In this document: piece after piece, positions 1 through 64,000 of the stretch
Numbering within the stretch: the stretch's first letter is position 1
How the letters are laid out: each line of letters begins with the position of its first letter
Assembly: GCA_964490165.1 (NCBI GenBank)
Contig: CAZBAR010000003.1
Location: 42,463 to 106,462, forward strand
From: an uncultured Lachnospiraceae bacterium
GTDB taxonomy: Bacteria; Bacillota; Clostridia; Oscillospirales; CAG-272
DNA: 64,000 nt
Direction: 5' to 3'
Program-made: the position numbers and the translations under genes
Notes under the pieces: generated by a model
Database searches by the model: none
What the model was told of the DNA's origin: nothing
Seen by the model: the letters and a program-made list of their open reading frames with translations, nothing else

Positions 1-1309
1 CTATCATCGGTCTTTCCTCGGCGTTACCGCCGGAAACAGGAGAATCTATCGGATAATTAACAAGCTTTTCAGCCCCGCCGGCAGATTGAAAGCCGCCGAA
101 AGCAAGGTTATAGTCCCAGGGGATCATCTGCATCTGCCCGTCTTTTTCGTATAGATAGTAGTTGTGTATCATCGATCCCGTGTAGCTGTCGAAATTCAAA
201 ACAAAGTTATGCACGACAAAGTATCGGATGACCCGTTCAATATCCACCGCATCGGCAGCGTCCCCGCCGCTGCTCAGCTTTTTCAGAGCCTCAATAAGGC
301 GCTGCTGATCACTGTCGGACACGTCAGTCTTTGCGTTATTGAAGATGTTGGCGTAGCTGTCAGCGTCATCATCAATATATTTCAGCAGCACGTCGTCACT
401 GCCGTTTGTCCCTCTGCCTTCATCGCCTATCCTGTCTCCGTCGGGAATTTGACCGTCACCTTCAGGAATATCATTACCGTTTCCAAACATACTGTTTTTA
501 TCAAAACCGTTTTTGCCCGGCATATCGCCTTTGCCGAAACCGGTAAATTCCGCTGCGGCGCCGTCAGGCATTTGAGGAAAATCAAAACCTGTTTGACCGT
601 CATTATTCTCTTTTGAAAAATTTGAATCGTCCGAATTGCCGAAAAAGCCATTCATATCAAATTTTTCGCCGTTGCCTCGGCCGCCGCCCATTCCTGAGCT
701 GTCTGGCTTATAAAGCTCTCCGTATTCCTTGCCGTAGTTGCGTTGCAGAAATGCTTCTTCAATACCCTCGACCGCCAGATAGAGTCCCCAATCTTCACCG
801 TTCACAGTAATGCTTACATAGCTGCAAAGCGGCGCGGCAACACCCATCTGCGCCATCATCTGATATGTCAGATAATCCTTCATATACGTATTGTCCTGAA
901 TAATATTATTCAGACACAATTTATCCAGTCCGTAATAGCTTTTGGTGCTGTCATAATGATCGAATTCAATTTTGAAGCTGTACCGATCATTTCCGTACGA
1001 CTCTACCTGCGTAAGCGAGGTGTTGCCCTTAGCTCTGATCGCCACATTTTTATATGCCTCATTGTCGATCACAACAGTACAGGCAACATACTCCTCATTC
1101 TTGCACTCTGCAAGGAAGCCGTCCCAATCGTCCATTAAAATATCAATGGTATGAACAGTTGAGGTATCAAATAATTTATTCTCATATTCCCAGACAACAG
1201 GAATCTTCTGAACGCCGAAGACCTCGGCGTTGGCAAAAAGGATCGTCAGAAGCATGGTGACAGCCAGAACGACACAGCAGATACGATCAAAATGCTTATG
1301 CGTTGACAT
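1..1309 (-). CDS. CotH kinase family protein (partial; C-terminus beyond the left window edge)
   Basis: Missing from the ORF track because it is open at the window edge. My translation from ATG 1309 (GGAGG 6 nt upstream) gives MSTHKHFDRICCVVLAVTMLLTILFANAEVFG..., with no stop down to base 2. It has an N-terminal membrane anchor, CotH-like blocks (YSFKIEFDHY, HNYYLYEKDGQMQMIPWDYNLAFGG) and a Gly/Asp/Asn-rich insert. The plus-strand ORFs here are short shadow ORFs. Confidence 0.75.
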   Translation of the reverse strand, partial: MSTHKHFDRICCVVLAVTMLLTILFANAEVFGVQKIPVVWEYENKLFDTSTVHTIDILMDDWDGFLAECKNEEYVACTVVIDNEAYKNVAIRAKGNTSLTQVESYGNDRYSFKIEFDHYDSTKSYYGLDKLCLNNIIQDNTYMKDYLTYQMMAQMGVAAPLCSYVSITVNGEDWGLYLAVEGIEEAFLQRNYGKEYGELYKPDSSGMGGGRGNGEKFDMNGFFGNSDDSNFSKENNDGQTGFDFPQMPDGAAAEFTGFGKGDMPGKNGFDKNSMFGNGNDIPEGDGQIPDGDRIGDEGRGTNGSDDVLLKYIDDDADSYANIFNNAKTDVSDSDQQRLIEALKKLSSGGDAADAVDIERVIRYFVVHNFVLNFDSYTGSMIHNYYLYEKDGQMQMIPWDYNLAFGGFQSAGGAEKLVNYPIDSPVSGGNAEERPMI

Positions 1310-1320
1310 CTCGTGCCTCC

Positions 1321-1992
1321 TTAGCCCATATACTCGCCGTTGTAGCTGACAAGCACCGCGCTCTCTATGTTAGGAATAGCAGCCAGCGCATTGATAAAAT
1401 CCGTATTATCATTTTTCATACGTATTTCAAGATTAAGATCTATTCTGCCCTTTTGTGCGGTCTTGCTCTTTACTACACATTTGTCGACCTGCTTTTCAAG
1501 ATAATCCCTTGCCTTTTGCTCAGCGGCAGAATCGGCACACGCCAGAACGACAATATAGGGATTGCAGTAGGATTTCTTATTTACGAAAACAAGCAGAATA
1601 ACACCTATTATAACACTTCCTATCACCGCAAGGGGAAGCATACCGGCAGCCAGCACAATACCTACCGCAATAGACCAGAACAGAAAAGCAATCTCAAGAG
1701 GCTCCTTGATCGCGGTGCGGAAACGGACGATCGACAAAGCACCGACCATACCGAGAGAAAGAACGACATTTGAAGTTACGGCTAAAATAACAACTGTTGT
1801 TATCATTGTAAGCGCAACCAAGGTCGTTCCGAAGCTTGATGAATACATAACGCCCTGATACGTCTTTTTATATATCAGAAAAATAAACAGACCGATACCG
1901 AACGCCAGCACAAGAGCCAGCACCATATCAAGAATACTTACACTTGTAATATTCTCCAAAAAGCTTGATTTGAAAATGTCCTTGAAAGTCAT
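1321..1992 (-). CDS. DUF4956-type integral membrane protein
   Basis: 223-aa ORF with a multi-TM N-terminal half (LALVLAFGIGLFIFLIY, GMVGALSIVRFRTAIKEP) and a soluble C-terminal half. Its stop abuts the SD of the CotH gene. It sits between the VTC and CotH genes. Confidence 0.65.
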   Translation of the reverse strand: MTFKDIFKSSFLENITSVSILDMVLALVLAFGIGLFIFLIYKKTYQGVMYSSSFGTTLVALTMITTVVILAVTSNVVLSLGMVGALSIVRFRTAIKEPLEIAFLFWSIAVGIVLAAGMLPLAVIGSVIIGVILLVFVNKKSYCNPYIVVLACADSAAEQKARDYLEKQVDKCVVKSKTAQKGRIDLNLEIRMKNDNTDFINALAAIPNIESAVLVSYNGEYMG

Positions 1993-2025
1993 AATTATTT
2001 ACTCCTTTAATGATCTCATTAAATT

Positions 2026-2697
2026 TTAACCGTATATTCTGCAAGCGGCATATTTGGAAAATACACCGACCCGACAGCCTTCAAGCTGCACCGCGTCCCG
2101 AATGATATCAGGCAAATATTCATCCCACTTTACTTCTAAAATTATGGGGTCGCCGGTAACAGGGACGGTCGGGCTGCTGAAATCGAAGAAACCGCCCGTC
2201 TGCATTCCGCTTCTGATATTATAATCCAAAGTAACGCGAACATTACCCGGTACAAAAACAAACGCCTCTCTTGTGTAATCAACGATCGTTTTCGGGCGAA
2301 GCCCCTGACTTGTCATTTTGCTGTAAAGCTCCGTTATAAGCGAAGCTCCGCATGATCTCATCCATTTAAGATCACCGTCAAGGATCGCCTGTACCTGCTC
2401 TGCTGTCAAAGGCTCACTTTCTTTAAGGCAGAGTCCGTTCACCTTGCTTTTCTTTTCCAGTCTTATAAAGGACAGATCGCCGTTATAATACCGTATACGG
2501 AATTTTTCACGGATATTCACACCGTCCAGCTTCTCTCTCAGCGCCTTATCTGTCAGCGTATCAAAATAGAGGCTTCGGACTTCATATTTTCCGTTTACAG
2601 AATGGACGTCTCTGACTGTCAGAACAGAAAGTCTGGATCTTAATCCTGACATATCGCCGTAACATATCTCGTGCTTCCATTCATGTCGGTATTTCAT
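2026..2697 (-). CDS. VTC-domain (polyphosphate-polymerase-like) protein
   Basis: 223-aa ORF opening MKYRHEWKHEI..., which fits the size and N-terminal signature I associate with bacterial VTC-domain proteins. It lies 33 nt upstream of the DUF4956 gene. No search was run. Confidence 0.65.
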   Translation of the reverse strand: MKYRHEWKHEICYGDMSGLRSRLSVLTVRDVHSVNGKYEVRSLYFDTLTDKALREKLDGVNIREKFRIRYYNGDLSFIRLEKKSKVNGLCLKESEPLTAEQVQAILDGDLKWMRSCGASLITELYSKMTSQGLRPKTIVDYTREAFVFVPGNVRVTLDYNIRSGMQTGGFFDFSSPTVPVTGDPIILEVKWDEYLPDIIRDAVQLEGCRVGVFSKYAACRIYG

Positions 2698-2780
2698 TTT
2701 TTCACTTCCTTTGCTTTGATTTTATACATAGAGATCGCCATTTTGCCGCACTGCGGCGGCACAAATTATAAAAAATCAGG

Positions 2781-3021
2781 CTGTCGAAAAACTAGATTGC
2801 TGTAGCAAAATAACTAAAAGTTTTGGTCAAGCTTTTTCAAAAGCTTGTGGGTTTTTAGGGCAACGCCCTAAATCGATCGCCGCAGCGATCGAAATCCTAA
2901 GACTGACCGGAGTCCAGAGGGTCGTACTTCCCGCCGTGGCGGGAATGTACTTGGGCAGCGGCTCGCAAGCCGCGAAATTCCCTTTTTGTGCATTTTGCTA
3001 TTTCTATGGACTTTTTCGACA
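2781..3021 (-). repeat. MITE-like intergenic element with terminal inverted repeats and a cargo of five mini-hairpins (related copy at 44189-44350)
   Basis: The ends CTGTCGAAAAACTAGAT... and ...ATGGACTTTTTCGACAAG form the inverted repeat TGTCGAAAAA. About 46 nt at each end align at roughly 80-85 percent with the ends of the 44189-44350 copy in opposite orientation. The interior holds the hairpins AAGCTTT/AAAGCTT, TTTAGGGC/GCCCTAAA, CGATCGC/GCGATCG, TTCCCGCC/GGCGGGAA and GCGGCT/AGCCGC. Confidence 0.7.
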
Positions 3022-3026
3022 AGCTC

Positions 3027-3062
3027 AAAAAATCTCCTGTGTTTACACACAGGAGATTTTTT
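3027..3062. terminator. bidirectional intrinsic terminator downstream of the histidine kinase gene
   Basis: AAAAAA-TCTCCTGTGT-ttac-ACACAGGAGA-TTTTTT: a perfect 10-bp stem flanked by an A-run and a T-run. Confidence 0.7.
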
Positions 3063-3167
3063 GCGTGAAATAATTGTATAAAAGTCTGATCTAATGTATT
3101 TTTCACGCGCTCCTGTACCTGACTGCTGTCATTGTACAGGAGGAAGATTGAAGTTTGATTGAAGATA

Positions 3168-4421
3168 TTAAAAATTTTTGATAGGTATTTGAGCCTTAAA
3201 TTCTACCAAGCCGTTATTACATTGAACACTGATCTTTCCGCCGTGTGCAATAACGATCGCCTTTGCAATGGCAAGCCCCAAGCCGTAATGACCATCGTCA
3301 CCGTTTCTGACAGTATCGATGCGGTAAAACCGCTCAAACAGCTTTGCCTGCTGCTCCGCCGGGATCTCTGCGCCTGAATTTATTACAGACAGCTTTGCAT
3401 ATCCGTGTTCTGCTTTGAGAATAAGTCTGACCTCATCGCCGCTGCCGTGTCTTATTGCATTATCTAACAAAATGGAGATAAGCTGTTTTATCTGAACGCT
3501 GTTTCCTGCAATAAAAATATTTTCATCAATGCTGCAATTCAGCCGAAGCCCGTTTTCAAATGCCACGCTTTCAAAAGGTAGTGCTTCTCCGTTGACTATC
3601 TGAGTGAGATCTATATGCTCAGTCAGCGGTGCAGCATTTTCAACACGGGACAGCTCAAGCAGCTGCGTTACCAATACTCCCATACGCTCATTTTCATATT
3701 GAATATTGGCAAGCCAGCGGTTATCACCCAATTCTCTGGCTAAAAGCTCCGCATTGGTGCTGACAACGGATATAGGCGTTTTTAATTCATGCCCCGCATC
3801 GGAAATGAACTGCTTTTGCTTCTCATAGCTTGCTTCAAGCGGCTGAACGATCCGTCTTGCAAGATAAACTGCCAGACGGAACAGCGCAACTATTGCCAGC
3901 CCTCCGAAGATCAGAGTATACCGAAACAGAGTATTCATGCTCTCGTTGATTATAGTGTTGTCCTTAAAGGCGACCAGCATATAGCGGCCTTTATCCATAG
4001 TGTAATAAGCGAGATCGTTTTTGACACCGGCTGTTTTATTTTTACTGATAAGCTCGCGTGCGAGGCTCTCCAGCTCACTGTCGCTGTGCACCGTTTGCTG
4101 CGGATTTCTGATCTCTATGACCTCTCCGTCATAAGTCATGGCAACTGTATAAAAGGTGGATAGCTGAAATGAAGGGGACTCCGAAAAGCCCGGTCTTCCC
4201 CTGTTTGGCTCAGCTGCGGCAGGCGGCGGAGCATTAAAAAACTGCTGTGATAAAATATGTCGCTCGGCGTGCTCTGCCAGCATTTCCTTGTTCTGCTCTG
4301 ACATATCAAAATAGCTGAACGCATAGATAACAGAAAGCGTTCCCACCCACAAAAGCACCAGCACCGTCATAATGGCGGCAACGATCTTTCTTCTGGACGT
4401 CTTAAACATTCTTATTACCAC
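3168..4421 (-). CDS. sensor histidine kinase (two TM segments, periplasmic loop, HisKA + HATPase_c)
   Basis: 417-aa ORF with H-box SDAGHELKTPISVV, N-box LLDNAIRHG and G-box GLGLAIAKAIV. One TM helix at the N-terminus and a second near residue 170. Confidence 0.9.
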   Translation of the reverse strand: MVIRMFKTSRRKIVAAIMTVLVLLWVGTLSVIYAFSYFDMSEQNKEMLAEHAERHILSQQFFNAPPPAAAEPNRGRPGFSESPSFQLSTFYTVAMTYDGEVIEIRNPQQTVHSDSELESLARELISKNKTAGVKNDLAYYTMDKGRYMLVAFKDNTIINESMNTLFRYTLIFGGLAIVALFRLAVYLARRIVQPLEASYEKQKQFISDAGHELKTPISVVSTNAELLARELGDNRWLANIQYENERMGVLVTQLLELSRVENAAPLTEHIDLTQIVNGEALPFESVAFENGLRLNCSIDENIFIAGNSVQIKQLISILLDNAIRHGSGDEVRLILKAEHGYAKLSVINSGAEIPAEQQAKLFERFYRIDTVRNGDDGHYGLGLAIAKAIVIAHGGKISVQCNNGLVEFKAQIPIKNF

Positions 4422-4474
4422 TCCTTTCTCCGTATCTGTGGCAGTTTTCAGTCGGCAAAAGCCGTGCCGATAAT

Positions 4475-5170
4475 CTACAGGTCTTCACCTTCAGACCTGT
4501 ACCTCAATTCATATCCAACACCGCGAACTGCCTTGATCTCAGCTTTTGCTTCTACAAATGAAAGCTTTTTTCTGGTAAAGGACATATAGACTTCTACATT
4601 GTTATATTCCGCCTCACTGTCAAAGCCCCATATCTTTACGGCAAGCTGTTCGCGGGTCAGAATTTGTCCGCTGTTGGCAATAAGATATTCAAGGATCCGG
4701 TATTCCTTTTCACTGAGCCTTACGCTTTTAGCATTTGTAACGCAGGACAGGGACGATGTGTTGGTATCCAGCGCTATATCTCCGTACTCAAGCATTCCGT
4801 CCGGTGTGTTTATAGATCGCCTGCACAGGGCGCGAAGCCGCGCAAGCAGCTCTTTTGTCATAAACGGCTTGATGAGGTAATCATCTGCCCCGCTGTCAAG
4901 TCCTGCGACCTTATCGTCAAGCTCGCTCTTTGCCGTCAGCATCAGAACCGGAGTTTTGACACCGTTCATACGCGCCTTTTTCACTATCTCAAAGCCGTTC
5001 ATTCCCGGCAGCATCACATCAAGGACGGCAACATCAAAAATATTGCTCTCCAATGCCGCCAGACCGTCTGTGCCGTTAGAGCAGTGATCCACTTCATACT
5101 TTTCAAGCCGCAGGAGCTCGCAAAGCGCCTGCGCCATTCTCTTTTCATCTTCAACAAGTAAAATCCTCAT
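4475..5170 (-). CDS. OmpR-family response regulator
   Basis: MRILLVEDEKRM..., receiver Asp context VLDVMLPGMNG, and a winged-helix C-terminus (RGVGYELR). I moved the start to ATG 5170 (GGAGGTGTCGT upstream); the 30-aa extension in the track looks spurious. Confidence 0.9.
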   Translation of the reverse strand: MRILLVEDEKRMAQALCELLRLEKYEVDHCSNGTDGLAALESNIFDVAVLDVMLPGMNGFEIVKKARMNGVKTPVLMLTAKSELDDKVAGLDSGADDYLIKPFMTKELLARLRALCRRSINTPDGMLEYGDIALDTNTSSLSCVTNAKSVRLSEKEYRILEYLIANSGQILTREQLAVKIWGFDSEAEYNNVEVYMSFTRKKLSFVEAKAEIKAVRGVGYELRYRSEGEDL

Positions 5171-5299
5171 ACGACACCTCCGTTTGATACTAAGTATACC
5201 ATAAAAAATTGAAGAATGATTGAAAATTCCGAGATTATCGGCAGAAATGATCATAAACATATTTCAGCAGTTTGAGCGACTATAACTTTTACCAAAACA

Positions 5300-5328
5300 T
5301 TGATTATCAAATAAGAATATGTTATAAT
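5300..5328 (+). promoter_or_regulatory. sigma-A-type promoter for the nitroreductase gene
   Basis: TTGATT, 17 nt, TATAAT, with TGT immediately 5' of the -10 box (extended -10). Confidence 0.5.
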
Positions 5329-5376
5329 GCGTTCATGATAATCCGCAGATCGCACGTAAGAAAAAGGAGTACAGCA

Positions 5377-5904
5377 ATGACAGTTGCAGAAGCTACCAAG
5401 AAAAGAAGCTCCACAAGAAGCTTTACAACACAGACAGTTACCGATAATGAAATTCAGGCACTGCTGAATGCCGGCTTGCAGGCACCGACTGCAACAAACC
5501 GGCAGGAGATACATTTTTCCGTATTAAACGGCGATGATCCCTTGTTGAAAGAGATCGAGGACGAAAAGAACCGTTTGCGCGGCATTACCGAACCAAAACA
5601 GAACTTTTATTACAATGCTCCGACAGTTATAATTCTCAGTGCCGACAGAGAATTCAAGTGGAGCCCTGTTGATGCGGGAATAGCAGTTCAAAGCATAGCT
5701 CTTGTAGCAGAAGGGCTCGGACTCGGCAGCCTGATTATAGGCTGCATTTACGATGCGCTGCGGGGAGAAAAAAGAACATATTTTGAAAAGGCGCTGAGCT
5801 TTCCCGACGGAAATGAATACGAGATTGCAATTGCCATAGGGCATAAGGCTGCTGAAAAAGAGCCCCATACATATAATGCGGCAGATCAGGTATCATATCT
5901 CTGA
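5377..5904 (+). CDS. nitroreductase family protein
   Basis: MTVAEATKKRSSTRSF... (the S-x-R-x-F FMN-binding opening typical of the family), then LNAGLQAPTATNRQ. Start moved to ATG 5377, behind AAAAGGAG. Confidence 0.8.
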   Translation: MTVAEATKKRSSTRSFTTQTVTDNEIQALLNAGLQAPTATNRQEIHFSVLNGDDPLLKEIEDEKNRLRGITEPKQNFYYNAPTVIILSADREFKWSPVDAGIAVQSIALVAEGLGLGSLIIGCIYDALRGEKRTYFEKALSFPDGNEYEIAIAIGHKAAEKEPHTYNAADQVSYL

Positions 5905-5961
5905 TCTGAATAAGGGCATATCTGCCTATAAAAAAGCCAAAGAAAGGAACGGAATTTAATT

Positions 5962-7761
5962 ATGATAAATGTAATTCCAACACCCAAAAGTATTAAAGAA
6001 GACTACGGCCGCTTTAAGGCGCAGGATATTTCTGTATGCGTCAATTCCGATGCTGACAAAAGGGTCATATCCGCCGCTGCGACCCTTTGCAAAGAGCTCG
6101 GAGCTCTGTCTCATTCGTATATTCCGCTGATCTCATCATCTCCGGAAAGCTGCAATGTAATAATAGCTCACGGCGAGGGCGGCGAGGGATACACCCTCAG
6201 TGTGAATGAAGACAGGATCTGCATATCCGGTGAGGGACCTGCCGGCGCTTTTTACGGCATACAGACCCTGCGTCAGCTTCTGAAGACGGACGGTCTGTCA
6301 GTTCCCTGCTGTCAGATAGACGACGCTCCCGACCTTACCTACAGAGGCTTTTACCACGACATATCACGCGGCAGAGTAAACCGTCTCGAGACTCTCAAAA
6401 AAATAGCGGATATGCTCTCCTACTTCAAAATGAATTCCTTGCAGCTTTATGTGGAAGCAGCCTTTACCTTTAAGGAGCTGGAGGGTATCTCAACAGACGA
6501 AAACGCCCTTACACCCGAAGAAATTCTGGAGCTTGACGAATACTGCTACAACAGATTTATTGACCTGGTCCCTTCCCTCTCCACCTTCGGTCACCTGTTC
6601 ACACTGCTGCAAAGCGAAAAGTACAGCGATATATGCGAGCTTGGTCCTCATAAAATCACGAGAAACTACTGGCTTGAGCGTCAGTGGCATCACACCGTTG
6701 ACGTTTATAATCCCCGTACCATACAGGTAATAGGAAGTATGCTTGAACAGTACATCCCCCTGTTCCGCTCAAAATACTTCAATATCTGCTGCGACGAGAC
6801 ACTTGACCTGTGCAGCGGAAAGAACAAGGGCAAGGACAAAGGCGAAGCCTACTTCCATCACCTTGACAAGCTGATCGAAATAGTAAAATCCCACGGCAAA
6901 ATCCCCATGATATGGGGAGACGAATGTATGTCAAAGCCTGAAATGGCGAAGCAGCACGTACCGGGCGATACTGTCATACTCAACTGGTGCTATCACAAGG
7001 AGGTCAACGAGTGGATCCCTAAGTTCTACTACGATCTCGGTTTCAATCAGATCGTATGCCCCGGCACCTCCTGCTGGGATAACTTTGTTGAGAATATCGA
7101 CATATCCATTGGAAATATATCGGATTTTGCCGCACACGCTAAAAAATACGGCGCTCTCGGTATGCTCAACACCAACTGGGGTGACTTCGGACATATCTGC
7201 TCCTTTAACTGCAACCTGTACGGCGCGCTTTTCGGAGCTCAGAAAAGCTGGAATGTTGACGCGCCCACCGACACGGAATTTGAAAAAGCCGCAACGCTGC
7301 TTATGTATGACACAGAGAATTTCAACATAGCAAACGTACTGCGAAAGCTCAGCGAAGCCGCTTACACCTGCTCATGGGATAATTTTGTCGTATGGCACAG
7401 CGCCGTCACACTTGAGGGAAAAGACGAAATGCTGCGCCTCTACGGCAAGGATGGCTATTACCCCGAAGACAACATAAATTCCGCAGAGCTGTGCAGACAG
7501 GCGATAGACGAGCTTGCCTCGCTGAACGTGGCAGATAAGAGAATAAAAGACCTTATTCTCGGCGCCAAAGGTATCGAGCTTATGAACAGAGAATACCTCT
7601 ATGTAAATAAAGCCGAGGGCTTCTGCGACGGAGATGCACTGCAAGCCGAATTTGACGAGTGGCTTAAAGAGTACAGCGCGTCATGGCTGGAAAGCTGCAA
7701 GCCCTCCGATCTCTCCATTCTTCAGGAGTTTATCGGGAATATTACAAAGATAGAAAAGTAA
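5962..7761 (+). CDS. GH20 beta-N-acetylhexosaminidase-like glycoside hydrolase
   Basis: 599 aa with an N-terminal GH20 b-domain-like region (GEGYTLSV...GAFYGIQTLRQL), IDDAPDLTYRGFYHDISRG and a putative catalytic D-E pair in NICCDE. No signal peptide is obvious. Confidence 0.7.
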   Translation: MINVIPTPKSIKEDYGRFKAQDISVCVNSDADKRVISAAATLCKELGALSHSYIPLISSSPESCNVIIAHGEGGEGYTLSVNEDRICISGEGPAGAFYGIQTLRQLLKTDGLSVPCCQIDDAPDLTYRGFYHDISRGRVNRLETLKKIADMLSYFKMNSLQLYVEAAFTFKELEGISTDENALTPEEILELDEYCYNRFIDLVPSLSTFGHLFTLLQSEKYSDICELGPHKITRNYWLERQWHHTVDVYNPRTIQVIGSMLEQYIPLFRSKYFNICCDETLDLCSGKNKGKDKGEAYFHHLDKLIEIVKSHGKIPMIWGDECMSKPEMAKQHVPGDTVILNWCYHKEVNEWIPKFYYDLGFNQIVCPGTSCWDNFVENIDISIGNISDFAAHAKKYGALGMLNTNWGDFGHICSFNCNLYGALFGAQKSWNVDAPTDTEFEKAATLLMYDTENFNIANVLRKLSEAAYTCSWDNFVVWHSAVTLEGKDEMLRLYGKDGYYPEDNINSAELCRQAIDELASLNVADKRIKDLILGAKGIELMNREYLYVNKAEGFCDGDALQAEFDEWLKEYSASWLESCKPSDLSILQEFIGNITKIEK

Positions 7762-7770
7762 TAGTTAATG

Positions 7771-7811
7771 AAAAAAATCTGACAGGCAAATTTCGCCTGT
7801 CAGATTTTTTG
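7771..7811. terminator. bidirectional terminator between convergent genes
   Basis: AAAAAA-ATCTGACAGGC-aaatttc-GCCTGTCAGAT-TTTTT: an 11-bp perfect stem. Confidence 0.75.
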
Positions 7812-7828
7812 TTGTTTTACTGTGCCTA

Positions 7829-8896
7829 TCAAGGCAGGCGAATATCGTCGCGTGTCATCTGAAGCTCAAGCCATGCAAAAAGCTGCTCGATCTTCGCTTC
7901 ATCGTCCTTTATCAGCTTTATTTCACTCACATGATGCCACCAAAATGAGTTCATATATCTGAACAATACAGGAAAAGCTTTACGCTCCTCATCAGAGTAG
8001 TTATAGAATTCTTCAATACACCTGAGATTACGGAGAAAAGCGTCGATGCGTCTTTTATCAAGCTCTTCATCATACAAAAACAACCATCTTCCGGAGCTGT
8101 CAAAAAGTCTTTCTTCCCATATCTGCCACAAAGCAGCACGAACAGAATAGTTAAGTACAGGTTCCATGCCGCACAGATTAAAGTCTATCAAGCCCTCAAA
8201 ACCATATTGTGCGTTGATCAAAACATTATTACTGCCGAGATCCCCCTGAAAACAAGATACAGGCAGCGATGCATAGATCTTACGCAACTCCTCTTGATTT
8301 TTATAGAACAGATCAAGCAGTTTTTCAGCACGTGAACAATATTCCGGAAGTTCCTTTTTTACAAAATCAAAGAATTGCTCAGCACATTCAGTAGCTTCGT
8401 CTGTTGTGTCCGGAGCGGAGTGAGGTTCAAGCAGACAATAAGCCGAGCCAAACGGCAGGAAATCAAAGTGTGCTGCGGATACCTTACCCAAGGAGCGCAG
8501 CATGTCATAAACGTAAACAGGTGTACCTGTTTCATCCTTTTTAAGTTCATTCTCCAAGCTCTCGGCAATATCAAATTTTGCAAATTCCTCGGCATGAACA
8601 CAAAAAGTTCTGCCGTTTTCTGTATATTGATAAACAACATCCCCGTTTTTATTAGGTATAATATCGGGACAGTAAATACCCAGCTTATTGTACTCAGCTA
8701 TCAGCCTTTGCCAACCGCGTATACGTTCTGCGTTTGTAAAAGCATTAGAAGCATGCTTTATAACAAGCTTTCTGTTTCCGTCATCCGTAATATATACTTT
8801 GCGAAAATCCTTATCGCCTCGGCATAGATCAAGTGTTTCAATATTTTCGGGAACAGTATCATAGTACAAAAGAAACAATTCTTTCTCAATATCCAT
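7829..8896 (-). CDS. phosphotransferase (APH / choline-kinase-like) family protein
   Basis: 355 aa with a kinase-like core: VIKH (Lys), a Brenner-type motif with Q in place of H (FQGDLGSNNVLI), and GLIDFNLCG. Confidence 0.6.
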   Translation of the reverse strand: MDIEKELFLLYYDTVPENIETLDLCRGDKDFRKVYITDDGNRKLVIKHASNAFTNAERIRGWQRLIAEYNKLGIYCPDIIPNKNGDVVYQYTENGRTFCVHAEEFAKFDIAESLENELKKDETGTPVYVYDMLRSLGKVSAAHFDFLPFGSAYCLLEPHSAPDTTDEATECAEQFFDFVKKELPEYCSRAEKLLDLFYKNQEELRKIYASLPVSCFQGDLGSNNVLINAQYGFEGLIDFNLCGMEPVLNYSVRAALWQIWEERLFDSSGRWLFLYDEELDKRRIDAFLRNLRCIEEFYNYSDEERKAFPVLFRYMNSFWWHHVSEIKLIKDDEAKIEQLFAWLELQMTRDDIRLP

Positions 8897-9018
8897 TTCA
8901 TCAACTCCTTACTTTTGAAAAACGGGGCTGCTGCAAATAATAAAAGAATCACAGCAGTCCTTTCTCTGCGTAAAATGCTGTTAAATTCAGTACGTCTGCA
9001 AATCAGACAAAAATCAAG

Positions 9019-9783
9019 CTATGGCTTTCTTGCAAGATAAAGAACTATTGTATTATTAAGAGTTATTTTGTTGCCAAAGCTTAGTATAGCATTTCTTATC
9101 CCGTCTAAAAACTTCGATTTGTATGGTTCTGATATTGTTAATTGGTGAGCGCAAATACTGATAAAGGTAACATATTCATCTGCGGTATATTCTACAACCT
9201 GATGATATTCACGCCGTTCAAAATCAACAAACCCATAGTTTACGGCATTATTGTAATTAAAATTTGTATTGTACGGTAGTTCGGGTTTGAAGAACTGTGA
9301 ATAAACCTCCTGAATTTTTTCATAGAGTTTTTCATTTGGAGTTTTATAGTCAGTATGCGTCATAAACATGGCGAGAGTACCATGGCTTTTCAAAATATCA
9401 TATACCTTAGGAAACGCGATTTCTTCCGGTATCCATTGAATTGTTGCTGCTGAATAAACTAAGTCAAAGGTATTTTTTTCAAAGGGATAAGTTTCAAAAT
9501 CTGCATTAACAATACTGAAATTTTTATATTTGCTAAATTTCTCCTGCATGTTCTTTGTGAAATTCTCACCGAGCTCAACGGCGAAATAAGAACAATCGGT
9601 TTTTAAGATCGGTTCTGTTGCCTGTCCGGTACCCGGACCGATCTCAAGTGCGCTTTTTGTTTCATCAAGCTTTGCATGGGAAATAACATCCGCAAAAAGC
9701 TCATTACAATACCTGAACCTAAACTCATCAAAATCCTTAGGCTGTACCTTGTCATTGAAAACTTTCCTGTAATCCATGTTCAT
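9019..9783 (-). CDS. class I SAM-dependent methyltransferase
   Basis: Motif I LEIGPGTGQAT and the post-I acidic residue in AVELG. Start moved to ATG 9783, behind GGAGGAGG. Confidence 0.8.
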   Translation of the reverse strand: MNMDYRKVFNDKVQPKDFDEFRFRYCNELFADVISHAKLDETKSALEIGPGTGQATEPILKTDCSYFAVELGENFTKNMQEKFSKYKNFSIVNADFETYPFEKNTFDLVYSAATIQWIPEEIAFPKVYDILKSHGTLAMFMTHTDYKTPNEKLYEKIQEVYSQFFKPELPYNTNFNYNNAVNYGFVDFERREYHQVVEYTADEYVTFISICAHQLTISEPYKSKFLDGIRNAILSFGNKITLNNTIVLYLARKP

Positions 9784-9829
9784 CGCCTCCTCCAAAAATA
9801 TAAAAATTTGCAATAATTACCTTATTTAT

Positions 9830-10486
9830 TCATGCTCCGCGCGTTGCCGTAAGCGTATATGTTACACCCCAGTTTTTCAGAACCGCGACTTCTGAAAATC
9901 CTGCTTTTTTCAGAATCTCTGCTTCGTGCGCGACCGTAAGAGGGGTATCGAAATGATAAAAGGATTCATCCGTGATACCTTGCTCTTGCTTTAGTTTTTC
10001 AAAGCTTTCAAAGCCTTCTGTTTCCATTTCATCCGACAATGCAAAGTAATCCGTTAAAACGAAATATCCGCCAGGCTTTAGGGCATTGAACAATTTTTCA
10101 TACAAATACAGCTTTTGTTCGGGAGTGAAGTGATGCAATGATTCAACCGACACCGCGGCGTCATATGCGTTATCTTTAAAAGGCACATCAAAATAAGAGC
10201 CGTTTATCAGGTGTAAGCTTTTATCCCCGAACTTTTCGGAAAGCGCCCTCAGCATATCCGCTGACAGATCTATCCCGGTAACATGCGCCGCAGGACTCAG
10301 GAGAAAATATTCTTCCAATTCAAGCCCTGTACCGCAGCCCAGATCAAGAACATTACTGTTTTCTTTTATCGGAAGCTGTTCTGCCGTAAATTTGTAAAAC
10401 TCAGATGCTCCCTCAATATTTGTCAGCATATGTTGGTCATAACCGTCGACTCTTTTTCTGAAAAAGTCATCCATTTTTTCAAGCAT
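9830..10486 (-). CDS. class I SAM-dependent methyltransferase
   Basis: Motif I VLDLGCGTGLE, GIDLS, LKPGGYFVLTD. Overlaps the upstream GNAT gene by 8 nt. Confidence 0.8.
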   Translation of the reverse strand: MLEKMDDFFRKRVDGYDQHMLTNIEGASEFYKFTAEQLPIKENSNVLDLGCGTGLELEEYFLLSPAAHVTGIDLSADMLRALSEKFGDKSLHLINGSYFDVPFKDNAYDAAVSVESLHHFTPEQKLYLYEKLFNALKPGGYFVLTDYFALSDEMETEGFESFEKLKQEQGITDESFYHFDTPLTVAHEAEILKKAGFSEVAVLKNWGVTYTLTATRGA

Positions 10487-11027
10487 TATTTATCACCTTA
10501 AATTCATGTTCCAGTATACTCATAAAAATCTTATCTACATACTTTCCATTGACAAAATACGCCTCAGGCAATCTCCCTACCTCTCTAAATCCTACTTTTT
10601 TATAGCACGATATGCCTGCGTAATTGTCGGCATGGACAGTGAGATTTATGCTATGCAGATTAATTGTATTAAATCCGTAGTTCAGGATCATCCGAATTGC
10701 CTCTGCACCGTTCCCTTTACCTCTTTGCTCTTCCTCACCAATAAAGATACCAATATAAGCACTACGGTTTATATGATCAATGTTATGAAGACTGATACTG
10801 CCTATTAATTCATCGTTGTCAAGAAGTACTATAGCGTAGCGCTGCATATTTTTAGGCGGCTCATAAAGCCACTTCAAATCGCTTTTCGATGAGACAACAC
10901 ATGAATATTGACCAAAATTAACCGCAACAGCTTCATCATTCATCCACTTTATGTAACTATCAATTTCATCTGCGTTGATCGGCGACAGGTATATGTGTTC
11001 ACCAATCAGCTTCTTATAATATTTCAT
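10479..11027 (-). CDS. GNAT family N-acetyltransferase (RimJ/RimL-like)
   Basis: 182 aa with the acetyl-CoA loop QRGKGNGAEA and a typical RimL-type opening (IYLSPIN..D...Y..W). Confidence 0.8.
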   Translation of the reverse strand: MKYYKKLIGEHIYLSPINADEIDSYIKWMNDEAVAVNFGQYSCVVSSKSDLKWLYEPPKNMQRYAIVLLDNDELIGSISLHNIDHINRSAYIGIFIGEEEQRGKGNGAEAIRMILNYGFNTINLHSINLTVHADNYAGISCYKKVGFREVGRLPEAYFVNGKYVDKIFMSILEHEFKVINNA

Positions 11028-11048
11028 TTTATCACCTCCCGTGAAATG

Positions 11049-12878
11049 CTATATAACATACTTATCCGCCTGCGTGTGCCACATTTCGGCGTACTTGCCG
11101 CCGGCGCGAAGCAGGCTTTCGTGGTCTCCCTCCTCACAAACTGCACCGTTTTCCATTACGATTATTCTGTCTGCAAGGCGAGTAGTGGAAAGTCTGTGGG
11201 AAATAAATACAACTGTGCTGTCTTTTGCCGCTTCGCGCATATAAATATTGAAATTGTATTCCGCTATAGGGTCAAGAGCACTTGACGGCTCGTCCAGTAT
11301 AATAAGTCCCGAATTTTTATAAAACGCACGTGCTATGGCGATCTTCTGCGCCTCGCCGCCGGACAGGTTTACTCCCTCATCGTCAAACTCCGCAGTAAGC
11401 TCAGTATCAAGACCGTGCGGCAAACGCTCCAGCCTTTCGCCGAAGCCGCTGTGTCTGAGCGCCGAACGTACCTTTTCGTCATCAGTGCTGCCATCTGTCA
11501 CGTCCATTACTACGTTTTCCTTAACCGTTCCGCCGTACAGGTTGAAATCCTGAAAAACTACACCTATATTATGGCGGTACGCCTTTACGTCATAGCTTTT
11601 AATACTCTGCCCGTCCATATATATTTCGCCCTCGGTGGGATCGTACAGGCGAAGCAGCAGCTTTGTAAGAGTGGTCTTGCCTGCGCCGTTATAGCCTACA
11701 ATAGCGATCTTCTCCTTGGGACGAAGTGACAGTGAAACATTGTTCAGAACGTACCCGTCTGTGTCGTTATACTTAAACGAAACGTTTTTCATCTCCAATG
11801 AGCACGGCTCATGGGAAACAGGCAGGTTTTCCTCTGATTTGATCTTGCCGTCACGTCTGAGAAACTCGCGCACCTTCTCCACATACATACAGTTTTCAGC
11901 AGAGTTTGAAAGTCTCAGAATAACGCTTGTAAAAGCCCAACGGACACGGTACACCGAGCGCATCATAACTACCATGGTAGCATAGCTTATGATCTCCAGC
12001 ACGCTTGCCTGATAGGCAAGAACAAGAACAAACAAAAGGTCAAACAGTGCAATATCAAAAAAGTCCTGCGCCCATGTGAGCAGATTAAGCCTTTTGTTGT
12101 GGCTGCCCACGACCTCGCAAACCTTTTCGGTGGCTTCATCAAAATCGTCAAACGCGCGCTCTCCCGCCTCGCTGCCCAAACGCAGCTCCTTTGCGTAGTC
12201 TGAAAGGTAAAACAGTCTCTTTATGTATCCTGTTCTGCGCCTGTATTTCTCGCGCAGAGCAAATTTACTGTAGTTATACTTGCTTCGGGTAAGCTGAAGC
12301 ACCATAGTTAGCACGGCGGACAACGCCACAACGGCGAAAGCTGCCGGACTTACCGCCGCAAAATATACACCCGTAGTTATAACCGTGCCCAGTGACATTG
12401 AAATTACGGAAATTATTTTCAAAATATAATCCACAAGTCCTACAGCCTTTTCAGTAGTCATTATGAAATCGTTATAATAGGTCGGATCGTCAAAATATTC
12501 AAGATCAACGTCATGCGCCTTTTCAAAAAGCATATTTTTGATCTTTGTTTCAGCTCTCAGCTTTGCTTTCGGCAAAAGCCACTGTCCTACTACCGAGCCG
12601 AGCACGCTTGACACCATAAGCATAATCACTACTGCAAGTATGGGATAAAAAGCCGAAGTGAACGGCTTGTTGTACTGTATACAGTCAAGCACCGTTTGGA
12701 TAAGCCATGTGTGCTCAATAAATATAAACACCTGAACCCTGAACTGCTCCAGTGCATACAGCGCTACGCCCACGGGGCTTGCGGAAAACACAAGCTTTAT
12801 TAAAAACCAGTTGTCGGCAATTATCTTTTTTGCCGAAAGCTTCGGAGCCTCTGCAAATTCCATGTTTTTCTTTTTCAT
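11049..12878 (-). CDS. ABC exporter half-transporter (TMD-NBD), second of a pair
   Basis: Walker A GYNGAGKTT, signature LSGGEAQK, Walker B IILDEPSSALD. The start overlaps the upstream partner by 4 nt (ATGA). Confidence 0.9.
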   Translation of the reverse strand: MKKKNMEFAEAPKLSAKKIIADNWFLIKLVFSASPVGVALYALEQFRVQVFIFIEHTWLIQTVLDCIQYNKPFTSAFYPILAVVIMLMVSSVLGSVVGQWLLPKAKLRAETKIKNMLFEKAHDVDLEYFDDPTYYNDFIMTTEKAVGLVDYILKIISVISMSLGTVITTGVYFAAVSPAAFAVVALSAVLTMVLQLTRSKYNYSKFALREKYRRRTGYIKRLFYLSDYAKELRLGSEAGERAFDDFDEATEKVCEVVGSHNKRLNLLTWAQDFFDIALFDLLFVLVLAYQASVLEIISYATMVVMMRSVYRVRWAFTSVILRLSNSAENCMYVEKVREFLRRDGKIKSEENLPVSHEPCSLEMKNVSFKYNDTDGYVLNNVSLSLRPKEKIAIVGYNGAGKTTLTKLLLRLYDPTEGEIYMDGQSIKSYDVKAYRHNIGVVFQDFNLYGGTVKENVVMDVTDGSTDDEKVRSALRHSGFGERLERLPHGLDTELTAEFDDEGVNLSGGEAQKIAIARAFYKNSGLIILDEPSSALDPIAEYNFNIYMREAAKDSTVVFISHRLSTTRLADRIIVMENGAVCEEGDHESLLRAGGKYAEMWHTQADKYVI

Positions 12879-14722
12879 ACAGCTTCCTCCTCTCCGCCTG
12901 CTGCAAGGTAACTCTTAGCCTGATGAATAAACATATCGGCATATGCACCGCCCTTTGACATAAGGGCACTGTGCGTACCGCTCTCAACAAGACAGCCGTT
13001 TTCAAACATCAATATTTTATCAGCAGACTTTACAGACGACAGTCTGTGAGAAATGAGGAAAACTGTTTTATTCTCCGTCGCCTCCATGATAGCATTGAAC
13101 AGATCGTACTCCGCTATAGGGTCAAGAGCACTGGAAGGCTCATCGAATACCATGCATCTTCCGTTTTGCACCAGTGCTCTTGCAACCGCCAGCTTTTGAT
13201 ACTGACCGCCTGAGAACACCGCTCCGCTGTCGTCAAACTCTCTTGTCATGGTAGTATTCATGGATTTTTCAAGCCCCTCTACCTTATCCCATAGTCCTAC
13301 CTTTTCAAGAGCTGTGCGCGCCGCCTCCTCGGTGTCCTCACACTCCGCGCCCATGGTAATATTATCAAGCACGCTCATAGCAAACACCTTGTAGTCCTGA
13401 AAAGCTGCGGAAAACAGCTTGCGGTATGATCTTACCTCATATTCTCTGATATCGATGCCGTTAAGAAGTATCACGCCCTCATCAGGGTCGTAAAGGCGGA
13501 GAAGAAGCTTTACTATAGTGCTCTTTCCCGCGCCGTTATGGCCTACCAGCGCGATCCTCTCCCCTCCGCGAACGGTGAATGACAGAGCATTAACAGCAGC
13601 CTCGCTGCTGCCGTCATACTTAAATGTAACGTTTCTGAACTCGATAGTGTCTATTGCCTCAGGCACGCTTAGTCCCTTGCCGTCCTCGGGGATCCTTTCT
13701 TTGTAATTCAAAAATTCGCGCACATTCTGAATGTAAATGCAATCGTTATGCAGTTCCATACTATATTCAAACAGACCTATTATCCTCCAGGACGCTGCCG
13801 TCATTACCGATGTAAAAATAGTCATTTCGGCAAGGTCAATAGTACCCGAAACAAGTGCCCGATAGCTGCAATACAGCAGTATGCCTTCAAAGATCATCAG
13901 GTAGTTAAACTGCACCTGCCCCCAATACACCGCGCCGCTGCCAAGTGCAAAGCGATCCCAGATACGCAGATTTTTTCCTACAGCATCAGAGTGCTTTTTC
14001 TGCATCATATCGTATACGCCGGTTATTCTCATTTCCTTTGCGTACTGACCGAGATGCAGTACTCTCAAAACGTAATCTATGATACGCGCATTTCTTGTGT
14101 TTTCTTTATACCGTTTTTGGTCGATACTGTTAAGCCACCTGCCGAAAACGAAATTGCCTATTATGGGAAAAACAAGAAACACAGCAATATACGGATCGGT
14201 TTTCATCATTACTGTCATATAAAAAACAACTAAGGCAAATGCACTCAATATCTGTAAAATTCCGTAAAACACATTCTGTATTCGCTCAGGCGTATTGTCC
14301 AGCGCTCTTGTGTACTTATTGTAAAATTCAGCATCCTCATAGCACGCAAGCTCTACATTGGCGGCTTTCTTAAAAATAAGCTTATTTATATGTTTGCTGA
14401 AACGCTCATCCACTGTTTCAATATCGTAGACATACTTTGTCTCACAGAATTTAACAACTAAAATTGCGGCAAACATAGTTGAAACAAGAATTACAATATT
14501 TATAAACGGGCTGCGGGATTCTATAAAGCTTACAAGGAATTTAACATAATATGTATTATTATACGCCATATAAACGGCCCATGCCAGCATTATAACGATC
14601 CACAAAACCGCATACTTTTTATAAAATTTCAAATACTCTTTTACGGCAAAAAGGCAATTGTCAAAGATCCCTTTTGCTGTTATTTCTTTTTCTTTCTTCT
14701 CTCTCTTTTTGAATAACTTCAT
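12875..14722 (-). CDS. ABC exporter half-transporter (TMD-NBD), first of a pair
   Basis: Walker A GHNGAGKST, FSGGQYQK, MVFDEPSSALD. Paralogous to 11049-12878 (both share SSALDPIAEY). Start set at ATG 14722 behind GAAGGAG; the TTG start in the track is 36 codons upstream. Confidence 0.9.
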   Translation of the reverse strand: MKLFKKREKKEKEITAKGIFDNCLFAVKEYLKFYKKYAVLWIVIMLAWAVYMAYNNTYYVKFLVSFIESRSPFINIVILVSTMFAAILVVKFCETKYVYDIETVDERFSKHINKLIFKKAANVELACYEDAEFYNKYTRALDNTPERIQNVFYGILQILSAFALVVFYMTVMMKTDPYIAVFLVFPIIGNFVFGRWLNSIDQKRYKENTRNARIIDYVLRVLHLGQYAKEMRITGVYDMMQKKHSDAVGKNLRIWDRFALGSGAVYWGQVQFNYLMIFEGILLYCSYRALVSGTIDLAEMTIFTSVMTAASWRIIGLFEYSMELHNDCIYIQNVREFLNYKERIPEDGKGLSVPEAIDTIEFRNVTFKYDGSSEAAVNALSFTVRGGERIALVGHNGAGKSTIVKLLLRLYDPDEGVILLNGIDIREYEVRSYRKLFSAAFQDYKVFAMSVLDNITMGAECEDTEEAARTALEKVGLWDKVEGLEKSMNTTMTREFDDSGAVFSGGQYQKLAVARALVQNGRCMVFDEPSSALDPIAEYDLFNAIMEATENKTVFLISHRLSSVKSADKILMFENGCLVESGTHSALMSKGGAYADMFIHQAKSYLAAGGEEEAV

Positions 14723-14846
14723 ACGATCTCCTTCTTTCAATATTACTTCACTAAACAAACCGAATATACTCTGAGATAGTTGAAAGCGTTCTCCTTTCTG
14801 CGCGCTCGGCGGCTGTTGTTTGAAAATCAAGCTTATATTTTATATT

Positions 14847-15048
14847 AACTTTCTTTTTTGAGCAAAAAAGAAAGTTAGAAAGAAAAATGCTTCAAAGGGA
14901 ACGGAAAGAATTCCTTTCCCTTTGAAATCCCATTCTTTCTTTCAGCTTCCGAAGGAAGCATAACGAAATTTACAGCAAACCTTTAGGGGGCAATAGCCCC
15001 AATATTGTTTGACAGAAGCTAACGTGTGCTTCCCGCAGGGAAGCACAC
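14847..15048. repeat. array of five short GC-rich hairpins in the gap between the two ABC pairs
   Basis: AACTTTCTTTTTT/AAAAAAGAAAGTT (13 bp), CAAAGGGA../..TCCCTTTG (8+4 bp), GCTTCC-gaa-GGAAGC, GGGGC-aata-GCCCC, GTGTGCTTCCC-gca-GGGAAGCACAC (11 bp). Confidence 0.7.
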
Positions 15049-15080
15049 AGGAAAGTGGGATATTTAGCGGTAAAACAAAT

Positions 15081-16898
15081 TTACTCAAAAGCTGAATTTG
15101 TAGCTTCGTCCTCATACTGTCTGGTGTACAGTCCGTAGTAATAGCCGCCTTTGGCGATAAGCTCCTCGTGGGTTCCCTGCTCCACGATCTTACCGTCGCG
15201 CACGACCAGTATCAGGTCCGCATTTCTGACCGTTGACAGTCTGTGCGCTATAACAAGCGATGTTCTGCCCTTGATTATAGTATCTATAGCGGACTGTATC
15301 TTCTGCTCGGTTATAGTGTCAACAGACGCGGTTGCCTCATCAAGCACAAGTATTTTCGGGTCGGCAAGCACCGCTCTTGCAAAGGATATAAGCTGCTTTT
15401 CTCCGGTGGATAAAAGATCTCCGCCCTCTCCAACATCACTGTCAAGTCCGTTTTCAAGATGCTCCACCACGCCCTGTGCCGACACAAGGCTGAGTGCACG
15501 GTCAATATCGTCCTCAGTCGCACCCGGATTGCCGTACAGAAGATTTTCACGAACCGTGCCCGAAAACAGATGCGGCGTTTGAAGCACATAGCCGATAGCG
15601 CTGTGCAGCCAAAGCTGCGAGCGTTCTCTGGCGTCTCTGCCGTCGATAAGCACCTGACCCTCTGTAGGCTCAAAAAATCTGCACACAAGATTGACAAGGG
15701 TAGACTTACCCGCTCCGGTCTCGCCGACTATGGCAATATTCGTGCCGAACGGTATTTTCAGATTGAAGTGCTCCAGCACATACTCATCGCCGTCGGGATA
15801 CTTAAAGCTAACGTCGCGAAACTCTATATCACCGCGAATGGCCTCCCAGTTTTCACGCTTCGCAGTGAAGCTGTCGCCGTACTTCTCAATTACTTCGGGA
15901 GTGTCCTTTACGTCAGACTCTGTCTCCACAAGGCGAGAAAAACGCTCTATATTTACCTGCGTGGTAATAAGGTCGGATATGCAGTCGATTATCCATCTTA
16001 CCGGCTCCATCATTCCCTGCGCATAGGACATAAACATAGAAAACGTTCCCACCTCTTCGGCTGCAATATATCCTCCGCGCCACAAAACTATCGCCAGCGC
16101 AAGAGATGACGCCAGATTCATGGTAACAGCAAACATACTGCGTATGCGCGCGCCCTGCACTGTCTTTTTCAGCATAGCATCTGTATCGCTGACAAAATGA
16201 TCAGTCATTTTGTCCTCAATAACAAGCGTCTTTACCGTTTTTGCACCGGTAATGCCCTCGTTAAAGTTTCCCGTTATCTTAGAGTTTATCTCGCGCACCT
16301 CGCGGTTGACGCGAATAAGCTTTTTCTGAAACAGCGAAAATATCACGGTAATAAGCGGAATTATCGCCATTATCATTAACGCCAGCTTATAGTTGATAAC
16401 AAGCATTACGATTATTGAAAAAAGCAGATACGATATGTGCCAGACGCCGTCCATCATGGACCACGATACAAGCGAACCGATGCGGCTTGTATCGCTCATA
16501 ACTCTTGCGTGAATATAGCCGACGCTGTTCTGATTGTAGTACGAAAACGACAGCGTCTGCAAATGATTGAATGCCGCGTTTCTCAGGTCCTTGTTTATAC
16601 TGACCTCAACGCGCATAGCGAAGGCACATGAAATATAGTTTACAACGCCGGTGAGTATAACGGTCAGCGCGTAGATAACTATGAAAAACGGCAGTGTGTC
16701 AAGGGTGTTCTCACCCACAAAATGGTTGAGCGCATATCGCTGGTACAGAGGCGTTACCGTATCGAACGCGCTTCCAAGCAGACCGCAGATTATCATCAGC
16801 GCGATCAAACTTTTGTACTTCTTCATAAAAGGCAGTATTTTTCCGACTCCGAAAAACGGCAGTGCCTTTTTCTCGTTTATTTCTTTGTAATCTGTCAT
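15081..16898 (-). CDS. heterodimeric ABC exporter subunit (canonical Walker B, deviant signature)
   Basis: Walker A GETGAGKST, Walker B LVLDEATASVD, signature LSTGEKQL instead of LSGGQ. Lies 6 nt downstream of its partner. Confidence 0.9.
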   Translation of the reverse strand: MTDYKEINEKKALPFFGVGKILPFMKKYKSLIALMIICGLLGSAFDTVTPLYQRYALNHFVGENTLDTLPFFIVIYALTVILTGVVNYISCAFAMRVEVSINKDLRNAAFNHLQTLSFSYYNQNSVGYIHARVMSDTSRIGSLVSWSMMDGVWHISYLLFSIIVMLVINYKLALMIMAIIPLITVIFSLFQKKLIRVNREVREINSKITGNFNEGITGAKTVKTLVIEDKMTDHFVSDTDAMLKKTVQGARIRSMFAVTMNLASSLALAIVLWRGGYIAAEEVGTFSMFMSYAQGMMEPVRWIIDCISDLITTQVNIERFSRLVETESDVKDTPEVIEKYGDSFTAKRENWEAIRGDIEFRDVSFKYPDGDEYVLEHFNLKIPFGTNIAIVGETGAGKSTLVNLVCRFFEPTEGQVLIDGRDARERSQLWLHSAIGYVLQTPHLFSGTVRENLLYGNPGATEDDIDRALSLVSAQGVVEHLENGLDSDVGEGGDLLSTGEKQLISFARAVLADPKILVLDEATASVDTITEQKIQSAIDTIIKGRTSLVIAHRLSTVRNADLILVVRDGKIVEQGTHEELIAKGGYYYGLYTRQYEDEATNSAFE

Positions 16899-16904
16899 AC
16901 CGTA

Positions 16905-18767
16905 TCACTCCCCTTTCTTATCATCCTGCGATCCTGACTGGATCTCATATATTTTCTGATAGATCCCGCCGCCGCGCTTCAGCTCCTCATGTGTTCCGCG
17001 CTCCACTATCCTGCCGCGGTCAAGCACCAGTATCTGATCTGCCGCCGACAGCGTGGTTATGCGGTGCGAAATGAGTATTATGCTTGACGTGCCGAAACGC
17101 TCCTCCAGCGAGCGGCGTATCTTTTCATCTGTCTCGGTATCCACCGCTGACAGTGAGTCGTCAAATATCATAACAGGCGTTTTCTGCGTAAGTATTCTGG
17201 CAATAGCCGCCCTCTGCTTCTGTCCGCCTGAAAGAGTCACTCCTCTCTCGCCTACAAAGGTGTCGTAGCCCTGTGTAAAGCCCTCAACAGTTTCGTCAAG
17301 ACAAGCGGCGCGCGCCGCCTCGCGTATTTCACTCAGCGTTATACCGTCGTCTGTAATTCCTATATTCTCCGCAATTGTGCGCGAAAACAGATACGGCTCC
17401 TGCAGAACGATGCCGATATTTTTTCTCAGGTGCTCCGCCTTTATGTCGGCGATATCAACGCCGCCGACAGTGATCCTGCCGCTGTTATCAGGCAGATCGT
17501 AAAGCCTGTCCAAAAGCAGCATCATTGTAGATTTACCGCTGCCCGTGCCGCCGAGAATACCCAGCGTTGTACCGCCCTTCATAGTAAAGCTTATATCGTG
17601 AAGCATTTCGGGGCAGCCCTCGTACGCAAAATTAACGTGATCAAAAACAATATCCCCACTCATATCGGGGCAAACGGCATTGGGCTTGTCGCACTCAATT
17701 TCAGACTCCATAATGTATCTGATACGGTCGATCGAAACACCCGCCTTGCTCATTTCCGATATCATTCTGCCAAGCTGACGTATAGGCCACATAAGCAGCG
17801 CGTTATAAGAGATAAACGCTATGTATTCGCCGGGTTCCATGCTTCCGTTTATGCAGAAGACCGCGCCGAATACGACAACAAGAAGTATCTGTGTTCCTGA
17901 CAGAACGTCGGAAGTGCTCCAGAATCGGCTCATTACCTTTGCCAGTCTGACCCACAACCCCGTATAATACTCGTTATGCGCTTCAAAGCGCTCTTTTTCA
18001 TAGCGTTCCCGTCCGAAAGCGCGGACTACCCGCACGCCTGTCAGATTTTCCTGCGCCATTGCCGACAGCTTGCCCTCGTTTTCGTCGCACAGAGCAAAGC
18101 CGCGCCCGATATTCTTGTGAAACATCAGAGAGTACAGCACGATAATAGGAGTCGGCGCAAGGGATATAAGCGTAAGCGGCACGTTCATTGATGACATAAA
18201 CGCAATAGACATAACAAGCAGTATTACTATTCTGAATATGCTTGTAAGCTGTTCGGAAACGAAGTTTTTCAAAGTATCGATATCCGAAGTGCAGCGCTGG
18301 ATTATATCGCCTGTGCGGTTTTTCATGTGCCACGAAAAGGGCAGCCGCTCAATGCGTGAGAAAAGGCTGTCTCGCATATTTTTAACAAGCCTTTCCGATG
18401 CGATAGTGTTTGTAACTCGGAAGGAGTACTGCGCCGCCACCCGCACGATTTCTACGGCGAGAATGGCGAGAGCCATTATCCACAGATTGCGTCCCAGATA
18501 TTCAAATCCGCCGAGACTGTCCACAAAGCGCATTATGACAGGGGAAAAATCCGCTGCTTTACCGCCGATGGCGTTATCTACCGCCGCGCGTATTATCTGC
18601 GGAGTTATCATATCCGCAAATACCATAAGAGCCGCGGACAGTATGCTCAGAGCAAACATTGCAAGACATCCGTGGAGGAAATACCAAATAAGCGCCGCCT
18701 TCTTTTTTCCCTCAGAGCGCTTTGCTGTTATCTTCTCGTTCTTTTCATTTTTCTTCTTCATTTTCAT
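16905..18767 (-). CDS. heterodimeric ABC exporter subunit (degenerate catalytic site)
   Basis: Walker A GGTGSGKST, signature LSGGQKQR, Walker B MIFDDSLSAVD (Asp where the catalytic Glu is expected). Start set at ATG 18767 behind GAAAGGA. Confidence 0.9.
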   Translation of the reverse strand: MKMKKKNEKNEKITAKRSEGKKKAALIWYFLHGCLAMFALSILSAALMVFADMITPQIIRAAVDNAIGGKAADFSPVIMRFVDSLGGFEYLGRNLWIMALAILAVEIVRVAAQYSFRVTNTIASERLVKNMRDSLFSRIERLPFSWHMKNRTGDIIQRCTSDIDTLKNFVSEQLTSIFRIVILLVMSIAFMSSMNVPLTLISLAPTPIIVLYSLMFHKNIGRGFALCDENEGKLSAMAQENLTGVRVVRAFGRERYEKERFEAHNEYYTGLWVRLAKVMSRFWSTSDVLSGTQILLVVVFGAVFCINGSMEPGEYIAFISYNALLMWPIRQLGRMISEMSKAGVSIDRIRYIMESEIECDKPNAVCPDMSGDIVFDHVNFAYEGCPEMLHDISFTMKGGTTLGILGGTGSGKSTMMLLLDRLYDLPDNSGRITVGGVDIADIKAEHLRKNIGIVLQEPYLFSRTIAENIGITDDGITLSEIREAARAACLDETVEGFTQGYDTFVGERGVTLSGGQKQRAAIARILTQKTPVMIFDDSLSAVDTETDEKIRRSLEERFGTSSIILISHRITTLSAADQILVLDRGRIVERGTHEELKRGGGIYQKIYEIQSGSQDDKKGE

Positions 18768-18811
18768 CGATACCGTTCCTTTCATAACTAAAATTCCAGC
18801 CAAAACAGCGC

Positions 18812-18846
18812 AAAAAAATGCGGTGCAGGCTCGTACCCACACCGCA
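18812..18846 (-). terminator. intrinsic terminator inside the 5' leader of the ABC pair (candidate attenuator)
   Basis: On the minus strand: TGCGGTGTGG-tacgag-CCTGCACCGCA followed by TTTTTTT. It lies 23 nt after the stop of the 33-aa upstream ORF and 44 nt before the ABC start codon. Confidence 0.65.
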
Positions 18847-18869
18847 AAGCGTATAACTGCGACTATTAT

Positions 18870-18971
18870 TCAGCACTCTCTGAGGAGAGGACAAAAAAGG
18901 AGCAGCCCGGTGAATACTCGACCTATGATATTTACAGCGTAATTATAATCCTTAATAACGATGGTTGTCAT
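18870..18971 (-). CDS. 33-aa upstream ORF (candidate leader peptide or small membrane peptide)
   Basis: Below the size cut-off of the ORF track. AAGGAG sits 8 nt before ATG 18971. Hand translation, codon by codon: MTTIVIKDYNYAVNIIGRVFTGLLLFCPLLREC, then TGA. Confidence 0.45.
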   Translation of the reverse strand: MTTIVIKDYNYAVNIIGRVFTGLLLFCPLLREC

Positions 18972-19007
18972 ATTGGGTTCTCCTTTCTTAAAAATTAAAC
19001 TGTTAAG

Positions 19008-19036
19008 ATTTTACTACAGGAATTTGCATATGTCAA
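19008..19036 (-). promoter_or_regulatory. sigma-A-type promoter driving the upstream ORF and ABC pair
   Basis: On the minus strand: TTGACA, 17 nt, TAAAAT, about 30 nt upstream of the SD of the small ORF. Confidence 0.55.
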
Positions 19037-19160
19037 GGCATTTTAATAATTTTTGCACAATTTTTTCATAAAATGCAAAAATGCATTTACAAAGGCATTT
19101 TATAGTAATATACTGTTTATACAAATCAACGATTTTACAAAAACGAAAGGTTCGGTATAT

Positions 19161-19829
19161 ATGTTCACTCCCAAAACACTTGAATTTATCGCTGAGAACC
19201 ACTGGAGAGGCGACAAAGAGTGGTTTTCCTCTCATAAAAACGAATACACGGAATTTGTGCAAAAGCCTCTGATCGAGCTGGCGGAAGCTATTGCACCTAC
19301 GATAGAGAGTATAGACAGCGCTCTTATAACCGATCCGAAATCAGCTGTCGCGCGCATATACCGCGATATGCGCTTCGCTAAAGGCGGCTCGCCTTACCGC
19401 GAAATGCTTTGGATATCATTCAGGCATGACAGAAAGGCTTTTCCCTGCCGTCCCGAATTTTACTTTGTTTTCTCACCGCGCGAGCTTTTCTACGGTTGCG
19501 GATATTACTCGGCAAAAGCCGATTCAATGGAAGCGCTCCGCCGTCTTATTTTGGAAAACGACAAAAAATTCACAGCGGCAAAAGCGGTGCTTGAAAAGCA
19601 CGGTGATTTCAGCCTTGAGGGCGATATGTATAAAAAAAGCCGCTACGGCGAATATTCCGAAAACCTCAGAAGCTGGCTGGACAGAAAGACCGTATGCTGC
19701 TCATACCGTCCCGATATAAGCGAGCTTTTCGACAAAGCTCTCCCTGAAAAAGTTCGCACTGTTTTTCTTGAAATGAAGCCTGTATATGAGTTCCTGATGC
19801 ACGCAGAGAAAGCTGTTGATAACAATTGA
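19161..19829 (+). CDS. DUF2461 (TIGR02453-like) family protein
   Basis: MFTPKTLEFIAENHWRGDKEWFSSHKNEY... matches the characteristic opening of the family. Start moved to ATG 19161. Confidence 0.65.
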   Translation: MFTPKTLEFIAENHWRGDKEWFSSHKNEYTEFVQKPLIELAEAIAPTIESIDSALITDPKSAVARIYRDMRFAKGGSPYREMLWISFRHDRKAFPCRPEFYFVFSPRELFYGCGYYSAKADSMEALRRLILENDKKFTAAKAVLEKHGDFSLEGDMYKKSRYGEYSENLRSWLDRKTVCCSYRPDISELFDKALPEKVRTVFLEMKPVYEFLMHAEKAVDNN

Positions 19830-19852
19830 GTTTGCCACGGAGTTAAAACGCT

Positions 19853-20755
19853 ATGAAAATAGACCGCCTTATGGGCATTATTACAATATTGCAACAAAAG
19901 AAGACCGTTACCGCGCCGTATCTTGCCGAAAAATTTGAGGTCTCCCGCCGGACTATCGGCAGAGATATTGAGGACCTGTGCAAAGCAGGCATTCCTGTCG
20001 TTACATCTCAGGGAACGGGCGGCGGTATATCCATAATGGAGGGATTTTCTCTCGACACCACCGTGTTTACAAAATCCGAGCTGACGGCTATATTTGCAGG
20101 GCTGAAATCTCTTGACAGTGTTTCCGGTTCAGCGTCAGCCGAGCGTATAGCAGAAAAAATCGGCGGAGAGTCCGCGGTGCGGCTTGCCGACCATATGGTT
20201 ATAGACCTTGCGTCTTTTTACAAAGACGACCTGTCAGAGAAGATCGAATGCATAAAGGCCGCTATAGAAAGGTCGCGGTGCATAGAGTTTCATTACTGCT
20301 ATGACAAGGGAGAAGCGGACAAGCTGATCGAGCCGTATCTGATCGTCTTTAAGTGGTCAGACTGGTATGTGTTCGGCTTCTGCAAGGAACGACAGGATTT
20401 TCGGATGTATAAACTGCGTCGGATGTGGAATTTAACGGTCACTGACGAAACGTTTACTGTACGGGAAGTTCCCGAAGAGAAAAAGCGTTTCGGCACTCAT
20501 ATAACAGATGACTATGTGATAACTGCAATCTATGACGCTTCCGTAAAATACAGATTGGTTGAAGAGTACGGACACACCTGTTTTACAGAACAGGAAGACG
20601 GAAAACTGTATACTGAGTGGGGATTTACTACTCAAAAAGGCGCTGTGGAGTGGTTTCTCGGCTTCGGCGATAAGGTAAAAGTGCTCTCCCCTCCCGAAAT
20701 GGTGGAACAAATGAAAAATGCTCTTGATTCTATAAAAAAACTATATGAAACATGA
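19853..20755 (+). CDS. YafY-type transcriptional regulator (HTH + WYL domain)
   Basis: N-terminal HTH (MKIDRLMGIITILQQKKTVTAPYLAEKFEVSRRTIGRDIEDL) and a WYL region (IEPYLIVFKWSDWYVFGFCKERQDFRMYKLRRM). Confidence 0.85.
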   Translation: MKIDRLMGIITILQQKKTVTAPYLAEKFEVSRRTIGRDIEDLCKAGIPVVTSQGTGGGISIMEGFSLDTTVFTKSELTAIFAGLKSLDSVSGSASAERIAEKIGGESAVRLADHMVIDLASFYKDDLSEKIECIKAAIERSRCIEFHYCYDKGEADKLIEPYLIVFKWSDWYVFGFCKERQDFRMYKLRRMWNLTVTDETFTVREVPEEKKRFGTHITDDYVITAIYDASVKYRLVEEYGHTCFTEQEDGKLYTEWGFTTQKGAVEWFLGFGDKVKVLSPPEMVEQMKNALDSIKKLYET

Positions 20756-20810
20756 CATACAGCTGTCGTGTTTCGTATGATATAGTTTAGAAAAAATAGG
20801 AGATGTTTAT

Positions 20811-21443
20811 ATGCCCTTTGATTTCAAAAAAGAATATAAAGAATTCTATATGCCGCCGAAAAAACCAAGTATTGTGACGATACCGCCTATGAATTACATT
20901 GCGGTTCGCGGCAAGGGCGATCCCAACGAAGAAAACGGTGAATATAAGAATTCGATCGGTCTTCTTTACGGCATCGCCTTTACAATTAAAATGAGTTATA
21001 AGGGTGACCGTAAAATAGACGGATACTTTGAATATGTAGTCCCTCCCCTTGAAGGACTTTGGCATCAGGACGGAGTCAGCGGTATCGACTATACACGTAA
21101 GGACAGCTTTAATTTTATATCACTTATCCGCTTGCCCGACTTCGTGACAAAAGATGACTTCGATTGGGCTGTGTCGGAAGCCGCACACAAAAAGAAAACC
21201 GATTTTTCGTCGGTAGAATTTTTCACATACGATGAGGGCGAATGTGTACAGTGTATGCACATAGGCTCATATGATGACGAGCCGTCAACGATCACCGCTA
21301 TGCATGAATACGCGGCACAGAACGGATATGTGCCTGACATTACCGATACCCGGCAGCATCACGAGATCTATCTTTCCGACCCGAGAAGATGCGATGTCAG
21401 CAGGCTTAAAACGGTAGTCAGACATCCAATAAAGAAAGAATAA
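20811..21443 (+). CDS. GyrI-like small-molecule-binding domain protein
   Basis: 210 aa. FDFKKEYKEFYMPPKKPSIVTIPPMNYIAVRGKGDPN is the typical opening of this GyrI-like subfamily. Confidence 0.7.
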   Translation: MPFDFKKEYKEFYMPPKKPSIVTIPPMNYIAVRGKGDPNEENGEYKNSIGLLYGIAFTIKMSYKGDRKIDGYFEYVVPPLEGLWHQDGVSGIDYTRKDSFNFISLIRLPDFVTKDDFDWAVSEAAHKKKTDFSSVEFFTYDEGECVQCMHIGSYDDEPSTITAMHEYAAQNGYVPDITDTRQHHEIYLSDPRRCDVSRLKTVVRHPIKKE

Positions 21444-21464
21444 AGGAAAGGAATCATCACAATA

Positions 21465-21923
21465 ATGAAAACTATATGCGGACTGGATTGCAGTGAATGC
21501 GAACTGCGAGACAATTGCAAAGGATGCACTGAAACAAACGGCCGTCCAATCGGAGGCTCATGTATGATCGCCGTATGCTGTGAGAACAAAGGCTGTAAAA
21601 ACTGCGGCAGAGCATTTGAAACGCCATGCGGACTGAAAGACCAGCTTATTGCCGAGTTCAATGATCTCGGTATCGAGGATATGGAAGAAGTAACAAACCT
21701 TTACGCTCTCCACGGCTCATACATAAATCTTCAGTACACGCTCCCCGGCGGGCAAAAGATAAAATTCTGGGATGATAACAGAATATATCTGGGAAATCAG
21801 ATATGCAAGAAAAACAGTTCAAGATGCTACGGGCTGACTGCCGACGAAAACTATCTTTTGGTATGCGAATACGGCGAAGGCGGATCAGATGCGGAGATAG
21901 TTGTTTATAAAAGACGGAAATAA
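21465..21923 (+). CDS. DUF3795 cysteine-rich protein
   Basis: CGLDCSECELRDNCKGC...CCENKGCKNCG matches the DUF3795 Cys pattern. Confidence 0.7.
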   Translation: MKTICGLDCSECELRDNCKGCTETNGRPIGGSCMIAVCCENKGCKNCGRAFETPCGLKDQLIAEFNDLGIEDMEEVTNLYALHGSYINLQYTLPGGQKIKFWDDNRIYLGNQICKKNSSRCYGLTADENYLLVCEYGEGGSDAEIVVYKRRK

Positions 21924-21940
21924 GGAAAGGAAAGTAGGAC

Positions 21941-22228
21941 ATGACAATGATAGAGTCAAGATGCGGACTGCACTGCACCGAATGTGAGTTTAAGCAATCC
22001 GGCGGCTGCGACGGGTGCGAAAAAATGGATGGTAAGATCTTTTGGGGCGAATGTCCCGTTGCATTATGCTGTAAGAATAAAGGCTTTACCCATTGCGGCG
22101 AATGTCCTGATATTCCCTGCGAGCTTCTGACTGAGTTTTCATGCGATCCGGAGCAAGGCGACAACCCGCCTGGAGCGAGAATAGAGCAGTGTAAACGTTG
22201 GCACGCCGAAGCGAAAGGAAATGTATAA
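21941..22228 (+). CDS. DUF3795 cysteine-rich protein (short paralogue)
   Basis: CGLHCTECEFKQSGGCDGC...CCKNKGFTHCGECPDIPC. Adjacent to its paralogue. Confidence 0.7.
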   Translation: MTMIESRCGLHCTECEFKQSGGCDGCEKMDGKIFWGECPVALCCKNKGFTHCGECPDIPCELLTEFSCDPEQGDNPPGARIEQCKRWHAEAKGNV

Positions 22229-22231
22229 TTT

Positions 22232-22660
22232 ATGAGTATAACTATCCGTAAAGCTGTGCCGTCTGACGCACCCGCGCTTTTTATACTAAACGAAAAATTC
22301 AACGGAGTAAGTAATATTACTGTAGAGCAAATCAAACATTCCATTGAGAAAAACGACCGTGAGGAAGTGTTCACAGCTTGTCAGGACGGCTCTCTTATCG
22401 GTTTTTGCTGCGTGCAAGTATTTAAGTCTTTCTGCTATGATGTCGATTATGCAGAGATCACAGAGATCTATGTTGATGACGCTTATCAGCATCAAGGTAC
22501 AGGAGCGCAGCTGCTCAGTTTTGTCGAACAGCATTTTGAAAAGACCGGTATAAAAAATTTTCAGTTGTTTACAGGAGGCAAGAATTATTCGGCACAAGCC
22601 TTCTATGAAAAAAACGGGTATAATAAAACATCAGAAATAATGTACAGAAAAAGAAGATAA
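22232..22660 (+). CDS. GNAT family N-acetyltransferase
   Basis: 142 aa with the acetyl-CoA loop HQGTGAQLL and FYEKNGY at the C-terminus. Starts 3 nt after the preceding stop. Confidence 0.8.
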   Translation: MSITIRKAVPSDAPALFILNEKFNGVSNITVEQIKHSIEKNDREEVFTACQDGSLIGFCCVQVFKSFCYDVDYAEITEIYVDDAYQHQGTGAQLLSFVEQHFEKTGIKNFQLFTGGKNYSAQAFYEKNGYNKTSEIMYRKRR

Positions 22661-22719
22661 CGTAACTGTTCTGTATAATTATAAAACTGTATTTCAAATC
22701 CAAAAACAGGTAATTGCAA

Positions 22720-23409
22720 ATGATACATAACTTTTCAGATTTTTGCACCTCTCTCACCGAATGCGGTTTCTCTATGGGTGGCGGCAATGCAAAAGGTATT
22801 TTTGCCGTAGTTTCACACGGTTGGCAGGATCAGGAGAATATCGACTCACCCATAAAATGGCATACAGGCGATCCGGAAACCGATCCGTGGGAATGGCGTA
22901 TGCGTGTTCTGGAGGAGCGTGACGACATCGCCTATTCAAAGCTTTTCTTCCGTACAAGCGGATATATCACCAAAGAATGGTATCCATACTTTTACGCCAT
23001 ACGCAGAAACGGCGAAAGCTTTGAAGAAGCCTATGAGAGCGGCACAGTAAGCGGTATGGCAAAGCGTATTTACGATATTGTCTCCTGTGGTGAGGTCGCT
23101 TTTCACGAGATAAAGCAGGCGGGTGGTTTTCGGCGTGAAGACAATGCAAAATTTGATCGTGCCATAGTTGAGCTGCAAATGCGGATGTTCATTACTATGT
23201 GCGGACGAGCGCAAAAAATCGGCAAGGACGGAAATAGCTACGGTTGGAACAGTACGGTATTCACTACCGTAGAAAACTTTTGGCTTGAGCGCGGACTTTC
23301 TCTGCCTGATCTCGATGCGGCGCAGAGCTATGACAAGATCAGAGCAAAAATCTTGACGCTGAACCCAAATGCAGAACAGAAAAAGATAGATAAATTTATA
23401 AAAGGATAG
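22720..23409 (+). CDS. hypothetical protein, tentatively AlkZ-related (winged-helix, HTH_42-like)
   Basis: About 230 aa, Trp-rich (WHTGDPETDPWEWRMRVL). Resembles the short proteins I recall being annotated as AlkZ-related. The family call is from memory only. An alternative TTG start lies at 22714. Confidence 0.35.
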   Translation: MIHNFSDFCTSLTECGFSMGGGNAKGIFAVVSHGWQDQENIDSPIKWHTGDPETDPWEWRMRVLEERDDIAYSKLFFRTSGYITKEWYPYFYAIRRNGESFEEAYESGTVSGMAKRIYDIVSCGEVAFHEIKQAGGFRREDNAKFDRAIVELQMRMFITMCGRAQKIGKDGNSYGWNSTVFTTVENFWLERGLSLPDLDAAQSYDKIRAKILTLNPNAEQKKIDKFIKG

Positions 23410-23417
23410 GTTAAGAT

Positions 23418-23783
23418 ATGGGACGATCAATGATGCAGGTATATGTTAAGGGAAGCAAAGAAGCATTGGAGCTTTATCGGAAAGCCTTTAATGCGGAGAT
23501 TTTGTGCACATATCCGGATGATAACGGAGGGTATATGCACTCTGAACTCAGCGCCTACGGACAGGTGATCGCAATATCCGAAATCACAGAGGAAGTGATA
23601 CCCGGAAACACGATGCAGTTTTGCTTTGACCTTGGAGAAGGCAGTGAAGAGAAGGTCAGAACAGCATATGAGGTGCTGAAACAGGACGCTATATCCTGTT
23701 CGCCCATAGGAAAGTGCGATTACAGCCCATGCCAATTTTATCTTACTGACAAATTCGGCGTATGCTGGTGCGTATTTGAATAG
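23418..23783 (+). CDS. VOC (glyoxalase / bleomycin-resistance fold, PhnB-like) family protein
   Basis: 121 aa. ALELYRKAFNAE...MHSEL...DKFGVCWCV is a typical PhnB-like VOC layout. Confidence 0.65.
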   Translation: MGRSMMQVYVKGSKEALELYRKAFNAEILCTYPDDNGGYMHSELSAYGQVIAISEITEEVIPGNTMQFCFDLGEGSEEKVRTAYEVLKQDAISCSPIGKCDYSPCQFYLTDKFGVCWCVFE

Positions 23784-23792
23784 GAGAAAAAT

Positions 23793-24845
23793 ATGGACGG
23801 CTCAAAAATAATCTCTCTGCGCATGGAACGGCAATGCTTTATTGACAAAGCTGATGAAGCAGAATATATAAAACTTTACCGTGACACACAGCCGGGACAG
23901 AATGTGTACTGGAACGGGTTCGGCGAACCGCCGACGCTCACTTTCCGTGCTGATTTCAACGACACAGAATTTAACCGCCGCCGTCAACTTGACCGCAAGC
24001 TGATAAAGGGACGCTTTGCCGGCGGAAACTTAGGTTGGATAATGCCCGAAGACCTTGAACTGTTTGCGTCGCTGTACTGCAAACCGCTTACAAAGCCTAC
24101 CTCGGAACAGCTGCAAATTCTTGAGCTTATAGAGCGCGCAGGTCCTTTCAACATTCAGCAGCTTAAAGAGGAAACAGGTCTGCTCGTCAAGCAGATAACC
24201 CCTGCCCTCCACCGCTTGCAGCAGGCCTTTCTGATATACGAGGATCAATATGACGGCGAATGGGATCGCGGTTGGTGCACCTTTGCGGAAATGTTTCCCG
24301 ATGCCCGCACCGACAGATATACAAGGCTCGAAGCACTCAAGATCATACTACAACGCTTTGCATACCGCCATGTGGTTTTTGACGCTGCAATGGCAAAGTC
24401 TTTTTACAGGCTGCCCGAAAAAGACATAAGGCTTGCCATAGCTGAGCTGACCGCGGACGGTGCACTTGTTCCCTGTGACGGCGGCGCAATGCTGACAAGC
24501 GATGCTGAAATTCTTGAAAGCTATGAAGCGAAGCCGCCAAAAAGCATTTTTGCACTTCACAGAAACGATTTTCTGTATAAGTCGTATGAGCATCTGCTGA
24601 AGCCGTGGATAAAAGAGCTGACTGCTGGACTTGAATATGACTGCGAGCCTTTGCAGTATCTTCTTATTGACGGAGAATTTCACGGAGCGTCGGTCGGACA
24701 CTTCCGTAACGGTCCGTATGATCTTAACGACATAGTCTGTGATCTGCCTGACGCCCAAAGCCGCAAAGAAGAAATAATCGAAGCGGTACAAGCCGTTAAC
24801 TACACAAAATTGCCTGAACGATTTATGGGCAAAAAATTAAATTAG
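23793..24845 (+). CDS. winged-helix DUF1006 / AlkZ-YcaQ-like protein (possible DNA glycosylase)
   Basis: 350 aa. The layout (LIKGRFAGGNLGWIMPEDLELF, a winged-helix-like ILELIERAGPFNIQQLKEETGL, RLQQAFLI) resembles YcaQ/AlkZ-family proteins. I could not locate a clear Q-x-Q or Q-x-D catalytic motif. Confidence 0.45.
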   Translation: MDGSKIISLRMERQCFIDKADEAEYIKLYRDTQPGQNVYWNGFGEPPTLTFRADFNDTEFNRRRQLDRKLIKGRFAGGNLGWIMPEDLELFASLYCKPLTKPTSEQLQILELIERAGPFNIQQLKEETGLLVKQITPALHRLQQAFLIYEDQYDGEWDRGWCTFAEMFPDARTDRYTRLEALKIILQRFAYRHVVFDAAMAKSFYRLPEKDIRLAIAELTADGALVPCDGGAMLTSDAEILESYEAKPPKSIFALHRNDFLYKSYEHLLKPWIKELTAGLEYDCEPLQYLLIDGEFHGASVGHFRNGPYDLNDIVCDLPDAQSRKEEIIEAVQAVNYTKLPERFMGKKLN

Positions 24846-24881
24846 ACAAAAGGTATTTACACATCAACAAAAGACAAAAAC

Positions 24882-24924
24882 AAAACCGTCACACGCTGAT
24901 AAAGAGTGTGACGGTTTTGTTTTA
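24882..24924. terminator. bidirectional terminator between convergent operons
   Basis: AAAACCGTCACAC-(11-nt loop)-GTGTGACGGTTTT followed by GTTTT. Confidence 0.7.
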
Positions 24925-24927
24925 ATA

Positions 24928-27912
24928 TTATTCAGTTCTGAGAGCCACAACGGGATCCTTACGCGCTGCGAGCTTTGAGGGCAAAAGTCCTGCTACCATT
25001 GTAAGAATAACGCTAATAGCTACCAATATTACGCCCGCCTGCCACGGCAGTGCTGCAATATTCGATATATCTGCAAGGTTTTTGATTATTATATTAACAG
25101 GAATGCAGAGCAGCTCTGTTGCTCCGATGCCTATAAGTCCGGCGCTCAGTCCGACAATAAGCGTTTCAGCGTTGAACACGCGGCCAACGTCCTTCTTTGA
25201 CGCGCCGATAGCGCGGAGAATACCTATCTCCTTCGTTCTCTCAAGCACGGATATATAGGTGATTATTCCTATCATAATTGAAGAAACCACAAGCGAGATC
25301 GAAACAAAGGCTATAAGGACATATGATATTGAGTTGATTATTGTAGTTATAGAGGACATAAGTATTGCTACGTAATCGGTATAGCTTATCTGATCAGCTT
25401 CATCCACTGTAGAATTATACTCGGAAATAATATCAGCGATATTGTCCTTCGCCTCAAAGCTTGATGCGTAAATATTTATTACAGAGGGATTATCAAGATC
25501 CACCGCACTCAGCTTTTTCATATTTTCCTCATAGGTCGACGAGGATACTGTGGCAGGCATATAGCTGTCATAATATCCGGCGAGAGTGTCGGTATCTGCA
25601 TCTGCGATTTCCGCCGAAAGCATTTCGCAAAGCTGAGAATCCGGTACGGGGGACAGCTGCGCAGACATATTCTCCGCATATGCCGCAGATACTTTTGCCG
25701 CCGCTGCATCGCGTATAGTTTTCTCCACGTCTTCATCTGACATTTCGGAAATATACTTTTTAACAGTTTCGCTGTCGGCGCCTGAAGACTGCATATAAGC
25801 AGACATTATTGCCTCCTCCATTGCAGCTCTGTCGGGATACTGCTTCATTGCATCCTCAACGGAAGCAGCAAGCATATCATCAGGTATCTGTGAGGCTATC
25901 TTTATATACAGCTCTGCGCCGTCTGCCTCATCAAGCTCTGAAATATATTCACGCAGAAGCTCTGCTTTTTCATCAGCTGTCGGCTCAGGGCGTCCGTCGT
26001 CAAAGGGCAGACCTGTAAACACGTCTGTTGTCTCATCATTTCTCTGCTGAGTGGCAACGGCACTTTCGTTGGTGATGTCAATAAGCTTTTTCGTAAGGTC
26101 GGCAGTGTATCCGACAGCGCCCTGTATAGATGTGCTTGCCGCGTCGGGATTGGGACGTACTATACCGCATACCCGAAGCTCTATCCCGCTTTCAGCGGTT
26201 ATCTTCATATACTCATCGTTATCGGACATATCTGTCCAAACACCGTCTCCGTCGGTATCTGCATATTTTGCCGAAGACGGTATTGCATAGAAAGTTCTTC
26301 CTATAAGCTCGCTGTACTCCCAGCTTTCCTGAGTCTCACTGTCCTTATGATCTTTATTCATTATATCGGATATTTCAGACTGATCCTTAAATCCGAGAGA
26401 ATAAAGATATACGTCACTTATCTCATTATGTTCATCGACTGCCAGAACGATCTCGTTATAGCTTTCGGGCCAGTCTCCTGCAACCAGATCATATTGCTCG
26501 CGCACCAGCTTGTTTACACCGGTGCCGTCTCTTTCTGGTATGATCTCCGACCACACAGACATTCTCCTTGAGCTCATTGCAGAATACATAGAGCCTTCCT
26601 CTGCCGAAACGCTTACGCCCATCGCCTCATACATAGCGGTTTCAACTGTTGAAGGATTGATCTGAATAAGGTTTCCTTCCTCATCGTTGGCATAGACCAG
26701 CAGATCCATACCGTATCCGTATGAAATGGCACTTACATAATCATCAATAGAGTCATGATCTTCAATAAACTTCTTGAAGTCATGCAAATTGTTCTTGCTT
26801 ACTTCCATATTGACAAATGAATTAAGCATATCAAACATCTGAGACGATGCGTACACCTTATCATTGTCATGGTCGCCCGCGTCTGTTTTACCCATAAAGA
26901 GAGACAGCATTTCGTCCATATCTATATTATCTTCCATAATGGATATAGGATATCCGGACAGCGTATCCTCCTGCACACGGTTTATATATGCCTGAACGCC
27001 GCTTGAGATCGCAAGTATCAACGCTATGCCTATTATACCTATTGACCCTGCAAACGCCGTAAGTATCGTTCGCGCCTTTTTAGTCATAAGGTTGTTAAGT
27101 GACAGTGACAACGCGGTAAAGAAGGACATTGAAGTCTTTGCTTTCCTGCCTTTTTTCTTCTTTTTATCTGCCTGATCGACCGCAGCAGCAACATTTTCTG
27201 CATTTGCCTTAATATTTTCGTCATTTGCCGTTTTTGGTGTATTGGGCTCATCAGATACTATCTTGCCGTCTGACAGCTGAACTATTCTTGTTGCATAATC
27301 CTCTGCCAGCGCAGGGTTATGCGTGACCATTATAATAAGCTTTGTCTTTGATATTTCACGAAGCAGCTCCATTATCTGAATACTTGTGGCAGTATCCAAA
27401 GCGCCGGTCGGCTCGTCTGCAAGCAGTATATCGGGATCGTTTACAAGTGCGCGCGCTATTGCAACACGCTGCATCTGACCTCCGGACATCTGCGACGGCT
27501 TTTTCTTAAGCTGGTTGCCCAGTCCTACACGCTCCAGCGCCTCTTTTGCACGGCGGCGTCTCTCCGCTCTCGGAACACCTGACAGAGTGAGCGCAAGCTC
27601 TACGTTTGAGAGGACGGTCTGGTGCGGTATAAGGTTATAGCTCTGAAAAACAAAGCCGATTGAATGGTTGCGGTAGGTGTCCCAATCGCGGCTGCGGTAC
27701 TGCTTTGTGGAAACGCCGTTTATTACAAGATCGCCGCTGTCATAGCAGTCAAGTCCGCCTATAACGTTAAGCATTGTTGTTTTTCCGCTTCCGCTGGTAC
27801 CGAGTATTGCTACGAATTCTCTCTCGCCGAAGGATACTGAAACATCGTCAAGCGCCGCTGTTACAGTGTCTCCGATGCTGTAGCTCTTTTTTATATTTTT
27901 TAATTCAAGCAT
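24928..27912 (-). CDS. fused ABC ATPase / FtsX-type permease (MacB-like) with a very large extracytoplasmic domain
   Basis: 994 aa. The N-terminal NBD has GTSGSGKTT, MSGGQMQR and LLADEPTGALD. Next come a Lys-rich linker (KKKKGRKAK), a TM helix and an acidic region of about 540 aa. The C-terminus is an FtsX 3-TM bundle ending PSKLAARKDPVVALRTE. Confidence 0.85.
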   Translation of the reverse strand: MLELKNIKKSYSIGDTVTAALDDVSVSFGEREFVAILGTSGSGKTTMLNVIGGLDCYDSGDLVINGVSTKQYRSRDWDTYRNHSIGFVFQSYNLIPHQTVLSNVELALTLSGVPRAERRRRAKEALERVGLGNQLKKKPSQMSGGQMQRVAIARALVNDPDILLADEPTGALDTATSIQIMELLREISKTKLIIMVTHNPALAEDYATRIVQLSDGKIVSDEPNTPKTANDENIKANAENVAAAVDQADKKKKKGRKAKTSMSFFTALSLSLNNLMTKKARTILTAFAGSIGIIGIALILAISSGVQAYINRVQEDTLSGYPISIMEDNIDMDEMLSLFMGKTDAGDHDNDKVYASSQMFDMLNSFVNMEVSKNNLHDFKKFIEDHDSIDDYVSAISYGYGMDLLVYANDEEGNLIQINPSTVETAMYEAMGVSVSAEEGSMYSAMSSRRMSVWSEIIPERDGTGVNKLVREQYDLVAGDWPESYNEIVLAVDEHNEISDVYLYSLGFKDQSEISDIMNKDHKDSETQESWEYSELIGRTFYAIPSSAKYADTDGDGVWTDMSDNDEYMKITAESGIELRVCGIVRPNPDAASTSIQGAVGYTADLTKKLIDITNESAVATQQRNDETTDVFTGLPFDDGRPEPTADEKAELLREYISELDEADGAELYIKIASQIPDDMLAASVEDAMKQYPDRAAMEEAIMSAYMQSSGADSETVKKYISEMSDEDVEKTIRDAAAAKVSAAYAENMSAQLSPVPDSQLCEMLSAEIADADTDTLAGYYDSYMPATVSSSTYEENMKKLSAVDLDNPSVINIYASSFEAKDNIADIISEYNSTVDEADQISYTDYVAILMSSITTIINSISYVLIAFVSISLVVSSIMIGIITYISVLERTKEIGILRAIGASKKDVGRVFNAETLIVGLSAGLIGIGATELLCIPVNIIIKNLADISNIAALPWQAGVILVAISVILTMVAGLLPSKLAARKDPVVALRTE

Positions 27913-28405
27913 TGGTGTCTCTTTCCTCGTTGTTCTTTATAATTGTTTCTCTGAATCTTACTGCAAAGTTTTTAATAGTGTTAAGGCTGTCTATGAGCTG
28001 CCGCTTTTCTTCATGCCCTATGCTGCCCGGTCCCGGAAATATCATCCTTGCGTCCTTCTCAATGGAGCCTATGACCCGATGTCCATGCTCTGTCAGAGCA
28101 AGCACTACCTTTCTCTCGTCCTCCTCACTTCTGCGGCGAAGTATAAAGCCTTCACTCTCCAACCGCTTGCACATCGATGATGCATTGCCCTGATTAAGCT
28201 TAAACGCCCTGAAAACAGAGCCTACCGTAGCGTCGCCGCTTGAATGAATAAAATACAGTGCGGCAGCTTGTATAGGCGTAAGACCGTATCGCTGAGTTAC
28301 AGGAGATACGGTATGCTCGATGCTGTTTCTCAGCTTCAGCATTTCCATTACCGTTTCAAGGCACAGATTTTTATTTTTTTCGTTATCAATATCCATCTCA
28401 GTCAT
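27905..28405 (-). CDS. MarR family transcriptional regulator
   Basis: LTPIQAAALYFI...SSMCKRLESEGFILRRRSEEDERKVVLALTEHG forms a winged HTH. Overlaps the ABC gene start by 8 nt. Confidence 0.85.
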   Translation of the reverse strand: MTEMDIDNEKNKNLCLETVMEMLKLRNSIEHTVSPVTQRYGLTPIQAAALYFIHSSGDATVGSVFRAFKLNQGNASSMCKRLESEGFILRRRSEEDERKVVLALTEHGHRVIGSIEKDARMIFPGPGSIGHEEKRQLIDSLNTIKNFAVRFRETIIKNNEERDTNA

Positions 28406-28408
28406 ACG

Positions 28409-28828
28409 CTAAAATTTTATTTTCACTTCAAATCTATTGTGACATTTCGGACATACAACGCCGTGCTCACCCTTTCTTTTGGGCAGGCGAAGCATAGCTT
28501 TGCAGTGCGGACATTTTCTGTATCTGAAGCCTTTTATATCGCGAACACGGTTTTTCGTCAGCAAAAAAAATCCTTTTATTCTTCTGAAAAAGCCCATAAA
28601 CACTTCGTTTTCACGCCGCCTTGCAACAGTATTGCGCGAAAGAACGCGGAAAAACATATAAACAAATACCGCAGTCTCAAGTACTCCCAGTATGACAGCG
28701 GAGATCATATTTCTGCAAAACAGCCGCGCTATCCAAAGAATAAAGAAAGCAGTAAGCAGTCCGTAATACAGACCGTCAATACCGTAGCGTCCCCAGAAGA
28801 AAGAACTCAGCCTATCTGTAAATCTCAT
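28409..28828 (-). CDS. membrane protein with a C-terminal zinc ribbon
   Basis: 139 aa with two or three TM helices, then CPHC-x17-CPKC. Its stop lies 3 nt before the MarR start. Confidence 0.7.
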   Translation of the reverse strand: MRFTDRLSSFFWGRYGIDGLYYGLLTAFFILWIARLFCRNMISAVILGVLETAVFVYMFFRVLSRNTVARRRENEVFMGFFRRIKGFFLLTKNRVRDIKGFRYRKCPHCKAMLRLPKRKGEHGVVCPKCHNRFEVKIKF

Positions 28829-28842
28829 GTAAAATCACCATG

Positions 28843-28928
28843 CTTTCTTTGGCTTTGTGCAAAGCACAAAGCGCGCGTGAAAAAGGGTATTTACGATTTG
28901 AATTTTCGTATTTTTCACGCTGACCTCC
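28843..28928 (-). repeat. hairpin cassette repeat, subfamily 2 (partner copy at 47853-47941)
   Basis: The reverse complement reads GGAGGTCAGCGTGAAAAATACGA..AATCGTAAATACCCTTTTTTCACGCGCGCTTTGTGCTTTGCACAAAGCCAAAGAAAG, then 14 nt, then the ATG of the Zn-ribbon gene. Roughly 80 percent identical to 47853-47941. Confidence 0.75.
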
Positions 28929-29090
28929 AGATATATTTGAACTAAATATATTCTAATCCAAATGTATTTCGGTTTATGCAGAAATATATTAACTTTTTGA
29001 AAAGTCGTTGTATATGAATCTACTCAGATAATAGTGGTCATCGACACAAGCTTTTTTTGAAAACAATACTGCCCGATCTATGAAAATGCG

Positions 29091-29117
29091 AAGGGGCGTC
29101 TTACATGACGCCCCCTT
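29091..29117 (-). terminator. probable terminator downstream of the BlaR1-like gene
   Basis: AAGGGGCGTC-ttacat-GACGCCCCCTT hairpin (one bulge). The T-tract on the minus strand is weak. Confidence 0.45.
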
Positions 29118-29149
29118 GGGTTATTTTTCATTGGTCTGACATATAGAGC

Positions 29150-31207
29150 TCAGCCCCAATAGAACACCTTTCTGCCCTCTGACGTGAGAGAGATATTTAC
29201 GCCTTCCACTCCTATATCAATAATTTTTTCTTCGTCGCCTATCGTCTTGCCGTGCAGGGTAACTCTTCCGTCGTCCTCTTTTACAAAGCGAAGATTGTAT
29301 GCTTCAAGCACAAACACATTGGAGTATTCAAGCACACCGTCCTGCCATGCACTCACCGTATATGTACATATTCCCGATGTGGGGCCGTAATTGACGGTGC
29401 AGTCTTCCTTTATACCGTCGCCGTCAATATCAAAGCTCATACCTGTGACTAATGAATTGAAATTATTCGCTTCATACCCCGAATATCCCTCCCAGATCAT
29501 TTTTTCTATCATCGGCACGTATTCTTCGTTCGGCTCGAAAAAGTAACTTGAGATCGGGTGGTTGATCGGATGATACGTTATCTGGGTACGCGGAATATCA
29601 TAGGTTGCAAGAATTGCGCGCATTTCGGCAAGCGTAGTGCCTTTAAGATCCACAAGATCCTCAATAGAAATATACTCGGAATCTTTATCGGGAAGCAGAC
29701 CGAAATAATACGAATTTTCCGACAATTGCCATACATAGACAGCGAGCCCCTTTTCGGTGTCGATGTCAAAATATTCGGAGTACTTTTCCCGAAGCAGCTT
29801 ATCTCCCGCTGCCGTAGGTATTTCATCTTTGGCAGCACTTTCGATGCCGGACATAAATTTGAAAAATTTCTCTGCCTTACGCTTGCAATTTTCATGCTGC
29901 TCAGATATATACCGAAGATTGTCAAACGCCTTTGATTGAAGCCGTAAAGGGAATTTACTCTTGATATCCTCGGCATACTTTGAGCCGTCGCCCGGCGTCC
30001 AGTATTCAACGGGGATATATCTTCCCTCTTCCTTTCTGACTGTGATCGCCGTGGGAGTATGAGCGCTTTGCTCGATCGTATCCGGATCACTGTACTCCTC
30101 ATACAGCACCCACATATATACTGTCGTTTCGTCGCCTTTTTTCTTCTTGCCGAGCAGCTTATAATCATAGCACTGCGCGTACTGCTCGCTTTCGGGTCTT
30201 TGCGACTTATATTGCTCTGAGATCTGCTCACGGATAACGGCATTTAACTGTACATCGATCTCCGTGACAGGATCTGTCAAAAAGCAAACCGTCAGCAGAG
30301 CGCAGGCAACAGCCGCCGCGATTATCACCCAAAATGCAGGCTTTTTATAATTCAGAACCGACTTTATTCTCTTCTTTACTCCCACCTCGCCGAAGGCAAG
30401 CGGGCAGGCAGCAAGAGTTCTGCGCGATACGCTGCAATTTATAAGAGCCTCTGAATACGGCTTTTTTATCTCAGTGCCCATGCTCTTTATGACCTTTTCG
30501 TCACAGGCAAGCTCGATATCCCTGCATAGCAGGATATACGCCACCCATACGGCGGGGTTAAACCAGTAGACCGACAGCAGCAGAAATCCAAGTGGCTTCC
30601 AAATATGATCGAAACGTTTAAGATGAGCCCGCTCATGTGCGATCACGTATTCAATATCGCTCGCAGAGAGATCGGATGGGATATATATTCTCGGACGGAC
30701 AATTCCGAATATAAATGGCGTTTCAATACGGTCGCTCAGTCCGATACCATTCTCTGTAAAAACGGCCTCGCGCACCCTGCGATGTATGCGTATATAGCTT
30801 ACGGCGGCATACACAAGCATCAGCGCCGCACCGACTACCCATACCGCCGACGCTGCACTGATAAGTGTCTGCATCGGACTTGCACTATTCCCAACACTGT
30901 AATTATCGGTAGAAAACGACTCTGCTATTATCGGATTAACGGCAGAATTGACAATATCAATTCCCGTGTGAATTTCAGGCGTCGATGTATAGATTATATC
31001 CGTCGGCACGGTTTCTCCGCTCGGCAAAAGACTTAATTCACTTTCTATGGAAAACGGACAGAGAAGTCTGACGGCAACCAACGCCCATATAGCAACTGCA
31101 ACTGACTTCGGAGCCTTTTTCAGCACAAGGCGCACGATGATCGTTGCAATCACAAGCCACGTTGCCGAAATACTCATGTTTAAGAGTTTTAGAAATACGC
31201 TTGTCAT
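29150..31207 (-). CDS. BlaR1/MecR1-type M56 peptidase signal transducer with a sensor domain unlike a penicillin-binding domain
   Basis: TM helices plus the zinc motif HERAHLKRFDHIWK. The roughly 380-aa C-terminal extracytoplasmic part shows no SxxK/PBP motifs. Start moved to ATG 31207 (MTSVFLKLLNMS...), because the 27 codons upstream in the track fall inside repeat DNA. Confidence 0.8.
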   Translation of the reverse strand: MTSVFLKLLNMSISATWLVIATIIVRLVLKKAPKSVAVAIWALVAVRLLCPFSIESELSLLPSGETVPTDIIYTSTPEIHTGIDIVNSAVNPIIAESFSTDNYSVGNSASPMQTLISAASAVWVVGAALMLVYAAVSYIRIHRRVREAVFTENGIGLSDRIETPFIFGIVRPRIYIPSDLSASDIEYVIAHERAHLKRFDHIWKPLGFLLLSVYWFNPAVWVAYILLCRDIELACDEKVIKSMGTEIKKPYSEALINCSVSRRTLAACPLAFGEVGVKKRIKSVLNYKKPAFWVIIAAAVACALLTVCFLTDPVTEIDVQLNAVIREQISEQYKSQRPESEQYAQCYDYKLLGKKKKGDETTVYMWVLYEEYSDPDTIEQSAHTPTAITVRKEEGRYIPVEYWTPGDGSKYAEDIKSKFPLRLQSKAFDNLRYISEQHENCKRKAEKFFKFMSGIESAAKDEIPTAAGDKLLREKYSEYFDIDTEKGLAVYVWQLSENSYYFGLLPDKDSEYISIEDLVDLKGTTLAEMRAILATYDIPRTQITYHPINHPISSYFFEPNEEYVPMIEKMIWEGYSGYEANNFNSLVTGMSFDIDGDGIKEDCTVNYGPTSGICTYTVSAWQDGVLEYSNVFVLEAYNLRFVKEDDGRVTLHGKTIGDEEKIIDIGVEGVNISLTSEGRKVFYWG

Positions 31208-31220
31208 AATTATGACCATA

Positions 31221-31343
31221 CCTTTCTTTGAGTTTGTGTCGGTTCCGCTGTAAGCGGAATTCGCCCGTGCTGTTTGGGCGAAAGGCACAAATCGTGTCTG
31301 AAAACGCTATACTGTCGATTTATGTTTAACTTTATTTTCAGAC
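31221..31343 (-). repeat. hairpin cassette repeat, subfamily 1, between blaI-like and blaR1-like genes
   Basis: The reverse complement reads GTCTGAAAAT..GTTTTCAGAC ACGATTTGTG CC[TTTCGCCC..GGGCGAA][TTCCGCT tac AGCGGAA]..GACACAAAC TCAAAGAAAGG TATGGTCATAATT ATG. Same order as the dap-operon copies. Confidence 0.8.
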
Positions 31344-31706
31344 TTATTCCTCCTCATATTCGGCTATCATTTTGCGAAGATATGTCACCTCATTCGGAGT
31401 AAGCTCTTTTCGCGCAGTAAACGCTGCCAAAAACGCGGGCAGAGACCCCTTAAAGGTATCCTCTACAAACTTTTCACTTTTCAATGCGTAAAAATCCTGC
31501 TTTGACATCGTTGATGTTACGACCCCGCCGCAGTTCTGAAAAATGCCCTTGTCACAAAGCCTTTTCAACACGGTATATGAAGTTGATTTCTTCCAGTTCA
31601 GCTGTTCTTCACTGCGCCGAGCCAGCTCGGCTGAGGAAATAGGCTCGTTCTCCCATATAATATCGGCAAAGCGCGCTTCCACCGCTCCCATTTGATAATC
31701 ATTCAC
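31344..31706 (-). CDS. BlaI/MecI/CopY family transcriptional repressor
   Basis: 120 aa, of the size and winged-helix layout of the family (SSAELARRSEEQLNWKKSTSYTVLKRLCDKG). GTG start at 31706 behind AAGGAGGG. Confidence 0.85.
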   Translation of the reverse strand: MNDYQMGAVEARFADIIWENEPISSAELARRSEEQLNWKKSTSYTVLKRLCDKGIFQNCGGVVTSTMSKQDFYALKSEKFVEDTFKGSLPAFLAAFTARKELTPNEVTYLRKMIAEYEEE

Positions 31707-31725
31707 AGTACGTCCCTCCTTGTTT

Positions 31726-31761
31726 TACATTCTGTAGACCATGTTCATTCTACACCATGTA
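31726..31761 (-). promoter_or_regulatory. two TACA-N3-TGTA operator-like boxes overlapping the blaI-like promoter
   Basis: TACAttcTGTA (31726-31736) and TACAccaTGTA (31751-31761). On the minus strand the promoter reads TTGACA, 17 nt, TAGAAT, and the second box lies within the spacer and -10 region. Confidence 0.6.
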
Positions 31762-31858
31762 GACTGCATTTGTCAAGATGTTTTTTGAAAAAATCTGCAG
31801 TAATGCAAAAAGCCTTCCAAACGGGAAGGCTTGAGCGTGTCGCAAAAGTTCCAACGCA

Positions 31859-32587
31859 TTATTTTTTCTTCTTGAACTTCCTTTCAAAGGAATCGTACAT
31901 TTCCTTCAAATACTCGGTAACGGGTCTGTCTGATCGAAACGGCAGGAAAAAGTGCGTTTTCTGCCGCAGCTCTTCGTTTCTACGGCGTATATGCGACTTT
32001 ATACTCTCGTAGCGGACGATGACCTCGTTCTCCACTGCGTACTTCTTCAGTTTTGAAACAAGCTGAGCGGAATTTACCACATCTATGATAAAAAATCCGA
32101 AAAACAGTCCTATAAAGAATGAGAACGCCAGATTATTTGACAGCCATACAAGACCGCTGATTATTCTTTTGTGAATAAGAAAGTAGTACAAGGCTCCCAA
32201 AGCTGCCCACATCAAAGAAAATTTCGGACAGATAATTCCCTGTATATTTCCCCATTCATCGGAATAATCCCAAAGCCGGACCCTTGAAAAGCGCAGGCTT
32301 ATAAGACCCGCTATGTACTCGACAAGCGTCATTCCGACAGCCATAGTGATAAATATTACAGCCTTTTCAAGTACGGGATTTTTTATAAAGTCCGTCTCCT
32401 CAATAGCGGCGATAAGAAACAGCAGGCAGAGACCGCAGCCGTAGATCGGAAGGTACGGACCGGTACAGAATCCGGGGTTTATCCACTTCCGATCTGGATT
32501 TGTAAAACGCCTGTAAAACAGCTCCAGCACCCAGCCGGCGATAGAACCGATAAAAAACAAATATGCCAGGACCAATAATATATTCAT
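31859..32587 (-). CDS. polytopic membrane protein (family often annotated 'putative ABC transporter permease, type IV')
   Basis: 242 aa, 5-6 TM helices, opening with FFIGSIAGWVLELFYRRF...GPYLPIYG. Family recalled from memory. Confidence 0.5.
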   Translation of the reverse strand: MNILLVLAYLFFIGSIAGWVLELFYRRFTNPDRKWINPGFCTGPYLPIYGCGLCLLFLIAAIEETDFIKNPVLEKAVIFITMAVGMTLVEYIAGLISLRFSRVRLWDYSDEWGNIQGIICPKFSLMWAALGALYYFLIHKRIISGLVWLSNNLAFSFFIGLFFGFFIIDVVNSAQLVSKLKKYAVENEVIVRYESIKSHIRRRNEELRQKTHFFLPFRSDRPVTEYLKEMYDSFERKFKKKK

Positions 32588-32728
32588 AAATAAGCATTCT
32601 CCAACAGTATGTTAATTAAGACTGCCTATATATTACCAAATTTATTCCATGAAATCAATATAAAGCATATGAATAATATGCCATCTTCCATTTTCTACAT
32701 ATTATATAGTATTTGTTATTAAAAACTG

Positions 32729-32757
32729 TTGACATAGAAATAAACTTGTGCTACAAT
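32729..32757 (+). promoter_or_regulatory. sigma-A-type promoter of the lysine operon
   Basis: TTGACA, 17 nt, TACAAT, with TG two bases upstream of the -10 box. Confidence 0.7.
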
Positions 32758-32764
32758 GTTTTCA

Positions 32765-32925
32765 CACGGTAGAGGTGCATTGTGCCAAGAGTATTTCGGA
32801 CCAAAGAGGGTTGACTGCCTGTTGTCCGATCGAAAGGGGCAGGTGCCGAGGGCAGACTCTTGTCAGGTCTGTACCGGTTTGGGCGAATAAGATCGTCCCG
32901 ACTGTCGCTTTTGCGGAGAGCTATC
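32765..32925 (+). promoter_or_regulatory. lysine riboswitch (L-box) aptamer
   Basis: The conserved L-box blocks appear in order: AGAGGTGC, AGAGTA, CGAAAGGGG, GTGCCGAGGG, TTGGGC, ACTGTCGC. It sits directly upstream of dapA. Confidence 0.85.
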
Positions 32926-32957
32926 AGTACGATAATTTAGCTTTTTTGCAATGTTTG

Positions 32958-32979
32958 CCGACCGTGAGGTCGGTTTTTT
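32958..32979 (+). terminator. riboswitch expression-platform terminator
   Basis: CCGACC-gtga-GGTCGG followed by TTTTTT, 38 nt before the dapA start. Confidence 0.8.
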
Positions 32980-33016
32980 GCGTTCCGAATAAAAATAAAA
33001 AAGGAAAAACAAAAAA

Positions 33017-33904
33017 ATGAAAAAAACTGTATTCAAAGGTATTGCTACAGCACTTATTACCCCCTTTAATGAGGAAGGAATTGATTACGAGCAGTTCGGT
33101 AAGGTGATCGACTGGCAGATAGACAGCGGTATTGACGCGCTGGTGATCTGCGGCACAACAGGCGAGGCTTCTACACTTACAGATGACGAGCACCGCGAGG
33201 CTATCGCCTATGCGGCAAAGCGCTCCGCCGGCAGAGTGCCGATCATTGCGGGCACAGGCTCTAATGACACAGGCTATGCGCTTGATCTTACCCGCTGCGC
33301 GTGTGAAGCGGGAGCTGACGCCGTACTTGTAGTTACCCCCTACTACAACAAGGCGACGCAGAAGGGTCTTGTGCAGATGTTTACACAGATCGCAGACAAA
33401 AGCACCGCTCCTGTTATTCTTTACAACGTACCCTCCCGTACAGGAGTAAATATCGAGCCTGACACATACCGCATTCTTGCGGACCACGACAATATTGTAG
33501 GCATTAAAGAGGCAAACGGAAATATCTCCAAGATCGTTGAGACCATGTCATACGTACACGACAAGCTTGACCTGTACTCAGGCAACGACGATCAGATAGT
33601 TCCCCTTATGTCCCTGGGCGGTGTAGGCGCTATATCTGTGCTTTCAAACATTATGCCCCGCGAGACCTGTGACATCTGCAAAAAATTCTTTGCAGGCGAC
33701 ATTGCGGGAGCCGCTGCTCTTCAGTACAAGTATCACGCGCTGATAAACGCACTGTTCTCAGAAGTAAACCCCATTCCCGTAAAGGCTGCAATGGCAGCTA
33801 TGGGCTGGTGTGAAAATTCTCTCAGACTGCCTCTTACAACTATGGACGAAGCAAAAGCTGAGAAAATGTATGCCGAAATGAGAGCACATTCTTTAATCAA
33901 GTAA
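33017..33904 (+). CDS. dapA: 4-hydroxy-tetrahydrodipicolinate synthase
   Basis: 295 aa: GIATALITPF..., GTTGE, YNVPSRTG, and the Schiff-base Lys context GIKEA. Confidence 0.95.
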   Translation: MKKTVFKGIATALITPFNEEGIDYEQFGKVIDWQIDSGIDALVICGTTGEASTLTDDEHREAIAYAAKRSAGRVPIIAGTGSNDTGYALDLTRCACEAGADAVLVVTPYYNKATQKGLVQMFTQIADKSTAPVILYNVPSRTGVNIEPDTYRILADHDNIVGIKEANGNISKIVETMSYVHDKLDLYSGNDDQIVPLMSLGGVGAISVLSNIMPRETCDICKKFFAGDIAGAAALQYKYHALINALFSEVNPIPVKAAMAAMGWCENSLRLPLTTMDEAKAEKMYAEMRAHSLIK

Positions 33905-33931
33905 AATAAAGCAAAGGATAAAAGGATATAA

Positions 33932-34031
33932 GTCTGAAAACAGAGAAATTAAAAAGCTAAAGTAAATTGTTTTCAGACCCGATTTGTGCTTTCGTCCCGC
34001 TTTGGGACGAAAGCACAAATCCAAAGAAAGG
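33932..34031 (+). repeat. hairpin cassette repeat, subfamily 1, at the dapA|dapB junction
   Basis: GTCTGAAAACA-(25 nt)-TGTTTTCAGAC CC GATTTGTG CTTTCGTCCC-gcttt-GGGACGAAAG CACAAATC CAAAGAAAGG, then 12 nt, then the dapB ATG. Confidence 0.85.
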
Positions 34032-34043
34032 CTTGGTCATAAT

Positions 34044-42038: not shown

Positions 42039-44183
42039 ATGAAAAATAAAGATCAACTTATAACAAAAATACGCTTTGACTTGAAGCCGGACGACGAGAC
42101 CGACAAAATACAGGGCGAAGTGCTGTTTTTTGCAGACCGTATCGAGATCGTCAGCGAAGCCGACAACCGCACTGTAACCACTGACAAAATAACGGAATAC
42201 AGATGTACAACGGGTATAGGCTGCATAATGCTCGAAGCGGAAACTGACAGCGGTTATATTCTTATCTGCCGCGGCAGTATGGAATATTCTCAGGTGTTCA
42301 GCCTTTGTCAGAAACGCCTGAACAAGCATCTGCAAAACGGAGAAATACGAGAGGAATGGATGGAATATCCGGACGTAATATGTCCGAAGTGCCACCGTCC
42401 GCTTCCTCCGGGACAGTCAAAATGTCCGCGCTGCGCCGAAAAAGGAATGTACATACGCCGTCTTTGGCAAATGTCGAAACCCTATCACAAATACATATAC
42501 GCATCGGTCATTATATATTTTGTAATAACCCTTGTAAACATGACAGTTCCCGTTGTCAACCGCGTGCTTGTTGACGACTACATTAAGGCTGAGACAATTC
42601 CGCCTTTAGGGCAGTACGCCATAGTAGTTGCAATGCTGCTTTTATTGCAGGTGATCTCACGCCTGCTTACCATGCTGCGATCCTATTTGCAAACAATATC
42701 TGCCAACAAAATAATAGTCATGATGCGGCGCATAACCTTCAGAAAGGTTGAAGAAATGTCGCTGGCAAAGGTTTCAAAGCGCACAGCGGGCGAGCTTATA
42801 AACAGAATTTCCGACGACACGCGACAGATACAGCAGTTCATAACAAGCGAAACAGGTATGATCATAGAAAACGCACTTATGCTTGTAGGCATATCTGCAA
42901 TGCTGTTCTGGTACGACTGGCGGCTGGCACTGATGATACTCCTCCCCACTCCGATCGTAATGATGTCACACCGCCTTATGTGGAACTTTTTGGGCAAACG
43001 TTATCACAAGCAGTGGATGGTAAACGCAAAGGCAGATACTATACTGCACGACATTTTCTCCGGCATAAGAGTTGTAAAAGCCTTCGGCATGGAGAACGCG
43101 GAGCACAGCCGTTATGATGTGGCTATTAAAGAAGAGCGAAAGACCAGAGCGGACAACGAAACGTATTTCGCGCTGATCTCACCTATAACCAGCTTTCTGA
43201 TGGGACTCGGCGAATTTTTCCTGCTTTATTTCGTTGGCAATAAGATACTTGACGGAACTATGACTCTCGGTGAGATGCAGCAGTTCTCCGCTTACGTTTC
43301 GATGCTGTACGCACCGCTGAGATGGATGTCATTCCTGCCCCGCCGACTGAGCCGCACAATGACCTCAGTGGTCAAGGTATTTGACGTTATAGACGAGGAA
43401 AATGATGTTGCAGACCGCCCCAATGCCGTAAACGGCGACGCTTCGGGCGTTATCGAAATAGAAAATCTCAATTTCGGCTATGAAAGCAATGCTAACGTGC
43501 TGAAGGGCGTTGATCTGACCATTCATCCCGGTGAAATGATAGGCATTGTAGGACGTTCGGGAGTCGGCAAGTCTACGCTTATAAACCTTATAATGCGTCT
43601 GTATGACCCCGACGAAGGATCCATAAAGATAGGCGGCACTGACATACGCGATATGACGCAGGAGTCCATGCGCCGTCAAATGGGTGTAGTTCTTCAGGAA
43701 ACAATGCTGTTCAGCGGAACTTTGTATCAAAACATTGCCTATTCAAAGCCGGATGCGACACCGGAGGAAATTATAAGCGCCGCAAAGGTCTCAGGTGTGC
43801 ATAAGTTTGCGGTAAAGCTGCCTGACGGATACAACACCGTGATCGGAGAAAAGGGCTATACCCTGTCCGGAGGAGAAAGACAGCGAGTGGCAATCGCACG
43901 TGCGCTGCTGCACGATCCCCGCATTCTTATTCTTGATGAAGCTACTTCAGCTCTTGACACAGAGACCGAAAAGGACATACAGGACACGCTGCAAAAGCTT
44001 ATTGCAGGACGAACAACTATAGCCATTGCGCATAGACTTTCAACACTGCGAAACGCCACACGCCTTGTGGTACTCGACCGCGGCAGAGTAGCCGAGGTCG
44101 GTTCTCACGAAGAGCTAATGAAGAAAAAAGGATTGTATTACGATCTTGTCATGGCACAAAGACAGATGTCAAAAATGGCTTGA
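42039..44183 (+). CDS. ABC exporter half-transporter with an N-terminal cytoplasmic domain and a zinc ribbon
   Basis: About 105-aa N-domain homologous to that of 39084-41492 (GIGCIMLEAETDSGYILICRG..VFSLCQKRLNKHL), then CPKC-x10-CPRC, then TMD and NBD (GRSGVGKST, LSGGERQR, LILDEATSALD). Confidence 0.85.
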   Translation: MKNKDQLITKIRFDLKPDDETDKIQGEVLFFADRIEIVSEADNRTVTTDKITEYRCTTGIGCIMLEAETDSGYILICRGSMEYSQVFSLCQKRLNKHLQNGEIREEWMEYPDVICPKCHRPLPPGQSKCPRCAEKGMYIRRLWQMSKPYHKYIYASVIIYFVITLVNMTVPVVNRVLVDDYIKAETIPPLGQYAIVVAMLLLLQVISRLLTMLRSYLQTISANKIIVMMRRITFRKVEEMSLAKVSKRTAGELINRISDDTRQIQQFITSETGMIIENALMLVGISAMLFWYDWRLALMILLPTPIVMMSHRLMWNFLGKRYHKQWMVNAKADTILHDIFSGIRVVKAFGMENAEHSRYDVAIKEERKTRADNETYFALISPITSFLMGLGEFFLLYFVGNKILDGTMTLGEMQQFSAYVSMLYAPLRWMSFLPRRLSRTMTSVVKVFDVIDEENDVADRPNAVNGDASGVIEIENLNFGYESNANVLKGVDLTIHPGEMIGIVGRSGVGKSTLINLIMRLYDPDEGSIKIGGTDIRDMTQESMRRQMGVVLQETMLFSGTLYQNIAYSKPDATPEEIISAAKVSGVHKFAVKLPDGYNTVIGEKGYTLSGGERQRVAIARALLHDPRILILDEATSALDTETEKDIQDTLQKLIAGRTTIAIAHRLSTLRNATRLVVLDRGRVAEVGSHEELMKKKGLYYDLVMAQRQMSKMA

Positions 44184-44188
44184 GGTTA

Positions 44189-44350
44189 TCGAAAAAGTCC
44201 ATAGCCATAGAAATGGCAAAATATACAAAAGAGCTTTTCGGCACCTGGGGTCGCCTGACTAAGTACTGCCCTACCACTGCGCCCGCCTCCCCAAAAGGCG
44301 GGCGAAAACTTTTTGTTACTTTGCTACAGCCATTTAGTTTTTCGACAGTC
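44189..44350 (+). repeat. MITE-like element, short copy (related to 2781-3021)
   Basis: TCGAAAAAGTCCATAG[CCATAG]AAATGGCAAAAT...TTTGCTACAGCCATTTAGTTTTTCGACAGTC. Both ends match the 2781-3021 element in inverse orientation, and the interior is shorter (one CGCCCGCC/GGCGGGCG hairpin). Confidence 0.7.
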
Positions 44351-44351
44351 T

Positions 44352-44381
44352 AAAAAAACCGTCACGCGAGTGACGGTTTTT
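44352..44381. terminator. bidirectional terminator between convergent ABC and pfkA genes
   Basis: AAAAAAA-CCGTCAC-gcga-GTGACGG-TTTTT. Confidence 0.7.
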
Positions 44382-44416
44382 ATCATAATCAGTATTTAGT
44401 ATTCTCAACCTAAGCC

Positions 44417-45484
44417 TCAGCCGCTGATCTCGTGAAGCAATGCTGTCATATCCTTGAAATAGTTGCGCTTCTTCTCGCAGGTTGCAAGAATAACAGCCTT
44501 TTCCTCATCGCTGTACTTATCAAGCTCGGACATATCAGCCTTGCCCTTGTACAGACGGTCGGTAGTCTGAGCAAAATTGATATCAACAGATACGATCTCG
44601 TTGTTCTGCTCGCAGATAACGAGGTTGGACTTGCCCTCAAGCAGCTCTGCAACTGCAACAGAACCCATTTTGGCAGCGGTTACTCTGTCGCGCAGGGTGG
44701 GATTGCCGCCGCGTACAACGTGCGCAAGACGTGCAAACTTTGTTTCGATACCTGTTCTCTCCTGTATTTTCTTTGCAAATGCAGGATCTGCATAGCCGGG
44801 AATAAGCTCGGAAACTACTACGATGAAGCCGCGTTTTCCGTCGTTCTTCATACGGATCATTTTCTCGTACATTGCCTCTTCATCAAAATCAGTCTCGGTA
44901 ATAACACAGTCTACCGCGCCGCAGGCAATAGCTGTCTGTATAGCAATACCGCCGGCATGGTTGCCCATGACTTCAACAACATTGCAGCGAGCATGGCTCT
45001 CGCAAGTATCGCGCAGTCTGTCTATCATCTCAACAACAGTGTTCATAGCAGTGTCGTAGCCGATAGAATAATCAGTTGAAGTAATGTCGTTATCTATAGT
45101 TCCGGGAATACCAATAGTGGGAATACCTCTGTTGGAAAGGTCGGTTGCACCGCGGAAGGTACCGTCACCGCCGCAGGCTACAATACCGTCTATATTGTAT
45201 TTCTTGCAGGTAGCAATAGCCTTTGCCATTCCCTCCTCGGTCTTGAACTCAAGGCATCTGTCGGAATACAGCATAGTACCGCCGTTAGTAACAATGTTAG
45301 AAACGTCGCGTGCAGTAAGCTGACGGACATTGTCGTTTACAAGTCCGCTGTAGCCGCCGTTTATACCGATGACCTCAACGCCGTGAGAAAGTGCCGCTCT
45401 TGTTACCGCGCGAATTACATTATTCATTCCGGGCGCATCTCCGCCTGAGGTAAGTACACCTATTCTTCTAAACTGTGTTTCCAT
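44417..45484 (-). CDS. pfkA: ATP-dependent 6-phosphofructokinase
   Basis: RIGVLTSGGDAPGMNNVIRAV, GGDGT, GIPGTIDND, MGNHAGGIA. Confidence 0.9.
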   Translation of the reverse strand: METQFRRIGVLTSGGDAPGMNNVIRAVTRAALSHGVEVIGINGGYSGLVNDNVRQLTARDVSNIVTNGGTMLYSDRCLEFKTEEGMAKAIATCKKYNIDGIVACGGDGTFRGATDLSNRGIPTIGIPGTIDNDITSTDYSIGYDTAMNTVVEMIDRLRDTCESHARCNVVEVMGNHAGGIAIQTAIACGAVDCVITETDFDEEAMYEKMIRMKNDGKRGFIVVVSELIPGYADPAFAKKIQERTGIETKFARLAHVVRGGNPTLRDRVTAAKMGSVAVAELLEGKSNLVICEQNNEIVSVDINFAQTTDRLYKGKADMSELDKYSDEEKAVILATCEKKRNYFKDMTALLHEISG

Positions 45485-45541
45485 TGTATTACTCCTAAAA
45501 TTAAATTTTTATTTTTGAACCCTTACGGGTATTTTTTCTTA

Positions 45542-46138
45542 TTATTCCTCAGCTGACGAGGGCGCGTCCACGGTGTTGCCGTTTTCGTCATAGAAGGTCT
45601 GACTTGTCATTTCACCGTTTGTGAAATAGCACCTGCGGCTAACCTTACCGTTTTCATAATAATACAGCTTTTCGACGCTTTCATTGCCGTTTTCATCATA
45701 ATCCTTTGTAGTTTTTTTCTTAGGCATTGATGACTCGGCGTAATAGACATATTCTATAGACTGTACGGTTTTTCCCATTTCTTTTTTTTCGTAATAAGAA
45801 ACGGTTCCGTCAGAATTGTGCTCTGTTTTTTCGCTTTCGGTCTCAACATCATCAGCATCAAAGGTCATAACGTAATCGATATCCTTGGACACGTCGGTAA
45901 AATAGTCTGTTCTGCCGGCGTATACATTGTTATCATAATATATAATGCTCTTAAGACTGCCGTCGGAATTATATTGATACTCCTCAGGCTCGTGAACTTC
46001 AGTCGCCTCCGATGAAGTATCACTGCCGCTATCGCCCGATGATCCTTTGCAAAGCAGGGCTGTAACCACACCGCAAATACCGAGGACTATCAGAACCGCA
46101 GCTACGATAATAAGTATTCTCTGCGTTTTTTTATTCAT
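45542..46138 (-). CDS. membrane-anchored hypothetical protein with Tyr/Asn/Gly-rich repeats (MORN-variant or YwqK-like)
   Basis: N-terminal TM helix (ILIIVAAVLIVLGICGVVTALL), then repeated motifs of the type Y-Y-x-N-G-x-x-x (IIYYDNNVY, SYYEKKEMGK, LYYYENGKV, TFYDENGN). Confidence 0.45.
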   Translation of the reverse strand: MNKKTQRILIIVAAVLIVLGICGVVTALLCKGSSGDSGSDTSSEATEVHEPEEYQYNSDGSLKSIIYYDNNVYAGRTDYFTDVSKDIDYVMTFDADDVETESEKTEHNSDGTVSYYEKKEMGKTVQSIEYVYYAESSMPKKKTTKDYDENGNESVEKLYYYENGKVSRRCYFTNGEMTSQTFYDENGNTVDAPSSAEE

Positions 46139-46211
46139 GGCGATCCTAAACCTTTCTGAGGAATATTGGTAATAGTAGTCTTAATTATTATAACTCTATT
46201 ATCTCCGTTTG

Positions 46212-47084
46212 TCAATCTCCAATATATCTTTCAAAGTAAAAGAGATATTGCTGGGCAATTCCCGCCCACTGACCGAATACCGTGTGATCAAGCCCGCCCG
46301 GAAAGCGTTTTTCGGCAACGCGCTTCATCCAGACATCTATGGGGAATGCCTCAAGCCTTGAAAATCCGAAAAGCAGGGTGCAGGCAGCCACCTTAGGTCC
46401 GACGCCGCTTATTTTTTCAAGCATTGACGCCGCTTCGTCATAGCTTGCCGCCGCACTTACTTCGTCAAGTGAAATCTCGCCTGACGAAACTTTTTTTGCC
46501 GCGTCGTATATGTATTTTGCGCGAAATCCCGTCCGCATATCAAAAATGGCTTCCTCTCCTGCCAAATACAAAGCCTCTGCCGTAGGGAACGCGTAGCCGC
46601 CGTCGATCTTTTCTCCGTATCGGCGGCACATCTCCGCAATTATTTTTTTGATCCGCGGAATATTGTTGTTTTGCGACACGATAAAAGAGCACAGAGCTTC
46701 CCATTTGTCCTGCCTGAGTATACGGATACCGCGTCCCGCTTCAACCGCTTTTTCCATATGCTCCCGGTCGGCGCCGTCCATCGCCTCACAAATGCGGCGG
46801 TTCACAGTATCATAATCCATATCAAGAGCAAGATAGCCGTACCATTTATTCCAAAAATCCTCTTCGCTTGAATATATCAATATTTCGCCATCTTTGTCCG
46901 TGTCTGCAAAGCTCACGTATTTTCCCAGAGCTATACCCTCTACCTGATTTTTATATTTACCGCCGGCAACAGGATCAAAGCGAAAGCACTGTCCGCAATC
47001 GAAAGTGCGGAAAACAGAAAAATCGCCCACACCGCCGACAGTGAGCCATCCGTTACTTTCATTTATTATGTAAGGCTTTTTCAT
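46212..47084 (-). CDS. ogg: 8-oxoguanine DNA glycosylase (OGG1-type, HhH-GPD)
   Basis: HhH motif with Lys, ISGVGPKVAACTLLFG (compare eukaryotic OGG1 GVGTKVADC), and catalytic Asp in FPIDVW. Start moved to ATG 47084 (MKKPYII...) behind GGAGA. Confidence 0.7.
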   Translation of the reverse strand: MKKPYIINESNGWLTVGGVGDFSVFRTFDCGQCFRFDPVAGGKYKNQVEGIALGKYVSFADTDKDGEILIYSSEEDFWNKWYGYLALDMDYDTVNRRICEAMDGADREHMEKAVEAGRGIRILRQDKWEALCSFIVSQNNNIPRIKKIIAEMCRRYGEKIDGGYAFPTAEALYLAGEEAIFDMRTGFRAKYIYDAAKKVSSGEISLDEVSAAASYDEAASMLEKISGVGPKVAACTLLFGFSRLEAFPIDVWMKRVAEKRFPGGLDHTVFGQWAGIAQQYLFYFERYIGD

Positions 47085-47148
47085 ATTGATTATCTCCGTA
47101 GACTGTTGTATAATAAAGTTGAAAAATAAAATACAAGGAAGTATTACT

Positions 47149-47844
47149 ATGGAACAAATATATACAATACCCGTAAACGAAACCTTTGAGGAATGCAAAA
47201 GCGACAAAAGTCTCGGCTGCCCATTTTGCAGACTTTACAAAAAGCTGTCCGACAATGAGCTGGAGCTGATACTGGGCGCATCTATGATGGAACCCGACAC
47301 CAGAAAGAAAACAAACGAGCAGGGCTTCTGCAAGACTCACTGGGCTAAGATGAATTCCATGGGCAAAAAGCTGCCCCTGACGCTCATTATCCAAAGCCAC
47401 CTTGCTGAAGTAGACAAGCTTTTGAAAAAGCCCGGTATTATGCCATCCGCCGCAGCAACCGACACTGCAAAAAAGCTTCAGAAAATGGGGAACGACTGCT
47501 ATATCTGCCGCAGAATAGACTACAATTTTGAACGTATGAACGAAACAGCCGCGCTGCTGTGGGACTCTGACGCGGCATTCGGCGAAAAGCTTTGCGCCAC
47601 ACCTATGTGTCTGCCTCACCTTGCAGGCTTTCTTCAGACAGCGTCAAAAACTCTTAAATCGAAGCCATACAGCGAGCTCTACCGCTCTCTGTACGCTATG
47701 GAGGAGGAATATATGGAAAATATTCGCTCTCACATAGACGGCTTTGCAAGAAAATTTGATTACCGCTATGCAAATGAGCCGTGGAACGGCGAGGAAAATG
47801 CTGTTGAAGAAGCACTGACAGCGCTGAACGGCACAAAAGAATAA
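47149..47844 (+). CDS. cysteine-rich hypothetical protein (possibly DUF6062)
   Basis: 231 aa from ATG 47149 (AAGGAAG SD). Cys pairs CPFC, C..H, CYIC, C..H suggest metal binding. The family name is from memory only. Confidence 0.4.
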   Translation: MEQIYTIPVNETFEECKSDKSLGCPFCRLYKKLSDNELELILGASMMEPDTRKKTNEQGFCKTHWAKMNSMGKKLPLTLIIQSHLAEVDKLLKKPGIMPSAAATDTAKKLQKMGNDCYICRRIDYNFERMNETAALLWDSDAAFGEKLCATPMCLPHLAGFLQTASKTLKSKPYSELYRSLYAMEEEYMENIRSHIDGFARKFDYRYANEPWNGEENAVEEALTALNGTKE

Positions 47845-47852
47845 TTCTGAAC

Positions 47853-47941
47853 GGAGGTTAGCGTGAAAAATTCGATAGACCAAATCGAAAGTAACCTTTT
47901 TCACGCGCGCTTTTGTGCTTTGCACAAAAGCTAAAGAAAGG
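47853..47941 (+). repeat. hairpin cassette repeat, subfamily 2 (partner copy at 28843-28928)
   Basis: GGAGGTTAGCGTGAAAAATTCGATAGACCAAATCGAAAGTAACCTTTTTCACGCGCGCTTTTGTGCTTTGCACAAAAGCTAAAGAAAGG, followed 12 nt later by an ATG (47954). Confidence 0.75.
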
Positions 47942-47982
47942 TATGACATTATTATGCAAGCAAAAAAATAACAAAAACCCTT

Positions 47983-48438
47983 TTGAAAGTGCTGTTTATT
48001 TTATACTGCATTGTTTTGATATACGTTTTATTCTTTCGCACAAGATCAATATATTTTTACAATCGGTCATATTGGGATCATATTAAAATGTCCTTTAACA
48101 TAATCCCCCTGAAAAGCATATCAGAGTTTGTTTCAAGAATACTAAACAATACAATAAACACATCGATCGTTATTGAAAATATTATCGGAAATATCCTTTT
48201 ATTCTTACCCATGGGCTTTTTTCTTCCCTGCCTGACATCAAAGATAAGGAATTTACCGAAAGCGATCCTTGTCGGCTTTGTTATTATACTGAGCGTGGAA
48301 CTTATTCAGCTGTTCTCATTGTTGGGAAGCTTTGATATTGACGATATTATCTTAAATCTGCTCGGTTTAATTGCAGGATATCTGATCTTCAGGTTTAAGC
48401 CTGTAAACTATCTTCTCAAAAAAATGTATATCATATAG
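47983..48438 (+). CDS. VanZ family membrane protein (start uncertain)
   Basis: 151 aa, 4 TM helices, with IIPLKS...NIIGNILLFLPMGFFL and DIDDIILNLLG typical of VanZ. The TTG at 47983 has no SD; see the frameshift finding. Confidence 0.75.
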   Translation: MKVLFILYCIVLIYVLFFRTRSIYFYNRSYWDHIKMSFNIIPLKSISEFVSRILNNTINTSIVIENIIGNILLFLPMGFFLPCLTSKIRNLPKAILVGFVIILSVELIQLFSLLGSFDIDDIILNLLGLIAGYLIFRFKPVNYLLKKMYII

Positions 48439-48554
48439 GTTAATGACCTAATTAAAATAATATCACACTTATCGACAAAATGCAAGCAATCCTGCAAACA
48501 GATAACATTATTTGAGTTTTTGTTCATAATTATTAACAAATATTTCAAATATTA

Positions 48555-48583
48555 TTGACAATAGTTTGTTTATGTGTTATATT
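48555..48583 (+). promoter_or_regulatory. sigma-A-type promoter for the second L-box leader
   Basis: TTGACA, 17 nt, TATATT, with TGTGT just upstream of the -10 box. Confidence 0.6.
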
Positions 48584-48605
48584 TAGATTAAAATAAACAG
48601 CAGAG

Positions 48606-48740
48606 AACCTAGATAGAGGAGCGTCTGACAAGAGTAGCGCCGTTTGTCGGCGTAAAAGGGGATGACGCCGAAGCGGTATATCCGCTGGGACAATGCAGAA
48701 TATGCATTGTACTGTCGCATTTTTGCGGGGCGCTGTCGGC
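48606..48740 (+). promoter_or_regulatory. lysine riboswitch (L-box) aptamer
   Basis: AGAGGAGC, AGAGTA, TAAAAGGGG, GACGCCGAAGC, CTGGGA, ACTGTCGC, in the canonical order. Confidence 0.85.
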
Positions 48741-48771
48741 AGGCTGCATACGGCAAAACAGCCGTATTATC

Positions 48772-48805
48772 CCGTGGTGCGTCAGCATCACGGTTTTCTG
48801 TTTTT
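48772..48805 (+). terminator. riboswitch expression-platform terminator
   Basis: CCGTGGTGC-gtca-GCATCACGG (9 bp including one G-U pair) followed by TTTTCTGTTTTT. It ends 6 nt before the GGAGG SD. Confidence 0.75.
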
Positions 48806-48819
48806 CAGGAGGTGTTACT

Positions 48820-50505
48820 TTGAAGAAAAGTACATTACTTGCAGTCATTATGGCTGTAGTCATCGTAGCGGTGCTTTGCGCTGTGTTCTTCTGGGGCGGC
48901 AACGCAAACGCCATGGAGCTGTGCCCCGACTGTGAGGGCGAGGGCATAATCGACGCCGCTGTTTGCGAAGCTTGCGAGGGTGCGGGTGAGATCGCCGCAT
49001 CTACGCCGTATTACGCAACATGGACAGCGCTGCTTGCGCCTGTTATCGCTATTGTACTGGCGCTTGTAACAAAGGAGGTATACTCCTCACTGTTCATCGG
49101 TATAGTAGTGGGCGGCCTGCTTGCATCCAAGTACAACATAGTCTCAACTGTTGACAACGTTGTACAGAACGGCATTATATCCGCCGTTTCCGATACCGCC
49201 GGAATTTTCGCATTCCTCGTAATTCTCGGTACTATGGTCGCCCTTGTAAACAAGGCGGGCGGCAGCGCAGCCTTCGGAAGATGGGCTAAGGTACATATCA
49301 AGTCAAAGATCGGCGCTGTTATCTGCACATTTATACTCGGCGTCCTTATTTTCATCGACGACTATTTCAATTGCCTTACTGTGGGCAGCGTTATGCGCCC
49401 TGTTACAGATACTCACAAGGTATCCCGTGCAAAGCTGGCATATGTCATCGATGCCACCGCAGCGCCTGTGTGCATGATAGCGCCTATCTCTTCATGGGCA
49501 GCAGCAGTTTCAAGCTATGCAGCTGACGGCGAAGGAATAAAGCTGTTCATACAGGCAATTCCCTACAATCTGTATTCACTGCTTTCATTCGTATTTATTA
49601 TAGCTATCACGCTTATGAAATTCGACTACGGTCCGATGAGAGCACATGAGGCAGCCGCAGTAAACGGCGATCTCGGCAAGCTTGAAAATGCCGTTGACGA
49701 TGAGTCTGAGGCAAATCCCCGCGGAAGAGTTATCGATCTTATTCTTCCGGTTGCAGTTCTTATAGTCACCTGTGTTTGGGCGCTTATATACAACGGCGGC
49801 TTCTTTGAAGCAGGCGGCGAATACTATATGGACTTTGTAGGCGCATTCAGTAACACTGACGCGACCGTAGGTCTGCCTCTCGGCGGTATCGTTGCCCTTG
49901 TATTCACTATTGTTTACCTTATGATCAGAAAAATCGTTTCCTTCAAAGAATCTATGGAGTGCGTACCCAAGGGCTTTATAGCAATGGTTCCCGCTATCCT
50001 TATTCTGACCATGGCAACATCGCTGAAAAACATGACCGGTCTTCTGGGCGCAAAATACTTTGTCGCAGGTCTTATGGACAGCGCGGCAAGCGGTCTTGCA
50101 GCCTTCCTGCCCGCTATCATATTCCTTGTAGCAGTAGGTCTTGCATTTGCAACTGGTACATCATGGGGTACCTTCGGCATACTTATCCCCATCGTTTCCG
50201 CTATATTTGAAAGCGATCCCCAGCTTCTGATAATCGGAATTTCCGCGTGCCTTGCAGGTGCTGTATGCGGCGACCACTGCTCACCTATCTCCGACACAAC
50301 TATCATGTCTTCTGCCGGAGCTCAGTGCGAACACGTAAGCCACGTTTCTACTCAGCTTCCCTACGCGCTGACTGTTGCAGCAGCATCATTTGTAGGATAC
50401 ATTATGTTTGCAGCTGTAAGACAGTGGTACATCGTACTTCCCGTTATCGCTGTTCTGATGGTAGCAGCACTGTTTGTTATCAAAAAGCTTCAGAAGAAAG
50501 CATGA
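48820..50505 (+). CDS. NhaC-family Na+/H+ antiporter-type transporter (probable lysine transporter) with an N-terminal TM helix and a CxxCxGxG x2 extension
   Basis: TTG start behind GGAGG. Residues 1-27 form a TM anchor, and residues 35-56 read CPDCEGEG...CEACEGAG. From about residue 65 on, a typical NhaC core follows (ALLAPVIAIVLALVTKEVYSSLFIGI...). L-box control implies a link to lysine. Confidence 0.75.
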   Translation: MKKSTLLAVIMAVVIVAVLCAVFFWGGNANAMELCPDCEGEGIIDAAVCEACEGAGEIAASTPYYATWTALLAPVIAIVLALVTKEVYSSLFIGIVVGGLLASKYNIVSTVDNVVQNGIISAVSDTAGIFAFLVILGTMVALVNKAGGSAAFGRWAKVHIKSKIGAVICTFILGVLIFIDDYFNCLTVGSVMRPVTDTHKVSRAKLAYVIDATAAPVCMIAPISSWAAAVSSYAADGEGIKLFIQAIPYNLYSLLSFVFIIAITLMKFDYGPMRAHEAAAVNGDLGKLENAVDDESEANPRGRVIDLILPVAVLIVTCVWALIYNGGFFEAGGEYYMDFVGAFSNTDATVGLPLGGIVALVFTIVYLMIRKIVSFKESMECVPKGFIAMVPAILILTMATSLKNMTGLLGAKYFVAGLMDSAASGLAAFLPAIIFLVAVGLAFATGTSWGTFGILIPIVSAIFESDPQLLIIGISACLAGAVCGDHCSPISDTTIMSSAGAQCEHVSHVSTQLPYALTVAAASFVGYIMFAAVRQWYIVLPVIAVLMVAALFVIKKLQKKA

Positions 50506-50524
50506 GCTTGTCTTTAATATAACT

Positions 50525-50622
50525 ATCTGAAAAGCAAACCACCTTACGAACGCTGTGCGTATCGTAAGGTGGTTTTGCTCTTGTCTGAAAACCAGATCAG
50601 CAAATAACTAAAAGCTTTCGCG
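50525..50622. repeat. repeat-family copy doubling as a convergent terminator
   Basis: ATCTGAAAAGCAAACCACCTTACGA-(loop)-TCGTAAGGTGGTTTTGCTCTTGTCTGAAAACCAGATCAGCAAATAACTAAAAGCTTTCG. It combines the TCTGAAAA motif of subfamily 1 with the AGCAAA(A)TAACTAAAAG block of the 2781-3021 element. Confidence 0.6.
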
Positions 50623-50624
50623 CA

Positions 50625-51170
50625 TTACAGCAGCTCGTCATTATAATGTGCGCGGGAGCCTCCTATAAACTTAGGTCTGACCCTCGCAGCGCTGACAAGT
50701 GCTTCACCTATGCGATTATTCTTCAGTCTCAGCGGAACAGCTACACGCTTCAAATGCATACCTATAAGCGTAAGTCCTATGTCAAGCCCTGCGTCGGCAC
50801 GTATTTCTTCGACCGCAACAGGATGCCTGAATGCCTTATATGCCGCCGTTGCAAAGGAACCTCCGGCTTTTGGCTGCGGCACGACGTTGACAATGTCCGC
50901 ACCCGGTACGGCGTCCGCTTCAATAATTATAGCACGGTTAAGATGCTCGCAGCACTGCGCCGCTATATAGATCCCTCTGGGAGAAAACACCTGAGCCACC
51001 CCCTCGAATAAAGCCTCTGCCACCTCAGGCACAGAGGCTGTGCCTATTTTTTCGCCGCATACCTCACTTGTGGAGCAGCCGACCACTACTGTCTGACCCT
51101 CAAGGAGTCCCGCAGACTCGCACAGTTCAATCGCGGCAAGACGCGCTTCTTCTTTAATATCTTCGTACAT
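50625..51170 (-). CDS. TIGR01440 (UPF0340, YwlG-like) family protein
   Basis: 181 aa. GQTVVVGCSTSEV.GEKIGT...AAQCCEHLNRA matches the family signature. Confidence 0.7.
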   Translation of the reverse strand: MYEDIKEEARLAAIELCESAGLLEGQTVVVGCSTSEVCGEKIGTASVPEVAEALFEGVAQVFSPRGIYIAAQCCEHLNRAIIIEADAVPGADIVNVVPQPKAGGSFATAAYKAFRHPVAVEEIRADAGLDIGLTLIGMHLKRVAVPLRLKNNRIGEALVSAARVRPKFIGGSRAHYNDELL

Positions 51171-51187
51171 TCTTACAATTTCTCCTC

Positions 51188-54100
51188 TCAGTCCTTGTCT
51201 TTCTTTATCTCTATTATGTCCCCTAAGGGCAGCGAATATATGTATACCCCGTCAAACTTCTTGCCGAGAATATCCTCGCATATGTCACGGTAAACGGAAA
51301 GCTGACGCCGATGCCGCGCAACAAGCTTTTTTTCTGCCAGGCTTCTGTCTTCAAGCTCTTCCGGAGTAAGCCTGTCGGTTTTATAGTCAAGCAAGACAGT
51401 TTTGCCGTCACTATCGGTAAAAATGCAGTCTACCACGCCCTGCACCGTTATATTTATGCCATCGCGGCACAGATTTTCGGCAAGCGCCTTATCGGTCGTA
51501 AAATTGTCGGCAGGGAGCGACGCGTTAAACCGCTTCTCACGAAACACTTCTTTTGCAGATATAAGCCGTGCTATTATATCGCTGCGCCGAAACAGCTCGA
51601 TCTCATCCAGTCTGACAAGAGCTGCATTTTCTTCGCTTATAAAGCCGTGAGACAGAAGACGCTTAAGCTCTGTCTCAGCGCCCTCGTCATACAGGCGCTT
51701 CCAATCGCAGAACTGCATGAATATATGGGTCGCCACGCCCGCATCGGCGGCACTGTGTGCTTCTCCGCTCATAAACCGCGGCATCGGCATTTTTTTCGGC
51801 ATTCTTGTAACGCCGCCGCAGTCAAGGCTTACGGCTTCTTCACCTAAATTCAGAATATCGGGTCTGAGCTTTGAAACGGTAAGCTTTGCCGGAACAGTAT
51901 GCAGATACTCTCTGCCGTTTATACAGCCTGACGTATCGCCTAAAAACTCTTTAAGTCCTGCTGCACAGCCATCGGTATTCTCTATTGCAAGCTCAACTGT
52001 ACCTGTGTCGGACTTAATATCCCTTACCTTGTTTATAACAAAACAATCATTGCCGATGTTTCGCATTGCCGCGTCAAGTATCCATGTTGCCCAGTCAGAT
52101 GCACTGTTTATGACGTGGGCGCTGATGCTGCGGCGGGCATTTTCGGCAGCTGTCGTTAAAGTTTTATCTATGTCTTTCGACTTAAAGGTTATTATAAGCC
52201 TCTCTCTTGCTCTCGTCATGGCAACATACAAAACTCTTGCTTCTTCCTCAATGCACTGTCTTGCCAGTCCTTCGCCGAGTGCTCTGCGCAGGGCAGTATC
52301 GCATCTTACAATTCCCTCGCTGTCGTACAAACTCAATGCTATCTCTCCGTTCGCTCCGATAATGAGCAGATCCTTCTTATCAGTGGTATTAAACCCTTTC
52401 ATACACTCGCAAATAAAGCAAACGGGAAACTCCAGACCCTTAGAGCTGTGAACAGTCATTATCGTTACTTTGTTTTCGTCACCTAAAAACTCTTCCTTTC
52501 CGCGACATTCGGCTAAAGAGTTCAAATAAACAACAAGCTCATGAAGTCCCCCGCCCTTACGGCTGACAGTACACGAATGGGATATAAGAGTCTTTACTGA
52601 GCGGGCAATATCCGACTGAGTCCGCACGCCGTCACCCTCATACCTGAGCAATCCCGTCTCGCTTATAATAAGTCTGAGCATCTCGTCTGCCGGCAGCTCT
52701 TTTGCAGCATTTCTCCATTTGTTCAGCTTTTCTACAAACGCCGAACATTTACCTTTCAGTTCAGAATCGCTTCCGTCATCAGCATATCTTCGCACGGAAT
52801 ACCACAGCGGATCCTTATCCCGTCTGCGAATCCGAACCAGCTCTGAAAGCTCAAAGCCGCACAGCGGACTTTTCATGGCTCCCGCCAAATACACATCTCT
52901 AAGCGGATTGTCAACAGCATTCAGAAGGCACATTACCAACAGCACCTCTCCCAGACCAAAGAAGTTTTCGGGGGAGCCGCTGGTGGCTGCCACACCTCTT
53001 TTTGCAAGTGCGCGCACATAGTCTTCGGCGGCAGCTTTTCCGCGCAGCAAAATTGCTATATCGCGCGGCTGCAGATTTTGTGATCCGTCACTGCCGTCAA
53101 GCATACACTTTATTCTCTCGGCTACATACTCCGCCTCGGGATTTGCTGCATCCTCCTCTTCTCCTGCAGTCTTCTCAACAATACATATTTCAGCAGGAGC
53201 GCCGTTATCTTCCTTTTTTGCAAAGATCAGTCGGTCGCTTTCCTCAAAAGGAGTGGCCTTTGTTGCAAATACATATTCCGAAACAAGATTTGAAAAATTG
53301 ATAACTCCGCTGTCGCTGCGGAAGTTCTCACTCATAAAGACAGCCTCGCCGTCTTCACCCCTCTCGTACTTCTTGCGGTACTCCGTAAATATCTCCGGCT
53401 TTGCACCGCGGAAGGTGTATATCGACTGCTTTACATCTCCCACCATGAAACGTCCGCAGCCACACGAAACAGCACTGAACACCATATCCTGAACAGCGTT
53501 GGTATCCTGATACTCGTCTATAAAAATATAGTCAAACTTTTCGCCGACAGCCTTTGCAGCAGGCGTCGGTTCGCCGTTATCCGTACAAAAGACCTGAAGC
53601 GCATATTTTTCAAGGTCATTGTAATCGACACTGCCAAAATAGCACTTCTTTTCGGTGAAGATACTGTTAAACTTCGAGATAACATCTGACAGCATCTCTA
53701 TTTTTTCGGCAGTTGCATAACATATGCGTGACATTTCCTCATCATCAAGCTCAAAATAGGAACTAACTGTTTTTCTTGTAAATTCCTTAAATTTGTCTCT
53801 TATTTTTGTAAAATTCACATATTCTTCAGTTCTGTCTTCTCCCCTTTTGCCTTTCAGATTCGGAAATTTAATAATGCCGTTAAAAAAGCTGCGGATACTT
53901 AAATAGCTCTCATTAACGATCTTGCAAATACCGTCAGCCACATCAGCGCATCTGAGTACTTCATCCACACAGTCGGCAGTTATTTCGGAAGAGGCAAGCT
54001 CATCAGCTATGTTCAAAAACAACTCCTTATAATACTCAGCGCAGTCAGCCGTTTTCTTTTTTATGGCGTCATAGTATGTGGTCGCACATATATTGTGAGC

Positions 54101-54721
54101 ATTCTCTCTGAGAATTTCGGCATTTGCATAAATTTTCTTTTCGTCTATTCCAACCGACGCAAGGGCGTTTCTTACCTTAAGCAGAAATTCGTCAACATTG
54201 CTCTCGCTTCTTGCCTTTGAAATGCAATCCACCAATGACTCGAACCTTTGACGGACAGTCTCGTCGTCCGACTCAAAAAAACTGTCGCAGGTCTCTCGCA
54301 TTGCTTCTGCCTGCAAAGCGGTGCTCTCTGCCTCATCTATAATATCAAACGCAGGGGGAAGCCCCAAAGAAACGGCATAGGGAGTAAGCTCTGATTTGAA
54401 AAAGCTGTGTATCGTAGAAATATGTGCATTCTCCAAAGCGGCAAGCTGCTTTATTATATGCTTGTTTCCCGGATCTTCTGCAATTGCCGATGACAATGCA
54501 TCGCCTATTCTCTGCTTAAGCTCACCTGCAGCCGCATTAGTAAAGGTAACCACAAGCATTCGGCTTATTTCTGCGTTGCAGGCAGGATCCTTCAACAGTC
54601 TTATAATACGCTGGGTAAGGGTGGCGGTCTTACCGCTTCCCGCAGCTGCGGACAGCAACAGATTTTTGCCGTCAAAATCAATGGCACGCTGCTGTGCCGG
54701 TGTCCAGTTTCTTTCAGCCAT
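51188..54721 (-). CDS. addA: helicase-exonuclease AddAB, subunit AddA
   Basis: 1177 aa: UvrD-type helicase motifs (LLSAAAGSGKT, FIDEYQDTN, TVHSSKGLEF) and a C-terminal RecB-type nuclease (GVVDCIF...DYKTD). Confidence 0.95.
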   Translation of the reverse strand: MAERNWTPAQQRAIDFDGKNLLLSAAAGSGKTATLTQRIIRLLKDPACNAEISRMLVVTFTNAAAGELKQRIGDALSSAIAEDPGNKHIIKQLAALENAHISTIHSFFKSELTPYAVSLGLPPAFDIIDEAESTALQAEAMRETCDSFFESDDETVRQRFESLVDCISKARSESNVDEFLLKVRNALASVGIDEKKIYANAEILRENAHNICATTYYDAIKKKTADCAEYYKELFLNIADELASSEITADCVDEVLRCADVADGICKIVNESYLSIRSFFNGIIKFPNLKGKRGEDRTEEYVNFTKIRDKFKEFTRKTVSSYFELDDEEMSRICYATAEKIEMLSDVISKFNSIFTEKKCYFGSVDYNDLEKYALQVFCTDNGEPTPAAKAVGEKFDYIFIDEYQDTNAVQDMVFSAVSCGCGRFMVGDVKQSIYTFRGAKPEIFTEYRKKYERGEDGEAVFMSENFRSDSGVINFSNLVSEYVFATKATPFEESDRLIFAKKEDNGAPAEICIVEKTAGEEEDAANPEAEYVAERIKCMLDGSDGSQNLQPRDIAILLRGKAAAEDYVRALAKRGVAATSGSPENFFGLGEVLLVMCLLNAVDNPLRDVYLAGAMKSPLCGFELSELVRIRRRDKDPLWYSVRRYADDGSDSELKGKCSAFVEKLNKWRNAAKELPADEMLRLIISETGLLRYEGDGVRTQSDIARSVKTLISHSCTVSRKGGGLHELVVYLNSLAECRGKEEFLGDENKVTIMTVHSSKGLEFPVCFICECMKGFNTTDKKDLLIIGANGEIALSLYDSEGIVRCDTALRRALGEGLARQCIEEEARVLYVAMTRARERLIITFKSKDIDKTLTTAAENARRSISAHVINSASDWATWILDAAMRNIGNDCFVINKVRDIKSDTGTVELAIENTDGCAAGLKEFLGDTSGCINGREYLHTVPAKLTVSKLRPDILNLGEEAVSLDCGGVTRMPKKMPMPRFMSGEAHSAADAGVATHIFMQFCDWKRLYDEGAETELKRLLSHGFISEENAALVRLDEIELFRRSDIIARLISAKEVFREKRFNASLPADNFTTDKALAENLCRDGINITVQGVVDCIFTDSDGKTVLLDYKTDRLTPEELEDRSLAEKKLVARHRRQLSVYRDICEDILGKKFDGVYIYSLPLGDIIEIKKDKD

Positions 54722-57700
54722 TGCCGTTTTCCTCCTTTTTAGTGTCAGCTATAGTGTCAGCCGCAGTTGCTTTGTCGCTGTGCCTGCAAAAGGCTCTTGC
54801 AGCACAATACTGGCACGTACCTTTTTCCCCGGGTTGTTCGGGGATGCTGCAAGCCTCTCCGCCCGCCAGCCTGTTTCCGATCTCAGCAAGGGATGACATC
54901 ATCTGTTCTCTTATTTGTCCGAATTCTTCCTCGCTTGCAGTTCTGCTGCAGCGCGCGTCATAATCACCGCCATTTTTTTTCTTTGCAGGTATATATATGC
55001 CGTTGATTCCCTTTTCCATGGCATCTAAAACGTCATCGTCACGAAGAACCAGTCCGGTTCTCGATATGCCCTTGATCGCTATACCCTGTGCAGTCTCAGC
55101 GTCTACATAGTTAGCAGACGAGGCCTCGCCGGGCTTTGCGCTGAAATACACCGCGCCTGCAGGCAGTATTTTTTCGCCGTTGGGCGCAAGCTCACGTCTG
55201 AAATTGCATCCCTCAGGGCTTTCGCAAAGTGAAAACAGATACAGCATAAGCTGAACATTTTTGCCTTTCACTACATCAGCGAGAGAAAATTTCTTGTCGC
55301 CTGTTTTGTAGTCTACCACTCTTAAATAAATGCTGTCACCTTTTTTGTATTTATCAACTCGGTCTACTACACCGTATATAGACATGGTCTTTCCGTTTTC
55401 AAGCATTATGGGAGCTGACGGCAGATCTTCATCGCCGACGCGAAGTTCAAAGCCATACGGCTTAAAGCGGCTTTGAGCAAATTCTTCATTTAATGCGCGC
55501 ACGAACAGCCGCAGACTGCGGCTTATGCGCGAAAACAGGTAGTCCGGTCTGCCCTGCACCCCATTTGGGCACACGCGCGCAATATATTCTCTTATAAGCC
55601 TGTCAGAACGGCTGATAAGAACGCTGTCGTCTATAGGGAAAACGTCATCCTTTGACTCTCTCATAAAATCTTCAAGGATCTTATGAACAAAATTACCTGC
55701 GTCTGCCGCTGAAAACTGCGCTGTCTCGCCGCTATCCAAATGCAGAACATAGTCCGCGTAGTATTTGAATGCGCAGCCGTTAAAGCATTCGATTCTTGAC
55801 TGCGTCATATTCAGCTTTTTGCCGAATATATCGTCTGCAAGCGCACCCGGTATGCGTTCCCTGTCAGCAGATATAGAAGTGGAAGAAAAGCTGTCGCCCG
55901 CCAAAGCCGAGCTGTACTGACGCACAGCCTCTATTCCGTCGCTTTTTGTAAAATCAAGCACCTCTGCATCCCGTACAAGCTTCATTACCCTTTGCGCTCC
56001 CGATGACGGGCGGCAAGCCCCGTCATCAAGGCAAGGCACCATCAGGGTAAGCGTTTCCGATGCGGAGGAGACAGTATGTCTGAACAAAAACATCTCCTCA
56101 TTGAGCTTGTCCTCAGTACAGGGAGAAAGCTCTACACCGGCCGTTTTCAGCTTTTTCTTATCGGCATCGCTGAAAAATCCGTTATCCTGAGGAATGCGCG
56201 GAAACTCTCCCGCAGCGGCACCCAACACTATAATATGCTTGGCACATTCAAAGCGAACGCTTCCCACACTGCCAAGCGTCACACGTTCAATGCCGTCGGG
56301 AATAGTGCCTATGGAGCACTCGTCAGCGGCACGTCGAAGCATAGCGGCAAAGCTTGCCGCGTCCATATGCGCATCAGGCACAGCAAGAGCAATAGTATCA
56401 AGTACCGACAAGACCGCGCCCCAAACCTGAGATTTTTTCTGAGCGGCAGCATAGTCGCCCCTTTTCCACAGCTCGTCCGCCTCAGCTCTGAGCCTGTCAT
56501 ACACGTCAAAATCGGTGAGCATCTTTACCGCCGCACGGCATATCTCAGTGGCAGTCGAGCCAAATGACCGGCAAAAGGCATCTACAGGCGGAACAAGTAT
56601 CTCCCTTGCCTCATTGGCAAGCCGCAGCATCTCCCCTGACCATGGGCTCATAGTCTCAGCATAGCCTTGAGGGTTCATGCTCCATCCGTCCTCGGCACAA
56701 AACATTTTTTTGCCCCGTATATTCCATATTCCCGTATACTTTTCAAAAGCATCGCTCTGATCGGGGCTGAGCCCGCAAAGACCTGATGCGGCGCATGATA
56801 TAAGGTCATCCCTGCGCCAGCCGCCTGCTGCAACTGAAGACGCCGTAAGCAAAAGACGCATGGCAGGCTGGTCTGTAACAGGAGTCTTGCCAGATACATA
56901 CACCGGGATGCCGTTTCTTTCAAGCTCCACGTCAGTAATACCGATAAGGCGCTGCAAATCCGCCGCCACCACGGCTATGTCCGAATAGCTTGCTCCGCCG
57001 CGCACCAGCTCTTTTATTCTTGCAGCACATAATGTAGCCTCGTCGGCTCTGTCTGCACATTTTATTATTTTAACGCAATCCGCACCGCCGTCCACAGAGG
57101 GAGCGGAATAATCCCACAGCCTTTCTGAAAGATAATTTATCACATGAGGAAGAGACGATACGCAATTTACGATTTTAATATCTCTGCCCGCTGCCGCTGC
57201 AAGCCTTGACATATCCTGCACATATGCCCAGATATGCTCCATATGCTCACGCACTCTGTCGCCGTGAGCCATAGCATAGGTCACAAAAACATCGGGGCAC
57301 TGACGGAATATATGACCGACTACCTTCATTTCCTTAGGAGTGAGTGTATAGAAACAGTCTATAAATACGGCTGAGCCCTCAAAAAAGCTGCCGTACTCCA
57401 ATGCCTCGCATAAAGCATCAGGTATCTCCTCGGGATCGTCATAGCATTTATGCAGCATAACATCGTAAGCCGCAGCAATAAGCGACAGATCTCTGAGCCT
57501 TGCTGCAAGTGAGGCGGCGCCCTCGGCTTCTATTTTGTCAGCCGCCGCTTCAAGGTCTGACGGAGCAGTACCGTACAGCTTCATTTCGCTTACCGCGTGC
57601 CGCATCATAGGCACGTAGCGCTCTGCCCTGCGAAGCTCGCCGTATACAGTAAGCCTCGGTGCAACGCTCGTCATCGCGTTCCACATTATAAGCGTCTTTT

Positions 57701-57959
57701 CCGCATCGCTTATGTAATGCTTTGCAACGCCGCCGTACTCGCGGAAAACGATGTCGGCAAGCCTTGTAAAGCTGACAGTCTCAATAAGAAAAGCATCGCT
57801 TGCAGGCAGCATACGGGCAGCAAGAGAGTCCCAGTACAGCGCCTGCTGCTCAGGTACGATTATAATTATCTTTTTGCCGTCCTTCAGCTGCTCTTTGATC
57901 TTTTCAAGCAAATATTCTGTTTTTTCAGCAGCGCTTCTGCCGAATATAAACTCTGTCAT
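54714..57959 (-). CDS. addB: helicase-exonuclease AddAB, subunit AddB
   Basis: 1081 aa: degenerate N-terminal helicase fold, C-terminal nuclease (VDYKTG) and an Fe-S Cys cluster (C..CQYC..C). Overlaps addA by 8 nt. Confidence 0.9.
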   Translation of the reverse strand: MTEFIFGRSAAEKTEYLLEKIKEQLKDGKKIIIIVPEQQALYWDSLAARMLPASDAFLIETVSFTRLADIVFREYGGVAKHYISDAEKTLIMWNAMTSVAPRLTVYGELRRAERYVPMMRHAVSEMKLYGTAPSDLEAAADKIEAEGAASLAARLRDLSLIAAAYDVMLHKCYDDPEEIPDALCEALEYGSFFEGSAVFIDCFYTLTPKEMKVVGHIFRQCPDVFVTYAMAHGDRVREHMEHIWAYVQDMSRLAAAAGRDIKIVNCVSSLPHVINYLSERLWDYSAPSVDGGADCVKIIKCADRADEATLCAARIKELVRGGASYSDIAVVAADLQRLIGITDVELERNGIPVYVSGKTPVTDQPAMRLLLTASSVAAGGWRRDDLISCAASGLCGLSPDQSDAFEKYTGIWNIRGKKMFCAEDGWSMNPQGYAETMSPWSGEMLRLANEAREILVPPVDAFCRSFGSTATEICRAAVKMLTDFDVYDRLRAEADELWKRGDYAAAQKKSQVWGAVLSVLDTIALAVPDAHMDAASFAAMLRRAADECSIGTIPDGIERVTLGSVGSVRFECAKHIIVLGAAAGEFPRIPQDNGFFSDADKKKLKTAGVELSPCTEDKLNEEMFLFRHTVSSASETLTLMVPCLDDGACRPSSGAQRVMKLVRDAEVLDFTKSDGIEAVRQYSSALAGDSFSSTSISADRERIPGALADDIFGKKLNMTQSRIECFNGCAFKYYADYVLHLDSGETAQFSAADAGNFVHKILEDFMRESKDDVFPIDDSVLISRSDRLIREYIARVCPNGVQGRPDYLFSRISRSLRLFVRALNEEFAQSRFKPYGFELRVGDEDLPSAPIMLENGKTMSIYGVVDRVDKYKKGDSIYLRVVDYKTGDKKFSLADVVKGKNVQLMLYLFSLCESPEGCNFRRELAPNGEKILPAGAVYFSAKPGEASSANYVDAETAQGIAIKGISRTGLVLRDDDVLDAMEKGINGIYIPAKKKNGGDYDARCSRTASEEEFGQIREQMMSSLAEIGNRLAGGEACSIPEQPGEKGTCQYCAARAFCRHSDKATAADTIADTKKEENGNG

Positions 57960-58792
57960 ACCTTATCACCTTTCCGCATCAAGTCAATATTTCTCTTCAT
58001 TATCTCTCTTTTTCGCCACGAAAAAGGATAGCTTTTATATTCCTCATCTGTCAGCAGAAGCACGGACTCCGCTGATCCGTCAAGCCTTCCTGACCTGAAG
58101 AACTCTATAGGTGTTTCAATAGTTCCCGCACGGACAGCACTTTTTGTATGAGGGCATACATTTTGGCACACGTCGCACCCCCATATATATCCCCCGCGGC
58201 GCATAACTGCGATCTCCCCGTCTCCAAGCTCGCCTTTTTTCTGATTTACGGCGGAAGCACAGGTATCGCGCCGACTGCTTCCGGCACAGCCTCCGGGACA
58301 CGCAGCAGTGCACGCTCCGCAGCTTTCACAGCACATTATTTTTCCGTCTCCAAACCCTATTCCCTCGTCTGCAAGCTGTGCCGCACTCAGATCGGTCACC
58401 ACCTCACCTATGCATACAAATGACGAATAACGTGGATTTATAAGCAGTCCGTTTTTTCCCACAATGCCAAGTCCTGCCGCCGCAGCACCGTCGCGCTCGC
58501 AAAAAGGTGAATGATCGGCAAAACCGCGTGCAAAGGCTCCGGAATATTTTTCTGTAATATAACTGCACACTTCACCGAAAACTATTTCGGCAAGACTGTG
58601 ATAATCTCTCACTGCGGCAAAGCGTGACAGTGGATAAGGATCGGGATCGGTATAATACGGAAACAGCACGAAAACAACATTGCATCCGCTTGGCAGACCG
58701 TCATACAGCCTGCGGTTTGCGGGAGAGCAGACTGCCGCGTCTACTGCTGCAAAGCATAAAATATTATGTTTTTCAAAAATATCGCTTATCAT
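57956..58792 (-). CDS. QueG-like epoxyqueuosine reductase family protein (DUF1730 + 4Fe-4S)
   Basis: ERDGAAAAGLGIVGKNGLLINPRYSSFVCIGE, CESCGACTAACP and CDVCQNVCP. Shorter than canonical QueG. Start set at ATG 58792; overlaps addB by 4 nt. Confidence 0.55.
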   Translation of the reverse strand: MISDIFEKHNILCFAAVDAAVCSPANRRLYDGLPSGCNVVFVLFPYYTDPDPYPLSRFAAVRDYHSLAEIVFGEVCSYITEKYSGAFARGFADHSPFCERDGAAAAGLGIVGKNGLLINPRYSSFVCIGEVVTDLSAAQLADEGIGFGDGKIMCCESCGACTAACPGGCAGSSRRDTCASAVNQKKGELGDGEIAVMRRGGYIWGCDVCQNVCPHTKSAVRAGTIETPIEFFRSGRLDGSAESVLLLTDEEYKSYPFSWRKREIMKRNIDLMRKGDKV

Positions 58793-58973
58793 ACTGATTT
58801 CCTTACCAAAAGTGATTATTACATTGTTTTCTGAATACAATTATATCAAAATATCAAAGCTTATTCAATAGTCGACATTTTTCAAAATTCACAATTTAAT
58901 ATTGAAAAGCAAAAATATATGTGGTATACTCACTGGTATATTTACAGGAGGGCGCACAGCGCGTTTTTATGTC

Positions 58974-59534
58974 ATGGCAAAAACACACAGCGGAGAAGAA
59001 ATAGACCGTTCTTCCAATTCTACAAACTACACTGAATTCACCGTTAAAAAAAGCTCAGATGCCAAAACGGTTCTGATACGGGCTTTGCTTATCGTCGTTT
59101 ATGTTTCAATTGTAGTAGGCATATGGGTTGCCGCATGGTGGCTGGGCGCTATCAGCGCTCTTTTGGTGGCTATTGCGTGGTTCTTTACATGGCCGCTTAC
59201 AAATATTGAATACGAATACACCACATCATCCGGAGACTGGCGCTTTGAAAAGATCGTTGCATCAAAACGCCGCAAAGTTGTTCTTGACGTCAAAATAAAG
59301 GATATGGAGATCATAGCGCCGTACACCTCCGAATACTCTGATAAATACAAAAGCGCTTCAAAGGTCTACGACTTCAGAAAGAGTGCAAAGCAGACCGAAG
59401 ACGTGTATTTTGCACTGTTTGAAGAAAACGGCGCAAAAAGCCTTATTCTTTTCCAGTGTACCAATAAGGCACTGAAGATCTTTGCTTCCTATAACAAAGC
59501 AGGCACGGTCAAGTGCGATACATTGCGTTATTGA
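58974..59534 (+). CDS. small two-TM membrane protein (possibly DUF6106)
   Basis: TM pair (ALLIVVYVSIVVGIWVAAWWLGAISALLVAIAWFF), then NIEYEYTTSSGDWRFEKI. No SD lies close to ATG 58974, so the start is uncertain (alternative TTG at 58902). Confidence 0.45.
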   Translation: MAKTHSGEEIDRSSNSTNYTEFTVKKSSDAKTVLIRALLIVVYVSIVVGIWVAAWWLGAISALLVAIAWFFTWPLTNIEYEYTTSSGDWRFEKIVASKRRKVVLDVKIKDMEIIAPYTSEYSDKYKSASKVYDFRKSAKQTEDVYFALFEENGAKSLILFQCTNKALKIFASYNKAGTVKCDTLRY

Positions 59535-59546
59535 TGATATTTTTTG

Positions 59547-59579
59547 AAGCGGCAGCTATGCTGCCGCTTGCTTTATTTT
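59547..59579 (+). terminator. intrinsic terminator
   Basis: AAGCGGCAGC-tat-GCTGCCGCTT followed by GCTTTATTTT. Confidence 0.7.
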
Positions 59580-59643
59580 ATTTTACTTCTTCAAATGTCC
59601 CATTTTCGCCTCATACGAAGCTGCCTGCGAAAAATAGTAATGA

Positions 59644-59672
59644 TTGACAAAAGCACCGTAACAATGTATAAT
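59644..59672 (+). promoter_or_regulatory. sigma-A-type promoter for wecB
   Basis: TTGACA, 17 nt, TATAAT with TG at the extended -10 position, about 95 nt upstream of the start codon. Confidence 0.7.
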
Positions 59673-59765
59673 ATAGTCATAACGATCACTCAGGTATACT
59701 GTTTGTGCTATACCGCAAAATTTTATTTATTTTAGCCACTGCATCACGGTGGAACGGAGATCATT

Positions 59766-60869
59766 ATGTCTGTAAAGGTTTTATCTGTTTTCGGGACAAG
59801 ACCCGAAACCATAAAAATGGCTCCCCTTGTTAAGGAGCTCGACAGCCGCGAGGAAATAGACAGTGTTGTATGCGTTACCGGACAGCACCGCCAAATGCTG
59901 GATCAGGTGCTTGAAGCATTCGATATTCACCCCGATTTTGACCTTAATATCATGCGTGACGGTCAGACACTTACGGATATAACCGTTCGCGTGCTTGAAG
60001 GTATGAATAAAGTAATAGCCGAGGTCCGGCCCGACATCGTGCTTGTACACGGCGACACTTCTACAGCTTTCGCCGCAGCACTTTCCGCATTTTACAACAG
60101 GGTGCCTATAGGTCACGTGGAAGCGGGACTTCGCACCTACAACAAATATTCGCCATATCCCGAGGAGATAAACCGCCAGTTTATCGGCACTGTCGCCGAT
60201 ATGAACTTCTCGCCTACGGAGAAAAGCCGCCAGAACCTTATAAACGAAGGCAAAGACCCCTCAACCATATATGTAACGGGAAACACCGCCATTGATGCTA
60301 TGAGTCTTACTGTCCGTGAAGACTATTCAGATGAAACTGTTGAATGGGCAAAGGACAGCCGCCTTATCGTTCTCACTGCGCACCGCAGAGAGAACATAGG
60401 CGACACCATGAGAGGTATGTTCCGCGCTATCCGCCGCGTTCTCGAAAAGCATGACGATGTCAAGGTCGTTTACCCCGTCCACCTGAATCCCGCAGTAGTA
60501 AGCGCTGCAAACGAGGTTCTCGGCGGTATTGAGAGAGTGCGCCTTATAAAGCCCCTTGAGGTGTTTGAATTCCACAATCTGCTGGCAAGATCGCACATTA
60601 TCCTTACGGACAGCGGCGGAATTCAGGAAGAAGCGCCCTCTCTGCACAAGCCTGTTATCGTACTTCGTGATACTACAGAGCGCCCCGAGGGTGTAGAAGC
60701 AGGCACGCTGAAGCTTGCCGGAACAGACGAGAACGTTATCTACTCAATGATAGATGAGCTGCTTTCCGACCCTGTGGAATACGAAAAAATGAGCAGTGCC
60801 AAGAACCCTTACGGCGACGGCCACGCATCAGAGCGCATAGCCGACGCTATTATCGCAAAATTTAATTGA
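59766..60869 (+). CDS. wecB: UDP-N-acetylglucosamine 2-epimerase (non-hydrolysing)
   Basis: VFGTRPETIKMAPL, VTGQHRQMLD, VHGDTSTAFA, HVEAGLRT, TDSGGIQEEAP. Confidence 0.9.
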   Translation: MSVKVLSVFGTRPETIKMAPLVKELDSREEIDSVVCVTGQHRQMLDQVLEAFDIHPDFDLNIMRDGQTLTDITVRVLEGMNKVIAEVRPDIVLVHGDTSTAFAAALSAFYNRVPIGHVEAGLRTYNKYSPYPEEINRQFIGTVADMNFSPTEKSRQNLINEGKDPSTIYVTGNTAIDAMSLTVREDYSDETVEWAKDSRLIVLTAHRRENIGDTMRGMFRAIRRVLEKHDDVKVVYPVHLNPAVVSAANEVLGGIERVRLIKPLEVFEFHNLLARSHIILTDSGGIQEEAPSLHKPVIVLRDTTERPEGVEAGTLKLAGTDENVIYSMIDELLSDPVEYEKMSSAKNPYGDGHASERIADAIIAKFN

Positions 60870-60876
60870 AACAATT

Positions 60877-60920
60877 AAAAAAATCAGCAGACAAAGCTTT
60901 ACATTGTCTGCTGATTTTTC
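60877..60920. terminator. bidirectional terminator between convergent genes
   Basis: AAAAAAA-ATCAGCAGACA-(11 nt)-TGTCTGCTGAT-TTTT. Confidence 0.75.
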
Positions 60921-60950
60921 ATATTTACCTATACATATCCGGTCACTCAC

Positions 60951-61658
60951 TCAAATCAAAGCTTTTTCTTTGAATTTATCTATTGCAAGCAAGACCGTAT
61001 CATTTACATACGCGCTGTGCTCCTCCCGAGATATAGCAACAGGCTCAGCGATATTTTCATCGGCAGCCGGCATGGAACCCATCAGGCGCACTTTATATGC
61101 AATACTGCCATGCGGCAATATATCAATATAATCGGGAAAATCATTCAGAGTAAGTATTTCAGTAATATATCCGGAATTCGGATTTTTTTGAAGATATTCC
61201 GCCTCCATACCAAATATTTCCCTCATGCGCTTGTCTTTCGGTACAAAACTTTTTATCAGCGCCCATTTGTCTGTATGCTCCGACACACAGCCTTCCGGTT
61301 TTATTCTGCCCAAAGCGGCACTTAATCTTTTTTCATTATGTATCATTGCAAAAAACGATGCGTCGGCGATCAGATGCGTATAATATCCGAGAAGAAATGA
61401 ATACTGCTCATTTGAGATCATTTCGTTTCTCTTTGGGTATATATATTTATCGCAAAATCTTTCACTGTCGGAAAACTGCTTTGTTTTTCCGCTCATAAAG
61501 TGCGTGACCTCCCGCGAGGGAGTAAGCACGGACCAATCCTCATTGGGAATATTACAGTCGGGTGCAATATTTCCTACAGAAAAGCATCGCCTGTCAAGCC
61601 AGGTGATCTTCTTCAATATTTCATCTGCTATCATTGAATGTGTAACCCATGTAGCCAT
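60951..61658 (-). CDS. hypothetical metal-dependent hydrolase, possibly zinc-dependent phospholipase C-like
   Basis: 235 aa. The N-terminal W-x-T-H (MATWVTHSMIA) and internal HLIAD resemble the His/Asp ligand pattern of that family. Weak call. Confidence 0.35.
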   Translation of the reverse strand: MATWVTHSMIADEILKKITWLDRRCFSVGNIAPDCNIPNEDWSVLTPSREVTHFMSGKTKQFSDSERFCDKYIYPKRNEMISNEQYSFLLGYYTHLIADASFFAMIHNEKRLSAALGRIKPEGCVSEHTDKWALIKSFVPKDKRMREIFGMEAEYLQKNPNSGYITEILTLNDFPDYIDILPHGSIAYKVRLMGSMPAADENIAEPVAISREEHSAYVNDTVLLAIDKFKEKALI

Positions 61659-61679
61659 TGACCCGACCTCCGAAAAAAT

Positions 61680-62594
61680 TTACATTATCTCTTCAAGCTT
61701 TCTTGCCAGCTTTTCCACTGCTTCCGTATTCACCGTCACCTTTGAATCATAATAATGGTTGACCTCTGTGTAAAGCTCGTAAAAGCGCCTTTTGGCTTCA
61801 AAATTTTCACTCAGCAAGGCCTTCTCTGCATACCGTTCAAGAAGTCCGTAGCCCTTGCCGTTTGCATTGTCAAGCTGATACAGATCAAACTCGCTGTCAG
61901 CAAAGCAGCAGTTAAACGGGTCGATAGCGGCAACGGCACGCTTTTTATCTCTGTCAAGCATGATATTCCACGTGTTGTAATCGCCGTGTATCAGCCGAGC
62001 TTCTGTTATAGGGAGATAAAAAACACTGTCGAATTTGTCTATTGACTTTTCAAACACGTCAAGCGTATAGTCTGTTATCTGCCCCGCAGCTTTTAACAGC
62101 TTGGCTTTATCTACCACAGCTTCGGCGATCGGACGGTAATATTCCTGCCATGTGGAAAAGTATTCTTTACCTGACAGCGGGCCGAAGCCTTTGGGATTAA
62201 CAACACCGTGATACGCCAAAAGATTATCAACGATGCTCTCGCATATACCGTCACGGACATCCTCAGTCATTTGAGAAATGTCCTCACAGCCGGCGTTTAT
62301 ACCCTCGATGTATTCCATAAACAGCACGTCAAAGTCAAGCTCCGCCTGTTCTTTTTCTATTACCTTATATACCTTCGGCATTTTCAGCAGTGCATATTTT
62401 GCCAGCGTTTCAAGCTGTTCGGCTTCTCCCGCAGCAAAACCGGGAAACAAATACAGCTTCAGAACAACTGAAAAAGGTTCTCTGTCAAGGGATATGAGAA
62501 ATGCCCTGCCGTAAAATCCGCCGCCCAGCGCACGCACCTCTTTGGGCGAGGTATTGTAAAAAGCTCTGACTGCATTGTTGATCGTATTCTGCAT
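61680..62594 (-). CDS. kinase-like phosphotransferase (APH / fructosamine-kinase family)
   Basis: 304 aa: Gly-rich loop LGGGFYGRAF, VLKL Lys, catalytic HGDYNTWNIM, AIDPF. Confidence 0.6.
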   Translation of the reverse strand: MQNTINNAVRAFYNTSPKEVRALGGGFYGRAFLISLDREPFSVVLKLYLFPGFAAGEAEQLETLAKYALLKMPKVYKVIEKEQAELDFDVLFMEYIEGINAGCEDISQMTEDVRDGICESIVDNLLAYHGVVNPKGFGPLSGKEYFSTWQEYYRPIAEAVVDKAKLLKAAGQITDYTLDVFEKSIDKFDSVFYLPITEARLIHGDYNTWNIMLDRDKKRAVAAIDPFNCCFADSEFDLYQLDNANGKGYGLLERYAEKALLSENFEAKRRFYELYTEVNHYYDSKVTVNTEAVEKLARKLEEIM

Positions 62595-62649
62595 AGTAGC
62601 GTCCTCCGCTCCGTTACTGATCTCTTGCCCCGATCCCGTAATAATAACC

Positions 62650-63063
62650 CTATATAAGCACGCCGTTACAGTGATCTGTCTCGTGCTGGATTATCTGCGC
62701 CGTCCACCCAGTATAGGTTTTTATACGCACCTTAAGATCAAGTGTCTGATACTTTACCTTTATGTGCTTAAACCGCACGGTCGGGCGCGGGCCGCCAAGC
62801 AGAGAAAGGCAGCCCTCCTCTGTTTCATACTGTTCTGATCTTTTTATGATCTCAGGATTAAGCATAACAGTATATCCGTCACCGTCGGCAAAGCATATGA
62901 TGCGCCGCCTGACGCCTATCATATTCGCCGCCATGCCTACGCAGCTTTCGCGATAATGCATAAGCGTATCAAGCAGATCGCGGGCTGCATCAATATCGTC
63001 AGCACCTGCCGCCTCCGACGGCATAGCAAGAAAAAGCGGATCGTGTACAAGCTCTCTTATCAT
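62650..63063 (-). CDS. def: peptide deformylase (short form)
   Basis: GMAANMIG, EGCLS and HETDH motifs; 137 aa. Confidence 0.8.
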   Translation of the reverse strand: MIRELVHDPLFLAMPSEAAGADDIDAARDLLDTLMHYRESCVGMAANMIGVRRRIICFADGDGYTVMLNPEIIKRSEQYETEEGCLSLLGGPRPTVRFKHIKVKYQTLDLKVRIKTYTGWTAQIIQHETDHCNGVLI

Positions 63064-63069
63064 TTATCT

Positions 63070-63522
63070 TTACAGCTCCGCAAGTATTTCCGCAGCGTTT
63101 GTATCGGGCTTTACCTTAGGCATGATTTTTGTTATAACACCGCTCTCATCAATAACAAAGGTAGTTCTTACAACACCCATGCTGACCTTGCCGTACATTT
63201 TCTTTTCCTGCCAAACACCGTAAGCCTGTATAGCAGACAGCTCTGTGTCTGAAAGCAGAACAAAGGGAAGAGAGTATTTTTCGGCAAATTTAACGTGAGA
63301 CGCTGTGCTGTCCTTACTGATACCGATAACCGCAGCGCCCTTTGCCTCAAATTCCTTGTAAAGTCCCGCAAAAGCACACGCCTGACGCGTGCAGCCGGGA
63401 GTATTATCCTTAGGATAAAAATATAAAACGACCTTCCTGCCCGCATAATCTGACAGCGATACAGCATTGCCGTCCTTATCGGGCAAAGTAAAATCGGGAG
63501 CTTTCATTCCAACCTCAAGCAT
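63070..63522 (-). CDS. bcp: thioredoxin-dependent thiol peroxidase (Bcp-type peroxiredoxin)
   Basis: KAPDFTLPDKDG...VVLYFYPKDNTPGCTRQAC, 150 aa. Confidence 0.9.
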   Translation of the reverse strand: MLEVGMKAPDFTLPDKDGNAVSLSDYAGRKVVLYFYPKDNTPGCTRQACAFAGLYKEFEAKGAAVIGISKDSTASHVKFAEKYSLPFVLLSDTELSAIQAYGVWQEKKMYGKVSMGVVRTTFVIDESGVITKIMPKVKPDTNAAEILAEL

Positions 63523-63620
63523 TTTTTCAACCGTCCTTTTTCTGAACTTCTTATAATGAAAGTATACTTCCCTTTTATCCTTTTGTCAATAGTCACGTGC
63601 ATTTTACGCTGTCGGAAATC

Positions 63621-63649
63621 TTGACACAAAATACCTATTGTGATATACT
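63621..63649 (+). promoter_or_regulatory. sigma-A-type promoter for the GT2 gene
   Basis: TTGACA, 17 nt, TATACT with TG upstream of the -10 box. Confidence 0.55.
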
Positions 63650-63695
63650 AACTCTTACTATATAATAACATAACTTTAATTAAGGAAATAAAAAT

Positions 63696-64000
63696 ATGTT
63701 TCTTTCAGTAGTTGTACCCTGCTATAACGAAGAAAAAAATATCAGACCGTTTTACGATAAGATCTGTGAAGAGCTTAAGGATATTATAGGAGACACGGAG
63801 CTTATATTTGTAAATGACGGCAGCCGCGACAAAACAATAGACGAATTGAAAGCGCTGCTCGGCGAGACTCTTTGCAAAATAAAGATCGTCAACTTTTCAA
63901 GAAACTTCGGAAAAGAGGCGGCGCTTTATGCGGGACTTGAAAGCACAGAGGGCGAATACACGGCAATCATAGACGCCGATCTTCAGCAAAATCCCAGATA
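63696..64000 (+). CDS. family 2 glycosyltransferase (partial; continues beyond the right edge)
   Basis: MFLSVVVPCYNEEKNI...FVNDGSRDKT...FSRNFGKEAALYAGL...IDADLQ. AAGGAAA SD. Confidence 0.85.
   Translation, partial: MFLSVVVPCYNEEKNIRPFYDKICEELKDIIGDTELIFVNDGSRDKTIDELKALLGETLCKIKIVNFSRNFGKEAALYAGLESTEGEYTAIIDADLQQNPR

Follow-up and report, generated by a model that had tools for sequence, protein, structure and literature searches.

Prokaryotic MITEs are described as IS-derived and IS-mobilised elements of less than 500 bp that are A+T-rich, intergenic and multi-copy, with inverted repeats of ~4-30 bp, direct repeats that fade with age, size variants, and transcripts that form very stable stem-loops (PMC10969869). 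The QMITE2 elements of Coxiella burnetii have direct repeats of 7-9 bp, inverted repeats of 23-29 bp and a core of 113-145 bp (PMC10969869). The element that we describe here, from an uncultured gut Clostridia genome, resembles these, with dimensions close to those of QMITE2, in being shorter than 500 bp, intergenic and non-coding, in having A+T-rich arms, inverted repeats of ~30 nt and, at one of the two complete copies, a direct repeat of 7-8 bp, and in occurring as a multi-copy family with size variants and a very stable predicted hairpin. It differs from them in having no sequence similarity to any element searched, in having arms that are conserved well past the inverted repeat (~57 and ~45 nt), and in lying directly behind a terminator hairpin in four of four copies. 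The Correia elements of Neisseria and the ERIC elements of enterobacteria are likewise ~100-250 nt long, bounded by inverted repeats, found as long and short variants, and co-transcribed with their neighbours as long hairpins; Correia elements duplicate a TA and carry promoter and IHF sites. Our element shares with these their size class, inverted-repeat bounds and long and short variants, whereas it differs from Correia elements in its 8-bp duplication in place of TA, and in the promoter and IHF sites, which we did not see, and from both in its host phylum. We regard it as likely that the family is a MITE, i.e., a non-coding, non-autonomous DNA transposon, not described before and ordinary in kind.

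The window that we analysed is a stretch of 64,000 nt of contig CAZBAR010000003.1 (GCA_964490165.1; positions 42,463-106,462, forward strand). Two complete copies are available, A and B, and every other locus shows one terminus, so that with only two complete copies there is nothing to say from covariation or a family consensus. Copy A (2778-3026, + strand), delimited by alignment, a repeat finder, an arm profile and the empty site in relatives, is 249 nt long and reads AGGCTGTCGAAAAAC ... GTTTTTCGACAAGCTC. Copy B (44182-44351, - strand), delimited by alignment, the repeat finder and the arm profile, is 170 nt long and lies in the opposite orientation to A. Both lengths fall within the size range of MITEs.

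That the two copies share both ends, as the preliminary description of this DNA had claimed, was borne out by alignment and by the repeat finder, which paired 2778-2836 with 44293-44351 (59 nt, 83% identity) and 2995-3028 with 44180-44213 (34 nt, 85% identity). The left arm of A, made up of the terminal inverted repeat and subterminal conserved sequence (2778-2834, +; 34% G+C), gave a profile E value of 9e-13 and the right arm (2976-3026, +) one of 8e-12, and the arms common to A and B extend for ~57 nt on the left and ~45 nt on the right. The ends of the element had also been called inverted repeats of each other, and in copy A they do form an inverted repeat of 30 nt that is 77% complementary. 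The left-arm motif TGTCGAAAAACTANATNGCTGTAGCAAA has just two occurrences in the window, 2782-2809 (+) and 44320-44347 (-), where shuffles lead one to expect 0, and the 10-mer TGTCGAAAAA occurs three times in the window against 0.24 expected by chance. Copy A accounts for two of these sites, one at each end, and copy B for the third, at its left end; the right end of B reads TATCGAAAAA in place of TGTCGAAAAA and shows, in pairwise alignment, the 6-nt CCATAG duplication already reported for the short copy (44199-44210).

When the four arms are aligned, the core TCGAAAAA is invariant and AGCAAA/CAAAA blocks are common to them; the left ends read AGGC/AGAC-TGTCG and the right ends GAGCT/GAGGT-TGTCG/TATCG. 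The conserved termini are therefore AGRC-TGTCG on the left and CGAYA-ASCTC on the right. Since conservation starts 4-5 nt outside TGTCG, we place the elements at 2778-3026 and 44182-44351; the coordinates first proposed, 2781-3021 and 44189-44350, had the right location and fell short in extent by 4-5 nt at the termini. The arms are also set apart by composition, with 34-36% G+C against 56% (A) and 66% (B) in the interiors and 46% in the window.

The variable interior of A (2835-2975, +) holds five to six hairpins that are not tandem repeats of one unit, with hairpins at 2828-2847, 2854-2872, 2873-2892, ~2894-2923 (weak), 2925-2950 and 2958-2975, while B holds one strong hairpin together with weak ones. 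Against the earlier count of five GC-rich mini-hairpins in A and one in B, the first hairpin of A is A+T-rich and B has its weak hairpins as well. The interiors had been called unrelated in length and sequence, and for most of the G+C-rich hairpin region A and B are indeed largely unrelated; the exception is a stretch of 46 nt beside the right arm, where a gapless alignment of A and B reaches ~63% identity, a weak match that 52 of 1000 shuffles equalled or bettered. No tandem repeat was found in the interior of copy A at a minimum score of 30, no common sequence could be found among the inner hairpins, and no other copy of the A interior exists in the window or in the loci that we examined. 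The sole match to an A interior hairpin elsewhere in the window, an 18-nt palindromic hit in a coding region (47414-47431), was set aside as chance. We also considered and rejected a coding role: both copies are open in one frame from the left end, and the frames are out of register between the copies in the right arm, which leaves no conserved protein.

The preliminary description had proposed looking for target-site duplications, for empty sites in relatives and for additional copies, and copy A offers the first two. An exact 8-bp repeat, AAAAAATC (GATTTTTT on the gene strand), can be read directly on both sides of the copy, at 2770-2777 (+) and at 3027-3034 (+). By an empirical estimate, a flanking 8-nt direct repeat with a slack of +-2 nt per end occurs by chance at ~1e-3 of window positions. 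The right copy of the duplication is the T-tract, on the gene strand, of the adjacent intrinsic-terminator hairpin (3027-3062, -; -22.2 kcal/mol, z = -10.5), which makes this T-tract the insertion target of copy A. A terminator consensus scan misses this hairpin, probably because its A-tract pairs with its T-tract.

In relatives whose VTC protein is 77-79% identical, the gene order RR-HK-VTC-DUF4956-CotH is kept, all on one strand, and the HK-VTC spacer measures 107-135 nt (four contigs) versus 470 nt here. Removing 2778-3026 and one copy of the 8-mer from the window leaves ...CACAGGAGATTTTTTATAATTTGTG..., which is colinear with ...GGAGGATTTTTATGTGTAAAGC... in the relatives. A hairpin CTCCTGTAC...GTACAGGAG (window 3113-3150) is conserved in the relatives, where it is followed by GATTTTTAT and then by the ribosome-binding site, and the element-free window sequence has the same hairpin/T-tract/AT...GTG layout. 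Two more pieces of the window spacer are absent from the relatives, namely a GCGTGAAA...TTTCACGC unit (3066-3112) and the second hairpin (3027-3062). The orthologous sites without the element belong to other species (77-85% protein identity), making this a between-species comparison. The layout at copy A is what an insertion by cutting and staggered joining into the T-tract of a terminator leaves behind.

Two observations at this locus stand apart from the insertion itself. In the relatives (77-79%), the hairpin that lies between the histidine kinase and VTC (3113-3150, -) is followed by a T-tract and then by ~30 nt up to the VTC start codon, which suggests a terminator or an attenuator that would couple the two operons. 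Additionally, position 1 of a short-read contig from run SRR9130099 (L002) corresponds to window position 2778, i.e., this contig stops exactly at the left boundary of A, not ~30 nt inside it; a population in which some cells carry the element and others lack it could give this result, and low coverage is an equally possible cause.

Further copies came from Logan short-read contigs that carry exactly the window's proteins (runs SRR9335148, SRR9130099 and SRR9130108). These contigs, which belong to the same strain, all end at the elements: L001 breaks off within an arm at 2810, L003 at 44322 and L085 at 44349, and two contigs from different runs, L086 and L087, both stop at 2998, inside the right arm of A; the breaks fall ~24-30 nt inside an arm. 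Logan assemblies are built with a de Bruijn graph method. Breaks inside the arms are what one would expect of de Bruijn-graph assembly at a multi-copy repeat, and the element would thereby explain the fragmentation of short-read assemblies at these points. A third terminus (copy C), TTGAGCTTGTCGAAAAACCTAACGGTTT, lies at L001 5729-5758, ~2.9 kb left of the window and after an AraC-type gene, where the contig reads ...GCCCGCCGTAAGATCGGCGGGCTT directly followed by GAGCTTGTCGAAAAACCTAACGGTTT. A fourth (copy D), AGACTGTCGAAAAACTAGATTGCT, lies at L104 1-24, ~1.7 kb right of the window, where the reverse complement reads ...CATCCTTGTTTC directly followed by AGACTGTCGAAAAACTAGATTGCT. The 20 bases of copy D visible inward from TGTCG are identical to the left arm of A, and its four outer bases are AGAC, as in copy B, not AGGC as in A. 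One end each of C and D is visible. With these two termini just outside the window, there are at least four copies within ~70 kb, in unrelated flanks. Since exact-pattern scans returned no family members, we infer any copy number beyond four from the assembly breaks.

Copy B sits between the stop codon of an ABC-transporter gene and the terminator of a convergent phosphofructokinase (PFK) gene. The right terminus of the copy, GAGGTTATCG, begins within the TGA stop codon, at 44182, and overlaps the last two bases of that codon, while its left terminus abuts the T-tract of the phosphofructokinase terminator hairpin (44353-44384, -; -16.2 kcal/mol, z = -6.0). No target-site duplication was found in the sequence flanking copy B, and its right end is degenerate, with the TATCG variant and the 6-nt duplication. 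In two relatives (L115 and L116, 84-85% identity) the ABC-transporter protein ends at the same codon, with TAA, and no such element lies downstream; an exact deletion of 44182-44351 from the window gives ATG GCT TAA AAA AAC C..., which puts a TAA at the ancestral position and runs into the terminator's A-tract. The corresponding comparison 3' of PFK was uninformative because a different convergent gene follows PFK in the relatives, and the ABC/PFK junction was not seen in any relative examined. Given the lack of a direct repeat, the degenerate right end and the absence of the junction from relatives, copy B may be old, or it may have arisen when two copies recombined.

Situated after the stop codon of the ABC transporter and ahead of the next terminator, copy B would be co-transcribed as a structured 3' UTR. 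Inside B, on the ABC-transporter strand (44280-44304, +), a G+C-rich hairpin of 9 bp with AAAACTTTTTGTT after it has a terminator-like score, and copy B may in this way supply the operon's actual terminator. In the closest ABC-transporter relative (L115, 85%), positions 7150-7221 read CTTGAGTGGTAGTTGGGGCTCTGCCCCGAACCC...GTCCTTTTTCGTAAAAAGG after the stop codon, and then the contig ends; another repeat may occupy the corresponding place there.

All four copies are alike in their placement. In each, one terminus lies 0-7 nt past the last paired base of a strong hairpin, on its 3' side and on the strand where the hairpin follows a gene; the hairpins at C and D have energies of -19.6 and -19.3 kcal/mol, and z for the four hairpins ranges from -5.4 to -10.5. 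The abutting end is of the left type in B and D and of the GAGCT type in A (its right end) and C, so no orientation bias is visible; the visible subterminal sequence of copy C matches neither arm. Such precision in four of four copies is unlikely under random insertion followed by selection: a rough estimate of ~0.1 per copy, which assumes 3' intergenic regions of 100-200 nt, gives ~1e-4. This strict placement behind terminator hairpins is the only feature that goes beyond the routine, and if it holds genome-wide it would point to a structure-directed or T-tract-directed choice of target.

A mechanism consistent with these observations would run as follows. A transposase encoded elsewhere in the genome would bind the terminal inverted repeats of ~30 nt, with the consensus NAG[R/S][C/T]-TGTCGAAAAA..., and would cut the element out or copy it, and a staggered cut at insertion would yield the target duplication of 7-8 bp. 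Insertion would be strongly biased to the T-tract directly 3' of intrinsic-terminator hairpins, a site where it would harm no gene. The arms would be kept because the transposase needs them, as we propose, while the interior would be free to change by indels and by substitution of G+C-rich hairpins. What is only inferred here is that the element is mobilised in trans, the kind of transposase involved and whatever consequences the element may have for its neighbour genes.

A stronger version of this mechanism would have the transposase itself recognise intrinsic terminators, either through the hairpin and T-tract as a DNA structure or through stalled transcription or replication. With such recognition, every copy would land close to a terminator stem, no more than a few bases away, and the interior would consist of terminator-like hairpins captured at earlier insertion sites. 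Gut Oscillospirales would then have a terminator-homing MITE/IS system, for which a relationship to an element with a AGGCTRTCGAAAA terminus on contig L014 is possible. If true, such a system could rewire 3' ends and be a driver of rearrangements, for instance the ABC-transporter/PFK junction at B. We consider this stronger version unlikely.

The L014 element lies at 7094-7300 of that contig (Oscillospiraceae MAG SIG686). It is 207 nt long, has inverted termini AGGCTATCGAAAAAGG / GGGCTGTCGAAAAGG ~200 nt apart, and stands directly after a PFK terminator. It is like our family in the terminal motif AGGCTRTCGAAAA and in its place behind the PFK terminator, whereas the interior and the subterminal arms are unrelated and the likeness is confined to 12-14 terminal bases, which alone are not above shuffled controls. 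The shared motif hints that one transposase lineage might serve several MITE families in the clade. A further palindrome, CAGTTTGTCGATAAGTTTATCGACAAACTG, follows the 207-nt element on the same contig.

Returning to the MITE explanation, a different account of the same features would make A and B structured non-coding RNA genes or cis-acting RNA elements, in which the arms form a conserved closing helix around variable peripheral hairpins and which are inherited, not mobile. Both copies are indeed predicted to fold in this way, with a closing stem formed from the arms and the hairpins inside; the fold of A is better than that of shuffled sequences on both strands (z = -4.9 on + and -6.7 on -), that of B on one strand (z = -2.8), the inner hairpins have short tetraloop-like caps, and copy B would be transcribed within an mRNA 3' end. 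However, no Rfam 15 match covers the element even at E <= 10, where only weak hairpin noise over the flanking terminators appears, the copies have opposite orientations relative to their neighbour genes with inconsistent positions relative to gene starts, and neither copy has an internal promoter-like site. The differences between the arms of A and B are not compensatory, as judged by reading the four-arm alignment. The element is missing from the orthologous spacer of relatives even though the hairpin at 3113-3150 is conserved there, and an inherited RNA leaves the exact 8-bp flanking duplication unexplained. We hold an RNA identity to be very unlikely.

The small intergenic repeats of Firmicutes such as the pneumococcal BOX, RUP and SPRITE elements, which can be co-transcribed, provide another point of comparison, and BOX in particular has conserved end modules around a variable middle (see also PMC10969869). 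In contrast to our element, in which the hairpins are all different, the BOX interior is an array of one module (boxB), and SPRITE is itself terminator-like, while our element lies beside host terminators whose sequences differ by locus. With no tandem repeat and no two hairpins the same, the interior of A is not a BOX-type array. Along these lines, the family might consist of REP/BIME-like palindromes spread by a RAYT (IS200/IS605-type) transposase, or be a mosaic element like BOX, and its extragenic position beside terminators, its short G+C-rich hairpins and its mosaic layout with conserved ends and a variable middle would suit that. Against it, the inner hairpins have no common consensus and are not repeats of one unit, no RAYT-like gene was seen among the called genes, and the terminal inverted repeats are long and accompanied by a target duplication. 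To our knowledge, REPs and single-strand transposition give rise to neither of these features, and we find this account extremely improbable.

Hardly credible, too, is the notion that A and B are two related intergenic relics of a local duplication or gene conversion, not mobile themselves, since the two full copies that can be read and the missing target duplication at copy B would be in keeping with it, whereas termini at four separate loci with unrelated flanks, the target duplication at copy A, the empty orthologous sites in relatives and breaks inside arms in three independent sequencing runs all speak against it.

The preferred reading remains that of a MITE, and the core of the preliminary description, a MITE-like element with terminal inverted repeats and a variable interior, is strengthened by the target duplication at A, the four loci and the empty sites. 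Two of its side proposals are not supported. It had suggested that the end of the element lies just upstream of a TATAAT box and could donate promoter sequence; the TATAAT (2765-2770, -) lies outside the element, partly within the duplicated target, there is no -35-like hexamer 16-18 nt away inside the element, and a scan of 2500-3300 found no promoter-like site. The closest hexamer resembling TTGACA is TCGACA, at a distance of only 11 nt, which is too short, and scanning found no promoter-like site in or at either copy. It had also grouped the element in a single superfamily with the GTCTGAAAAC cassette repeats of the window. We find only a 10-mer resemblance, the four-arm profile has no match there, and the architecture differs.

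The cassette repeats (31270-31340, -; 33930-34030, +; 35625-35750, +) consist of a hairpin GTCTGAAAAC...GTTTTCAGAC and a hairpin GATTTGTG...CACAAATC, followed by CAAAGAAAGG (the ribosome-binding site) and a start codon. They precede cistrons of a dap/lys operon that lies behind a lysine riboswitch, and are possibly intercistronic processing or translation elements.

The preliminary description noted that the window has no transposase gene, and the genes that we checked agree with this. A Pfam scan of the ten ORFs at 19-32.6 kb detected neither a transposase nor an integrase domain, and none was seen in the genes called on the Logan contigs, which cover ~1-14.6, ~35.4-47.9 and ~51.7-64 kb. Across 80 PFK loci and 13 further loci of relatives (~1 Mb), the L014 pair was the only element with such ends, and no transposase with matching ends appeared there or among plasmid IS ends.

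Wider searches for members of the family were likewise negative. The pattern GTCGAAAAAN7GCTGTAGCAAA had 0 matches in 185,579 species-representative genomes, and its single match in JGI metagenomes, inside an epimerase gene, was dismissed as chance. In IMG/VR the left-arm pattern had 0 matches, and the 16 matches of the right-arm pattern were rejected as chance coding hits (an AMDFFD motif). BLAST of the whole element and of each arm against plasmids and phages returned only chance A+T-rich matches, a Neisseria match being rejected as it lies inside a 597-aa ORF, and in the literature the terminal 10-mers appear only in unrelated primers and constructs. Among the 185,579 species-representative genomes, those that best match the phosphofructokinase (89%) are Candidatus Avispirillum and further animal-gut MAGs of the Oscillospirales. 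Apart from this genome, the clusters built at 90% identity around the four flanking proteins have only a few Logan contigs as members. Such clusters indicate that the species is hardly sampled, which limits what public data can teach about it. The element would represent a new family of MITEs in an uncultured and poorly sampled gut lineage close to Candidatus Avispirillum, and would mark recent insertion sites and possibly sites of rearrangement.

Several other features of the window came to light. A second repeat family (28870-28925, -; 47860-47910, +; 3066-3112, -) reads GCGTGAAAAA, ~27 nt and TTTTTCACGC. At 28870-28925 and 47860-47910 it has GGAGGT before it and is followed by a second hairpin (CTTTGTGCTTTGCACAAAG), AAAGAAAGG and ATG, and it looks like a common 5' leader in its sequence at these two sites. 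Compared with the kinase-VTC spacer of the relatives, the copy at 3066-3112 is inserted sequence, and the short-read contigs L003 and L104 break at this second family. The sole Rfam matches in the window are two lysine riboswitch aptamers (32762-32931, +, and 48606-48743, +), whose scores of 70 and 84.5 bits clear the Rfam gathering score by a wide margin. Lastly, the region 11049-18842 (-) holds four ABC-type ORFs in two tandem pairs, 11049-12878 with 12875-14830 and 15081-16898 with 16905-18842. The latter two ORFs have internal repeats in common, and one short-read contig ends within ORF 12875-14830, at ~14601.

What the first reader, a model, noticed from the sequence alone, without database searches (positions are those of the whole stretch)
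18812..19036. 33-aa upstream ORF plus intrinsic terminator ahead of a heterodimeric ABC exporter: candidate ribosome-sensing attenuator
Read on the minus strand, the order of elements is as follows. A good promoter (TTGACA-17-TAAAAT, 19036-19008) comes first. Then AAGGAG sits 8 nt before ATG 18971. The ORF encodes MTTIVIKDYNYAVNIIGRVFTGLLLFCPLLREC and stops at 18870. A GC-rich hairpin with a U7 tract follows 23 nt later (18846-18812). After that come GAAAGGA and the ATG (18767) of the first ABC gene. The ORF is too short for the supplied track. This layout mirrors the leader-peptide transcription attenuation known for Bacillus subtilis bmrB-bmrCD, where a heterodimeric multidrug ABC exporter is induced by ribosome-targeting antibiotics. 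It also mirrors many ribosome-stalling resistance leaders. Alternatively, the peptide has a hydrophobic C-terminal half and could be a genuine small membrane subunit. I could not identify a convincing antiterminator pairing by eye.
Basis: partly seen in the sequence, partly recalled or inferred. Interest (0 to 1): 0.62.

Follow-up and report, generated by a model that had tools for sequence, protein, structure and literature searches.

The report
Leader-ORF transcription attenuator before ABC exporter
A short translated reading frame followed by a transcription stop signal sits ahead of a two-gene drug-pump-like ABC exporter. Related uncultured gut and rumen Clostridia carry the same layout, so it is most likely a ribosome-sensing on/off switch of a known type, not a new kind of system.

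Summary

**What is there.** The downstream genes are a heterodimeric ABCB-type exporter, with one degenerate and one consensus ATP site.

**Comparative evidence.**
- I fetched 168 loci that encode relatives of the first ABC gene.
- About 20 of them, in at least five sequence-divergent subgroups, carry the same leader layout: a strong ribosome-binding site, a 20-39-codon ORF, a 20-32 nt spacer, an intrinsic terminator, then the ABC genes.
- An 88 %-identical relative (L161) has a clearly homologous leader.
- The reading frame stays open, but the peptide sequence is not conserved.

**New structural feature.** The 3' part of the leader ORF pairs with the ORF's own Shine-Dalgarno region. This pairing beats shuffled controls in 15 of 16 leaders.

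**Weak point.** An antiterminator that overlaps this pairing is evident in the largest subgroup. In the window it is weak and not statistically supported.

**Best reading (confidence about 0.6).** This is a uORF-dependent transcription attenuator that works like B. subtilis vmlR or bmrB. It is not a sequence relative of bmrB, and the inducing signal is unknown.

**Rejected alternative.** The small-membrane-subunit idea is disfavoured.

**Verdict.** New member of a known kind, of moderate interest.

The parts
19008..19036 (-). Sigma-70-type promoter: TTGACA (19036-19031), 17 nt, TAAAAT (19013-19008). The inferred transcription start is near 19001.
   Evidence: The -35 box and the -10 region are conserved in L161 (alignment A1).
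18975..18989 (-). Region 1, the 5' strand of helix P1: AAGAAAGGAG (18989-18980, containing the Shine-Dalgarno AAGGAG 18985-18980), plus A and CCC (18977-18975).
   Evidence: Minimum-free-energy folds. The duplex with the ORF body is -17.0 kcal/mol against -10.5 +/- 2.3 for dinucleotide shuffles, p=0.017.
18870..18971 (-). Leader ORF (uORF): ATG 18971, 33 codons, TGA 18872-18870.
   Evidence: The start and stop codons align with those of the 39-codon ORF in L161, and the only indel inside the ORF is 18 nt, which keeps the frame. Frame 0 is open for 33 codons, while frames +1 and +2 close after 0 and 5 codons.
18902..18917 (-). Candidate antiterminator 5' strand (region 2a): GUAUUCAC (18917-18910), a CGG bulge, and GCUGC (18906-18902). 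It is predicted to pair with GCGGU-GUGGGUAC (18845-18833), which is the whole 5' arm of the terminator plus two loop bases.
   Evidence: RNAduplex gives -15.4 kcal/mol. L161 has GUACCC-U-CUGC at the homologous place, and RNAalifold on the pair with the 3' arm removed predicts GUAYY:GGUAC. The evidence is weak: the pairing is no better than shuffles (p=0.38), and forcing the antiterminator costs 16-19 kcal/mol.
18893..18908 (-). Region 2b, the 3' strand of P1 (anti-Shine-Dalgarno): GGG (18908-18906), U, and CUCCUUUUUU (18902-18893), inside codons 22-26 of the uORF. It overlaps region 2a.
   Evidence: The block CGGG..GCTCCTTTTT is conserved in L161. Equivalent anti-SD elements occur in all other subgroups, in all three reading frames.
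18873..18892 (-). Local hairpin over the last seven codons (CUCUC/GAGAG). Its 3' part, AGAGUG (18879-18874), can instead pair with CGCUUU (18851-18846), which abuts the terminator (helix P3).
   Evidence: P3 is kept in L161 as GAGUGC:GCACUU, with one compatible one-sided change.
18812..18846 (-). Intrinsic terminator: 5' arm 18846-18835, loop ACGA 18834-18831, 3' arm 18830-18819, U7 18818-18812.
   Evidence: The 5' arm and loop are identical in L161, while the 3' arm has changed.
16905..18783 (-). ABC1: Shine-Dalgarno GAAAGGA 18783-18777, ATG 18767, 620 aa. It has a transmembrane domain plus a nucleotide-binding domain with a degenerate Walker B motif (FDDS).
15081..16898 (-). ABC2: 605 aa, consensus Walker B (LDEA). 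Partner of ABC1.
14888..14929 (-). Terminator that closes the ABC1-ABC2 transcription unit.
   Evidence: -21 kcal/mol, T-rich tail.

Best explanation
The region is the 5' leader of the ABC1-ABC2 operon and acts as a uORF-dependent (ribosome-sensing) transcription attenuator.

**Default state (off).** Transcription starts near 19001. The Shine-Dalgarno region (region 1) pairs with an anti-SD stretch in codons 22-26 of the leader ORF (region 2b), forming helix P1. The strong terminator (regions 3:4) then forms and most transcripts end at the U7 tract, 44 nt before ABC1. A ribosome that translates the whole ORF covers region 2 and also leaves the terminator free to form.

**Induced state (on).** A ribosome held at or near the start of the ORF keeps region 1 occupied, so P1 cannot close. 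The segment just 5' of and overlapping the anti-SD (region 2a, GUAUUCAC..GCUGC) is then free to pair with the newly made 5' arm of the terminator. RNA polymerase reads through into the ABC genes.

**What is shown**
- The sequence elements are present.
- The architecture and the open frame are conserved in relatives.
- The SD:anti-SD helix is real and conserved.

**What is inferred**
- That the ORF is translated.
- That read-through is conditional.
- The identity of the antiterminator in the window.
- The signal. By analogy this would be drugs or stresses that arrest ribosomes early in translation, but nothing here identifies it.
For: 1. All elements are present, and no other strong promoter lies between the terminator and ABC1.
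2. Of 159 orthologous loci with enough upstream sequence, 60 have a leader terminator. About 20 loci (L017, L019, L053, L060, L062, L065, L066, L068, L069, L077, L078, L079, L113, L115, L132-134, L144, L147, L161) have the same order of parts: a consensus SD, a start codon, a 20-39-codon ORF, a 20-32 nt gap (24 by the same measure in the window) and a terminator. ABC1 follows, 6-190 nt after the terminator stem (mostly 36-80; 51 in the window).
3. L161, L079 and L115 were found without reference to any ORF. L161 came through ABC1 homology and the other two through the RNA model. All three keep the ORF open.
4. Frame 0 is open for 20-39 codons in all 16 leaders tested, while the other frames mostly close within 0-11 codons. 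Indels inside the ORFs are multiples of 3.
5. The SD:anti-SD duplex is stronger than dinucleotide shuffles in 15 of 16 leaders (p<=0.03). The partner sequence differs between subgroups: AGGAGC:GCUCCU, GGAGGCCGC:GCGGCCUU, GGAGGUGUCAUCAU:AUGAUAGGCGCCUUC and AGAAAGGG:CCCUUUCU.
6. In the 10-sequence Faecousia-type alignment, removing the terminator 3' arm makes RNAalifold predict a consensus antiterminator. It pairs the anti-SD strand with the terminator 5' arm and loop. 87 % of cells are paired, against 30-62 % for slid controls.
7. A covariance model built only from that subgroup hits the window leader at 24.4 bits, E about 0.002. All 18 hits with E<0.01 in 1.1 Mb lie directly upstream of an ABC1 orthologue.
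8. The logic matches experimentally dissected systems: vmlR (PMC9226507) and bmrB-bmrCD (PMC4191407).
Against: - No expression, 3'-end or ribosome data exist for this organism.
- The antiterminator pairing is not better than shuffled sequence in any of the 16 leaders (p 0.05-0.66; window 0.38).
- With a ribosome footprint masked at every codon, the equilibrium fold keeps the terminator in 13 of 16 leaders, including the window. Forcing the window antiterminator costs 16-19 kcal/mol. Any switch must therefore be kinetic.
- Covariation within the largest subgroup is not significant, because the pairs hardly vary.
- The peptide sequence is not conserved between subgroups, and within the largest subgroup the codon-position pattern is weak (0.38/0.54/0.58). 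No drug-specific arrest peptide can be claimed.
- Orthologues at 79-81 % identity (L081, L167, L168) lack the leader.
- The window's P1 loop is 72 nt, so a ribosome stalled in mid-ORF need not open P1.
Confidence: 0.6

Rival explanations
1. An RNA-only leader. The terminator and the P1 helix tune or regulate expression without any role for translation of the ORF. Examples would be a constitutive partial terminator, a 5' stem that stabilises the RNA, or a site for a protein, sRNA or ligand. The 'SD' is then simply one strand of a helix.
For: - The best-supported conserved feature is an RNA helix.
- Between the window and L161 the RNA blocks are far better conserved than the 5' two-thirds of the ORF.
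- The CCUU element falls in all three frames across subgroups.
- Other orthologues use a leader with a terminator and no ORF (group B).
- PatAB has a 67-nt terminator leader without a uORF (PMC4319486).
Against: - A consensus SD at 7-9 nt from an ATG or GTG start, an open frame of conserved length and only in-frame indels recur in every subgroup, including members found without looking for ORFs.
- The sequence enclosed by P1 is variable in both length and sequence, unlike a ligand-binding core.
- No Rfam family matches.
Confidence: 0.2
2. A stand-alone small-protein gene with its own terminator. It would encode a small membrane subunit or partner of the exporter, or a type I toxin-like hydrophobic peptide whose SD is sequestered. 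The ABC genes would be expressed by leak-through.
For: - The window peptide has a hydrophobic C-terminal half, and L161 has a 22-residue uncharged stretch.
- SD sequestration followed by a terminator immediately after a roughly 30-codon ORF resembles type I toxin mRNAs. This comparison rests on my own knowledge and was not tested.
Against: - The longest stretch without charged or strongly polar residues is 12 aa in the window and 4-15 aa in 15 of the other 16 family peptides (22 aa in L161). Most family peptides are 20-23 aa and carry charges.
- Peptides cannot be aligned between subgroups.
- A full HMMER scan of 1.84 billion representatives found only the identical 33-aa sequence and one repeat-protein artefact.
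- An index search with the L161 ORF found only itself.
- The element always lies in the same orientation directly ahead of the same ABC orthologue.
- The weak antisense promoter-like site in the window is not conserved in L161, by reading.
Confidence: 0.07
3. A chance juxtaposition of a short ORF and a terminator, with no function beyond the promoter.
For: Within the window alone, about 0.6 such ORF-terminator pairs are expected by chance.
Against: - A homologous leader in L161 has aligned start and stop codons and a conserved terminator.
- The same architecture recurs in at least four further subgroups.
- A terminator in a 5' leader with no upstream gene to terminate is unlikely to be neutral.
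Confidence: 0.03

Closest known systems
B. subtilis vmlR leader (uORF inside an anti-antiterminator hairpin, antiterminator, intrinsic terminator; PMC9226507)
   Same: - The order of parts matches: promoter, uORF with its own SD, a 5' helix that must be opened by a ribosome at the uORF, an intrinsic terminator, then the resistance-type gene.
- A ribosome arrested at or near initiation would prevent the 5' helix and allow an antiterminator.
- A T-run matching the TTNTTT NusG pause motif lies in the leader (18898-18893, by reading).
   Different: - The vmlR uORF is 3 codons; this one is 33.
- In vmlR the SD is single-stranded ahead of SL-1. Here the SD itself is one strand of the helix and pairs with the ORF's own 3' part.
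- The regulated gene is an ABC-F ribosome-protection factor, not a membrane exporter.
- There is no sequence relationship.
- Nothing here has been tested experimentally.
B. subtilis bmrB-bmrCD ribosome-mediated attenuator (PMC4191407)
   Same: A leader ORF and an intrinsic terminator lie ahead of a heterodimeric ABCB-type exporter with one degenerate ATP site. BmrCD chains (PDB 7m33, YheI/YheH) are among the solved relatives of ABC1 and ABC2.
   Different: - bmrB is 53 codons and the terminator, antiterminator and anti-antiterminator lie inside its coding region (nt 60-162). Here the terminator begins 23 nt after the stop codon.
- No leader homology was shown.
- ABC1 and ABC2 are no closer to BmrCD than to TmrAB or TM287/288, so orthology is not established.
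Classical 1:2 / 2:3 / 3:4 leader-peptide attenuators (E. coli trpL type) and ermC-type translational attenuators
   Same: Three mutually exclusive pairings, in which a stalled ribosome on segment 1 frees segment 2 to pair with segment 3.
   Different: - Segment 1 here is the ribosome-binding site itself rather than codons within the ORF.
- There is no run of regulatory codons.
- The output is transcription termination, unlike ermC.
S. pneumoniae patAB leader (PMC4319486)
   Same: A Rho-independent terminator in the leader of a heterodimeric ABC exporter limits expression.
   Different: The leader is 67 nt and no uORF is described. The signal is unknown.

Membership tests
Ribosome-mediated (uORF / leader-peptide) transcription attenuators | A short ORF with a functional-looking ribosome-binding site in the 5' leader | tested here: met
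   AAGGAG, then 8 nt, then ATG, then 33 codons. The frame is kept open in relatives. Translation itself has not been shown.
Ribosome-mediated (uORF / leader-peptide) transcription attenuators | An intrinsic terminator between the uORF and the regulated gene, with the gene dependent on read-through | tested here: met
   A 12-bp hairpin of about -20 kcal/mol followed by U7, 44 nt before ABC1. No promoter-like site lies between 18812 and 18767 on the minus strand in the scan.
Ribosome-mediated (uORF / leader-peptide) transcription attenuators | A structure that a ribosome on the uORF would disrupt (anti-antiterminator or segment 1:2) | tested here: met
   The SD:anti-SD helix P1 scores -17.0 against -10.5 +/- 2.3 kcal/mol for shuffles, p=0.017. 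It is significant in 15 of 16 family leaders.
Ribosome-mediated (uORF / leader-peptide) transcription attenuators | An antiterminator mutually exclusive with both the terminator and the anti-antiterminator | tested here: inconclusive
   A consensus antiterminator is found in the Faecousia-type subgroup. The window candidate scores -15.4 kcal/mol and is partly conserved in L161. It is no better than shuffles and is 16-19 kcal/mol less stable than the terminator state.
Ribosome-mediated (uORF / leader-peptide) transcription attenuators | Read-through depends on uORF translation and on a condition that stalls ribosomes | not testable with these tools
   This needs Term-seq, reporter fusions or toeprinting.
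bmrB-bmrCD leader of Bacillus subtilis | Terminator and alternative structures embedded in the coding region of a roughly 53-codon leader ORF | tested here: not met
   The ORF is 33 codons and the terminator stem starts 23 nt after the stop codon. The bmrB anatomy is taken from PMC4191407.
bmrB-bmrCD leader of Bacillus subtilis | A downstream heterodimeric ABC exporter with one degenerate nucleotide-binding site | tested here: met
   ABC1 Walker B reads FDDS and ABC2 reads LDEA. Both have Pfam ABC_membrane plus ABC_tran domains. PDB relatives include 7m33 chains C and D, 5mkk and 3qf4.
bmrB-bmrCD leader of Bacillus subtilis | Sequence homology of the leader peptide or leader RNA to bmrB | not tested
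Any curated RNA family (Rfam 15) | A match to a covariance model | tested here: not met
   No hit at E<=10 in window 17500-20500. No hit at E<=1 in seven related loci.
Faecousia-type uORF leader (model R1, defined here) | A match to the covariance model, located directly upstream of the ABC1 orthologue | tested here: met
   Window 18813-18995(-) scores 24.4 bits, E about 0.002 with default filters. With filters off the score is 16.9 bits, E about 0.03. Every hit below E 0.01 lies in the leader position.
Faecousia-type uORF leader (model R1, defined here) | A uORF of 20-23 codons with the motif M-x3-V-N-[FC]...[RG]-S-[FL]-A-P | tested here: not met
   The window ORF is 33 codons and lacks the motif. 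The GCUCCU element is read in a different frame.
Small membrane protein or type I toxin | A hydrophobic segment long enough to span a membrane, and a conserved peptide family | tested here: not met
   The longest uncharged stretch is 12 aa. There are no relatives among 1.84 billion representatives apart from the identical sequence.

The most novel reading that the evidence does not exclude
The window leader is one branch of a widespread, undescribed family of leader-ORF attenuators in uncultured gut and rumen Clostridia. In this family the ORF's own ribosome-binding site is one strand of the sensor helix. The family would make heterodimeric ABC exporters inducible by drugs or stresses that trap ribosomes at or near initiation. 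Subfamily-specific nascent peptides (for example M-x3-VNF...RSFAP) would give drug specificity. This would define a new set of inducible efflux determinants in the gut resistome.
Probability: 0.3. Interest if true: 0.55.

Novelty: new member of a known kind. Interest (0 to 1): 0.4.

Why it matters
If the reading is right, a large group of uncharacterised heterodimeric ABC exporters in uncultured Oscillospiraceae and related Clostridia of the human gut and the rumen is switched on by translation stress.

- This would flag them as candidate inducible efflux (resistance) determinants that annotation currently misses, because neither the 20-39-codon ORFs nor the leader RNA belong to any curated family.
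- The self-sequestering ribosome-binding site gives a simple, searchable signature for finding more such attenuators.
- It does not open a new mechanistic class. The logic is that of vmlR, bmrB and trpL.

Tried and rejected
- **Rfam scans.** Scans of the window region and of seven related loci gave no match.
- **Look-up of the 33-aa peptide.** The exact sequence is not on record in the contig index. An index search with the L161 ORF product found only itself. A full HMMER scan with the window peptide found only the identical sequence plus a summed-repeat artefact in a 2282-aa protein.
- **Closer relatives.**
  - P0001 (100 %) is not retrievable.
  - The P0003 contigs (87 %) all stop 33 nt upstream of ABC1, so their leader is unknown.
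  - L081, L167 and L168 (79-81 %) lack the leader.
- **Other antiterminator candidates in the window.**
  - UUACGCUGUAAA:UUUGCGGUGUGG has 12 bp with 5 G-U pairs and is not conserved in L161.
  - A pyrimidine-rich UCCUCUCC.. pairing with the 5' arm is irregular.
  - ACCGGGCUGC plus AGAGUG with a 22-nt internal loop has only its P3 part conserved in L161.
- **Shuffle test of antiterminator strength.** Not significant in any leader.
- **Equilibrium ribosome-masking.** The terminator persists.
- **Covariation counts within the Faecousia-type alignment.** Not significant, because the pairs hardly vary.
- **Peptide-level selection.** The codon-position signal is weak.
- **NCBIfam naming of the ABC proteins and neighbours.** Nothing reaches the curated cut-offs, so no substrate can be assigned.
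- **Identity of the source genome.** No fetched locus is 90 % or more identical to the window.
Full report
**1.

On the minus strand I read the following:
- TTGACA (19036-19031), 17 nt, TAAAAT (19013-19008).
- AAGGAG (18985-18980), 8 nt, ATG 18971.
- A 33-codon ORF, MTTIVIKDYNYAVNIIGRVFTGLLLFCPLLREC, ending with TGA at 18872-18870.
- A 23-nt spacer.
- A 12-bp hairpin at 18846-18819 (7 G-C pairs, loop ACGA, about -20 kcal/mol), followed by U7 at 18818-18812.
- GAAAGGA (18783-18777) and ATG 18767.

Within the window alone this pairing is not statistically remarkable. There are 34 strong terminator-like hairpins and 42 short ORFs preceded by a Shine-Dalgarno sequence on the two strands. About 0.6 adjacent pairs are expected by chance and one is seen. 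Position and conservation carry the argument.

**2. Context**

- The ORF from 18767 to 16905 (620 aa) and the next from 16898 to 15081 (605 aa) each have an ABC_membrane and an ABC_tran domain.
- ABC1 has a degenerate Walker B motif (FDDS) and ABC2 a consensus one (LDEA). This is the hallmark of heterodimeric exporters with one inactive site.
- Among bacterial half-transporters, their solved relatives are TmrAB (5mkk), BmrCD/YheIH (7m33) and TM287/288 (3qf4).
- No NCBIfam model reaches its cut-off, so no substrate can be named.
- A strong terminator at 14929-14888 closes this two-gene unit.
- A second ABC pair (14722-11049) follows with its own leader.
- Upstream, a DUF2461 gene diverges on the other strand. 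The leader terminator therefore has no upstream gene to terminate.

**3. Relatives**

Scans of one genome per species and of metagenomes returned 160 loci encoding ABC1 relatives at 58-81 % identity. All are from Clostridia: Oscillospiraceae, Faecousia, Lachnospiraceae and unclassified metagenome-assembled genomes from gut and rumen.

A script found a terminator within 260 nt upstream of ABC1 in 60 of 159 loci. About 20 loci share the window's order of parts: a consensus SD (AGAAAGGAG or GAAGGAGG), ATG or GTG, 20-26 codons, a gap of 20-32 nt (24 by the same measure in the window), a G+C-rich hairpin with a T-run, then ABC1, which follows 6-190 nt after the hairpin stem (mostly 36-80; 51 in the window).

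They fall into subgroups whose peptides cannot be aligned with each other:
- L017 and L019: MYNKSFALGNGMISAALSACGMEERG.
- A Faecousia-type group of 12: M-x3-V-N-[FC]-x5-[RG]-S-[FL]-A-P-x4.
- L132-134, and L144 with L147: MNK...SQGMIGAFGxxF.

The protein index gave one much closer relative, L161, with ABC1 88 % identical. Its leader is plainly homologous to the window's:
- The promoter, the CGGG..GCTCCTTTTT block, GAGTGCTGA, GTCGCA and the terminator 5' arm and loop are conserved.
- The start and stop codons align.
- The ORF is 39 codons (MLNKYFDNKSIGVGNIISVPSAVSVGVGWLLFALSFSEC).
- The only indel inside the ORF is 18 nt.
- The 5' two-thirds of the ORF has diverged at both nucleotide and amino-acid level.

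Orthologues at 79-81 % identity (L081, L167, L168) have no such leader.

**4. Is the ORF a real ORF?**

- In all 16 leaders tested, frame 0 is open for 20-39 codons. Frames +1 and +2 mostly close within 0-11 codons.
- Indels within the ORFs are multiples of three.
- One member uses GTG in place of ATG.
- Three members found without reference to ORFs (L161, L079, L115) all keep the frame.
- The peptide itself is poorly constrained. Subgroups cannot be aligned with each other, and in the Faecousia-type group the codon-position diversity is 0.38/0.54/0.58.
- The conserved ..SFAP.. motif coincides with a conserved RNA element.

What is conserved is that something is translated over a set distance, not what is made.

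**5. RNA structure**

*Helix P1.* The minimum-free-energy fold of the window leader pairs AAGAAAGGAG (18989-18980) with CUCCUUUUUU (18902-18893), which lies in codons 24-26 of the ORF.
- The same self-sequestration of the uORF's ribosome-binding site appears in every subgroup, with different partner sequences: AGGAGC:GCUCCU, GGAGGCCGC:GCGGCCUU, GGAGGUGUCAUCAU:AUGAUAGGCGCCUUC and AGAAAGGG:CCCUUUCU in L161.
- The CCUU core falls in all three reading frames, so this is an RNA-level constraint.
- Against dinucleotide shuffles of the ORF body the duplex is significant in 15 of 16 leaders (window p=0.017, L161 p=0).

*Antiterminator in the Faecousia-type group.* In the 10-sequence alignment, RNAalifold predicts P1 and the terminator.
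- When the terminator's 3' arm is removed, it predicts a consensus antiterminator. The anti-SD strand (GAAGCUU.GC.UCC) pairs with the terminator's 5' arm and loop (GGG.GC.AGGCUUC).
- 87 % of cells are paired, against 30-62 % for slid controls. Covariation is not significant because the columns hardly vary.
- This gives a classical arrangement in which segment 1 is the ribosome-binding site: 1:2 (SD:anti-SD), 2:3 (antiterminator) and 3:4 (terminator).

*Antiterminator in the window.* The analogous candidate is GUAUUCAC-CGG-GCUGC (18917-18902) pairing with GCGGU-GUGGGUAC (18845-18833), at -15.4 kcal/mol.
- It overlaps P1 and is topologically exclusive with it.
- L161 has GUACCC-U-CUGC at the homologous site. 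RNAalifold on the pair without the 3' arm recovers GUAYY:GGUAC.

*Caveats, which are serious.*
- Antiterminator pairing is no better than shuffles in any leader (p 0.05-0.66).
- Forcing it costs 16-19 kcal/mol in the window and 10-13 in L161.
- With a ribosome footprint masked at each codon, the equilibrium fold keeps the terminator in 13 of 16 leaders.
- If the switch exists, it is kinetic.

**6. Family membership at the RNA level**

A covariance model built only from the Faecousia-type leaders was searched against the window and all 168 loci, 1.1 Mb in total. It gave 18 hits below E=0.01. Each lies directly upstream of an ABC1 orthologue on the same strand. One of them is window 18813-18995(-) at 24.4 bits, E about 0.002. 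With filters off the window scores 16.9 bits, E about 0.03. L017, L019 and L161 are not detected. The window leader is thus a divergent relative, or a convergent analogue, of that family.

**7. Mechanism**

The most likely mechanism is uORF-dependent transcription attenuation.
- With no ribosome on the leader, P1 closes, the terminator forms and transcription stops.
- With a ribosome that runs to the stop codon, region 2 is covered and the terminator again forms.
- With a ribosome held at or near the start, P1 cannot close. Region 2a is free when the terminator's 5' arm emerges, and the polymerase reads through.

This is the logic shown experimentally for vmlR. There the uORF sits in an anti-antiterminator hairpin, and initiation-arresting drugs induce expression (PMC9226507). 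In outline it is also the logic shown for bmrB-bmrCD (PMC4191407). Shown here: the elements, their conservation and P1. Inferred: translation, conditional read-through, the antiterminator in the window and the signal.

**8. Comparison with known systems**

- It works like vmlR and bmrB but is not a member of the bmrB leader type. bmrB is 53 codons with the terminator inside the ORF.
- It matches no Rfam family.
- PatAB has a terminator leader without a uORF.
- Literature searches found no description of this leader.

**9. Rivals**

- An RNA-only leader remains possible (0.2), given how much better the RNA blocks are conserved than the peptide.
- A stand-alone small membrane protein or toxin is unlikely (0.07). 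The longest uncharged stretch is 12 aa, most family peptides are 20-23 aa and charged, and a scan of 1.84 billion representatives shows no peptide family.
- Chance is unlikely (0.03), given L161 and the other subgroups.

**10. Verdict**

This is a new member of a known kind, with one modest twist: the uORF's own ribosome-binding site is the sensor strand. It recurs at family scale in uncultured Clostridia. Interest is 0.4.

Noticed in passing
L013, L014, L018, L022, L031, L032, L034, L037, L039, L047, L048 and L063, about 40-200 nt upstream of ABC1 (for example L047 around 3800-3945): At least 12 orthologous ABC operons carry a different conserved leader. It has a TTGACA/TATAAT promoter, (A/G)CAUCGGAGGG(Y)YGA, a short variable hairpin, and a long conserved terminator (GCYGGAUAAG...CUUGUCCRGC plus U6-7). 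There is no conserved start codon or ORF and no Rfam match. It may be an unclassified riboregulator. L021, L030 and L057 look like variants.
   Followed up: partly
window 14888-14929 (-) and 11049-14722 (-): A strong terminator follows ABC2. A second ABC exporter pair (615 and 609 aa) then follows behind a roughly 360-nt intergenic region that contains several hairpins. The four ABC genes therefore form two separate units.
   Followed up: partly
window 7829-11027 (-): Directly downstream of the second ABC pair lie four genes: a GNAT acetyltransferase (weak similarity to AAC(6') and spermidine acetyltransferases), two SAM methyltransferases (one with weak Erm/KsgA-like similarity) and an APH-family phosphotransferase. 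None reaches a curated cut-off. The neighbourhood looks like small-molecule modification or resistance.
   Followed up: partly
L162-L166, position 1 (33 nt upstream of ABC1): Five independent Logan contigs carrying an 87 %-identical ABC1 all end at exactly the same base, 33 nt upstream of the start codon. Their leader could therefore not be read. The shared break point may reflect a hairpin or repeat just upstream.
   Followed up: no
window 18942-18971 (-): A second promoter-like site (ATGACA, 18 nt, TATAAT; 11 of 12 matches) overlaps the first codons of the leader ORF. A transcript from it would lack the SD and start codon but keep region 2 and the terminator. It is probably a chance match in AT-rich sequence.
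   Followed up: no
window 18893-18898 (-): The anti-SD strand ends in TTTTTT, which fits the TTNTTT non-template motif for NusG-dependent pausing described in B. subtilis (PMC9226507). L161 has TTTTT and TTTCTTTTT at the same place. A pause there could give a ribosome time to load.
   Followed up: no
window 19161-21443 (+): Three genes diverge from the leader promoter: a DUF2461 protein, a WYL-domain HTH regulator (HTH_11, WYL and WCX domains) and a GyrI-like small-molecule-binding protein. No link to the ABC operon was tested.
   Followed up: no
window about 39930-44138 (+): A further pair of ABC exporter genes, about 31 % identical to ABC1, lies on the plus strand. Its leader was not examined.
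   Followed up: no
P0122 and P0123: The 33-aa leader peptide exists as a called protein in the 1.84-billion representative library (identical sequence). The only other hit is a 2282-aa repeat protein. It scores through at least 10 copies of a weak 15-residue match (TTVSRDHSYAVDVIG), which is an artefact of summing repeats.
   Followed up: yes
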